NCBI RefSeq assembly: GCF_036321535.1 | Contig: NC_087436.1 | Span: forward strand, 34,164,001-34,228,000 | Reading direction: 5' to 3' | Source: Camelus dromedarius | Taxonomy: Eukaryota | DNA: 64,000 nucleotides | In this document: piece by piece, positions 1 through 64,000 of the stretch | Layout: the number at the start of each line of letters is the position of its first letter | Numbering within the stretch: the stretch's first letter is position 1 | The notes under the pieces: model-generated | The model's database searches: none | The model's input: the letters and a program-made list of their open reading frames with translations, nothing else | Told to the model about the DNA's origin: nothing | Translations under genes and position numbers: made by a program

Positions 1-1844
1 CTTTTGTCAATAGAACTATTCAATCATGCAAGTTCCCATGAATTATTTGCTAATGAGTGATTACATGTCATTTAAAATCTGTCAAGGAAGACCCTCCAAT
101 TTGTAGTTCTAGATGCACTTTATAAAAATGGTTATCTTTTCAGGAATTACAGTTCATTTGGATTAAATTTCAATTGTAACACACACTTGTGAGTTTGGTA
201 TCAGAAATGTTCTCATTTCTTTGGATATCACTGTGGCTTGCTGACCTTTTATCTTCTAAAGTTATATGCCTTGTAGCTGGATCAAAAATTGGGCCAAAAG
301 CTTGGGACATGAGGTAATTTGTTTTTTTATTAAAACTAGGATTCCTGTAAATAAAGCCCAGGGAAAAGTTCGCTAAAGAGGGCCTTTTAAATCTCCTCTG
401 CCACATGCCAGAGGAGGATTTTTTTCAGGCACCATGAGTGTGTGTCACAATATATGTAAGGGTCAAAGAAAGTGCGATCATTCAACTTTTGGAACTTGAG
501 GTTATATTATTTCAAGGTTGCCTATTTTCTAATACCATCAGGACTGGCTAACTCACTTGAGCTGAACAGTTTAGTTTAAAAGTTCCTAGTTGTTGAAAGA
601 TTTTTTTTTGGACCAGGTGACCGAAGGAAAATAAAGCCGGGTAAAGTGAACACAACAAAATAAAAACAAAAGCAAACATTACAAGGACAGGATGGCTGCA
701 TCTTCTCCATGCTCTTTACACTCCCTTCCAGGAAGTCTTGCAGGGAAATTCAGGACTTACGGCTAATTGAGATTAACAGCAAGGGAGTGAGGATTCCAAT
801 GTTGCACCTTACTGGACTGTGAGTAGGTATTTGAGACTCTTGTTCAGCTCTCACATTGATTTTCTGGAGGAGGGGTGGGACCAGCAGGGCTTTCTCTCTA
901 GCTATTTACAAGTATACTTTAATCCCTCCTAGGAAATCATTAATGATTCTCAGCAGAATATTTAGAATATCCAAAAGAAGAAAAAAAAAAAGTTATCCAT
1001 AGACTTACTGTAACAGACAAATGCTTTTGGTGTTTTAGGGTATTTCTTCCTGTGTTCTTTGAAAGTATAATTGTGTTTATATAATATAATAAAATTAATA
1101 TTAACTTAAACTTTACCTAAATGTAATTTGCTGACTTATATTCATATTAATAAGTGCTGATTTAAAATATATATATTCATATTTCATATTTAATTTCTAT
1201 AAATACAGTTTATATTTATGTTCACATCCATATCTACATCTCTATATAATTTTCTCTGATTAAAGAGATAATACAATTCTTGAGAAATAGTACATTTTTA
1301 GAAAGTAATTTTCAAAGATACATATGTGATATTTTTCTTAGTTTTTCATAACTAAGGATTCATGTATTTGCATTCATACATGTGTTAAATGCATTATATG
1401 AAATTTTGAGCACACACATTCTTTTTCATGACATTATCTAGATGCTAGCATATTGATGGCACTTTGTCATTTAAAATTGTATCAGGTTTCTCAGTTAGTC
1501 TTGCTTTTATATCCATTGGTATACAGTTTTATTCTATTTTCTTTGTTTTAGGTTTTTGTGAATACCTCTTTTGTTTATTAATTTCCCTTTCCATCTCATC
1601 CTATTGGCATTTTGTTTCAGCTCTTCTCCCCTTGTGACTTTTAAAAGGCCATAATTATTAATTTATTAAAGATATTTATGTAAAAACCCTTGTCCTTCTG
1701 AAGATTGAAAGACTGGTTTCAGTCAATGGATTATACTTCTTAGGATTCTTAAAGTAGATTGAAAATATTAAACCTTTTCCTGAAATTTACTTTGGATTCT
1801 CAAATACATGATTTTTAGAGCAATATCATTGGTGGTGCGCCATG

Positions 1845-1985
1845 GTGGTCTTGACATGCAGACTAGGGGGCAGAGAGCTGGGGTCAAATTTTGCTTCTAT
1901 TACTTAATAGGAGTGTGACTTTAGCCACGTTGCTTAATTTTCTCCCAGTTTCCTCATTGACAAAATGCAGATGATACTAATTTCT
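1845..1985 (+). mobile_element. MIR SINE fragment
   Basis: MIR core-like text: gggtcaaattttgcttctattacttaataggagtgtgactttagccacgttgcttaattttctcccagtttcctcattgacaaaatgcagatgata. Confidence 0.8.
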
Positions 1986-4922
1986 ATAAAATACATGCCA
2001 CTACAGATATTGTTTAATTCAGTGTTAGCTATTAATATAGTTAATTACTCTGACTTTCTAAAAATGTCGAGACTCAATCAAAAAGAGTTTCAAAATGGAT
2101 GCCAAATTTTCTGGTTAAACCTGAAGTTCTTTTAAAAATGGGCATATTATAAAGAGAATTTCTACCTTCTTTTAGGCTGAAACCTAAGACAATTTCTTTT
2201 GAAACACCCAACTCTATCTGCCTTATAGTTAATGGAGAGGTATCCTAGATTCCAGCATTACTTTATTTAATAGACTCAATTTCTGATATTCCTATTGTTT
2301 TTCACTTTTCCATTTTATTCATAGGTATTTTGAGGTAAAGTTGGTAGAAACTGTTATTTTAAATCATAAAACAAACCCAGCTTGTGGGTTATTTATTATT
2401 ATTATTATTTTTTTTTATTCAGGTATGAAATACTGCAACAGTATCCTAGGCTGTTTGGAGACTGGGTCTGTTATTCTCCTGGAAGAAAGTTGTATTCTTT
2501 AGTTTTGCCTGGTTACCAAAATCAGCGATTTTAGATACGAGGTTTTCAACTTTCCTTGGTGTACTGAGAAGGGACTAGCTAGGGTCAAAAGGCAACTTGA
2601 ATATACTGAGGGGCCTCTGAACTTCACCTAGTTTAGTTTTGTCAGACCTTTTGGCCATGCCCTGAAGAAAGAAACGCATTTTACCCAGTACACACACATA
2701 TACAAACTGAAACAAAATTTTCCCCAAACTCTATTTACTTCTACCACATGTGATGCATTCTTTTTTTAACTTTTTGATTTTTTTTCTTTAAAAGTATCAT
2801 TCACAACCTGTTCAGTTTAGTTTATTACCTCTAAAAATTTGTGGCATTCAATTAAAAAACACAAATGCAAAAATCACTGGATTAGAGTTTTAAGGTTCTT
2901 ACGACTTTCCCCCACCCCATATTGATGGTTTCTTATCTTCCTGGAACTTAATCAAAGGTAAGAAGTATATAAATGATATAAAAAGAGATTAAAATGTATT
3001 TCACAGAACAAAAACAGAAAACAGGCTGACTGTAAAACATTTTTTGTCTATCATTATTTCCTATACTCTATTAGACCTCCCAGAAAAGAATAGAAATATC
3101 ATCAATCAAGAACAATACAATTGTTTGACATGTTTCTTGTAAGAAACCAAGAAAAATACTAAATATAGGAAATAAAAATGCCTTAATCAAAATATTTGGA
3201 AATTTTACCAGTATTTATTGTACACAGATCTATTTTCTGCAACTGGACAATTATGTTCTCATAGAATAGAAATCTGAAAACAAGATCAACTAAAACAAGT
3301 TAAGTTTGTTTTATTCATAAGGTGGAGATACTGTGAACTGACCAAAGCTTCTAGAGGCTCTGAGTTTGTAGACTCATGACAGTGAAGTTTTTCCAAGCAT
3401 TTATTCTTTCTATTTTTAATTTAAAAACAAATAATCACCTGCCATTAAATTGTTGGTAATAGAAAGAAGCAATGGAAAATAATAATCAGACACTAAACAT
3501 ATCTGTTATTTTTGCTTTTGCTTTCTTTTTTATAGGCAAGCAAATCTTATAGCTAAAACTGGCATTTCACACTGTATTCTCATATGTCAGACTGAGATTT
3601 ATATAAAGTTTTAAATTCAGCTTTTGCTGCAATTTAAAAACAACATAGAGCTTATGTTTTTTTCCTCAATTTTATGAGCCAAAAAATAGACATCTGTATT
3701 ATTATAGCTACTTATTGGGCCCCAGGATTTACTGTACCTGCCCAATTAGACTGAAAGTACCATAAAGGAATCCTAAAGTGTCCTTACATAGCTTATTTAG
3801 TAAGTCTTTTCTAGTTATTTACCTTTGGGAAGTCAGCTGATATAAGGGTAGAGTATCACTTTTCAGGTTTAACATTGGCTTATGGTCAAAAAAAAAAAAA
3901 AAAGAAAGCGAGAAAGAGGGAGTGAGAGGGAGATTATTTCTTTGTCAAATTAAGTCATTTTTCAAGGATCCCATGGGAGAGTACACTTACTGGCTTCATA
4001 TAACAGGACTAGTAGGGAGGTTAGGTCAAAAATATTGCTTTGAAACTGAAGTGAGAGCTAACAGCTGAGAAATGTATATTTAAAATGGAGGTTCACATGA
4101 AGTATCAAAAGTTCAAAGTCTGTCTTTGTTTCCATTTCTGTGTGTTTCATATGTATTTAACTGAAAGGCAGAAGTAGAATATTTTGAGTAATTTGTACAC
4201 TCCGTGTCAGGACAGGGGGTGGAGATTAAGAAAGAACTTCTCACTAGACACTGCCATAAAGTTGGCAGTTACTTGCAATTTGATAGCTCTCTTTTCCTCC
4301 TCTTGGTCTATCTGCTTCTAGCCACAAGCACAGTCAATCAAGTGAGTTTTATGTTTAGTCACAAATACTATATACTATAGGGGAACACTAAGTTTTTTTT
4401 TAAGTTTATATATATTTATGTTCATTTTGGTCAAGGTAATTTTCTTTTATACTATAAAATTTGACAAGACCATTTGAGCAATTTTCTTTAGGGTCCTTTT
4501 TCACAGTAATTCATGACACTGAATTTGAATTTAAGAATAAGGAAAATACATACTTTGCTATATACTTCAATCCTCTCAAAATATTTTGAAGAAGAAATTA
4601 AACAATATGCATGTCTACTTTAAAGGGAATAATTAAACATCATAAATTTTTCCTTGTACATTAAAGGAGAAAAAAGGGGCATTCTAGAAGAAAATAACTA
4701 TGTGTCTTGCATCTATTTTTCTCTTTTTTTGGTTCAGCTGAACAATACTCTGTTTATGAAATATAAACACTCCAGGAGTAAATTTAAAAAGAACAGGAAG
4801 AACTTTTGTAAACTATCACTGTATTTCTCAGACGCTCTGTTTTCTTTCTTTAATTAACTAAGATATTTCTTTAACTTCAGTATTCATTTTTTTCTTCTCT
4901 ATGTAATTTTTTTTTTTAGTTT

Positions 4923-5455
4923 CTGTAGCAAACGCTTAGAGGCTCCTCAGTATTTGTTCTCCTCTTCTTCCACAGTAATAGACTTTCTTTTAGTCGGGTA
5001 CATGGTTGTCAAACTAAAGGCTGTATCTCCCAGCTTCCTTTGTGACTAGTTCTGGCCACTCCAACACTGTGTGCCTCATGTTCTCAGCTGTCAAGTCCTG
5101 TAAAGGTTTAAAGCAGTACCTTGTACATGATAAGCATAATTTACATTTTAGGAAGAGGGAGAAAATGAAATTTTTAAAAAAATACACTAGTTCCAGGTCT
5201 TGCTCTAAAACAAATAAGCATCACTCCCCAAGTTTCTCACCCCCTTTTCACTAACTAGGAGGTGCCAGAGATGGAGCAGCCATGTTGGGCCCCCACGTTA
5301 GTTGTGTAAAGACACTGATGGGGCTGCTTACCAGCCCTGGATGCCTGCCTACCATTGAACTGTTAACATGAGAGAGAATAAACTTCCATCTGCAAAACCT
5401 ACTGAAATCTGGAATATCTTTCCTGGTGGCACTAATCCTGGAATCAACTAATATG
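4923..5455 (+). mobile_element. MaLR LTR, MLT1I/J-like, degraded and interrupted
   Basis: tatctcccagcttcctttgtgactagttctggcca, gagcagccatgttgg, ccagccctggatgcctgcctacc and gagagaataaacttccatc resemble old MLT1 LTR blocks. Confidence 0.6.
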
Positions 5456-6519
5456 GATTACTAATAATTCTCCTTATTTAAGAGAATTTTTCTTAGAAAA
5501 TGAAGCTAGTTATTAGTTTTAAAATATGATATCGATTTGTTTGGCAAAATTATTAAGTACAGTTTTGCAAAATATAATGATTTCTATATATGTATATATT
5601 TTAGCCGACTGAACAAAGTACTCAAGACATATATTAGTCAAATCTGAGTAGTTATGATTATACTAACACGTATGTAGAAAGATGCTCAATTTCAAATCCA
5701 TTGTTCCACAGAGAAGTTTGAACAGGATAGTGCTGATCTTATCTTTACAATTTTTGGTAAACCTGCGTATGCAACTACTATTGTGTAGGAGTCTTGTGTA
5801 CAAGACCAAAAAACCCCCCAAAACAAACAAAACCCTGAGAGCTCCAGTAATACATTCACACTGTGTGTGCATGCACATATGTATTCAAAATAGCCTTTTG
5901 ACCAAGCCTCTTGTTTTCGTCCTTCCCTTTCCTATTCATACTCCACAAAATTACCAAAATATTTTAGCTTTTCTATTTTTAAAGATAATTTGCTATAATA
6001 AAGAACTCTATAAGACTCCCCTGCATGATTAACTTCAATTTGGGGGTGCATATTATTCATAAATTTTCAGAATCAAGTATCAACCTACATTTTAGCCCTC
6101 TTGGTCTGTCTTTCCTTCCAAGTATCTCTTATTTTATCTAAGTAGGCAGAATTAGTCACAGTTTTCCTTTGTTTCCGCAGTGCAGCTGATTTTCATACAT
6201 TAGAAGAACATTAAACACCTTGTTTTTTAGTTACTTAATTATCTGTCTCCTTCATTATATCATTAATCAAAGATAAGCATGCCATGTGATGCACATTTTA
6301 TACTCTCCAACATTTATTTCAGCATGTTAATATTTCATTTTCACTTTGAAGTTATTTTTTCTCAATATTGCCTAAACCCACTATTGGTAGAAATGGATTG
6401 CTTTAGAACCCTAAATCAAAAAAGAAGCTTCTTATATGATCCCTTTTGTATATTTTGTGTGTGTGTGTATGCTTTTACACCAGCATTTAACAATAAGATA
6501 CTCTAAAAAAACCTCACAT

Positions 6520-7055
6520 ATGTATGTTTTTTATGTGAAACATCAACATATACAAAAACACACAGAGTAACACAACAAACTCCCAAATAACCATCAATCA
6601 ACTTGAACAATTGTTAGTCCTCTCTTTATGGATTATTTTGAAGGCAATATTAGAAGTTGTATCTTTTTACCTGTAAACATGTCATTATGATCTCTAAAAG
6701 GTACAGCCTCTTTTTAAAAATATCGCCACCGTGCCATTACCACAATTAAAAACAGTAATTTCTTGACATCATCGAACATTCAATAATGTTCAGTTTTTCA
6801 ATTTAAAAATAAAGTAAATGTTTTCAACTTTTAATGTATAGATTACCTACCAATATATTTTTTTGTTGAAATGTATTTGTCATTTAGAGTGTCTCACTAT
6901 TTGGGTTTTGTGGTATAATACAGAATTTTTTTCTCCCTGTATTATTACTTTTATATTGGTATTTGGGTCTACAGGCTTAATCAGTATTAGTTTTTTTTCC
7001 CCTCATAAGACTACTTCAAGATGATAGGGTGATGTCGTGTTCTTAAATCTAGAGG
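6520..7055 (-). mobile_element. Old LINE-1 3' region (L1MC4/5-like)
   Basis: ggattattttgaaggcaat, gtaatttcttgacatcatcgaacattcaataatgttcagttt and later blocks resemble the antisense L1MC 3'UTR. Confidence 0.6.
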
Positions 7056-7479
7056 CACATTATAGCATGAAATGTGCCAGTACACTATGGGAATACTTTA
7101 CTTAAAAATATTTGGATGCTGTTCTTACCAATAGGATGCTTTTACCATAAATTGGGAGCACAACATTCAAGTTTAAACAGCCCAGAAATCCAGCTTATCT
7201 TTAGGGTTTTTTTTTTTTTTTCAGCTAAACAAGTCAGTTAGCTGAAAAAACTAAAAAAAAATTTAGAGGAACAAACAAAAACTATAACTAACATTTATTT
7301 ATAAGATGTTGTAGAAGGAGATTGAACCACAAGGTAAATAGTTAAAAGAACCAAGACTGTCAAAAGGCAATATAAGGTAGGAGTTTACTGCAGGTTATTT
7401 GGGCAAGTCCCTAAAGGGATTTTGTGTATGATTGGGAAAAACCTTTTATGTAGAGGAAAGAATGGAGGACAGAGGCAAA

Positions 7480-7680
7480 GACTAGCTGACTGTAAGCTTG
7501 ATATGAGTCCACAGTATACCACGGCTGTGTGAAGCTCAGAGAAGTGATGGTCTCCTGATCATAATGTGTTCCACTCTGGGTAACATCATGTGTTTAGCAA
7601 AATATTGAGGACTTCGAGAACATTTAAAGCAATTGAGCAAGATGATGAACAGTTTGGGGACTGCTTTGCGTAGCTTGAAA
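7480..7680 (+). mobile_element. L3/CR1 LINE fragment
   Basis: tgactgtaagcttgatatgagtccacagtataccacggctg and tgtgttccactctgggtaacatcat match the recalled L3 ORF2 3' portion. Confidence 0.55.
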
Positions 7681-10334
7681 AAAAATATGTGTGTGTGTGT
7701 GATTGTATGTAAGGGGTGATAAGGGTTAGATTAGGGGTTAAGGTATCCTATAGCAGGATAATATTCTGTATCCAATAACCAGGAAGTTGTTTTTTAATAG
7801 CAAGTGATTGCAGGAAGAAACAAATGAAGGAACAACTTACCAATCCTTTGTTTCTTCAGTGGCATTTCAAAGGCCAACCCAGGTCAACACGCTTCCTTAT
7901 ACTACTCTAAATCACCAACTGGGTAATGGTGTAATTTCTGACAAGAATCTCTGGTCTCTATCTGTCTGACCTTTTCAAATAAGCTTTTACTCAGCCACTA
8001 ATTCACTCAATGCTGTCACTGAACTGTGGACCATCACAGCCTAACATGTGGAATGAAATAGGAGGTATGTTGTTGTTAACCTTCCACATCAGAATCCTGT
8101 CATCCTTGATGCTTGTGCTGCTTTGATTTGGGGACACCAATCAGCCACTGACTAACATTTCTTTTTTGAGGCTCAGGTAATTCTTAGATTTAGATTTAGA
8201 TTGCCCTTAAAGCCTACTTTTTTCTTGAATTAACTTGATTCTGGCTGCCTTAACTCTTTACTATTCATTCCCCATTTTGATAATAACATCTTGAACTCCA
8301 GTTGAGAGAACAGAACTCATTGTCCCTGTGTCCCTTTGTCTGGATTTATATATTTATATCTGTGCTCCCATATTTAGAGGACTCTAAATCAACTCTCTTA
8401 ATTCAGTCTTCCTTGAATCTAGAGTTCAGATCCTCTCTACCTAGATCTTCTCAATGCCACACAGATTAAGACCATGATACCGTGACGAAGAAAACAATAA
8501 CCTTTACCGACTGTTCCTATGTCCCAAGTTATAGATCAAGACAATTTTGTGGAGCTTAGTAAATTTATTTACTAATTAAAGAAATATAGTACATTTTTCA
8601 AAGGTTTACATAAGTAGAAACAAAAATGCTGCACCTGGGTTCAAAGAATATAGGGATACTAGAGATAATAGGGAGTAAGGATAGTAATGACTATGAGAAG
8701 AACTTGACAGTGATAGTGAATTATAGGGGAACAAGAAAAAGGAATCATAATGGAAGTAATTCTAAATGAAGTCAAATGACTTGTGAAAATTATATATACT
8801 TAATGTATATTGACTTCACATGTGTCACAAATCCTCTTTGCCTATAGACTTTTTTGGGAGAACTGCCTAAAAATCATAGTTATATTTTAGAGCATATATT
8901 TTAGAGAGCAGAGGTTCTCACCCACACTGAGTAGGGTTCCTCGCAGCAACCAGCATCTCCCTTCCCTTCCGGCAGTAGATCTGTCAGTTTACCACGTGTG
9001 CCCTGCAAGTACTGCTATCATTTGCTAGGTAGACTGTGATGGAGATGAGGGAACACTCAGGAGAGTCACTGGTGGAGACAGCACGTGTGGCATTGCAAAT
9101 GTCTTCTTTAGTTCACTTCATTATAAATATTACAACAACGTGGTTTTGTCAAAGATGAATTCTCTTTTTCAGCAACCGAATTTTCCAAACAGAGTATTAT
9201 TGAGAAATGATAAATTAAAAAGAATACTTTGTAAAAAGTTATACGAAGTATCTCTCTGCCCTCCAAAGCCCTGAGGCATACATACATCATATTACCATCT
9301 ATAAATCTCAGATTTTCATTATTATGAAATCAAAGAGCAGAACTATCTAATTTATGAGGCTGGAAATTGTATTTCCCACTTCCATCATTTGGTATTAAGA
9401 TTTCTCCTCATTAAAGTTCTCAGTAGTAATGCTTCCAAGAGTAAAGCCATTTTTCAAGAACTTCACAGTTATGGCTGCAACATGTTAAGCATGATTTAAT
9501 TAATCGTGAATTGTCTGTCTCTGAAGCTATACCAGCAATGTCATACCCAGTAGATCTCTCTCATGTTCCATAAAGATGGCAAATTAGTTTCACAAAGATA
9601 TGTAGTGAGTTAAGTAGATGCAGAAGTTGCATATTAGAAGGATCTGTTTCCTTTAGATAAAATTGAAAACTTGTTAAAGATGTGAGCCCTTTGATAAGTT
9701 ACTTAAAATTACTTTTCCCATCAGTTTTAAAAAAGAATATGCACAGTGCTTGTCTTGTTAAGGAAAAAAAAATAAACAAATGCTGGGAACTGATCCGCCA
9801 ATATTATAAATATGTTCGGCACCCGTACAGAGTGTAATCCAACGGAATGTAATAAAACTAGAAGCTGACATTGTAATGAAGAAAGAAGAAATGCTATATT
9901 GATTTATAGGGAAAAGTCTGTTCTTCTGAAATGAAATAAAAGCACCTGTTATGAGAAGAGAATATAAATGCCAAAGGGAATAGTTCTGTTCATAAAGTTT
10001 TTAACTTAGAACTGCAGAATTCAGCTCAGTAAATCAAAACTGTATACAATAAAAGAAAAGCCAAGAACTAGTTTTATTGTGAAAATGGTGTTTTAAAGGC
10101 TCACTAGACCATCAATTCTGTCACAATGTTGGAAAAATAAACTGTAGTTTACTATCCAATTGGCACTTTCTTCCAGAACAAATTTTAAATTGGATTCAAA
10201 CATCATCTATATATAATACCCGACTGATGTTGACATTTGGCTTATACACTTTCTGATTACTACTCAAATGTCCACTGTATGCCTCTTCTTTTTATGTCTC
10301 TATTTTTTCCTTCTCTGACTCCTTTCTTTCTAGC

Positions 10335-10465
10335 TAGTATTTATTGAGCACCAACTCTGTGAGGGACACTCTGATAGGTCTTGGGGAAAAATAAATCAGA
10401 CACAGGCCAGGGAGACAGCAATGGGGACCCCAGTATTCTCTGTACACCGTGCCTGAGGTCCAGTC
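10335..10465 (-). mobile_element. L2 LINE 3' end fragment
   Basis: gtatttattgagcaccaactctgtgagggacact is the typical antisense L2 terminus. Confidence 0.6.
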
Positions 10466-13400
10466 TCCAGCTCGTGAGTAGGATCTGGACAAAAGAAGGG
10501 TGCCATGTCCTCTCAACCGCTTGCTCAGGACTTAGTCTAGGCAACAGTTAGCTGGGCAAGGGGGGAAAATCCTGAAGACAGGCCCCTCCCAGGAAGAGAG
10601 CCTTTTGACTGGGATCTCAAGGGCAGGGGAGCTACAGCCATGAAGAGTGGCTGTCTGCCTTGCTGAGCTGGGAGCATCAAAGCAGAGGGTCACCTTGGTT
10701 CATATACCACAGTCTCCTGCCTTTCTTCCTGAATTTTCTGTAGATTTTCTTGAAGAGGTCTTTCTTTCTTTGTTGTTTCCTTTTAGGACCACTTACTCAG
10801 GCTTTAGATGGTTGAGTTTTAAAAACAATTTTCACCAGTTTCACAGGTTAGTGGGCCCTTTCACGCTATCTTGCTAGAAGTCAATCTTCTATCTCATTGT
10901 TTTAAATAGAAAAGTTTTTGTCAAGGGGGGAAAATGGACAACTTTCTGAACAACTGTTAATAATATATTTGTCTATTTTCCAAGTGGATTATAAACTTTC
11001 TGTAATGATTAGTTAAAAGGAAATTACTCTTTTGTTTTACTTTTTTCCATTTTTTCTTTATTCTTAAGTTTATTATAATTGTATATTTACCCCATTTAAT
11101 TTTAAATGCGGCCTCATTGATAATATGTTTCATTCATTGATTCTGAGTATCAAAATAATTTACTTGTCTAGTAATTTATTATCATTTACTTAACTTGATG
11201 TGTTTATTAAAAACCCTGATTTTTCAATTATGAATCTAGACAAAATTATTATCATGATTTTGCCTACAAATCTTTGCTCTGCTTAACTATTGACGTCAAA
11301 GCCACTGTGGTTGGTTTCATCAATGACAACAATTTTTTTTTTAAGCCAAGATTTCCAGCTAAACTTGGATGGCCTGACTGCTAAATGCTTATACTTCCAT
11401 GGTCCTCAACGATTATTTTATTCTACAGCCTCCTCAATTAGGTGGCACTGATATGTGCAACATTACTAGATGTCACTTACTACTCCAAATTTGCCTCTGA
11501 AAACAGAGTATCTCTATCAACTCTCTCTCACCTCCAAGTACATCTTTTCAAGACTTGGATGACAGCTGTCAGCTCTTCTCTTTGGCTTTAACATCTTATT
11601 CCTGGTATCAAAGCACTAGATTATTGCCTCCAAAATTACCATCCAAATTCTTTCCATGTGACCCATAGCTCTCACGCAAATAAAACCCTGCTTGCCAGAT
11701 TTGCTGTCTTATTTTTTCTCAAAGAACTCTGGCTGTAACTGTAAGACTTCAAGAAAATTTATTTCATTTTGCAGGCACTCAGTTTCCTTCAGAAAAATAA
11801 ATAAGTAGAAAGAAGGAAAGGGAAAAGGGAGGGAGAATAAAAGGAAGGAAGGGACTTAAAACTTACTGAACAACAAATTACACTTGTACTTTTTGCTATG
11901 TATATACCAAGCCATATCTGGGGTAAATTTATATATAATGTGTATATTTTATATAGATAGTTTTGTCATGTATTAAAAATAATGTGTATATAAATTATTC
12001 ATTTTCTTCTTAATGTCCTGAATTCTCTGCCTTCTGAAATTTGCTGTGACCTGAGTTCCAAACCCCCTGCAAGATATTTAAGTTACCATTGTTCCTAGTT
12101 GTTACTGGCACCCAGTACATGCTTAATTAATAGTTTTATATGTATTTTTTAAATGAAGGAATCACTTCATCATGGCTACCACATGCAATGAGCAAATTCT
12201 GATGGCTTGGTATCACTACACCAAAGAAAAAAAAAAGTCTAAGAGCAAAATCAAGGAAGAACTTAATTTCAAGAAGTGAGCTTTTTATAAACTTATGTCA
12301 GAGGCATTTATATAGTGCTAATTAACAGCTATCAGTTTAATTTAATTATTTTCCACATTATTGCTATTAATGGTCTCCATCTGGCCCAATTAATAAAAAC
12401 TCTTCTTCCACTGGTTCTGATCATCAGCCAACACTCATTCTCCCCAATCTGGTTTCACTAAGAAATACTGTTTTTCCATCTGTAACAGTCTTACTTTTCT
12501 AATAAGTCAGAGACACAATGATCGCTGATTATACCATTAAAGCTATGTTCTAGCATATCTGTTGAATCTTTGTCTTACCAGTTAGAAGATGGGAAAAAGG
12601 CTGAAACTCTTTGAGATGCCTGTTCCAGAAAAAAGATCTTGACATAGTATAAATGTAATTTTAGAGGTAGGGACTAGAAGTGTGTGCTTTGGAACTCAGT
12701 GATAATTCTGAAACTTACATGGGTAATTGAGCATAGAAATTATAAATAATTAACAGCCACAATACTATCAAACAAATAAATTATGTCTCTGATGTTTTAG
12801 AAGCAAGGACATCCTTTTATGAGGACTTATAACTCTTATTTTCTATATGTATTCACAAGGATTTATATTCTCCTAAAGAATTTCCAATACAGTTTTTTTT
12901 TAAGAATGAGAAAGATTTACATTACAGTATCTTAACATCTAACGAACTATATACACTATTCAACTATAGATCTTTTAATCTGTGTAGTCTGAACACTCAT
13001 ACTCTTCCAGGTATGTTGAGCATTCTGTGAACTGCATGATTGCCCTGATTTTACCTGTTCTCTCAGGGTGATATTAGTGCCTTGTTTGAGTATCAACAGA
13101 ATCACAGTTATGACAATAAATTATATAAATCACTTATTTATAGCAGTTATTGTCATTGTATTTCCTAAACATGGCCCAGATAAACTAAATTATAAACAAA
13201 ATGTCATGAATAAAACCTTGATTTATAAATTCAGTAACTTCAGTGCTTTAAATTAATGAATTATGATTCAAAGTTATTTTAAATAAAAATAAACCTGTAT
13301 TAATTTATGACGTCTATTTGTTTGAAATTTAAATATCTGACTTTTGTTCTGTTTTTGAACAAGTTTTAGAAAATCTTTCTCTCAATGACCAAAAAATTTT

Positions 13401-13489
13401 TTTAAACCTGATTTCAGAAAAATCACTAATAAAAAGATTTCATTCCAGTAACAGCCAGTGAGGACACTGTTTTTGCTTTTTTGTTTCAA

Positions 13490-14408
13490 AAGACTTTTAT
13501 TTTTAGATCAGGTTTAGACTGACAACAAAATTTAGAGGGTGATACAAAGATTTCTTGCATGTCCCCTGCCTCATACACACAGAGACTTCGCCGTTAACAA
13601 CATCATTCACCAGAATGCTACATTTGTTATCAAAGATGAACCTATACTGATACATCACAATCACCCAAAGTCCATAGTTGACCTTAGGGTTCACTCTCAG
13701 TGTTGTACATTCTCTGGATTTGGACAAATATAAAATGACACGTATCCATCAGCCCTATATTGAAAATGAGTGGCGAGGATGCCCGCTCTTGCCTTGCACC
13801 TGATCTTCGTGTGAAAGCTTCGAGTTTCTCACCACTAAGTATGATGTTAGCTGTTAAGTTTTTTTGCAGATAGTCTTTATCAACTTGAGAAAGATTCAGT
13901 CAATTCCTATTTTACTAACAGTCTTTATCATGAAGGGGTGTTGGATTTTGTCAAATGCTTTCTCGGTATCTATTGATAAAATCACTTGATTTTTCTTTTT
14001 TAGTCTGTTGATGTCATGAATTACACTGATTGATTTTCGAATGTTGAAACAGCCTTGCATACTTGGGATAAATTCCACTTGGTCATGGTTTATAAGTTTT
14101 TCATGCATTGTTAGATTTGATTTTCTAATATTTTGTTAAGAATTTTTGGATCCATATTCATGAGAAATATTGTTCTGTAGTTTTCTTGTAATATCTTTGT
14201 CTGGATTTGGTATTAAGGTCATACTGTCTCATAGAATGCATTAAGAAGTATTTTCTCTGCTCTTAGCCTCTGAAAGAGATTGTAGTGAGTTGGTGTACAT
14301 TTTTCTTAAATATTTGGTAAGATTCATCAGTGAAACCATCTGAACCTTGTGCTTTCTGTTTTAGAAGGTTATGAATTATTAGTTTGGCTTCTTTGATAGA
14401 CATAGGCT
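13490..14408 (-). mobile_element. LINE-1 (L1MC1-like): 3'UTR joined directly to the ORF2 reverse transcriptase region
   Basis: 13490-13752 is an L1MC-type 3' end (gatgaacctatactgatacatcacaatcacccaaagtccatagtt). ORF 13896..14108(-) [55 protein letters not shown] is L1 ORF2 RT. Confidence 0.9.
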
Positions 14409-15879
14409 GATGTCCCCAATTTTTACAACCATAAATGCCATATAGTGGATAGCCAATAAATATTGACTGAATGAATTTATTGCCACTCTCAGATTGGTTA
14501 GAACTCAGTAATTATCTCTTTGATTTAGCCACATCTTAGCTCAGGATGGAATTATGTCCTATTCTTGAGGTTTTGCGGTGATTTCTTCTTGGCTTCTTGT
14601 TTTGCTGCTTTGTACCTTCCTTACAGGATCATTTCACTCCAGATGCTTTATCCTTCCTGGTAAACTCACCAGCCCAGCACTGTCAGCTGTTACTCCCGGA
14701 CATATGTGGACTTTTGACTTTTCCACTCCACTCAAGGATGTGTGTATATGTAGGGGTTGGAGTTGGAGAGATTAGGAAGTAATCATATGCTCTCCATCTG
14801 CTCAACCTTGTCAACTATTAATTTACTCAAATTTTCCTATACCAGTTAATAAACGGAGAATCCTGCAAGGCAGACTCCTCCCAGAGTCCCATGTGGGAAA
14901 TCCTGTTTTTGGCTTACCCCTCAACCTTTCCCAGGCCTTGCTCTAGGATTCCAGACTGTGAATGAGGAGGCACATGGGAGTTTTATCCTCTCTCTGTTTC
15001 TGCTTCCATTTTTGACCCTCTTTTCCTCCCTATAATTCCACTGGACTGGAAGTTTGGGTTTTTCGTATTCCTTCATATCAAAAGCTGAGTTCTCTCTCAT
15101 ATAGTAGGATTTTTTCCCAGCTTTTGACATGTTAAATAGAATACAAGTAACAAAAAAAATCATTATCTTTTCAATGAAACTTGGGAACTATTTTCATTTT
15201 ATGGACTCTAGAAAGTCCCTTTGAGACTCCAAGCTCATCATGGACATCTCTTCCCACGCCAGGTGAGTCCACTCTACTTTTCTGAGCAAACAAAATGCTA
15301 ATCAAAGGCCATGAAAGGATATGAATCAGGAAGAAAAGGAAATGTATTTTTATTCCTATTACCCCCATTGTGTATATTTAATTGGAGTGTAAAAATTCTC
15401 ACCAATACTCCCCTTTCTTGCCTATTATGAAGTTTATGTACCCGACATCCATAGAAAATGAATGATCTGAAGAACAATCTCTGATGATGACTGAAAAAAT
15501 ACAATTAGGATGCAAAGTATAAATTTCAGTCCTTTTCAAAGTAGGAAATAAACTAATATTTATTCAGTATGTCTTTCATTTCAGTAAGTTTTAGATATGG
15601 TATAAAACGCCTAATAAAACATTCTCACTAACGTGATAGAATAGAGTCCCTCAAACTTGGTGTTGTTGTAAGTCTTTTTGCTGAATCACTAAGCAACTTC
15701 TTGTAAAACCAGCCATCTTTGTTTCTGTTGTCTCTTAACTACGGATACACTCGTACTCCCTTTATCTTCAGCCCATGAAGACATTTTTACACAATTCCCT
15801 TAATATCCACCCCCCGCCCCCACGTCTCAATTTTACTGTCTTTATTTGTCTTCTCCTTTTTGCCTCAAGGGAAAAAATG

Positions 15880-16250
15880 GCCTTCTTTCTCCAGTTAGTC
15901 TTTGCAGCAGAGTTCTGAATCTGATTACCTTAATCTCTTCTAACACTTGGATCCTTCTCTTCCTTGCTTACTTCTGTCTCTTCACTGTCTCTTCCCTGAC
16001 ACTGTACACCTGTCTTTGACTGGACTATTCTATCACAGCATCCTTCCTGTCATTCTCCATTTGACTGGACTACTTTTCCTAGCATTATTCCCTCTCTCTG
16101 CATTTTCACTGACCTCCATGTCAAAAGAGCTGTCTACATTGCCAACAGCTCAAATATCCAGTCGCTTCTTGAATTCACGTTGGTGTTTCTGCTCCACCTT
16201 TTTACTCCCAGGCATTCGGTACACTATCTTCAAAGTTGTGTAATAAATCA
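15880..16250 (+). mobile_element. L2 LINE internal fragment
   Basis: Pyrimidine-rich L2-like text, e.g. aaaagagctgtctacattgcc...tttctgctccacc. Confidence 0.45.
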
Positions 16251-18394
16251 TTTGGAGACCCAATAAGGAACACAGAGGCAAGGGCTCCTTCAAGAGGATA
16301 GAGCTACAGGATGTCTGTCCTTGTATAAGTCTCCCACGTGGTTCTAAGAAATATCAAAATTTAAGGACCATTGTGCTAGTGATTTTTAAGATCACAACTT
16401 CCTAACCTCGAGAGTATGTGATTTTTTGACCAGTCCACCTTTCAGAACTGTCTCTCTCTTCTTTCCTTCTCTTATAGAGGGCTCTTCTGGATCTGACCTC
16501 TTGGGCAGTCTTACCCCCAGTAAAACCTCAGGAAATGTTTGTTGAAATGAACTGTGTAAACAAATGCTTTATGAGAAACCTGGTCTTTAGTCTGCTTTGC
16601 CCTAACTCAAATTACATTTCTTTTAGAAATTAGCCTAAGGTTATTACTTTTTTAGAATAACAATCCAGGTTTTGTCTTTCAGTTCTACAAGCAAATCACT
16701 TAAAATAAAAATCCACATACTAATAACAGTTATTTTCCTGACCAGACCATGTTCATACTAGCATTTAGGAGTAGGAACTTAAATGATGACAAATTTACCT
16801 AAGGAAAACTTATTTTAATATAATTCTGTAACACTTTATTGCTACTTTGTTGGTGACTGGATGAAGAATGCAGAATGTGGCTCTGATTCCCAAATTACAT
16901 TTCTAATTCTAGGGCATATTCAACCAATGAAATAGAGTTTTTAGTTTAAATTTCAGAACATATTGAAATATTTGATAGAAAATTGAGTTTTGGGGGCCTA
17001 TGGCTCTGTTCCCCTCAGAGGATCCTAATTGAAGCCAAATTCTAATGAAGCTAATAAAAATTTAGTAGATTGATAGTTGATTGCAAGAATACATTTGTTG
17101 CCAACTTACTAAAATTAATCTGTTCCATATGTAAAAACAGCATATGAGGCCATTCTTCTTCTCTTTGACGCATGTTATTTTAGCTTGAATACCTACCTTA
17201 GGATCCAAGTACCCTTACAAGACTGTCTTCCCTGCAATTGCTGGTGATAATCCGCCCATGGATTTCCATGGCTGTGCAGGGCTCCGTGTATTTGAGGCCT
17301 CCTGTATATGTGAGCACACACCTGTGTATTCACACACACATACTCCCATTAACAGATCACATGCATGTAGGTCTAAATGTAACTAAGGTAGATCAGTGTT
17401 AAGCTGAGATGTTGAAGCCTACATAAATCAGAAGATTCAAAAGTTAGGTTCTCACAGCAACTTGAAACTAGCCCTGGTGTTCTGTGCTGTGACAGGGTTT
17501 TTCCATTACACAATCGGATAACCCTGTATACTGTGACATAAATATTTGGCAGATCTTCACTTTGCAAACATACATTTACTGTGTCATGTTGTATAACAGG
17601 CTTCTATAATGTGGATGATACGAAAAATAGAAGTTCTTGGTTTTATGCATTAGGTGTAAATATTTTGCTTATGAGACATGCATTAATTTTGAAGGCATAC
17701 CAATATAAAGAATTGCTCTTTAAAAGATAGCATTTTGTTTTAACAGTGTGTTGCTGATATCAACAAAAAGGACAAACATTGAAAGATTAATTAATAATCA
17801 CAAATGATGAATGAGGCATACATTTGGTAAATATAGGATAAACAATATCTCTTTGCTCATAAAAAGTTTTATTTTTCGTTTATAATCTTATAAAAAGTTA
17901 GATACTCAGTAATACCGTAAGGTAAAGGAAAAGATTTTAAGGGTAGGGAATAAAAAAATGAATGTAAATCTTAGACATAAACTTGTTAAAATTCTTATTA
18001 TTTATGTATCACATTGCATATTTTAAGTAAATGACAAATAATATTTTATTGTTGTTTCATGTATATTTTATAATAAAAATACAAATATTCACAAAAAATA
18101 TGAACTACCCATTAAATGTAACTATTTAAATGTCTTGTAGATTGTTATCAAGTTGCATAAGAAAAAATTGCAGTGAAATGGAGTTTGTTAGTTGTTTATT
18201 GTCTTAACAAGGCTAAATCATAGTATAGAAAACTGCTCAAATTATTAACCCACAAGTTAATTTAATTTAATTTAATATAATACCAATTACACATCAAACA
18301 ATACATAATTACTGGCTCTAGATTCATAGCAAGTAAGAGGGAACGCCTTATTAAGTCATGCAGTCTTCTCATAGTCTAACCAGTTTGGTCTTTA

Positions 18395-18535
18395 AACCAG
18401 TTATTGACTCAGTGAATGGCCGTTACGAGTCCCCTGTGCCAGGCACTCTGCGAGACCAGGGGAGTCTGGGGGGACTTACATAGACATGGGCACTTCTTTC
18501 TCAGTATTTTCTGTCCAGCGGGGAGGACAGAGATT
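18395..18535 (-). mobile_element. L2 3' fragment
   Basis: tgtgccaggcactctgcgagaccagggga...gacatgggcacttctttctcagtattttctgtccagcggggaggacaga. Confidence 0.6.
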
Positions 18536-18594
18536 CAAAATGTCCCTTTGCTTCTTTGAAAACATATTTATTTCTATTGTTCATACTAGAATCT

Positions 18595-18765
18595 GTACAG
18601 CTTATATTTGTTGAAAGTTTGTCCCAGGAATCATATTGCAGATTTTATATGTATTAATTTGCTCACTCTTCACAATGATACAATGGGGTAGGTAGTATTA
18701 TTCACATATTATAGAGGAGGAAACTGAGAAGCAGAGGTCTACTGTAGAATGCGTAAGGTCACAAA
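18595..18765 (-). mobile_element. MIR SINE
   Basis: tcttcacaatgatacaatggggtaggtagtattattcacatattatagaggaggaaactgagaagcagagg...aaggtcaca. Confidence 0.85.
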
Positions 18766-19030
18766 AAGTTATATGGAGTTCATTTATGTGCAATACCTAG
18801 AAACAAAAATTAATCTGTGTGTATAGAAACCATTAAATTACAAAAAAATAGTAACACCAACATTCAAAATATGTATTATAAAATAGTAGTGGCTTTTTTA
18901 CTATTAAATATTCACAAAAAATCATTTTAACCAAGGGTTAAATGTTCCCATTTAGAATAGTCACTAAGGTATATAAAATATAATTTTTAAATGAAAAAAT
19001 ACAAAAATTGTACTTTCATTTTTAAAATTT

Positions 19031-19652
19031 ATTTATTTTTTTTAACATTTTTTACTGAGTTATTGTCAGTTTACAATGTTGTGTCAATTTCCAGTGTACA
19101 GGACAGTTTTTCAGTTATACATGAACATACATATATTCATTGTTGCATTCTTTATTGCTGTGAGCTACCACAAGACCTTGTATATATTTCCCTGTGCTAT
19201 ACAGTGTAATCTTATTTATCTATTCTACATATGCCTGTCAGTATCTACAAATTTCAAACTCCCAGTCTATCCCTTCCCACCCTCCTCCCCCTTGGCAACC
19301 ACAAGTTTGTATTCTATGTCTATGAGTCTGTTTCTGTTTTGTATTTATGTTCTTTTTTTTTTAGATTCCACATATGAGCGATCTCATATGGTATTTTTCT
19401 CTTTCTGGCTTACTTCACTTAGAATAACGTTCTCCAGGGACATCCATGTTGCTGCAAATGGCATTATGTTGTCATTTTATAGCTGTATAGTATTCCATTG
19501 TATAAATATACCACATCTTCTCTATCCAGTCATCTGTTGATGGACATTTAGGCTGTTTCCATGTCTTGGCTATTGTGAATAGTGCTGCTATGAACACTGG
19601 GGTGCAGGTGTCTTTTTGAAGTAGGGTTCCTTCTGCATATATGCCCAGGAGC
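19031..19652 (-). mobile_element. Young 5'-truncated LINE-1 (ORF2 C-terminus, 3'UTR, poly(A)); camelid-type by recall
   Basis: ORF 19472..19756(-) contains QKDTCTPVFIAALFTIAKTWKQPKCPSTDDWIEKMWYIYTMEYYTAIK. T-rich tail at the left end. Possible short TSD AAATTT at 19025-19030 and 19653-19658. Confidence 0.95.
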
Positions 19653-20469
19653 AAATTTGAATGTTTAAAATTGTATTCTATAGGAACTGAAACTAGTTTA
19701 TACAACTTTTTTTTTGTTATAGTTAATGGTATATGATTATCAACCTTCAGATTCATGTTGGTAGATTTGAGTTAAAAAGTTATTATTTATGAGGCATTAT
19801 CTGATGTGAAATATTACACAATAAAATCTTGTTTTAAATATGGCTTGGTTATCTTTACAGCAAATTCCTTCATATAGTTCTGACACTCATTAATCACTCT
19901 TTGTTATTCAACTTTATATATATATTTTTAAATAATATATTTAATTGTAATTTTTTCTGGTATCTGCAAACCACTTAAAAAATGCAACAAATTTCTATTC
20001 TTGAAAAGCTTTGGCAAAAAAGAAAGACAATTTTTAATAGATTTTTATAAACTTAATATATAACCAAGTTACTTTGAAACTATGAGTAAAAAGATCTTTT
20101 TCATAGATGGAAAATTATCTAAACTGTATGAAACAAAGAAGAGAAGTAAGCAAGAACTTGTCTTGATATATATTCCTCAAATATCTTCCACACTTGGATA
20201 CTGAATCTGATTTTATTTAAGATTTTTATAAGTATTCTGAAAGAGCCCCCCACAAAACCTATTCATCTGTAGAAAGTGCATTTCTAGATATTTAAATGCA
20301 AACCAATGGAAAGAAATGATAGATTTTTGATCAGATGAGTGATTTCCCTAGTGATGCTCTGCCCTTTCACAAGTCAGTGCATTTCTAGCCAGCAAAATTG
20401 CTATAAAATAAGATTGAAATATGTCAAAGTATATATATTTTAATAATTTATTAAATATCATTATTTCAC

Positions 20470-21700
20470 AATTATTAAATAATATTTATCAACTGTTTAT
20501 TATGTGCAACATGCTATTCTACATTATATTAAGATAATACCAAAAAAATTGAGACAGTCTTTAACCTGAAGAAATATGTGATCTAAGGAGGTAATATCAC
20601 TAGTAGAGAGAGGACCGTCATATTACGAGGAGTTTTAAAACTGTAATCAGGACGTTTAAGACTTCAGAGACAATTCCTCAGGGGCTACTGGAAGAAGTAG
20701 GAAGGTGTAAAGGAAAGGAGAGGATACTATAAGGACCCTACCCACACTTCCACCCTAATGATCAGGTAGTTACATGAAAACGAATGGAATACTTTGAAGG
20801 TTGATTTGAAAGTAGAAGGCAAATTTGAAATACTATAGTTGGGTTTTTTGAACCCCCAAAATATATCAGTAAAGTATAGTGAGACTACTGGTGCTACTGC
20901 TGCTGCTACTATGGCTGCTAATAGCAGTAATAAGAGTAATAATAATTTTAATAAAAATGAGTAAATGCCTACATAGTCCTTACTATATTAGAACAGGAAA
21001 CTTATTAGGAGCTTCTTGAATGTCAGGGTTAGTGGGTTTGTGTTTAAATCAATAAAATTGGCCAGCTGTTAGGCCATTATGAACAGAGAACTACGAAGTT
21101 CACTTAAGAAAAGATTAATCTGTAAGATTTGAGTAACATAAATTAACATTGAGGGAAAACAGGAGAGAGACAAGTCAGGCATTTCTTGCAGTGAATAATC
21201 ATCTGTCTTACAGAGATGGTGGACAGTCACAATAAAACAGATGTAATATATGTGAGAAACGTGGGAATTAATATCTAGTATCTGACAGTAAATTAGATGT
21301 GGGAATAAGAAAGCAAAGGCAGGAATCTTTGGTTACTCTGAATTTTCCTGCCTGCGATGTGGGAAAATGGAGTCAGGGTAGAGCAGACTGTAGAGGGAAC
21401 GTAACACTTTACAATCACTTTTGAAAACTAAAGCTTTAGTAATGCTTATAGCCATAGCAGCAGATGGTTCTGTGAGGGAGATAATGTAGACAGGAAAACA
21501 AGGGAAGATCAAAATAACCAATTTGCCCAGCTTCAGGGTCTAAGAGAGAAACAAAGGCCAAGTGTTACAGAGAGCACATGAATGTTTAGAATTGAGGTGA
21601 GATTGTTTTTGACTTTTGAAAGAGCAAATTCATTTGCCGGAGGGAGAAGTCATTAAAAGGCAGTAGAAATAATGATATGTGTTTCTCAAATATTCAGAAC
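20470..21700 (-). mobile_element. Scattered, highly degraded L2 fragments
   Basis: aatatttatcaactgtttattatgtgcaacatgct (L2 terminus) and purine-rich L2-like text such as aattagatgtgggaataagaaagcaaaggcaggaatc. Confidence 0.45.
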
Positions 21701-21984
21701 TGTCTGTAGGCTACAGAACATTTTAGGACTTCATCATGTGGACTTAAAAATATACCCCTACATTAATTTACACTCAGTTTCAAGCATTACACAAGCATGA
21801 CTGCTTTAAATTTCCTAAAACTGTCTATCAATAGCCTATCTGTGTAATACCTTTCCTTATTAACATCTTGTCACATCTTTATAAAGCTCACACACACACA
21901 CATACACAAAAAAAACTGTCTCTGGTTCATCATCCTTTTTTTTCTCCCTTGTAACTGACATTTAATTGTTCAATTAATAAGTGA

Positions 21985-22560
21985 CTAGATCGGGTGTCAT
22001 CATTTTAACCATAAATACATCAATAAGCATGTTTAATGGATATGATATTTTTAATCTTAACCAACAAAATTAAAATTAGCCCCTCAGTATTAAAATATCT
22101 TTGTGCTGTGATATTTTTAAATCAGGATTTCAATGAGGTCTATTTTGCAATTTCTTGGCATATCTCTCAAATCTGTTTTCATGGTAATTATTGTTTTTGC
22201 AATTGCATCATTTGTTCTGGAAATTTTCAACATTCTGCATTTGGCTGGATGTGTCCCCCTGGTGTCATTTAACATGTTTTTCCATCTCCTGTATTTCCTG
22301 CACACTGGTAGTTAGCTCTAAATATTGATTATATTTAAATCTTCTTTTTTCTTTTCCTTTTTTTGGCAAGACTATTTCAAAGGTATTGTTGTGCACTTCC
22401 AATTACATTTCCGTCAGGAAGACTATAATATCTGTCTGAATCACTTGAGCTCACTTTTCGAGGTCCAGTCCTCGTTTTCCCATAGTAGGTGGTACATTCC
22501 GGAGTTCTCTCACCACTCCTCTGAACACACATGGCTCCTAACCAGTGACTCATTTTGCCA
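21985..22560 (-). mobile_element. Old LINE-1 3' region (L1MC5-like)
   Basis: cattctgcatttggctggatgtgtccccctggtgtcatttaacatgtttttccatctcctgtatttcctgcacactggtagttag...ttttggcaagactatttca. Confidence 0.75.
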
Positions 22561-22799
22561 ATTAAAACTATTTGTATGTGCATATTCTGCTGTCTTGATT
22601 ATAAGTTTTTCCATCGTTGTGACCATGCATTCACCATCTTTGTATCTTCTGTGTCTAATATTGGGTATTACATACCACAAGGCTTGATTGGGATAAAAAT
22701 TTGGGCTGTATCCATATAATGCTTAACACTATTATGTATTCCAAAGGATGCTAACAATTGCATATGAATTACATTAAATATGCTTATATGATTTGTTTA

Positions 22800-23872
22800 C
22801 TCTTCACCACCTAACTTTCCAACATTATTTCAGGCTATACACTCTTGCCCAGGAGGCACCAGTCACACTAGTCTCCTCTTAGGCTCTAGAGCTTTGTAAT
22901 AGTCTTCCTATTGCTGCTGTAACAAAATATCATGATTTAATGGCTTAAAACGGTACACAGTTATTGTCTCATATTTTCCATGGGCAGGAGTCCAGGTATG
23001 GTTTATCCAGGTCCTCTGCTCTGGTCTCACAGGCTGAAATCAAGGTGGTCACTAGGGTTGTGATCCTCATCTGAGGCCAATGATCCTTTCCCAAGCTCAC
23101 TGATGATGGGCAGATTCATTCCCCAGTGATTGTAGGACCAGGTTCCCTGTTTCCTGGCTTGCTGTGGACTAAAGCTTGCTGTCAGCTTCCAGAGGTCCCC
23201 CCTCTTCCTCTGGCAGTTAGAACTTACTCTTGTGCTTTCTTCCTCAAGGCCAGCAAGCTCATCCCTCTGACTTCTGCCACCAGCCAGAGAAAACCTTCAG
23301 CTTTTCAAGGGCTCACCTAGATTATTTTTGTATTTTAAGATTAAATCACCTGGAACTTCCATTTCATCTGAAAAAATCCCAATCCTAGCAGTTGCCAGAT
23401 TAGTGTTCACTTGGATAAATAGGGCATGGGGATTTTGGCTCTGGGCCGTCTTCTGATTCTGCCACCACAAGTTTATCAAGCAAAACTTTTCCTTCGAATC
23501 TCTTCTGCCTATTTGTCCCGTCTCCTTGAGTGCCCACCCAAGCTCTTTTCACATTTGGTTCTTTCTCTTCCTTCAGTCCCAGCATGAACATCACTTCTTC
23601 AGAGAGGTCTTCCTTGATTACCTTATCTGAGTAAGTACCCAACCTGAAACTTTATTTTCCCATCACAACATTCTTTCTTTCCTTCATAATGGTAATCACA
23701 GTCTTGTTTATTTCACTGATGCATCTGCCCACTTGTTTATTGTCCCTCTCTCCCACTGGAATATAGAACCTGTGAGACAGGAAAACATGTATTCCTCATT
23801 AGAACTCCGAAACCTAGCTGAGTACATGGCATCTAATAGGTGCTTGTGAATTATCTTTCATTGAATGAATAA
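22800..23872 (+). mobile_element. L2 3' portion, split by the MLT1 LTR
   Basis: catcacttcttcagagaggtcttccttgattacc...ttgtttattgtccctctctcccactggaatatagaacctgtgag...ttgaatgaataaa terminus; L2-like text also lies left of the LTR. Confidence 0.85.
22895..23469 (-). mobile_element. Complete MaLR solo LTR (MLT1E-like) inserted in an L2
   Basis: TG...CA termini (tgtaatagtcttcctattgctgctgtaacaa ... ttctgccaccaca). Flanking 5-mers AGCTT (22890-22894) and AGTTT (23470-23474) fit a 5-bp TSD with one mismatch. Confidence 0.9.
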
Positions 23873-24016
23873 AGTCTCTGACTATGTAAATAAATATGTA
23901 ACACAAAATGAATGCTCTGAAAAATAATCAATTGCTGCTCACAATGTAAAACACTTAAATAAATGGAACTGTGAAGTCCTTGAAATTGAATTTCTGCTTC
24001 TCTTATCTCAAAAGTA

Positions 24017-24178
24017 TCTGTATAGCATGGGGAACTATATTCAATATCTTGCAGTAACCTATAATGAAAAAGAATATGAAAATGAATATAGGTCTATATA
24101 TATATATATGACTTAAACATTATGCTGTACTCCAGAAATGGATACATTGTAACTGACTATACTTCAATTTAAAAAAAA
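24017..24178 (+). mobile_element. Short young LINE-1 3' end
   Basis: ctgtatagcatggggaactatattcaatatcttgcagtaacctataatgaaaaagaatatg...gactatacttcaatttaaaaaaaa; same family as 40013 and 43986. Confidence 0.92.
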
Positions 24179-25285
24179 CTTTAACTACAAAAGCAAACCT
24201 ACAACTTCATAGAAGAAAAATTCCAAGGTGAAAAAAAGAGAAAAGTACTAAGTTGTATTATGAGTTCTTGATAAACGGCCAGATGAATCTCTTCTGGTAA
24301 CAAACACACTTCTGAGGCTTTCTTTTGCTTGGAAAAGATGATGCATTAAAACAGTGCAATGGTTACGAGTGGGAAATTAGGGAAGGAAGCCATATTTTTT
24401 AAAGCTGGTGACACTGTTATTTCCATTTTCAATCAGAGGGTGGGATTTTCACACTCCCGTAATCTTGTTCTTTAAAAATGCTTTTAGCATTTTGCATTTA
24501 GCAGAGTAGAATGTTGGAACCAAGCACTCCTCTGTGCTTTTTTCGGTCTTCTAACCAAAGAATTGGACAAATTAAAGGTCCAGCTTTTGGTGGTGTACTA
24601 TTGACTGTTCATTTGTCTCCTCCCTTTCAGAGAAGTATGCTTAAATGATTTACTACATTTCACAATGAACCCTGAAGCTTATTTTGCTTTCTGCAATTTC
24701 ACAATTATTTAACAAATCATATCTTCACTATAATTCAAAGGCTCATGAATAAAAGACGTGTCTTTCTGGCTCTTTTACTCCTTGTTCTTCATCATCAGAT
24801 CCCTGAAGCTTACAAGTGTTTTCTATAGTCCTTCCTTCTATCAGGATATTTGAAAGGGCCATTGTATTGTACCCCAACCCACCCACACTGCTCCGGTTTC
24901 CTGTGTGGCTCTGGCAGCCCCGTTTCCTTCTCAGACAACTTCTTCCATGCCCCCGGCAGTGGGAGGCCTGGTATCTTAGGGGGCTGGCTTGTGCCTCCCT
25001 CAACCATCTGAATTAATAAACTGCATTACTTGTAATGAGAAGTCTACCCTAAGAGTTTTTCCCTCTTTGTCTTATTCATCTCTGCTACCACCAAAATTTC
25101 AAACCTAGCTCTTCTTTCTCCCTTATTTTTTAATATTACTTTCCCCGACTCCTTGTCCTTTACCTGGAATGAGGGGTATACATTTACTATTCGATGTAGA
25201 TAATTTTCTCCACGTTTCTTACTAGCTTGGATTCCCTTCCTCCAGTGGAATGGAGTAACCAGGTGCTCAGAGGAGTAAAAGTGAT

Positions 25286-25351
25286 CACTGTGTTGTACAC
25301 CTGAAACTAATATAATATTGTAAGTCAATTATAATTCAGTTAAAAAATAAA
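25286..25351 (+). mobile_element. About 66-bp LINE-1 3' terminus with TSD
   Basis: cactgtgttgtacacctgaaactaatataatattgtaagtcaattataattcagttaaaaaataaa, flanked by TAAAAGTGAT at 25276-25285 and 25352-25361. Confidence 0.88.
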
Positions 25352-26084
25352 TAAAAGTGATTATAGTGAGCAGGGAAGTATGGAAACTAAAGGCTGAAAT
25401 TTTGCAAATGTAGTGTTTTTTTTTACAAATTCACAGTTCTCTTTCAAGATGTGAAGTTTCATCATTTTAATTAAGAAGAAATATACACATATCAGATGTA
25501 ACATGCACATTTTAAATTATGAGCTAATAATTGTGATAAAATTAACATGATATATTGCTGATTGGGTATTTAAAAGAAAAAATATAAGAAAAACCATATG
25601 CTATTAAAAGAGTTTCTGATCATTCAATCATGAGTATGATTGAAGATAAAATGAGAACAGTCATCCCTAGTGATGAGGATAATTTATAGTTTAATACTAC
25701 AGATTTCAGAAAAATTAACTGAAAAACCTAACACTTTTGTAGGTTTATTAACTCCCAGAATCCATAAGGGTAATTTAAATTTCGATGAAGAACTTTTTGC
25801 ACTGTACAAAGTGTCAAAATAATGAATTAATATTCCACATTGCCTTTATCTGTTGCTTTAGTCATCTTACAAAATGTTAAGAATCTTTATATTCCCGGGC
25901 TTGGGCTACATCCACGATCTGATGTATGGGCCAGAACAAATAGAATTAACACATAGATACTGGGTCATTCAAAGTAAAATGAAAAATTCTGGAATGGAGA
26001 AGGAGAATCTTCTAAACTATTTAACAACATTTAGAATTTACTTAATCTGTAGTAAATTATCAATGTATAGGTTAGGTCTATACA

Positions 26085-26300
26085 AAGTCCTAAGTATTTT
26101 ATAAGTGGATTACAACTATACATTGCTTTATCAACGCAATAATTCCATGAACTAATTTTCATAATTATCACCATTTTTCAAAGAATGAAACTGAGGATGG
26201 AGGAGTTAAATAATTTGCCCAGTGTTACTAATCCAGAAAGCAGTAATCCCAGAAATTGAACATAGAGAATTTGACTCCAAAGCCCCAAATCAACTATGAT
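26085..26300 (-). mobile_element. MIR SINE
   Basis: caccatttttcaaagaatgaaactgaggatggaggagttaaataatttgcccagtgttac...tgactccaaagccc. Confidence 0.85.
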
Positions 26301-26384
26301 GTTCTGCACACTGTCTCTAGGTTATGTTTCCCTCCTCCAACATGTGCGTGCGCACGTGCGCACACACACACACACTTAATTGTT

Positions 26385-26565
26385 TTCAGAAATATGTTTG
26401 CCCACTATACATGCTGCTATATTACACATTTGTATTTTTATCTTCCCAGTAATACCATGAAAGAAGTATCATTTTTTTCCATTTTATAATTGTGAAAGTA
26501 AAATTTGGAAAGATGAATTAATTTGTCTTGATCACAGAATAGAGAGCCATGAAATAAACCCATGC
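26385..26565 (-). mobile_element. MIR SINE (degraded)
   Basis: tttatcttcccagtaataccatgaaagaagtatcatttttttccattttataattgtgaaagt...tcttgatcacag. Confidence 0.6.
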
Positions 26566-26571
26566 TTAATA

Positions 26572-26760
26572 ACGGTCAGTTAATTTATGACAACGTAGCC
26601 AAGAACATATAATGGGGAGAGATAGTCTCCTCAATAAATGGTATTGGGAAAACTGGACAGTCACATGCAAAAGAATGAAACTGGACCTATCTTATACCAT
26701 GCACAAAAATTAACTCAGAATGTGTTAAAGCCTTGAATATAAGACCTGAAACCATAAAAC
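26572..26760 (+). mobile_element. Isolated LINE-1 ORF2 internal fragment
   Basis: Reads approximately [56 protein letters not shown] with frameshifts; L1 ORF2 downstream of RT. Confidence 0.9.
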
Positions 26761-26784
26761 CATTGTTTCCTCCTCTACATATAG

Positions 26785-26985
26785 TAAAAAATCACCATGT
26801 GCCTCCCTTTAAAAGGATACATTTGATTGCATTTAGGGTGTCCACATAGATAATTCAGAGTAATTCCTCATTGCAAAATCCTTAATTTAATCATATATGC
26901 CAAGACTCTTTTTTGCCACATACAGTAAGTAACATTTACAGGCTCCAAGAATTAGGAAATGGATATAGTTTTTCAGCCATCACAT
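26785..26985 (-). mobile_element. Truncated MLT1 LTR (MLT1C/D-like)
   Basis: aaggatacatttgattgcatttagggtgtccacatagataattcag...aaaatccttaatttaatcatatatgccaagactc...cagccatcaca. Confidence 0.8.
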
Positions 26986-27244
26986 ACTCCAGTTCAAACT
27001 TAGTAATATTTTCACCATAATTACCATGTTTTTTTGAACTCCAGGAAAAGAGAAAGTTTACTTCTTTGCAAGACTAATCCTAATACCTGTAATAGTGATC
27101 TCACGTCCTCTGGTTTCACCCCAAGACCTTGTCCCATCAAGTATCCCCTTGTTCTTTTGTATCAATCTCTTCTCCCACATAGGCTCCTTCCTTCAAGCGT
27201 AATATCATGTGTAAATCTCCCCTGCCTCATTTTCCAAATATATA

Positions 27245-29685
27245 TATGATGGATTAAATTGGGGTGTGAATTCTTTTACAAATCTCCCATTCCCAACACA
27301 CACACACACACACACACACACACCTTTAATCTGAGTGGGCTCAGTGACTGCTTTCACCAGGGAAGAACGATGAAATGGCACTGTGCCAGTGTCCAGGTTC
27401 AGGGCTTAACACACTTAACACACAGCTGCCATGTCTGCCTCTGGAAATTTTCTTTCCAGGAGTCCTCATCCACCTTGTAAGAAGTCTGACTTATCTTGAC
27501 TACCATGCTTGGAGTCCATGCGTTGTTACTCTGGTTAGTTGTCCAAACTGAGCCTATCATTCCTGTGATCTTTGAGAAAGTATCAGATATATGAGTGAAG
27601 CTGCTCTGGCCCCTCCAGACTAGCCCATCCACCAGCTGGGTACTATTGAGTGGCCTCAATCAATACCACATGAAGCAAAAGATTTGGCTAGATGATCCCA
27701 GCTTGAATTTCTGACCCACAAAATCATGAGATGAAATAAAATTCTTATTGTTTCAAGCCTCTAATTTTGGAGGTAATTTGTTGTGCAACAAAAGACAGAA
27801 TTTGGAATCTGGAAATATCATCACTGTCTTTTGGACCAGGTGGTAAACAAACTTGGATAGGCCTAGAGGAGAGTCTTAATAAGAATCTGGAAACATCTCA
27901 ATGATATTATTGGTGAAGGCTGGGAGGTCAGGGAGGAATTTTTAGTTGATGGTCAGAGAAAATGATATCCTCATGATGTGTAGCAGAAAATTTGGCAATA
28001 ATGTAGAAAATAAAAAGGGTATCTAATTAATTTATGGATCTGACTGGAGATTTCCAAGCAAAAGGTAGAAGTTGCCAATTCATTTCTCTTAGCTCCTCTG
28101 AGAAAATACAAAAGGCAGACATGAACTAAAGAAGGACCTACTCAGCTTTTGAGCATAGTATACCAGAAATACAAAGAAATAAAGTCTTTCTGAGTTGGAA
28201 AACCAATCTGTTTCTTATTCATATGCTCTTCCAGCAAAAACAAAAATTCAAAGTTAAAAAAGAAAAAAGGCTTCAGGATAAACACAAATCCAGCATGGAG
28301 CTGAAAGATTTTTCGTTAAGACCTCAGAAAGATATGTGTCAGTGCAACATTTACCCTTTCAGCTAGTCAAAAGCTGAAGGAATTCTCTTCTAAACAGAAT
28401 TCTAAAGACATTGTCTCTAGGATAGATGTCTACACAGAATCCCTCATAAGATTGAAAGGGTCTAACTGAGTGACCTAATAATATTCATTGAAAACCTGTA
28501 GCACTTTAAAGAGAACTCTTATCATGAGAAGCAGCAATAGCTTGGACTTAAAGGGACAGAGAACGTACAAAAAGAAAAGAGATATAATAGCCCCCTAGTC
28601 TTCCAAACAGGCATAGAAGGCCGTGTGGTTACAAACATGTGCCAAGAAGGATAATTCAACAGACAAAACCAACAGGCCATGGGATAGAACTAAGAGCTAC
28701 AGAAAACATTCCCAGGAAGCAGGACCCAGACCTAATCAAGGAACTGGTGACATCTCCCAGGCCAAATTTCAGAGTTTCTACGAAACAGTGCTGCTATATC
28801 CCTGGGTTTTTGTGTGTGTGTGTGTGTGTGTTTTTTTTTTTTTCCTTTGTAAATAGGAATGTCTCTTGTCTTGGTCTTATCATTATGTAGTAGGTTTTTT
28901 TTTTTTTTTTTTAGAAGAGGGGAGAAGAGGTGTAGAAAACTTACCAAGTTAGTTTGCACAGCTTTAGTGTTAGAGGAACCAGACTTAGGAAATGATACCT
29001 ATGGAGCGTCATTAACACCTGGATTTAACTTAGGTGGTGAGATCTAGAACTCGGAGCCAATGCTGTATTGGAACGAAACATTAAAGATCTTGGGGTGGGA
29101 TGAATGTATTTTTTAGCAGAAGGAAGCCAGAATATAAGTAACATAGAGAGAGAAATATGGTGAATTAAAGATGGCCCATAATGTTTTGAAATGTCTCCCG
29201 TCAAGAGCTGAGGACTGCTTCCCCTTCCTTTAGCTGTGGAAGGATTGTCTGAGTACTTGGACAAACAGAATGAGACAGAAGTGAGACTGTGCTAGATTTT
29301 TGCCTCAGTCCTTAAGACACTGACAGCATATCCTTTGATATCTTTCCTAACCTTTGCAAGACTTGCTTTTAGATCCCAGTTTACCATGCTGTGAGACACT
29401 GAAGCCACACGGGGACACCATATAAAGGCACCTGAGTGGACAGCCCTGAGTTCCCAAATAGCAATCAGAATGAACTCCAGCTCTATGAGTGAGTCATCCT
29501 GGATATTCAGCCCAGCTGAGCCTTCGGATAACTTCTTCCCCAGTCACTAATTCACGCTGATTGAGAGACTCCAACAATTCATTTGGTCCTCGTCAAAACT
29601 CAGTACTACAAAAAATAATTACAAATTCTAGTTTTAAGCCACATTATTATGTGAATATATAACACAGAAAAAGACAAATGAGAAA
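27245..29685 (+). mobile_element. MaLR element LTR-internal-LTR (MLT1G/H group)
   Basis: 5' LTR about 27245-27800, internal about 27800-29155 ending ggggtgggatgaatgtattttt...gagagagaaa (PPT-like), 3' LTR about 29156-29685. Both LTRs begin alike (tgatggattaaa / tggtgaattaaagatggccc). Confidence 0.85.
27296..27323. repeat. (CA)n microsatellite
   Basis: Seen directly. Confidence 0.95.
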
Positions 29686-29689
29686 ATGA

Positions 29690-29860
29690 ACTGTCTTATT
29701 TTGTTGCTGTCCAACAATTTCCACAGTCTCTCCAAAATTATGTGTCATTCTTGCTAGAAGTAGTTGTGTGGCCGTGAGCTATGTTTTGCAGACCATCTTG
29801 GATTCAGGCATGACCATGAGATAATTTCAAGCATCTGAATGTGGGCAGAAAAAGATTATC
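29690..29860 (+). mobile_element. Old MLT1 LTR fragment
   Basis: ttttgcagaccatcttggattcaggcatgaccatgagataatttcaagcatctgaatgtgggcagaa. Confidence 0.45.
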
Positions 29861-30131
29861 TATCTAATTCATGATGCCTCTGCTCTAAATTTTAATTTTT
29901 GCTTAGAATAGTTCAATATTATTTTTTTCCCACAAAAACATTCATTTTTAAAAGGATCAGTTGAAACCTCAGCCCCTTCTAGAAGACCCATTCTCCCACA
30001 CATGCAGGCTCTTATCACCTCTTCTACCTCATTTGAATCAGTACTTCTTCCTCTATGTCCCATCACATTTTAGAATCATTATCTTTATTTACCTCATTAT
30101 AAATGGTTGAATAAATATCCCCATCCATTAC

Positions 30132-30485
30132 TATTTCAGTCCGTTTAGGCTACTGTAATGAAGTACCACAGACCGGGGGGCTTATAGACAACAGAAATTC
30201 ATTTCTCGCAGTTCTGGAGGCCGGAAGCCCAGGGTGGGTGCCAGTGTGCTCAGATGAAAGCCCCGACCCACAGACTCACGTGCGGAAGGGGCTAGGGAGC
30301 TCTGTGGGATCACTTCTGGAAGAGCGCTAATCCCTCTCAAAGGCACCCAAGATGACTCACGCATAGAGCTGGAGTGAATTCTGATTGCTATTTGGGAACT
30401 CAGGGCTGTCTACTAATACCATTGCCTTTGGAGGTTAGGATTTCAGCATAAATTTGGAGGGGACAGAAACATCCAGATCTTGACA
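30132..30485 (-). mobile_element. MLT1A-like solo LTR carrying a foreign 68-bp segment
   Basis: agtccgtttaggctactgtaatgaagtaccacagaccggggggcttatagacaacagaaattcatttctcgcagttctggagg...ttaggatttcagcataaatttggaggggacagaaacatccaga. Confidence 0.9.
30347..30414 (-). repeat. Inverted copy of 29435-29502 (68 bp, 63/68 identical)
   Basis: Manual base-by-base alignment of the reverse complement. Confidence 0.97.
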
Positions 30486-31221
30486 TCAAGGAACTAAATT
30501 TCTAGCACTTAACCCAATGCCAGATATATACTAAATATTTTATGTTGAGTAGAAAATGTATACATTAATTAACTACAGTCTTCATTTAAATTTCTTAGAA
30601 TGTATTAAGTTAACATGTAAAAAGCCAAATTTTCAATTCTATATTTTATCTTTTTTGCCCAAATTACTAAAAGCTTTAAAGGAAAACCTTGGTGTTTCCT
30701 TCTGTAGAGTGAGGTCTTAAACAAATTTATACAGCATTGCTTTGGATAGATACAGTGGGGAAAAAAAAGGTTTTGAAAGATTGACTTGAAAATAAATTCA
30801 CTTTAATTTATCCCCTTCCAAGAGAAATTTTACCAAAGTTTCAAAACATTTAAAATTGTAACAAGAAAGTTGATAAATTATTATATTTGAATCCACCATG
30901 TTGCTATCAGTTTAGGATTTTTTTTTAAACTTAAAGTTTTAACACTAACTGTTAGCAAAAAACTCCATTTTATTATTACAACTCTGGCAGAACAAACTTC
31001 ACTTCTTTAGAGCTAATTAGGTCTTCTCTTTCCTATACTTTGAGAATGTCAATATAATTTTAGATAGAAAACAGAGAATGACAGTTCCAAGCTAGAAGTA
31101 AATTGTGTATTTTATATTCATCATAGAGTAATATTCATCAGCATGTGTACTTGAAATTTCTATAAAAGAAAACATACACTAATTTGAAATGTTGTTCCTT
31201 CCTTAAAGTCATCCGTGAGTG

Positions 31222-31255
<34 letters not shown>
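31222..31255. repeat. Compound (TA)n(GA)n microsatellite
   Basis: Seen directly. Confidence 0.95.
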
Positions 31256-32099
31256 AAACTCAATATTGTTAGGATAATAACTATGCAGGAGAAGCAAAAT
31301 GCTTTATTTACTATTTGACTATACCTCGAAACATGGACACAGATTATCTTTATTTTTAAGAGAAGTAGACAGCTACAATTTTAGGTCTTTCTATTTGAAT
31401 GATTATCCTGTATCATATCAAGTCAATCATTGGGACCAAAGCAAGGAAGGAAGATCTTGTCAGCACTGTAAACCTGAGGTTGGATGAGAGAAAAAAGTCT
31501 CAAAACACTCTTTGTATTTTCTCTTTCCAAACTTTTAAAAGTTTATTTACATTCCAACATTTTTATATTTGAGTAAAACAGTATTACACTCTGACCTGTT
31601 AAGGATAAAATATTACTCCTTTGACTACCAACAAAGCAAGGTTTTCTTAAACAGATAATATTAAAAGAAGCATGTAGAATTGTCAAAGATGACGTGTATG
31701 TGAATATAGACTTAATTATTTTCCACTAGGATGTGGACGATGCTTTGGCACATGAAGTGATTAAATAGTAATGTGCTGAGAGATAAAGTTCATACTTTTA
31801 TACTTCTAAGTGTACGTCTGACACTTTTGGTAGATATAATTAACTCTGCTTTGAAATTCTTTCTTTCTTATGTGAGTCTAGTTTGGTATTTTATATGTAT
31901 ATAGAGCTAATGACTCTAAATTGATTTCCTTGTACTTTATCTTATGAAGCATATATTTTTTTTCTTTTTTTCTCATCTTAATATGCTCTTAATGTTTAAT
32001 TCTACTTGAAATATTTTTATAGATGTCTTGTGTATACATATACATTCATTTATTTGAGAGTAAAGGCATAATACTTCTCATATGGAATATAAATATATA

Positions 32100-33815
32100 T
32101 ACACATACACATACAAATAAAATAGATGCAGCCAAAAAATTTCCCAGGTGTTTGTACCAATTTACATTTGCACTGACAATGGTGACAAAATTTGGTTATA
32201 GCCAATCTTTTAAATTTTAGATATTCTTCTAGGTATGTAAGAGTATCTTATTTTTGGTCTTAGTGGCATTTCCCCAATTATTAATGAAGTCAAACATCTT
32301 TTTCTATGTTAATTGTTGAAGTGATTAATTTTAGTGAAGTGCTTATTCAAGTCCCAACTCCCATTAATTACTGGACTTTTTTCTCATTGATTTGTAGATT
32401 ATATGAGGTTTCTTTTGTTGTTGTTATATGTGTTGCAATGTTTTATTCCATTTTTATTTTTTAATGCTATCTTTTGAGTTATAGAATCCCTTATCTTTAA
32501 TGTAATCCATTTTATAAGTCTTCTCTTTAATATTAGTGCATTTTATATTTGGCTTAAGAAATCTGTCTCAGAGTTTATAAAAACATTCCCCTTTGTTAAT
32601 TTTTAGAAGCTAATTGCTATGCTATCTGCATTTTGAGTACCGTATGGAGGATGTGACTAAATTTTATTTATTTTTTATAGTTATACCTTTCATTCTGGAG
32701 TATTAATGAAAAGATAATCCTTCTCACTATTTTTCAGTACCACTTTTGTCAAAGTTCAGCTATCCAACTATGAATGGGCCAGTTTCTGGACTCTTTATTT
32801 TGATTCATTGTTCTATTAATCTATCACCATGCAGTGCTGCACTATTACAATTCATGTAGACTAGCAAAGAGGTGTGATACTCGGTAGAGTAAGTGCTCCC
32901 ATTCTTAAAAACCGTCTGCTCTAATTTTGACTCTGAATTTCTATATGCAATTTAGAATTAATTTGTGAATTCATGTAAGACCTTGCAGAAATTTTAGGAA
33001 AATTACATAGAATCTACACAAAAATTTCTAAAGAACTGATGTGTTTAAAATAGTGTCTTCGTGTTCCATGAATGTGATATTCTTTTCCCTTTATTTTTAT
33101 TTTGAAAATTTTTCTCAATAATATTTAACAAAATTTTATGTTGATATGTTGTACATCTATTATAACATCATTTCCAGTTATTTTGTTTGTGGTGCTCCTA
33201 TATAGATTACCATCTTTAAAATTTTATTTTCAAATATTGTTTGTAAGGATAGTTATAAGGAAATAAAGAAGAAAATAAAATTGCTTTCTTTGTATTTTGA
33301 CTTTTTATCCAGAAAGTGTTAAGCGTATTTATCTATACTAGTATTTTATCTGTAGACCTTCTAGATTTATGTGTGCCCAATCATATTATCTATAAATAAT
33401 GGCAATATTATTTCTTCTTTAACCAGTCCTTAAAACGTTTTATTTCTAAGTCTTATATTTTTGCACTGACTAGTAATTCCTGTATAATGTTGAATAAAAT
33501 ATATAATAGAGTATATTCTTACCTTATCCCCATTCTTTATAAGAAAAATGTCAATATATTACATTTAAGTATGACTTTGATCTAGTTTTTCTTTATAATA
33601 TTAGGGGAGTTCCCTTTTCTTTTTAGTTTTACCAAAAGCTTCATTTATCTAATTATTTAATAATGAATGTATGTTGAATTTGATCAAATGCTTCCCTAGC
33701 ATCTACTGGGAAAATTCCATGACTTTTTTCCTTTAATTATTAATGTAATGATTTACCCAAACATCTATATGTTAAATCACTTCTCTATCCCTAGAATATA
33801 CCCAAATTTGGATGA
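32100..33815 (-). mobile_element. Ancient LINE-1 ORF2 (L1ME-like)
   Basis: gtttgtaccaatttacatttgcact, ggcatttccccaattattaatgaagtcaaacatcttttt, tgttgaatttgatcaaatgcttccctagcatctactggg. Confidence 0.85.
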
Positions 33816-36800
33816 CAGATTTTCCAGTTACATTTGGTGGAAATTTTAGTATAAATTATCTAACCCCTATGAACCAGAAGTGAAATTTCTACATTATTAG
33901 TTTTGTTTGTTTTGTATCTATATTTGAAAATACCCCTTCAAGACATTTACTATAGATGAATACATTAAATTCTAATGTTAGCCCATAATGAAAGAAAAAA
34001 AGAATGAATGAATAGTTGGAAATAATTATTAAAACAAGGATTAAATGTTCCATAATTTTAAGATAGAATTACAGGTTGTTGATGTGTTGATGTTTTGCAT
34101 ATTTTTAGAACTCAGTAGCCACATAATTTTCTTTAGATAAGGACTTGAGTGATGTCCAGAACCAAAGTTTTAAGTTCAATGTCTTATAGATCATTCTAAT
34201 AATTACTATTTTTTTCTTTATGTTTCAAGATTTAATTTTTAGATCCTACAGAATGATACTTAAAAATGAATTTTATCATCTTTATGTAAAATTTATGGGA
34301 CATTTTGCTCATGTTTCAATTCCCTCCCTGTTCTAGGTTATAAACTTCCAGCCAACTATTTTGATTCATATTTTTGAAAAATATGCACATTCCCTTTACT
34401 AAAATACACTGATAAGGTGATAATATGCCTGATGTGCTCTCTTTATGCATGTTATGGCAGGAGGAAAAACAAAACTGAAGGAAATCTGGAACATATCAAT
34501 CCTTCAGTAGCTTCAATATAATCTATGATGCCAAAGGTGCATTTCTCCTCAAATTTCAAAATAATTAATGCTAAGAATCTTTTCATTCCATTGCAGACAG
34601 AAAAGAGACAATCCTTAGGGAAAGCAAACTTAATAATATCTAATATCAGGTGAAAATCTTTCAAAAAGGAATATTTGCTGTCTTTTCTGAACACATGAAT
34701 TTGCTTACAGTTGCTATTTCATGTTCCATTCATGTACTTGTATTAGCAATAATGAAAAGATTCTTTTAAACTATGCCTTTATAAGGACAGCAGATAGACT
34801 CAGAGTGACAAAATACTCTTTCTGGAATGATAATTAAATTTAATTTTCTACAGAATTTAAGTCTACAGAGTATTTTCTCTGTCTCCATTTACTCCTAATT
34901 CTCCTCTTTTCTTAGTCATATTTTGTTGAAACTTTTAGTTAGGATAGTCTTGTCCCATATAGCAGAAATATTTATTTCTTGTGCTAAGATTTCAATACTA
35001 ATTGTATTTCATTACACCTTTGTACTCAAAAGGCCAGACATATGTTGATTATTATCTAGAAATATCATTCCTTATTATTCATTTCTTTTTTCGCTGACGA
35101 TTTTCTGAGCCTGTTAAGAGTATTGGAAAGGGGCCTAATATAATATTTCTTCCTATTGGAAGAACAGTTTCCAGACTGAGCCAGATCCTAGAGGGAAGAA
35201 TCATTTGTTCCTTCCATAACACACTTAAATTCTCTTTCTGCTGATGAAGATAATGAGGCCTATGGACAATGACTTGAATGATAGCTTAAGAAGCAAGAGG
35301 ATCATAATACAATGAAATCAACGCTGGAATTATACATCATGTACTGGATACTAACTGATACAAACGAAAAGGATATTTCCCTGATGTCCTATAATTATTT
35401 TTAAGAAATGTGGTTTAAGTAGAAAGATGGTACATTCATATGTAGATAATTTCTACCATCTTTGGTTTCAAATAAAAAGGTTAATATGCATACAGTTGTT
35501 TCTTTGGAAATGTCTCAACTTACATCTTGCTAGAACTGTGTAGAACTGTGGAACAGTGCCCAGAACCTCAAGCAAAACAAAACAAAACAAAAATAGAAGA
35601 AAACAAAAATAAAAAACAAAAAAACTAACTAATTTAATCATAAAGACAGTTGTTAAATATTGATATTATTTCAGAGTTTAAAAGTTGTTTGACAGATATC
35701 CCAGAAAGCTTCCCCCCACCAAATCAAGTTTCATAAAATTTAAAAATATAAAGTGAACATAGGATGTTTATTTATCTCCTAAGCAAACTGTTAAGGTTTA
35801 GTATTTTTAATTATAAGTGGATAAACCTTTACCCACTTGGAAGTTTCAGCTGAAAATTGTCAGGTTTTATCCAACTTAAAATCCAAGTGTTCTTTATTAT
35901 ATACTGAGAAATAATATAGTTTGAAACAGTTATTCTCCACAGTATAATGTTGAATCAGCAGGCCTTGATTACTTACTCAGTAGGATGCCTTTGAATTGGT
36001 TAAATCAAATAACTGTCATGTTGGACAATTCATGAAAGACTAATGAAGTGGATTGAAACTGGAAAAAAGCCAAAATAGACTTTTGAAAGGGAAAATGATG
36101 ACCATGAAAATTATATATCATTCAGTTTAGGTGTAAACATCCATCTGTCCCTATTATGTTATAATAGTTTATTATTCAAATGCTTAATTTAAGGGAAGAT
36201 TCTTAACTGATAAGCAGTTGGTTTAGATTCTAATAAACACCAAAGAAAAAAGATAAACATTTTAGTTTTGTACAAACCATCTGTGTTTGATTAAACTGAA
36301 AAACTGGAATGAAGAAACTTATTAGAATAAAATTCTGTTAAATTTTTCCATTCATAATCAAGAAATCACCGGAATCCCAAACAAAGGTGCATTTTGCATT
36401 TAATTACTTGCCACTGTCACTAAACATTAATTAAAAGTAAAATTTGAAAATATTTTGAACACTATAAAATTTTTACACACACATAATATTAAGGGAAAGA
36501 AATTTATATGAAATATTTACACTACTCAAAAGGGAGAATACTTTACTTTATGACAGGGAAATCACTTCTGGATTAAATTAGTGCACTTAATAATTTAATT
36601 TAGTTTCTTAAAATCAGATTTATAGCTTTGATTCATTTGAATACTCCATATAACTTTAATTATTTTATTTTTAGTATTTTATTTATCTTTCACTTTTTAA
36701 ATTTACATTGAATTAGTGAAAATTTCTGAGTGACCTATGGGGTTTTGTTGTTGTTAGGCTTTTGATTATATGCCCTTAATTAAGAAAACATTGATCTTTC

Positions 36801-38309
36801 TAATCCCTTCTAGTTAGAGATGACTCAGCGTTTCTGTAGAGAGGGAAAAGTTAAAGATGCTTACTGTTTTAAGCTCAGAGTTACTGAAATTTAAAAATTA
36901 AAAAAAAAATCTTGAATTTTTGTTAATTCTTCGATTATAATATTTCTCAAATTTTTCACTTTTAAATACTTTTGTTATCCCCGACTCAATACCATTCCAC
37001 TAAATAGTTGAGCAGTTACTATAAATTCTTAATAGGCTCTTTGTTCCTTCAGTGTCCCTCTTTTCCAATACAAATTACATAGTCTTAGAAGAACAAACCT
37101 TAAAAAATTATAACTCTCTATTATCTAGCAGATCAAGACCATAGCTTTTAGTTACTTTAATTGTGACTATTCTTCCAATTAGTTTATTTTATGTTACGAA
37201 ATTTATTTTGAATTTTTGTCTGAACAGACTCTCTGTTCTTAGACTTTATCTGACCCTCACATATATGTTCCACAGTTTTAAGACTCTTGATACCAGTGGC
37301 CAAATTTTTCCTGAAGTTTGGGAGCAAATAACATTCCCACCAGCAGTGGAGGTGTCTCCATACAACATTGCCCCAACTGCATACCTGTGTGTGTTTTTAA
37401 TAAATACCATCCCCCAGTTATATATTCATATTGTAGTTGTTTTCAGAAACTACTTAGTTTGCAAGATTTTTAATAATAAATTTAAAGAATAGATGTAAAA
37501 TAATGATTAATATATTTAAAATGTTTCTGTTTTACAACCACTAGGCTAAGTAGTTTCCACGTATTAATGCACTGACTATGCTCAATAACTCTGCTTTGTT
37601 ATTCAATGAGATAAATTAGACCTAAGAATGTAAATAATATGTCCAAACTCACAAAACTAGAGAGTAATATAGGTGCACTTCAATCCTATGCTTTTCAAAG
37701 CAGATGTCACTTTTGAGAATATAAAATAGGATTATGTAAGTAACTGAAATAGCCTCACTCTTGGCATGCATGAAATGTTCCAACAACAGCATCTTAAAAA
37801 TTACAAATTCTGAACCACTTCTGTACAGAAGCATAGTTTATTAATGTTTATATTTGTCACCTCCCAGCAAAAGACTTGGGGCATATACGTGTTCAATAAA
37901 TGTTGGCTTAATTAAATTATTTCCTGTTGTATGTACAGAGAAATACATGCATACATACTTTAAAATTTTTTTCTATTTTCTCCCTCCCAAACTGAAAAAT
38001 AGGATATTTATTTTAATGAGTTATGATTGTATCAGCAATTGTCTGGTGTTATTCTAGGAAGTTGGATCCATTGTTAATAACTTGTTCATTATTTAACAAA
38101 TACTCCTTGGACATCTAGAATATGCCAGACACTGTTTTAGATGCTGGGGAGACAGCAGTTATAAAACAAAGAAAATCTTTGACCTGATGGAATATAGATT
38201 CTAACACAGGAGACAGACAATAAACAACAGAAATAAGCAAAATGCATATTGTAATAAATAATGATAATGATAAATGCTAAGAAGGAAACCAAAGAAGGGA
38301 GAGAGCAGA

Positions 38310-38333
38310 GTGTGTGTGTGTGTGTGTGTGTGT
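38310..38333. repeat. (TG)n microsatellite
   Basis: Seen directly. Confidence 0.95.
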
Positions 38334-38690
38334 AGGTGTAGAGGTGTGGAACTTTAGATTGAGTTGCCAGGGAAGACTCCATGGAGATGATTCTGAGTAA
38401 GGACCTAAAGAGAGTCAGTCACATGGTTTTCTTTGGACAGAATATTTTAAGCAGAGGAGAAAGAAATCCACAAGACTAAGGTGGTATGTGCCTAGGATAT
38501 TCAAGAAACAGTGAGAACCCAGGGGGTGAAAGTAAAAGGAAGGGGAGACCGGGTACAGACCGGGTACAGCAGAGCATGTGGGGCCTTAAGGTCCATCAAC
38601 AGGAAAGATGTCAACTTCCATTCCTGATGAGCTGAGAAGCTGATGTGGAGTTTTGACTGTTACAATCTGATGGGTCTAAACAGATTCTCC

Positions 38691-38721
<31 letters not shown>

Positions 38722-38723
38722 TC
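38691..38723. repeat. (CT)n microsatellite, one interruption
   Basis: Seen directly. Confidence 0.9.
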
Positions 38724-39079
38724 CGCCTGTTCTACTGAGAAGATATTTAAGGGGGAAGGATGAAAGAAGGGAGAACCATTGAAATGTTATTTTAATGATG
38801 TAGGCAAAAACATAATGGCAGCCTGGATTCAGAAGGTAGCAGGAGAGTTGGCTAGAAGGGAATGACTTAAAGGTAGACTGATACGATTCATCAATGATGT
38901 GACAAAAGGTGTTGGAAAAAGAGAGTGGTCAAGGGTGATTTCAGGATATTTGAACTAAACAATTGAAAAAATGGAGTCCTCACTTCCTGAGACAAGAAAG
39001 ATTGTTAATTAGGAGAAGAGGTCAGTGGGAGACACAGGAGGAGTTTAGTTTGAGGCACTGATGTTTAAAGCAGAAAAGT

Positions 39080-39730
39080 CAGCTAGAATCCAGTCGCTCC
39101 CCACGCCCTCCTCCAGTAATATGCTAGTTCAGGCCAACATCACCTCTCCATGGACTATTACAATAATTCCTGACTAATGTTTTTCTTCTGACCTTGCCTC
39201 CTACAATCCATTCTATCAGCTCTTAGTGGCAGTTAATGTGAAAATTATGCAAAGTGAGTGAAATCATGTCAAAATCTTCCCAAAGTTTCTGAAAGCACCT
39301 ACCATAAAAGCAGATTTTGCCATAGTCTCTCTTATTTGGTCCACAACATCCTCTCTGATCTCATCTCCACCTTTCTCTCTCTTCACCCTGGGCTGCAGAC
39401 ATTCTGAATCCCGCCTGTTCTTTTCCCGACCCTTCAAGAACACGTTCAGGCCTTTGTGTCTGCTATTTCCATTGCCTGCAATGTTCTTCACCAAGTACCT
39501 CAAAGCTCACTTCCTTAATTTTTTCTCAGGTCTCTACTCACATGAAACTTTAGTAGAGGTGACTTCATTTTTTTCCCTAAAATACCAAGATCTTCCCTCC
39601 TTAATTACTCTAACACCTAATTTCTTTACTCTCATTTATTTTAAAGCATTCAATAACATACTTGAAAAGTATACCCGTAAAGAACTTGGAACTGTGCTTG
39701 GCAAATAATGAGCACTCAGTAATTGTTGCT
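39080..39730 (+). mobile_element. L2 LINE 3' portion
   Basis: ctagttcaggccaacatcacctctccatggactattacaata...tcaggcctttgtgtctgctatttccattgcctgcaatgttct...actgtgcttggcaaataatgagcactcagtaattgttg. Confidence 0.85.
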
Positions 39731-40012
39731 GATAAGGTTATTTTTATTGTTTGGTTGTTGTTATTTAAAGACTATCCATAATTCCATTTGTACAGCAGAG
39801 GTCTAATTTATTAAAAAGTCATGGAGATCCTCTCTCCAATTTGCATCACAGTTAGATATTCTTTAACTGAACTACCTCACTTCCCACCTGACATTGGCTA
39901 TTTGTCACTACATAAGGCAAATAAAATGGGACTGCACAAGTAGAAATATGGTTGAACAGGATAAAACACAACATCCAACAATATTAAAAGTTTTTATGTC
40001 CTATATATAAAT

Positions 40013-40241
40013 GATTTGCAGATACTAACTACTGTATATAAAATAGGTAAGTAACAAGTTTTTTTCTATATAGCACAGGGAGCTATATTCAATACCTTAT
40101 AGTAGCCTCTAATAAAAAAATATGAAAAGGAATAAATGTATGTATATGTATGACTGAAACATTATGCTGTACACCAGAAATTGCCACAACATTGTAAACT
40201 GACTATACGACAATAAAAAAAATCCTTAAACCAAAAAAAAA
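40013..40241 (+). mobile_element. Young LINE-1 3' end with A-rich tail
   Basis: gatttgcagatactaactactgtatataaaatag...tatgctgtacaccagaaattg...caataaaaaaaa. Confidence 0.92.
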
Positions 40242-40559
40242 GGAAACCTACATAAGCAAGAGTAAATTTGAACATTCTGAAAGCAGGCTTATATTTTATA
40301 GGCTGTATGAACACTAATACATGACTCTTTAACATATTTTTTAACTTAACTGTGACCCAAGCTTGTCATCAAAATGACATTCAACTTCTATGTTCTGTTT
40401 GATGTGAATAATCATTATATTTTAATGGTAAAATAAAATGGTAAAAATAATGAAAATCACTAAAATAAATAATGTAGAGGAATTATTTTTAAGGTTTATG
40501 TCTATCAATACCATTTGTAGATTTGCCAGTGAAAAATATTATGAGTATTCAAACTGCAT

Positions 40560-42866
40560 GATTCAGGATGTCCAATGATTATATACAAAACTGATACAGA
40601 AATTTCTCACCTGATAAATAACATTGAATAAATCACCTAGCACAAAAAGAAAGAAAAAAAAAAAGAGAGAGAAAGAAAGAGAGAGAGAGAAAGGCTTATA
40701 GCTAAAGAATGGAAAAAGACACACCATGAAAATACTAAAAGAGACAGCAACAGGAAGAAACATGGATACAAATAAAAAAGATGTACAGGTAAAACTCATC
40801 ACTAGAAATTAAGAGAAACATTTCATACTAAAAAAAGTTTCAACAGAAAGATATAAAAATTATAAATTTGTATGTACCTAAAAATATGACTTAGAAACAT
40901 ACAAAGTCAAATCTGGCATAACTAAAAGGGAATGGACAACTTCACAGTAGCAGGAGATTCTGAGATACTTCTACCAGTAACTGATTGAAAAAGTAGAAAA
41001 ATATAAATATTACAAATAGCACATTTGAACAACAAGATTGCAAAATTGAACTACTTAAATGTAAGGAACTGTGATCCTCCACAGAACAATATACACATTA
41101 TTTTTTAGCACATGAACAAAACAATGACCATGTGCTAGGTTGAAAGCTTGTTTCATTAAATTTCAAAATCTAAATTATGCAGAAAATACAATCTGACAAC
41201 AATATAATAAAGCAAGAAATCAACAGAAGGTAATTACAAAATACTATATGTCCTTAAATAAAACAACATATTATTAAATAACTCAAAAGTTAGAGAATAA
41301 ATCATACTTAATATTGGAAATCATTTATAAACAAATAATAATTCATAGTACATAAAATGCTACCTTAATACCTTGTCATGTTTAAAGAGAAATATTGCCT
41401 TAAATGAATGTATTAGGAAAGAAAAAAACCTAAAAATCAATTAGAAATTTAGCAACATACAAACAGCAATTTAAATCCCAAAAGTATAAAAGAAAGAAGA
41501 TAATGAAAATAAGAACAGGAGTCAGTGAAATAGAAAACAATCATATACTAAAATCATCAACAGAGGTGAAGTTGTTTTCATGAAAAGTCATTAAAAATGT
41601 TAAGTCCCTAAAAATAATTAGAAGGATAAAAGTGAAAGGCACAAATAATAAATGTCAGTAATGAATGGGATAGAATGCTACAAACCATCCACACAAAACA
41701 TAATATTGTCATACTAATAATTATTGCATGATTGCATCATTGATATGCATTATACATAATATGAATAATCTTATGCAAGTTAATTTGCAAATTTAGAAAT
41801 ATTTCAAAACAAAACAAATATTGACAAATATGAATACTTCTATTAAAAAAGCATTTGTAAGCAATATTAACTTCTCACAATGAAACTCTGTGCTTAGATT
41901 GTTTCAACCACAATTGATACTAAAATCTTAAAAAATACTTAATGCCATATTCCCAGAAACTTTCAGAAAACAGAAGAGAGAACACTCACTATATTATTTT
42001 TATGAATTCAGGCTTTGATGCCAAAACATAAAAATTATTATTAAAAATAACATTTACAAAGCAATCTATTCATTAACTGGATGCAAACATTTTAAACAAA
42101 TATATTAAATCAAATCCAGTAAATATTTTAAAAGGATACTATTGTTTTACTATTTGGTTTTTATTTTATAATTAGAAGTGTACATTAATATTTGAAAAAA
42201 TTGATGAAATTTATCACATTAACATAATAGAAAAGAAAATTCTGTGATTAACAAAAGATACAGAAAAACATTTGATAAATTCAACAACTATTCATGATAA
42301 AGAGATTACAAAACATAGGAACTTCCTTATTATGATAAATGTATAATCACATTTTACAAGCATCTTACTTGATGAGTTGAATTAAAATTATGTATAAAAG
42401 CACCAAGAAAACTTTTTTAAAATTGGACAGACTTACTTTAAATGATTTTAAGATTTATTATGAAATTATATAATTAAGACATTGTACTATAAGAATAGAA
42501 AAATACAACAATATATAAATAGAGAGCCCAGGCACAAATGAACATACATAAGGACCAGACACAAACTTGGCAGTGCACAGCAGTGGAGAAAAGGTGATCT
42601 TTTCAATAAATGGTGATGGGATGACTGGAAATCTGTGTGGAAGAAACTTGACCACTATTTCACATCATACACAAAAATCAATTTGAGGTACGTTGTAGAT
42701 CAATGTGACTGAAAAAAAAAATACAGTTTCTAGAATATACCATACAATAACGTCTTCATGCTGTCAGAGTAGGGAAGGATATCTGCAACAGAACCCCAAA
42801 AGCAGTTGCCATGAAGAAACAGACTGATAAACTGGAATCCAAATTTAAAATTTCTGTTCATTAAAA
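40560..42866 (+). mobile_element. Ancient LINE-1 ORF2 (endonuclease through RT, internally deleted; L1ME/M5-like)
   Basis: A-rich. aaagaatggaaaaagacacacc (EN), gatacagaaaaacatttgataaattcaacaac (RT '[10 protein letters not shown]'-like), cttttcaataaatggtgatgggatgactgg. Confidence 0.85.
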
Positions 42867-43406
42867 GTTCACCTCACACCAGTCAGAATGGCCATTATTA
42901 AAAAGTCCACAAACGATACATGCTGGAGAGGCTGTGGAGAAAAGGGAACCCTCCTACCCTGTTGGTGGGAATGTAGTTTGGTGCAGGCATTATGGAAAAC
43001 AGTTTGGAGATTCCTCAAAAAACTAATCCAGCAATCCCACTCCTGGATATATATCCAGAGAGAACTCTAATTCAAAAAGATACATGCACCCCAATGTTCA
43101 TAGCAGCACTCTATACAATAGCCAAGACATGGAAGCAATTGAAATGTCCATTGAAAGATGACTGGATAGAGAAGCTGAGCTATATTTATACCACAGAATA
43201 CTAAACAGCCATAAAAAAGAATAAAATAATGCCATTTGCAGCAACATGGATGAACCTGGAGACCATCATTCTAAGTGAAGTGAGCCAGAAAAAGAAAAAA
43301 AAATCATATAATATCATTCATATGTGGAATCTAAAAAAAAAAGAAAAAGAAAAAAGGAGACGCTAATGAACTCATCTACAAAACAGAAACAAATTCCCAG
43401 ACAAAA

Positions 43407-43985
43407 TGTTGCAGAAAAATGTGTTACAGCTCAGTGTTACAGCTCAGTTGTGACAGCAACCTGAATCCCGGCGAGAGACCAAGCAGCACTCAGAGGGTTG
43501 GAGAACACAGGATTGTTACACCAGCAGGCCCAGAGAAGTTAACACTTGAAGCTCTGGACCCCGTCTGTAAGTTTACACAGGCCTTTTATAGGCTGCCAGT
43601 TTTACACTTTGCAACATCATATGCAAATAAAGTATAACAGAAGTTGACCAACCAGGAACAAGCTTTGTAGAAATAGACCAATCAGGAGTGAGAGAAATAA
43701 CCAATCAGGAGTGAGCTCCGTGCAAATGAAGTACTACAAATGGACCAATCAGAAGTTAGGGAAGTGGACCAATCAGAAGTGAGAGTAATAACCAATCAGG
43801 AGTGAAGGAAATAACCAATCAGAAATGAGCTCAGGGAACCAACAGAATTTTAGGTGTAAGTCAGCCCCTTTAGAGGCAAAAAGTGAGATAGAGCCTCTGG
43901 GCCAGGGAACTAGACAGGTGTTGGCAGGAGAGTAGTGGCCCTGCCTGGGGGTCCTGCTGGTCTTTTTATGGGGCTTCCCACCTCA
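43407..43985 (-). mobile_element. Solo ERV LTR (579 bp; ERV1-like by inference)
   Basis: TG...CA termini interrupting the L1 3'UTR (…ccagac / atagtaaataatcttatggttacc…). Minus-strand TATAAAA at 43584-43590 and tandem CCAAT units. Confidence 0.88.
43584..43845 (-). promoter_or_regulatory. LTR U3 promoter motifs: six ACCAATCAG (NF-Y) boxes, octamer ATGCAAAT, TATA
   Basis: CCAAT starts at 43678, 43701, 43745, 43769, 43792, 43815; octamer 43621-43628; TATA 43584-43590. Motifs are seen directly, activity is unproven. Confidence 0.65.
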
Positions 43986-44169
43986 ATAGTAAATAATCTT
44001 ATGGTTACCAGGAGAAAGAGGGTAGGAAGGGATAAACTGGGAGATCGAGATTTGCAGATACTAACTACTATAAAAATAAACAAATTTCTCTTCTATAGCA
44101 CAGGGAACTATATTCAATATCTTGTAGTAACCTATATGAAATATGAAACAATATGAAAATTAATATATG

Positions 44170-44194
44170 CATATATATATATATATATATATAT
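44170..44194. repeat. (AT)n microsatellite within the L1 3'UTR
   Basis: Seen directly. Confidence 0.95.
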
Positions 44195-47014
44195 GACTGA
44201 AACATCACAGAGATAGGAGGCAGTTAGAAATAAGCCTTGATTACTAATTGAAAATAGAAGGATGAGACAGAGGAGAGGATTTATTTAGAATGATGAGTAG
44301 GTCTTGAGAGTCTGGCTGGACAATTATTAATGGTTGGAAATATTAATAAATTGATTATATTTATGATCTGGTATGAATACAGAGAGAGAATAGTGCTGCA
44401 GATAGAAATTCAGTAATCTTACATTTTATATGCATACTGTTGAAACTGAACTTAAAGCTGAATTCATGAGAATAGAATTCCTAAGCCAGAAATACCATAT
44501 AGACTAGACCTGAGGAAACTAAAGAAATGGTACCATTCTTGTCAAAAGACATTCCCATTTAGCTTGCAATGTGGGTCTTATCAATAATCAAGTTTCTTTA
44601 CAGGATAAATAAAAAGAGAACATAAAAAGAGTAAAAATGATTCTTCTTGGAAGCGATCGTGTTTAATTAGCTCTTTATAAGTGGTGTAATAATTGGCAGC
44701 ATTCAAATTGCTGACAGCTTCGCTTTCTCACTGCCTTCTTTTACTCCCTTCTTTTTTCCCCTAGCTTCTTTTAAAGGAAGATCAAAGCCTTTATAGCTGA
44801 GTGAATGCTAATGGTGCATACATTTATTTGAAAGGCTTCAAGCCCTTGAAAATCTGCACATAACATTTTTTATTCCCAAATGTCTGCCTGTAAGTGTGTT
44901 TGATACTATTAGAGGAATTATCTCTACTCCACACCCCTCCACCCAGTTCTTTTAAAAAGAAAACAAGTCTACTTTCACATTTTGGAAATGTTGATTAAAA
45001 TGAGAGTTACATAACCTTTTTGACCCTCCACAAAATAGATACTTTGAACCACAGACTTGCCATAGAGTTAATGAGTCTCTTCCTCATGCATATGCACTTC
45101 CCTCCACATTGTACGCGGGGTGAGGAGGGGCCTGAGTCCACCACACAGGCTTGGGAACATGATTAAATCCTCTTGCTGGTGTATGTATGACGCTGACAGG
45201 TGGGAGGTGTTGCTGCTACAGTTTGTAAAGAAAGAATGGAATATTTTCAGTTGAACAAAAACATTTCCTGGATTCTTACAAGAACAAAACACCTTTCCAC
45301 TTTTTTTGAAAGAGTAAGAATTACCCGTGGCAATTTTGCAAGGCTGGTCTAGAGGTCGTTCAGAAAATGAAAGCTGATAAATACTAACGCTGATAGGATG
45401 GTTTCAGAGGAATTAATTTTCTGAAGTATTGGCTAAAATTGTTTATTTTATTTTGATCTAATTTAATTGTTTATAAATGTAATTAATAAATTTAACAAAT
45501 TTAATTATTTGATTTTGGGGTTTACTCTTTGAATATACATTATAAAGGGATATTTAGTGTTGTTGAATATGACAGCCAAATTTCAAGGGATACTATGTGT
45601 TCCTGGATACTTTGCCTGAGATACAGAAAGTCTTAAGTTACTAGTTGTTATTCTTGCTGTTTTTGTGAAAGGAGGAGAAAGAGGGAGGAGACAGGGAGAA
45701 AGCAGAAGATTTAAAATACCTACAGCACTCAGTGATCTCGGGAAACTGTACGGATTTTTCTGGTAACATCTCACCCTCTCTGGTAACATCACTGAGTGAA
45801 GAATGGCTTCATTGTATTAAATGGCACTTTGCTAATTCGAAAACACAAACAAAAGCTAGTAGAGCTAAACTGAACACTTCGGTGGTTCAGGAATTGGAAA
45901 AACTGCTTTATAACATCTGACCCTTGTCCTATCTAAGAAGATACCTCCCAACGCACCAGTTTATGCAAGAGTATTAAAAAGGGAAGAATTTCAACTAAGG
46001 CTTCAAAACATTAAACACCAATCCCCTAAATTCCAAAAAGAGGTTCAAGAACACCTGCGCTGGACACACAAAAGAAGGGAGTAAAGTCCTTAGTGGCTCT
46101 TGGCACTTCACACCGCCACCTATTTAGAGGAGAACAGAGGGCAGGAGCCGTGAGATGTGGAGGATTTCTTTAGAGTAAGATTCTCGGGCATCTTAGACAC
46201 CCACCCTCCACAAACACACCCAAAGCTAGTAGAAACCAGGAGATCTTCCTTTGAAAGAAGTGTAGAATTTTGACAAGTTTACAGCCCTAAACATGTTAAC
46301 ATGATAAAAGTGTATTATGCACTGAGACTGGCTGAGGGATTAAAGTCACCAAAATGTGTTTTATTGTCTGACAGCATCCAGAAAAATCTCTTAATCGTAT
46401 TTTAAAAAGTGGGCAAGAATTATCCCCATAGAGAATGGCTATGTAGGGGGAATCACTATAGAAGAAAATATAATTTCTGATCACATCCAATGAGCCTCTC
46501 TTAAACAACATGCTGACTTTACTGTATGTCAACTACCAAAATTTGTTTTATAATTAAACTTGCAGAATCCTCCATATGTTCAAATCTCCTTCATGCCCAT
46601 TTTCTGGCAAAATGAAATCTAATTCAGGAATTTAACCAGGAGTGTTTCATCCTAATTTCTATTCTTGTTGAGCAGTGTTTGTTATTTAATATATGAATAT
46701 CTCTATGGGTCTCTATGGTAACAAAGAAGTGTTTTGGTAGTGATTGGAGTGGTTCAGATGGTTGAAGGGGTGATAAGAATTATTGTTTTTAAAAATTCCA
46801 GGCCCCCTGCCAGTATTTTAGAAAACTGTCGCTCTCCAAGCTTATGATTTTGTTTAACTGCAAAACTTTAAAAAGGAAGAGCTCCCTCAGTGGGGAAGAC
46901 TACTTTGTAATGAGGACAATTCTGAAGCATTTTGTAATATGTTGGCAAAGAATTAATGTCAAGGTGTTTACTCCTTTGCTAAACTTAGATTGTGAACTGA
47001 TTAATTAAAAACAA

Positions 47015-47125
47015 AATAACTGTTATTAAGCATTTGTAATGTGCCAAGCTCTGCACTCAGCTTTTTACGTGGATTTAACCCTCACGACAACCAGCATGGT
47101 ACCATTATCATCCTTTTTACTTTTG
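47015..47125 (-). mobile_element. MIR fragment
   Basis: ttattaagcatttgtaatgtgccaagctctgcactcagctttttacgtggatttaaccctcacgacaacc. Confidence 0.75.
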
Positions 47126-48217
47126 ACTGATTGAGTATAAGAAGTTAGGTAAACTCTTCAAGAGCATACAGAATTAAAATCTTCTTAAATCTGTCTCTAG
47201 ACCCCATATTCTTAATGATTTTGCTGTCCTTTCTCTCTCTTTTCTGTATTTCAAACACAGCTTGGTTGGAATATCCAGGAATTCTAATAAAACAAATGTA
47301 TGTGTTCTGTGAGTTTGTGCATGTGTGGTTTGTGCATGTGTTTTGCTGGGAGGTGTGTGTGTGTGTTTCCATAAATCCTACAGTATTCTATGTATCTAAC
47401 CTAATCTTCTGTGCCAAGACCCTGTAGGATCACTTTTCTTCTTTATGTGTTTAACCAGAGCAAAATGAGCCATCCCCAACACCCATCTCTTACTACTCAT
47501 ATATCAAAGGATAATTCTTCCCGCGGTACCCCATTTAGTAGGATCAGGTTCCCGGCTTACACTGTATCAGAAGACTGGGAGTTATCTCCAGCTCCTTGCC
47601 ATCGTTGCACAGTTCTTGCTCATTCTACTCTGGCCTCTGGAGTTCAGTTGAGTTTGGCTTCTGCGTTGGTTCCCCAAGGCCAGGCTGGATCTGCTCTTTG
47701 CTCTGAGGCTGCTCCTCCCACTCTGAGTCAGCATGTGATTTGGTGACAGGCACCGTATCTTGGCTAACCCAAGAATCTCATCTACAACACAACTCTTCCA
47801 TTTCTTCAAGGTCTACCACTCCCCTCTTTGCATGAATCTTTGTGTGAATGAGAAAAAGGCCATCTTTCCTCTGGGAGGAAAAGTCCTCCATCAGAGGCAG
47901 CCTGAAGAGGGCACACAGGTTAGATTTCATCACCACGTGTGTGTCCTCTGGCCGCAAACACCCTCACAACATGCAGCGGCTACATCTGCTGACGAAAGCC
48001 CCTCCGCAGAGTGAGAACCTCAGGTCTCAGAGGCTTTCATTTCTGGTTAACAACTCAACAGTGACACCTCTGAGTTAGGAGAGTCCTAAGTGGAAAATAG
48101 GAAACTGGGCTGGTTGATGGAAAGATCTGGGGAAAATAAAATTTGCTTCCTTCTCTTCCTCCTGCCCATGTCTAACAAGGGCATTCCACTTTCAGATCTT
48201 TTATTCTTCTTCTAGCT

Positions 48218-48389
48218 TAATGGTTCTCAGCTTCGCTAGATATTAGAATTACCTGGAGAGCTTGGGCAACAATTGATCCTCAGGTTCAGCTCCGGACCAG
48301 TGAGACCAGGAACTGTCAGGGTAGGACTCAGGCATATATATTTTCCAAGGGCTTCTGGTGAGTCCAACAAGCAACGCTGAGACTCACTG
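48218..48389. mobile_element. MER5A (hAT-Charlie MITE)
   Basis: atggttctcagcttcgctagatattagaattacctggagagctt...ggactcaggcatatatattttccaagggcttctggtgagtccaa...tgagactcactg. Confidence 0.8.
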
Positions 48390-50925
48390 CAGACAGAAGT
48401 AACTGAGCTGTGAGGTGGTGTGGGGGTTAAACTGTGTGCTCCGCTCCTGACCTTCAGATCGTACCTCACGGTAATGAGTCTGTGTAACTTCAGTTATTTA
48501 TACCATAGAGGCTGCATTTGATCGTTTCATAATTCTTAACTACGGAATTCAACTCAAATCTATTAATTGTATTTCTTCAATGAGATTATCAAAATAGCTA
48601 AATCTATAATGATGCTAAGCAATTAAACAATGTATTTCAGACACTATAATTTTCTTTCTAGGAAGATCTAGTAGAGCAGCAAATAAACACTACCTGGTGT
48701 CACAGAGCAGCTTTCTGTAACACGAGTATTCCTGAAAAACATTACTGGGCCCCGAATAGCTCTTTTAAAATTTTTAACTATAATGCCCTTAAAAATTTTT
48801 TAATTAACTATAATAATTACCAAAAAGAAAAAAAAACAGTTTAGCATCATATTAATAGTTGCCTTTGAGAAATAACTGTTTAGATCATTTCTAAATGATC
48901 CGTCTGCAGAGGATGTAACATGGTACAATAACAATGCCATCCGTGGGCCACAGAGCTATCAGAGCGTCAGCAGACCACAGTTAACAGAACAAATATTTTT
49001 GGCTGTAGAGAGGTAGGCTCTCCAAACACAAATTAATCTCTTTAATGGATTTTCCTTACCTTCATGAAAAATGCATTATGGGCTCTTAAGTCACACTCAA
49101 CACATTGTTAGGGTTTTATATGATGTGGGGTTGGCACACAGATGATTTTTCTTTCACACTGTGGGTAGAAAAAACAATGATCTGGGTGGTTTAGAGCCAG
49201 ACTATTTAATCACTAGGTAAAAGACTGGTGACCAAGAGAAGCTGCATGATTCTGATGATTCCTCTTACTGCAGAAGCTCCTTAAGGTTTGTTGAGAGGTT
49301 AAAAAGAAACTGCATTAAAGGGCTTCCCACTTGTGAAATTTTAAAAGTATCAAAAAAACTGGCCCCAGTTAACCTCTTTACTAAATGTTATGATTTTCTT
49401 AAAGGCTGATTAAAAGAAAGTTGTCCTAACACACTGGAATTGCTCGTATTTATGACTAGCTTTCCTTTTATAATTATAATTATTTCTAAGAATCATTTAG
49501 ATTTGTGTTATTTCCTGACGTGGATGTCATGTGTAGATGGACCTTCATTTGGACTGAACGCCCACATTCACCAGGTCACGTGCATGGTGTAACTAAGTTT
49601 ACACCGCCTCGGGTAGGTCCAGATGTTGCCATGTTCCTTCCAGTGTTTAATCAGACACCCAGGCCCAGCCAGCCAGGAGGTCAGTAAGAATTTTCAGAGG
49701 GCAGATGTGGGGCACTCGTGAAGCTGTGGTCTACATTAGAGTTTTATGATAGCACCAGCCCTGCCTTTTCTTCAGGTTTTATCCCCCCCAGTTTTGGTTT
49801 CGTAAAACTGTTTCAAAACTACGAAGTTTTAATTTTTTAAATTGTCTTTTAAGAAGAGGTCAACAATCAACGTTCACATGGTTCAAATTAGTTAACATTG
49901 ATCAAAGCTGAACCCGTGCCTTAGAAGTGACTGTAACTTTTCCTGGGAGAAATCACCTTTTGGCAGAAGGACAAGATGGGAGAACCATGCACAGAACTGG
50001 GCAGAGCGCGCCTCTCTGAAACAGGAAGTCATGTGGAGTTGGCAACACAAAGTCTGCCTCCTGGTGCTGTTTGAAAGATCCGGACTTGACCATCATTGAT
50101 AATGCTGAGGATTCACAGGATGCCTGAATTTCAGGCAAAGTCCTTTGCAAATATATCCCAGGAAGAACTTACATGACCTAAATATTTTGGGTTGTCAACC
50201 TGTAGTATGACTCTATTTCATCACAAACACCAAGTGAAGAAGAATTAGGAGGGCAGTTCAGAATTTTCTGAGCATTCAAATAAGTAATGGAACTGGAACA
50301 ATAGTATTCAAATTAAAGAGGTAATTTAAGTTATGGTGGAGAAGCCCTGCTGTGACTATGGTGTCTTAGAGTAATTGGCTTTAGTTACATAACGCTGGAA
50401 GGTTTTTTTTTGTTTGTTTGTTTGTTTTTTCAATTAACTGTGTGCAGCAACCATGCATTTTCTGAGAGTTTATCACTGAACTCTAAACTCATGTAAAATC
50501 TAATGTGTAGTATGGCCTTAATTTCCCAAATTTCACAGTTAGTAATTTTTCTAGTACAGAGGCTGAAAGTCAGTTCTCCTTTTTATAGTGAACTAAGTTT
50601 GTAAAATACTGTATTTTATCTCACAAACACCAGCCTAATTGTTACTTATTTCATTTTCCAGAGGAATAAATGAAGATACAGAAAACAAGTAAGGCTTTAT
50701 TTTTATTCGTGCTCCATTCCCACCCATTGTTCACAGAATAGGTGACATAAATTAGGTCATATAAATTTCTTGATTAAAAAAGGGAAAAAAACTGCAAGGA
50801 TTCCTTGTGGTGTTAATAGTAAATCCAAACTTAACACAGGAATCCAAACAATTTAGAAGAACTGACTCAGTCACCAACCTCTGCTTGTACCACTGTTCAC
50901 TCCTCCATCTCAGCTCTTTGGTCAC

Positions 50926-51429
50926 TGTGGTCACTGAATAGTGATCCCAAAGATGTCTGCATCTGAACCAGGAACCTGTGAGTACACTACCTTACGTACA
51001 AAAGGAATTTTACAAATGTGATCGAGTTAAGGATCCTGAGATAGGAGATTATCCTGGATTATCCAGTTGGGCCCAATGTAATCACATCTATCCTTAGAAG
51101 AAGGAGACAGGAGGATCAGAGTCAGAGGGAAATGATGTAAAGGTGGACACAGAGATCGGAGAGGAGAGAAGATGGCATGATGCTGGCTTTAAAGATGGAG
51201 CAAGGAGCCACAAAAGGATTATAAGAGAACTCTAGATGCTGGAAAAGGCAACGAAATGAATTCTCCTTCCGAGCTTCTATCAGCAACACAGGCCAGCTGA
51301 CACCTTGGTGTTAACCCAGTGAAACTGATTTTGAAGACTTCTGACCGCTGTAAACATATGGCAATAAACTTATGTCCCCTTCGACCCCTCCGTCCGTGGT
51401 TATCTGTTAGAGCGGCAATAGGACACACA
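50926..51429 (+). mobile_element. MLT1D-like solo LTR
   Basis: gagttaaggatcctgagataggagattatcctggattatccagttgggcccaatgtaatcaca...gctggaaaaggcaacgaaatgaattctcc...gcggcaatagga. Confidence 0.92.
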
Positions 51430-54400
51430 TGGAGCTTTCATTTTCTCACATACATGAAATGCGACCTTGACTCCGAGATTTGTGGTGTCTCCAGACTCTA
51501 AGACGTAGGAAGGCACGTCTCTCTCTTCTTCATCCTCGTCTCTGGCATAAACAGGGGCTGAATCAGTATGTGTTAAATAAAATAATGATTGAAAGAGAAT
51601 GTCAGAAGGTAAATGTATGTACTTAGAAACTGCTTCGGGAGAGCAATTTTTCTTGTTCCCCCCAGGATCCATTAGGAAAGGGTGAGCTGGAAACTACTAA
51701 GAACGCAGTGCCTGTGATTCCCTGGAAACACTCTCAGCTTGGATTCTCCTCACTCAGTCCCATACAGAGTGGAGGCACATAGGAAGGAAGTGATGAAAGC
51801 TCTGGGAGGTGACTCACTCATCTTTATTCAAAAGTGATAACTGAGTTCCTGATTACTGCCAGCACGGCAACCCACCCAACTCCTAACTGTGGTATCGCTA
51901 ACTGCCGAGCTCCCGGAGGGGTATGGTGTTCATTATTCTATCAGATATCCCTTTGATGAGGGAAAATATTACAAGAAAGAATTACTTCATGTTTTCAGAA
52001 ATGCTGCAAATGAATCCCAATTGCAACTGGCCAATCTGTGCCAAGGGTCTTCTCTTAAACCTCCTCTTACACCTCCTCCAACAATCTTACTGTAGCTGAT
52101 GAGATAACTTCCTGATGTTCAGTGAGTTCCATCAGACAATATACTGTCCTCTATTATTCTTTTTTACACAAAATTCTTTGTAGAACCATCACTAACATAT
52201 ACTGTCACTATCAGAAGGTGGTGAGTTTGAGCTTCTCTGATCTTACAAACTGTGTTTTAACATACCCAAGTATGAGTACCTATTTGAAAATGCATGTGCT
52301 GTTCTTTTCTATGCAATATATTAACAAGAGACAAGCTTTGGGATCTTGACTGCTTCTTATTAAATATCTTGAAGTGTAATTTTCATTTACTGTTGCTGTT
52401 TAAACTGATTTTATAGATTCAGTTACTTAAAATGTGAGCTATACTTTGTGCAAAGAAACAATTTTAATAAATATATTTTCAAGCAATGTATGAATATAGT
52501 GAAGTCACATTATTTTATTTGATGAGTAGTACTTATGCCAAATTAAAAGTGTAGGATTTTTTCTTTCACAATAATGTATGAAAAATAGTTCCTTTGAAAG
52601 CAGTGCTTTTATGTTAAATTAAAATTTCACAAAAATACTTTGTTTTTGTCTAGCTTTAAAATCATTTAAATTTGTTGAAGTCATACTGTACTATTTCTTG
52701 TGGATGAACTAAAATTTAGGAGTCATTTTCTTCAGGATTACTTATGAAAACTGGCATGAAGTCATAAAAAAAATTTCAGAACCTCTTTTGTTTGACCTAG
52801 TCTTACAAAAATAATATATTCCCAGAAATTCCCCGTCTAAAAACAAGATACTATAATTGTTTTGAAATATTCTGTTGAAAGTTCATGGGGACTTATGATG
52901 ACTTCTTGATCAGGGAAAATGGCATAAAACAAAGAAAAAAAATTATAAGCAAACAACAAAAAACTTAAACCCAGACTTTTCTACCTAAGGAGGGTAATGA
53001 TAAAGGGCAGTTAACAAGTGTTTCCTTTGAGTAGCTTAATGAGAGTCACAGGAACACAGAGAACTATTTTACTGAGATAAAATACTCATCCAAAAAAATT
53101 GTAATGGAAAATCTGCTGAGCATTCAAGACTTTCAGGGGTTACCCCCTGGGACACAGAACATTTAATGGATTTTCAGTTCTGTTCTAAACTTTTTTTTTC
53201 CTATGCTCCATCAGTGTTGTGGAAAATATCAGATTTTCTTCAGCTTTCTTTTCTTTTGCCTTAGAAACTTCTGGCCTTTGTAAAATGTTTAGAGTTGGAG
53301 AAGATTTCATCTTTCTACAGGAAGTCCAGTTTAGTTGAAGATACTACAATCCAAAACCTGCAAAGATTATAACAAATGTACGAAACAAGTATGCATTTAA
53401 AATTTATCTAGTTTGCTATCAAGCTATACAACTACAGTGGACTCAAATTATATTTGTGCCTTGGAAATAAAATAGAATATTAATTTACCACTCAATGAGG
53501 GGGAAATAAGATCAGCTGGCAGTGGGATTAAATTGCTTCTCTTGCTCCAAGTACTCTCATTTTTTAAAAAAGTAGGCAGAGACTAGTTAATTGAAATATT
53601 TTGAAGTTACTCTTTTGGAATTTTCTTTTGAGCCTTTCAGTTTTGATGCCTTAATGTCCCTGACTTTTAAGCAGCAAACTTAATCAGCAAATTTGAATTC
53701 TACTTTATTAAAACCACAATATCTGTTATCAGCCCTCCTGGAGCATTGCTGATTATTCTGCCCTTCACTGAAAGCCACTGGGAAAGTTTCTATTTTGGCA
53801 AAAGAAAATTCTGTAATTTTTATTCTGTTATTGAATAGAAAACTGAACAATATGAGAGTTAGGAGAAAACAGAAATGTCTTCAGGGGACAGTAAGTCACT
53901 TGGTTTGTCTAAATTAACTGTTAAGACAATCAAGTTGGTTTTGCTCTAATGTGAGTTTACTTACAAAATTTTGAAGTCATTTCAAGCATTATTACTGCAT
54001 ATACAACGTAGAATGCTAATTACCCTCTGTTGAATATTTTAATATGTTCCTCTGCAATACAATGTTTAATGATAGAGAATAAATTAAACTTATATTACAG
54101 GAAGAAAGAGAATCTACAAACTGGTGCTTCTTAATTGTTACCAAAGGAAAAGTAACAACAACACATGGATTCAGTGGGAGTATTAATAATTCAATCAACA
54201 GATGGCTAAGTGTACCTCTGAAAAATACAGACAAATTAATTCTTACTTGCTGTCATCTATTGGGAGATTAAAAAGAATTGTTTTTCTATCTTAATATATT
54301 TACGTTACTTACATGCCAAGGTATTTTAGTGAAATAATCTGATATAAGTAATAAAAGAGTATGAAGGGTTATTCTGCAATTGCTGCGCCACATAATATCC

Positions 54401-54484
54401 TCATTGCAATTTAGTTCTAAGAATATCTTACCTTATTAAACTTGAAGTTCAGGACTATTCAAGTCTTTGTTTCATAAGCTTATC

Positions 54485-54870
54485 TGTATCTGTCAGCTTT
54501 CAATAGACTACGCTACAGTAACAAATCACCCCAACTTCTCCGTGGCTTACAACAATGAACGTTTTTTTCGTACTCTCAGTGATGCTAATGCAGTTCTGCT
54601 CCATATGTTCGACATTCTAACACCCTTTGGAAGGCACAGCCTCTATCTCCTATAAGCTGTTTTCATGGCAGAAAGAAAGGAATGATGGTGGATCTCTGGG
54701 ATGCTTTGAAATATCTGCTTAGAAGTATTATTACTTCCATTCTTATTTAACTGGCAAAAGGAACTAACATGGCCACGCCTGATGTCAGCAAGATGAGAAA
54801 ATTTTCCTGCAGGCGTCATCCCTGCGTGAAGATTCAGCTGAAATTTTTATGATGACACAATCAATCCCAT
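54485..54870 (-). mobile_element. Old MLT1 LTR (MLT1K/L-like)
   Basis: ctacgctacagtaacaaatcaccccaacttctccgtggcttacaacaa...ctggcaaaaggaactaacatggccacgcctgatgtca. Confidence 0.8.
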
Positions 54871-57601
54871 AATAATTTTTTTTCTAAAATAAATTTATAA
54901 AACTTTTCACCAGTCCTGAACTAAGTTTTTAAGGGTGGCAAAAAGACTTTGAGTAGATATGACAGAAAAATGAGGAAATAATACAACTGATTATAAAATA
55001 TGCTGGCATATATTTACATGTTTCCTAGACTGGCTGAAATTTAGAAAAACCTGATATTACCACTCAAGTATGTTCCATAAATTTGGATATTTTTTATTAG
55101 ACTATTCTTCTGCTTGTAGGTCTGGTCTAAGATTTATATGGCTAGATCAAAAGATTATAATGAGAATCAGTTCACTTCCTGTTCTGAAATTAATCAGTAA
55201 CATGGATTTGTGCAGGAATAAATACACAGATAAATTTAGGTCTCATGTACCAGTGGGGTGAAAAGTTTTGGAAATAGGGTCAATGATGTAGGTCTCCTGT
55301 TATTGCAAATAAAGACATAGTGAGAAAAATCTTTATATAAAACCCATATTTTAATCCAAGGTCTGGGCTTCTCAAGAATCATTGGCAATATTTTAAGAAC
55401 AGCTGACAGTTTACTAAATACCAAAGCAATGTCAGAGCAGAAACGTATCGCTCCAACTATGAAGTCATCCATAGAGCCTACCAATTCATCACCCAAAGCA
55501 ATCAAGACTAGCTTCAAGCCAAAGAAGGGGGATTGGCAATTGGCTGTTGTTAAAGTCAGAACATGGCCCCAGGAGCTCACTCATAATGCCTGAGAGAAAT
55601 GTTTTCAGAGTCTTTAAACTCATAATAAGAAGAATAAAATTTATTAGTGTTTTAATTGATATCACATCATATCCAACAAAGCTACTTTAAGACCCCAGTA
55701 TATCTTATATCCTATCTCGATCTGCTTTATTTCTTGTCTGAGGACAATATCCCCTTAATCATCTGCATTTCTTAGTCAAAACAGAAAGAAAAAAGTTATG
55801 GTAACCACATCTCAAAATATCTTCTCCTTCTTGTACTTTGTGACCACATACGATGTCATGAAAGGCAGAATTCAGTAAGAATTATATTGTACATTTTCTA
55901 TGGTAGACTCTCTTCTTTACACACAAAAACATCCCAAATAGGAAGGTGTAATTTATCACTTTGAAGCAAATTCTAATTGGAAGTTTTAAATTACTCTTTT
56001 TTCCATTGAGAAAAGATTTACCTAGACTTTAGAAAGATTTAGAAGCAAGAAGCCACACACGCAAAAATGGAGTGCTGAAAATAAGGTACTTATGAGACAA
56101 TTCTAAATGTATTTGCATTTGGTTTTGCAGTATTCAGTTGTGTTTTCATTTATTCTACTTAATAAGTCTCTCAATCCTTGGGAGGATTGAAGGCACTGTC
56201 ATTCAGAAAACTTGAGCCACTGGATTAAGTGGCGATGAGATTTTTGAAGGAAAATATGGGATGAGAGCAGACTTCAAGCTGAGGGTTTGCTCCACAGCCC
56301 GGACCCCTAAGAGGCTGTGTTGGGTGCAGAAAAGTCCACTAGGCAGTTTGTCGAGGGAGCAGCCTCCCAAGCCGTCCACACAGCTGCGCATGCCCAGGAC
56401 AGAAGCCTCAGCAACAGAAGTGTGGCATTTTTGTCCAGGTGTTTTACATATTATGTTTCAAATATCATTTGAACCAAGTGTTTTCCTTCTTTCTTTCCCG
56501 TCGGTGGGCTTTTCAGGTGTAGTTGTAATTACTGCGAACCATCAATTCACTGAACTATGCTCAGGAGTCAACAAGAACAAAGTCAGCAAACGCAGTGAGC
56601 ACGCACATAGTCAAATAAGGGAGAGAGAAATGAGGAGTCCAGTACAACATTTTAATAGCATTATAAGAATTCATAGAAGGTAAATGCTGCTTCGTATTTA
56701 GAAACCCCAGCTTCTAATGAAATTAGCATTTGATGACATTTTCAATTCGCAGACACTGGGTACGAGGAAACTCAGGATTTTATAACAATACAGTTCCCTA
56801 AATAAGTATGCTCTATATTTAATTAAAGCTTTGTTTATTTGTTTGTTTCTAGGTCACAGTTATTTTCACTATAACACCCTTTGTCCCTTGAGAGAAATGA
56901 GATTATGCAATGTAATTCATAGAAGTCACAAAACAGAAAAAAAATTAACTTATAAACAATAGCAACCAGCTAATGCTATTTTAGTATTTAATACCAGTAA
57001 TTCTGGGTAATGTGGCTTTTGAAGAGTAGCTACCAAGGTGGGTTTCATACTATAATTTAGCATTACTTAAGGGAGAACAAATCAAATTACGCACTTTTGA
57101 ACAACGTGAAAAGTGTTTAATCCTCATTAATTTTTCTTTTTGTGATTTGCCTGAAAAATGTTCCTTTTCTTTGTTTAGCACATTTCTTTTCTTTAGAATT
57201 TATTTGTAAAATCTGGACTGTTGCAAGAGGAAACCCATTTTGGAGAATTAAAACGAACTTTTCTAAGCCATTGTTATTTACCTAATTCTTGTAAAAAACT
57301 TCGGGAAGACTCTTCTGCCTTGAGGGTGCCACTGCCTTGTTATAATGTATTCTCATAGCAGCATCTTTGGAAAATCAGCATTCTTAGGTTTTGAAGGTTA
57401 AATTAAAAACTAAATTTTTGAGTGATGGCTGTGTCCACATAAAATATCTTCAGAAAAATGTGAAGCATTTATACATTTATGAGTCATTGATTTCTTTCGT
57501 AATTTTTCATTATCTCGAAAGGGGCCTATAAACCACTTGGGGTTTTGTGTTTCAGAGGAGATTTGTTTCTAGGTTTTTGCTTGTCTTACCGAGGCATTGT
57601 G

Positions 57602-58037
57602 TTTTTCCCAGTTGTACTGAAATATAATTGACATGTACAACATTGTTTTAGTTTAAGGTGTACAACGTAATGATTTGATGTATGTATATATTGTGAAATG
57701 ATTACCGCGATGATTTTAGTTAATATTCATCACCTCACATAATTGCACATTTTTCTTATATTAAGAACTTCTGTGATCTACTCTCTTAGCAGCTTGCAAA
57801 TATGCAACACAGTATTGATAACTAAAATCACCATTCTGTCCATTACATCCCCAGAACTTATTTATCTTCAACCTGGAAGTTTGTACCTTTTGACCGCCTT
57901 CACTCATTCCCTATCCGCATCCCTGCCACCCTGGCCACCACCAATCTGTTCTTTGTTTCTGTGCATTCAATTTTTTTAGATTCCACATATGTGAGATCAT
58001 ATAGTATTTGTCTTTCTCTTTCTGACTTATTTCACTT
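57602..58037 (-). mobile_element. LINE-1 3'UTR (L1MA9-like)
   Basis: gtttaaggtgtacaacgtaatgatttgatgtatgtatatattgtgaaatgattacc...ttagattccacatatgtgagatcatatagtatttgtctttctc. Confidence 0.92.
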
Positions 58038-58416
58038 GAAGCTTTTTAAAGTATTCTATAGTTTCACAATAAAAATGGATGAGCAATAATATTATATAGA
58101 CATTGTTCCCCTTCACAAGAGCAATGATTCTCCCAGGCACCATGTGATGATTTTCAACTCTAGTGCTTGAGAAAGATGCTAACTTGGCTGCTCTCAAAAT
58201 CATTATGTTAACTAAACTGGCTTGCCTTTTACATCTAGGGTGGGGACTTTTCTGGGTGCAAATTGTAAGGGTGAACATTCTCAACTCAGCAGAAGAGAAA
58301 CCTTAGATTTAGGTAAAGGTAAGACAATGCATCCACAACGGCTTTCTGAAAACAATACGTTTTTGACAAGAAATATTGCAAAATGTGAACTCGTTACCTC
58401 AGATCTAATGAAAAGT

Positions 58417-58924
58417 CTGGCATACCTGGAGGTACTGTAGGTTCAGTTGCAAATCGCTGCAATAAAGCACATGCAGCGATGAGGCAAGCTGCAGGGATTT
58501 TTTGCTATCCCAGTGCATGTAAAAGCTATGTTAACACTATACTGTGGTCTAAATGTACAATAGCATATGTCTGAAAAAACAATGCACATACCTTAATTTA
58601 AAAATACTTTATTGCTAAAAATGCTAATCATTATCCGAGCCTTCAGTGGGTCATAGTCTTCTTGCAATAGTAACATCGAAGATCCATGATCACAGATCCC
58701 CATAACAAATAAAATATTATTGAAAAAGTTTGAAATACTGTGAGAATTTCGAAAATGTGACACTGAGACACGAAGTGAGCAGACTGATGTTGGAAAATGA
58801 TGCCAATAAGACTTGCTCAACTCAGGGTTGCCACAAACCTTCAATTTGTTAAAAACAAAACCAAAAAACAAACATTGTCCGCTAAGTACAACAAAGAGAA
58901 GGTCAATAAAATGAGGTCTGCCTG
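58417..58924 (-). mobile_element. Tigger1 internal-deletion derivative (about 508 bp; Tigger1a_Art-like)
   Basis: TIRs ctggcatacctg / gaggtctgcctg followed by TA. Both Tigger1 subterminal regions are present, joined near 58665 with no transposase. Confidence 0.9.
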
Positions 58925-59174
58925 TATTGACATTAGAGAGGTCTTTCAAATTTGTTTGCATCTTCTGTGAAGCAAAAAGCTTATACTTTTATAACAGGAA
59001 TATTAGAAGATTATCTTGGTATCTTTTCTATTCATTCGACTAAAGGCCAGAACAGATTGTACTAGTCTGACCACAGAAACTCCAACTTCAGGATTAAAAT
59101 CCTTGTAGGGGCTCACGAATAGTTTTGGGGAAAATGATCAGTTTCATCCTTCTCATGGCTAGTGAAGTTCTGAT

Positions 59175-59330
59175 TATATGTGGGGCACTTTAAGTCCTCA
59201 GTACTTTACATAAATTAACCCATTTAATCTCATACCATCTTCTGAGTGGGTATTAGTATCACCCTCATTGTGCACATAGAAAAGTTGCGAAGAGCAAATA
59301 ACGGCAGAAGCACATTTGTTCAGGATCAGC
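59175..59330 (-). mobile_element. MIR SINE
   Basis: tactttacataaattaacccatttaatctcataccatcttctgagtgggtattagtatcaccctcattgtgcacatagaaaagttg. Confidence 0.8.
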
Positions 59331-59494
59331 ATCTTAAGTAAAGAGAAACAGGGGGACAGAGCCAGACGTATAAGCTCCTTTGTGGAAAACATGGCAAAGA
59401 CACAGCTTATTAAGAACTGTAGGCAAAAGTTAGGGCAAAGCAACCAGGACAGAACCGTGACCAACTTGAAAATTACTGGTGTACTTAGTAGTAA

Positions 59495-59705
59495 AGTTGA
59501 CTTTGAACTCAAAGATGCCTGGATTTAAATTCCAGTTCTAGTCTTCATTAGTTATATGGCCTTGAACAGAGCCCTAACCCTCGATTTCCTCGTATGTAAA
59601 TCAGAGAATAAAATTACTGCTTCATATGTTAGTTGTGAGATTTAAATAAAATCAATTAATTAAATTAAATAGAATAATGCACATAAGGTGCTTAACATGT
59701 TCTGA
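59495..59705 (+). mobile_element. MIR SINE
   Basis: gcctggatttaaattccagttctagtcttcattagttatatggccttgaacag...tttcctcgtatgtaaa...gttgtgagatttaaata. Confidence 0.85.
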
Positions 59706-59984
59706 TGATCTTCTCTATACATTGCTCTGTATTTTTAGTTTTTTGATGTTGTATTTTCTTTATAGATTCTTTAATATCGGTTCCTAATTTCTAATAACAT
59801 TCACTACTGCCAGATTCATACCCCAACATCATTATTTATTAGTATGACAATTCCTGGCTCAATGTTTCTCACATGACTGCAGTTTACTGTTGAAGATATC
59901 ATGCTGGTGTTTTATCCTTTCTACATTTCATCATAACGTACTGCAAAAACACTCCAAATGGGGCTAAGTCTACTTAGCAGCATT

Positions 59985-60310
59985 AACTTTGTCAGTTACT
60001 GACTGTGTCTTTGAGCAAATCTCTTGAAGCCTACATTTTCCTCTCAGTAAAATGTGGTAATTATTTTGTCTGATCAACCTCACAGGTGTGATACAATGTT
60101 CAAAATAGATAACTCATTTGAAAACTCTTTAAAAGCTGAAAAGACCATTACAAATATTTGGTAGTAGTGGAAAAAAGAATGAACGTTGAAATCTAGTTCA
60201 AACCCCATTCAAATTCTAGCTCTGACCCTTATCAACCTTGTAGAGTTTAGAAGTCACTTACCCTCTTGGATCCTCAGTGTTTATAACTATAATTGTGAAG
60301 AATAATCTTG
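59985..60310 (+). mobile_element. Two adjacent MIR fragments
   Basis: actgactgtgtctttgagcaaatctcttgaagcctacattttcctctcagtaaaatg; ttcaaattctagctctgacccttatc...aagtcacttaccctcttggatcctcagtg. Confidence 0.7.
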
Positions 60311-61579
60311 ACTTTTCAAAGGAAAATCTTATGCCAAGTATTGTCTCTTAAAAAAAATTTTTGACATAAATATGTCTTATCAGTAAATCAAGTTGTCCCT
60401 CGGACTTAAAACATAGTTCTGTACGATTCTTATATGCTCCACTATGGTCAGCACAGCATACAGTAAATGCAAAACAAAAACAAAACTAAAAAGCAAAACA
60501 AAAACTGATAGAATAGTGATCATTATTCTCCAAACTTTTAGTCAGAACCTACCCTGATTCTAATAGATTGCTGATTCCAAAGGAAGGAAATTCAGTGGAG
60601 TCTTAAATAAAAATAAAAGGGGGATTCTTTTGTAGTCCATGACGATTTAATTATGTAGCACAACCATGAAAAATGAAATTTGTTTACCATGACATAATTT
60701 CACTGCATTCAAACTGTATAGAGAATGGATGACAGAAAGGTCCAGACAGCTGTCATCGGACCGGATGAGATGGGTTGGCTGCCAGCGGTGAAGGCCAGCA
60801 GCAAACACTGGCTTAGCTGTGGACTTCAGAGGAATCAAAAGAGCTCACAAGCTGGCCTGGTTTGAAGCAGGAAGGCCTTAGTTCATCACTTTAAATGAAG
60901 GAAACTCCAAGGATGCTGAATGCAAAATGCAGGGTCACAGAGGATGACGATAATGAAAGTAATATGACAGGCTTGAAGAGCAATGGCTTACAGTTGCCTA
61001 TCAGAAAAACAGCTGAAGGTAAAATGTGTGAGAAATTATTTATTTTTTAAGCCAGCACATTAGTAAACCTATTGCAATTACTCAGATTTATATCAACTAG
61101 CAACAAGACTAAATTACAAAAGCAACTAAGAACTATAATTTCATAGATACGTTTTAATTTTATGCATCTTAGGAATTTTGTAACCGGAATCAAGTGCTGG
61201 ATAATCAGTCTTCTGTTAGACTGTGCGGTTTGGTAGTGCTGTAGCTTATACCAATGAAGTGATCACTGAATATTCAGTGTGTGGAAGAGAGATACTCTCT
61301 ATAAGGGTTTTTAGCACTCATTCTTCAAAAAAGATACACAGAAATAACTCAGATTCTTATGTCGCCCGTTTGTCGCATTTTTTTTTGTAAGCCTAATGCC
61401 TAAAGTCTCTGTCATCAAAACCTTATTATGTAGCTTCTAAGATTAAAAAAAGAAAATGTTACTTTAAGCAACTAAAGATAGAGTTGAGATTGACTGAGCT
61501 GTGTTGTTGAGAACATTTAAGAGAGTTTAGAATAAGGTTCAAATCCATTAACCCAGGCTGCTTGTCCTCTCTCCTAATT

Positions 61580-61815
61580 TCGAGCCATTCCCTCAACACG
61601 TTGCAGATTCCTCGGCCCTTCTCAGGTCCTGGGACACAGAGGCTCCTCCCCAGGTGATGACTTGGCTCATTTCCCTCCCTCTGTGTGCGATGCTGGCTCC
61701 CAGATCTTCACCTGACAGACACCGGCTCTAAGCCTTAGCTCCCCTGGTAGCTCTGCACAGGGAGCTTCCCAAACGACCCCGTCAGTCACTTACTAATCAC
61801 ATCACTTCCTTTTAG
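61580..61815 (+). mobile_element. L2 fragment
   Basis: tgctggctcccagatcttcacctgacagacaccggctctaagccttagctcccctggtagctctgcacagggagcttccc. Confidence 0.45.
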
Positions 61816-63464
61816 AATTCAGAGAACACTCAAGTCTATCAACTGCAAATTCATTCTCTTTAAATCCTTGTTTTGAGAAGATTAGAATATTTCCTCAAGT
61901 CTCAATTGGCAAAATCACTTAAGAAGCTTCGATTAAAAAAAAGTCACAATTTGCTTTGTTAAGGTGTGTGTGAACATGTGTCTGCATCAGAGACTTACTA
62001 CTATCTTTCACTTCCTTTATGAACTAGCCTTGTCCGTATGCTGATATTTTAAAACCAATTTTAATATTAGGGGAAATATTAAAGAGGTCACCTTAGCTTA
62101 ATGAAATCAGAAATTCATATTGTTGAACTTATCTCTGAAATTGCTCCAGAATTCTCATTATCCCCAAAGTTAAAAGACTTAACTAGAATACATGATGAGA
62201 ATATTTTAAACACTTCAAAAAAAAATTTCAGTGTTTGACAGTATAGGCAAAATGTTTTGTTACATTCATTATTCTGTATGTAGTCTTTGTTACAGAGTAC
62301 TATTAATAAACTCTTATAGAATTTTACTTTGTTATTGGCCTTTACTAGTACTTATTAAACAAAATTTAAATAAGGTTGGTAGAGTTATAAAGTGAAACTA
62401 AGTTCTCTGATTAATATTATAAAAAATGTAGCCCTAAGTTTTACCTAAAGTGCATTATAGTAGAATTTAGTATATAAAGATACGTTTCATTTGTTTTGTG
62501 ACATTGATGATGATAATATCATTTAGATTCTATTTTTCAGTTATCTCATGATGATTACTGAGTCTATAAAACTATTTTTTGCCAGTTATTTTATGCAGCA
62601 CCTTTTAGGAGACATGTAATTTGCTTAAAAGAAAGTCCTAAAATGTAATATGAAATTATACTGAATACTCCAGAGGAAATTTATAGAAAAACCAGGACAC
62701 ATAGAGGTATTTTATTATTTCACAAGAATAATTGAAAAAATATATGATTGGAAAACCAAAATGTCAGAAAAGGAATGAATCACTTAGTTATTATTTTTAT
62801 CTTCACAGTTTTGAATGTCTCTTTTCCACAGAATATAGCCACAAGTGGTCCCTATAACAATTTGAATGGGACCCAGAGAAATTAAAATGGAAAATTAAAA
62901 GCATCGGAATTGGGAGGCAAATGGAACTTTAAGACAACTAGACATGTCAGAGGTAGTTATTCAGTAATTTTACCTGAATTATACTTCAGCTCTATTTACA
63001 ACAAATTCAGCAAAACATACTTTTTGTGGGAGCTGACACCAAATTCTGTGAAAAAGTATAACCCTGAAACCAAATGAACCAGTTTCAAAATCAGTAGTGA
63101 AGTCTAGGACAAAGCTGATAATAGTTCAGGGCAAAAGCTCTCAAATGCCAGGAATGTTAACTAAGTCTTACATAATTAGACAATGACAGAACTGCTGAAA
63201 AATATTAGTAAATTGCCTTATTTTAAGAACTTGTGTTCTTTAAACTCACTAGACCTATTATTTTTTTACTTTTAAAAATGTGTAGCTTACCAAATTTAGG
63301 AAGTTACTGATTATATCAATTGTCCAAAAGAATGTGTGTGGAGCACACACGAGAACCAATAGAAATTTCTTTGGAAATGAATGAAATAATTCTCTGAGAA
63401 CAGAGCTATGTAGATTTTGAAGTATTTTGGAAAAGGAAGAGTCTAGTCACCCCAAATCACAAGC

Positions 63465-63545
63465 TTCTTGAAGACAAAAGTTGTCTTTATTCACCTACTT
63501 CTTCCCAGTGCTTGACACACAATGCTGAACACATTTTTTAAATGT
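63465..63545 (+). mobile_element. L2 3' terminus
   Basis: aagcttcttgaagacaaaagttgtctttattcacctacttcttcccagtgcttgacacacaatgctgaacacattt. Confidence 0.7.
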
Positions 63546-64000
63546 ACGTTATTACTGAGACTCATGTACAGACTAATTTATAGGGAATAATTATACTTTA
63601 ACCTGATGTACCACAAATATCTATTTAGAAGTTCCCATTAAATGTAGAGTGGCCAGGAATTGTGCTTTAATTTGGATAGAAAGCTGCCTATAAATTATAG
63701 ATAATTGACTTTGCCACTTCAAAATCTCTTGAGCATTTCTTGGACTCATTCTGTTCTTGATCTGCAGCTGCATAAATTAAGACAATTTCAAATGCAAATG
63801 CACTCTTTCTGTCTTGTAATACTGACAGCCCAAACCATCCTCTTTCAGGAAACAGTATTTTATAATCACTGTCTCTAAAAATTCTGGTTTTGATTCACTC
63901 TCCAGATCCATGTATCCGTGTGTGCAGCACATGCTGTCATAAGCTTTTTGCATCAGTTAGAGGAAATATTTAATGACTGGTTTCCTATTAAATGGTAGAG

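What the first reader, a model, noticed from the sequence alone, without database searches (positions are those of the whole stretch)
29435..30414. 68-bp inverted templated insertion: one LTR copied into a different LTR 844 bp away
Seen: 30347-30414 (ccaagatgactcacgcatagagctggagtgaattctgattgctatttgggaactcagggctgtctact) is the reverse complement of 29435-29502 at 63/68 positions with no gaps. The donor lies in an ancient MLT1H-like LTR. The copy sits inside an unrelated MLT1A-like LTR, which resumes at 'aataccattgcc'; by recall some MLT1A bases are lost there. Independent copies of such old LTRs would be much more diverged, and there is no TSD or poly(A). Inference: this is a local template-switch or DSB-repair event (FoSTeS/MMBIR or polymerase-theta templated insertion) long after both LTRs inserted. 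It leaves a 68-bp inverted repeat able to form dsRNA if transcribed.
Basis: partly seen in the sequence, partly recalled or inferred. Interest (0 to 1): 0.7.

Follow-up and report, generated by a model that had tools for sequence, protein, structure and literature searches.

The report
Backwards repair copy in old LTR
A 68-base stretch of an ancient viral-type repeat also sits, backwards, 844 bases away inside an unrelated repeat of this mammalian genome; it is most likely an ordinary, probably functionless scar left when a DNA break was repaired by copying nearby sequence, a kind already counted by the hundreds in other mammals.

Summary
Observation confirmed: 30347-30414 is the reverse complement of 29435-29502 at 63 of 68 positions, ungapped, 844 nt apart; the next best match in the window is 33 of 68. 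An independent, uninterrupted copy of the host LTR family (L017) aligns to both flanks but not to the insert, with only about 5 nt between the flanks. So the insert is foreign and little was lost at the junction; a separate 35-nt gap lies about 14 nt to the left. No target-site duplication over 3 nt, no poly(A). New anatomy: the host flanks form a 12-bp imperfect hairpin round the site, and their motif also lies 2 nt before the donor segment (0 of 4,652 random donor sites pair as well). This suggests why this donor and orientation were used. It fits the known repair-mediated duplications of Pace et al. 2009 (824 in human, 202 in cow). It does not fit the published limits of polymerase-theta insertions. 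Age roughly 19 Myr (6-46) at an assumed rate. Outgroup empty site, genome-wide copy number, long reads and transcription are untested. Real but ordinary.

The parts
29435..29502 (+). Donor (template) segment, 68 nt, inside an old LTR-like repeat
   Evidence: its being native to its LTR rests on recall and on the copy being foreign to the host
30347..30414 (-). Inverted copy, 63 of 68 identical; unambiguous core about 30350-30409
29424..29432 (+). 9-nt motif ending 2 nt before the donor segment; likely docking site for the broken ends
   Evidence: the 9-mer occurs only here and at 30339 in the window; best pairing site of the left end among 19,298 site-strands within +-5 kb
30339..30347 (+). 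Same 9-nt motif at the left junction, same strand as the donor flank
   Evidence: (D15)
30333..30345 (+). Left arm of a 12-bp imperfect inverted repeat (one bulge) in the host flanks
   Evidence: duplex -13.5 kcal/mol; 4 of 9,079 random partners and 12 of 21,167 adjacent pairs as good
30423..30434 (-). Right arm of that inverted repeat; holds 7 nt of the motif on the bottom strand, the orientation needed to prime the copy. 30423-30425 differ from L017 at three clustered positions that improve the pairing
30410..30414 (.). Right junction: 5 nt shared by donor (4 of 5) and host family copy (4 of 5); 2 nt exact microhomology at 30413-30414
30332..30333 (.). 35-nt gap in the host relative to L017 (L017 327-361), between short similar repeats, about 14 nt left of the insert
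   Evidence: also by eye against Fig. S1 p. 51 of PMC2671141
30132..30485 (-). Host solo LTR, MLT1A-family (MaLR), interrupted by the copy
29156..29655 (+). LTR-like repeat holding the donor; the 3' LTR of an LTR-internal-LTR arrangement (27340-29655). Subfamily label MLT1H-like and boundaries are recalled, not tested
   Evidence: only a 44-nt match (30 of 44; 1 of 300 shuffles as good) between 29278-29321 and 27372-27415

Best explanation
The 68 bases at 30347-30414 are a backwards copy of 29435-29502 inside an unrelated LTR, likely written in one germline repair event (synthesis-dependent strand annealing or microhomology-mediated template switching on a nearby template), and likely without function. 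Shown: the copy, its foreignness to the host family, a 0-5 nt loss, 2 nt of exact microhomology at the right junction, the hairpin-like host flanks, the shared motif beside the donor. Inferred steps: (1) a break or fork stall occurred in the loop of the host's imperfect inverted repeat; (2) because the flanks are palindromic, both 3' ends carried the motif that also lies just before the donor; (3) the right end's bottom strand paired there (9 pairs with a 4-nt bulge) and primed synthesis from 29435 towards 29502, which gives the inverted orientation (order 1-4-3-2 in the four-point model); (4) after 60-68 nt the new strand left the template and rejoined the left end at 1-3 nt of microhomology; (5) the allele drifted to high frequency and gathered 4-5 changes, about 19 Myr (6-46) at an assumed 2e-9 per site per year. 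Confidence in the class (local templated copy) is about 0.92; the number below is for this specific route.
For: 63 of 68 identity against 33 of 68 background. Flanks contiguous in L017 while the insert has no match there (338 and 407 of 500 shuffles as good). No TSD over 3 nt. Flank duplex -13.5 kcal/mol, 12 of 21,167 adjacent pairs as good; L017 has a weaker form, -8.8, 298 of 21,167 as good. Right end pairs at its true priming site better than all but 247-408 of 19,298 site-strands (top 1.3-2.1%), whereas the left end at its would-be priming site ranks at 23-35%. Either end, any orientation: 0 of 4,652 shifted donor positions as good; 9-nt match null 12 of 20,000 to 82 of 6,000 by flank width. 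Length, distance, junction type and host type all lie inside the published class (PMC2671141: at least 50 bp, donor under 5 kb, peak near 1.2 kb, microhomology 2-9 nt, deletion 1-15 nt).
Against: The pre-event state is read from one paralogous copy about 23% diverged and one published alignment read by eye, not from an orthologous empty site. The pairing tests were chosen after seeing the motif and are not independent, because the two ends are palindromic. The strongest match (9 nt, left end) is in the orientation that would give a direct, not an inverted, copy. Three clustered differences from L017 (30423-30425) create much of the right end's match; if they arose during or after the event the match is a consequence and not a cause. 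The right end has better partners elsewhere within 5 kb (top ten). Sequence scars cannot separate SDSA from replication-fork switching. Copy number outside the window is unknown.
Confidence: 0.6

Rival explanations
1. Replication fold-back: the nascent top strand stalled at 30346-30349, looped back 844 nt onto itself, copied 29502 to 29435 and returned (order 3-2-1-4, intra-strand). Same class of outcome, opposite direction of synthesis, no break needed.
For: The donor precedes the site on the top strand, the condition for intra-strand switching; 3-2-1-4 and 1-4-3-2 are the majority patterns in great apes (PMC7954356 passages). 1-3 nt at the left junction match the donor end. A hairpin in the host could stall a fork.
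Against: The left end pairs poorly at its would-be priming site (4,449-6,758 of 19,298 as good).
Confidence: 0.22
2. Polymerase-theta end joining wrote the insert as an aborted synthesis tract.
For: Short junction microhomology and a tiny deletion fit end joining; inverted templated insertions are known products (PMC7165422, PMC2943611 passages).
Against: PMC7165422 defines these as 3-30 bp from within 50 bp of the break, single tracts rarely over 10 bp; this is one ungapped tract of at least 60 nt from 844 nt away.
Confidence: 0.07
3. Capture of a free fragment (excised DNA or cDNA) or a copy from a third, unseen locus; nearness to 29435 would be incidental.
For: Class 2 templated insertions patch breaks without TSD or poly(A) (PMC5110952, part 1 of 4). 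Genome-wide copy number could not be checked.
Against: A 93% match 844 nt away, in a window where old LTR copies barely align at all, and a pairing site for the broken ends directly beside it (0 of 4,652).
Confidence: 0.06
4. Ectopic gene conversion between two related LTRs lying in opposite orientation; in each LTR's own sense the copy runs the same way as the donor.
For: L017, oriented like the host, matches the upstream LTR 27325-27810 on the minus strand (0 of 100 shuffles), so host and donor element are inverted relatives.
Against: No homology flanks the tract: host flanks against the donor LTR, 226, 194, 253 and 11 of 300 shuffles as good; L017 against the donor LTR, 61 and 88 of 100. 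The tract adds about 63 nt instead of replacing an equivalent stretch.
Confidence: 0.04
5. Assembly artefact.
For: No long reads were examined; 12 of the 14 full holders may be the source of the assembly.
Against: The arms differ at 5 positions. Contigs of X7 and X8, from two further studies, hold all 163 sampled words; that some of these words span the junctions is inferred from the sampling density.
Confidence: 0.01

Closest known systems
Repair-mediated duplications (RDs), Pace, Sen, Batzer and Feschotte 2009, PMC2671141 (read: text parts 1-6 of 8; Table S1 part 1 of 15; Fig. S1 parts 1 and 11 of 24; a supplement search)
   Same: A transposon interrupted by at least 50 bp copied from a donor under 5 kb away; no poly(A); short microhomology and small deletion; 824 in human, 202 in cow, 192 in dog. 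Table S1 lists hosts of the MLT1A and MLT1H names (22 and 13 term hits, 2 rows of each seen), and cases of like size, distance and divergence.
   Different: Here the donor is itself part of an old repeat, a case their pipeline says it systematically excluded. No camelid was surveyed. Table S1 has no orientation column, so how often RDs are inverted is not given in what I read. No orthologous empty site is in hand here.
MMBIR templated insertions (MMB-TI), PMC8421209 (passages only)
   Same: Inverted copy of a nearby template with 2-12 bp microhomology; about 100 germline events of 25 bp or more per person.
   Different: Defined operationally within 100 bp of the insertion; this template is 844 nt away.
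Short-range template switches, four-point model, PMC7954356 (passages only)
   Same: Single inverted repeat from order 1-4-3-2 or 3-2-1-4; raised hairpin potential at the starting point in some ancestral sequences.
   Different: Template within 100 nt, median 12 nt copied; this event is longer-range and near the long end of sizes.
'Doublets' of Thomas et al. 2004 (not read; known only as cited in PMC2671141, and from recall)
   Same: Short local paired duplications under 100 bp.
   Different: Recalled as exact matches, mostly on the same strand; this pair is inverted and 7% diverged.

Membership tests
Repair-mediated duplication (PMC2671141) | Host transposon interrupted by at least 50 bp not alignable to the family, family positions resuming within 30 bp | tested here: met
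   About 5 nt between the flanks in L017; insert unmatched; same by eye in the MLT1A1 alignment. One paralogue plus one published alignment.
Repair-mediated duplication (PMC2671141) | Donor more than 50 bp and less than 5 kb away | tested here: met
   844 nt
Repair-mediated duplication (PMC2671141) | No poly(A/T) tail; not a retrotransposition product | tested here: met
   None seen; longest TSD candidate 3 nt
Repair-mediated duplication (PMC2671141) | Junction microhomology 2-9 nt, small deletion or filler | tested here: met
   2 nt exact plus 4 of 5 at the right junction, 0-5 nt lost; left junction ambiguous, 1-3 nt
Repair-mediated duplication (PMC2671141) | Only one other copy in the whole genome | not testable with these tools
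   No genome held; single in the 64-kb window
Repair-mediated duplication (PMC2671141) | Empty orthologous site in an outgroup | not testable with these tools
   No orthologue found: 0 look-alike windows; none among 70 motif loci
MMB-TI / short-range template switch | Copy inverted relative to a local template | tested here: met
MMB-TI / short-range template switch | Template within 100 nt | tested here: not met
   844 nt; the limit is their search range
Polymerase-theta templated insertion (PMC7165422) | 3-30 bp insert, template within 50 bp of the break | tested here: not met
   60-68 nt from 844 nt away
L1-mediated (class 1) templated insertion (PMC5110952) | TSD and poly(A) tail | tested here: not met
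Host is MLT1A-family MaLR LTR | Alignment to family copies and to the curated family model | tested here: inconclusive
   Aligns to an independent copy L017; resemblance to the MLT1A1 alignment judged by eye only; subfamily not resolved
Donor is MLT1H-family MaLR LTR | Alignment to the curated family model | not testable with these tools
   Recalled label; the two motif loci L066 and L067 were not family copies

The most novel reading that the evidence does not exclude
Donor choice and orientation in local repair duplications are set by a palindromic break site: a hairpin in the acceptor both attracts the break and puts one motif on both 3' ends, so both ends dock side by side on one strand of the single nearby site that carries the motif; the end that primes decides between an inverted and a direct copy. 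This locus would be a clean fossil of that rule, which could be tested on the thousand or so catalogued repair duplications. My searches (listings only) showed no paper stating it, but they were narrow.
Probability: 0.2. Interest if true: 0.45.

Novelty: new member of a known kind. Interest (0 to 1): 0.17.

Why it matters
Little on its own: one more germline repair scar in non-coding repeat DNA, with no coding exon or RNA family found near it. Its modest value is as a rare-event marker whose age range straddles the Old World / New World camelid split (about 16.3 Ma, PMC12337305 passage) if the genome is camelid, and as an unusually readable case for how a repair template is chosen. A dsRNA role would matter only if one transcript spans both arms, which is untested.

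Tried and rejected
No whole genome is held, so copy number outside the window is open. No reads or contigs were laid on the locus, so the empty allele, outgroup state and transcription are open; the RNA-type runs X15-X20 hold 0.06-0.25 of the words and count as no evidence. A 23-base host motif found 0 loci in viral, metagenome and genome contigs. A looser motif found 49 and 16 loci, of which 1 of 65 (L017) was a family copy and 64 scored as chance; 3 and 2 viral loci were chance. Plasmid and phage BLAST: no match. The upstream LTR was meant as a twin control for the donor segment but aligns over only 44 nt, outside it. Other LTR-like segments of the window do not match the 68-mer (7 to 69 of 100 shuffles as good). 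No second templated piece stands out at the junctions: other exact matches are 8-10 nt. Rfam: 0 hits in 27000-30100 and 30300-33000. Pfam on the 150 longest of 235 stop-free frames of 55 aa or more: only a reverse-transcriptase fragment passes its cut-off; short exons would be missed, so an intronic position is not excluded. A full-text motif search gave 2 papers, one primer and no retrievable passage. Earlier notes near this place or in relatives: none. Table S1 of PMC2671141 gives no orientation; 14 of its 15 parts and 22 of 24 parts of Fig. S1 were not read and may hold closer cases.

Full report
Observation. The inverted repeat is exactly as described: arms 29435-29502 and 30347-30414, 68 nt, 63 matches, no gaps, 844 nt apart. 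The match ends abruptly on both sides. The best other ungapped match of the 68-mer in the window is 33 of 68. In a self-BLAST it is the most identical of the 13 pairs whose arms lie over 100 nt apart (92.6% against 69-84%). All 163 sampled words of 29100-30800 stand in the contigs of 14 of 24 listed runs; 12 may be the source of the assembly, two (X7, X8, separate studies) are not so marked. With five differences between the arms, an assembly artefact is very unlikely.

Setting. The window looks like non-coding mammalian DNA: of the 150 longest of 235 stop-free frames only a reverse-transcriptase fragment passes a Pfam cut-off, and Rfam finds nothing in the two ranges searched. That it is camelid rests on my recall of the L1 ends and on unchecked notes from the same genome. 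By recall the donor lies in the 3' LTR of a MaLR LTR-internal-LTR arrangement at about 27340-29655; the two LTRs now align over only 44 nt (30 of 44; 1 of 300 shuffles as good), which shows how old these repeats are beside a 93% match.

Which arm is the insert. No genome is held, so I looked for independent copies of the host family. A strict motif found none. A looser one returned 65 loci, of which one, L017, is a real family copy. Window 30282-30344 and 30410-30467 align to L017 276-373 and 379-438 (0 of 500 shuffles as good), while 30350-30409 has no match in L017 on either strand (338 and 407 of 500 as good). So the 30347-30414 arm interrupts the host, only 0-5 nt are missing at the junction, and a separate 35-nt gap lies about 14 nt to the left. 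The MLT1A1 alignment printed in Fig. S1 of PMC2671141 shows the same by eye and supports the label MLT1A-family on the minus strand. There is no TSD over 3 nt and no poly(A). Gene conversion between the two inverted LTRs is unlikely, since neither the host flanks nor L017 align to the donor LTR.

New anatomy at the junctions. (a) A 9-nt word ends at the left junction (30339-30347) and also lies 2 nt before the donor arm (29424-29432), on the same strand; these are its only two places in the window; a match this long between the flanks arises in 12 of 20,000 to 82 of 6,000 random placements, by flank width. (b) The host flanks are an imperfect inverted repeat of 12 bp with one bulge (30333-30345 with 30423-30434; -13.5 kcal/mol; 4 of 9,079 random partners and 12 of 21,167 adjacent pairs as good); L017 has a weaker form (-8.8; 298 of 21,167), so the hairpin is partly a family trait and the insert sits in its loop. 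(c) Both broken ends would thus carry the motif. The left end's best partner among 19,298 site-strands within 5 kb is the donor flank, but in the orientation that would give a direct copy. The right end's bottom strand pairs at the true start of the copy in the top 1.3-2.1%, in the orientation that gives the observed inverted copy; the left end at its own would-be priming site ranks only at 23-35%. Taking either end and any orientation, 0 of 4,652 shifted donor positions pair as well. These tests were designed after seeing the motif and are linked by the palindrome. Three clustered differences from L017 at 30423-30425 supply much of the right end's match and may post-date the break.

Mechanism. 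Most likely a break or stall in the hairpin loop was repaired by the right end invading the motif-bearing site 1 kb away, copying 60-68 nt and rejoining the left end at 1-3 nt (inferred; 0.6). A fold-back of the nascent top strand is the main rival (0.22). Polymerase-theta as defined in PMC7165422 (3-30 bp, template within 50 bp; passages) does not fit (0.07). The class as a whole, a one-off local templated copy, I put at about 0.92. Divergence is 0.077 after correction (95% range 0.025-0.184), about 19 Myr (6-46) at an assumed 2e-9 per site per year; counting the adjacent pair 30376-30377 as one event gives 15 Myr (4-40). This straddles the camelid split of about 16.3 Ma (PMC12337305 passage).

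Function. Nothing points to selection.

Comparison. Pace et al. 2009 (PMC2671141; text parts 1-6 of 8 and parts of two supplements read) found such events by the same logic, a transposon interrupted by a copy of nearby DNA: 824 in human, 202 in cow, donors peaking near 1.2 kb, microhomology 2-9 nt, deletions 1-15 nt, no poly(A). Four of six defining features are met here; single copy genome-wide and an empty orthologous site could not be tested. Their pipeline excluded donors that are repeats, and their table gives no orientation. It works like an MMBIR templated insertion or four-point template switch (PMC8421209, PMC7954356; passages) but fails their 100-nt range. Seven earlier notes of this scan, in at least six other genomes, hold the same search words and describe like scars (unchecked). 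I saw no paper on this locus or on such events in camelids in the listings; these searches were narrow.

Verdict. Interest 0.17. The boldest reading left open, that a palindromic break site picks the donor and sets the orientation, has probability about 0.2 and is testable on the published catalogue.

Noticed in passing
window 27340-29655: LTR-internal-LTR arrangement (recalled as MaLR/MLT1) whose two LTRs align over only 44 nt; either very old or a chimera of two subfamilies.
   Followed up: partly
window 43408-43987: An LTR-like piece with repeated CCAAT-box units (tandem matches at 43622-43832) appears to sit inside the 3' end of an L1-like element (about 42870-44205); labels recalled.
   Followed up: no
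window 13899-14135 (-): Reverse-transcriptase fragment, Pfam RVT_1, E 3.9e-9; similar pieces at 42187-42303 and 33657-33756; likely old L1.
   Followed up: no
window 22880-23480, 50900-51450, 27325-27810: Further LTR-like segments distantly related to the host family copy L017 (0 of 100 shuffles as good each).
   Followed up: partly
window 38548-38569: Perfect 11-nt tandem duplication in an old repeat (seen directly).
   Followed up: no
window 30376-30377: The two adjacent mismatches are each other's reverse complement and make a 6-nt palindrome in the copy; possibly one micro-inversion or palindrome-correction event instead of two substitutions.
   Followed up: partly
L017 (1-760): A mammalian-type LTR repeat inside a public metagenome contig, so probably host DNA carried in that assembly.
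   Followed up: no
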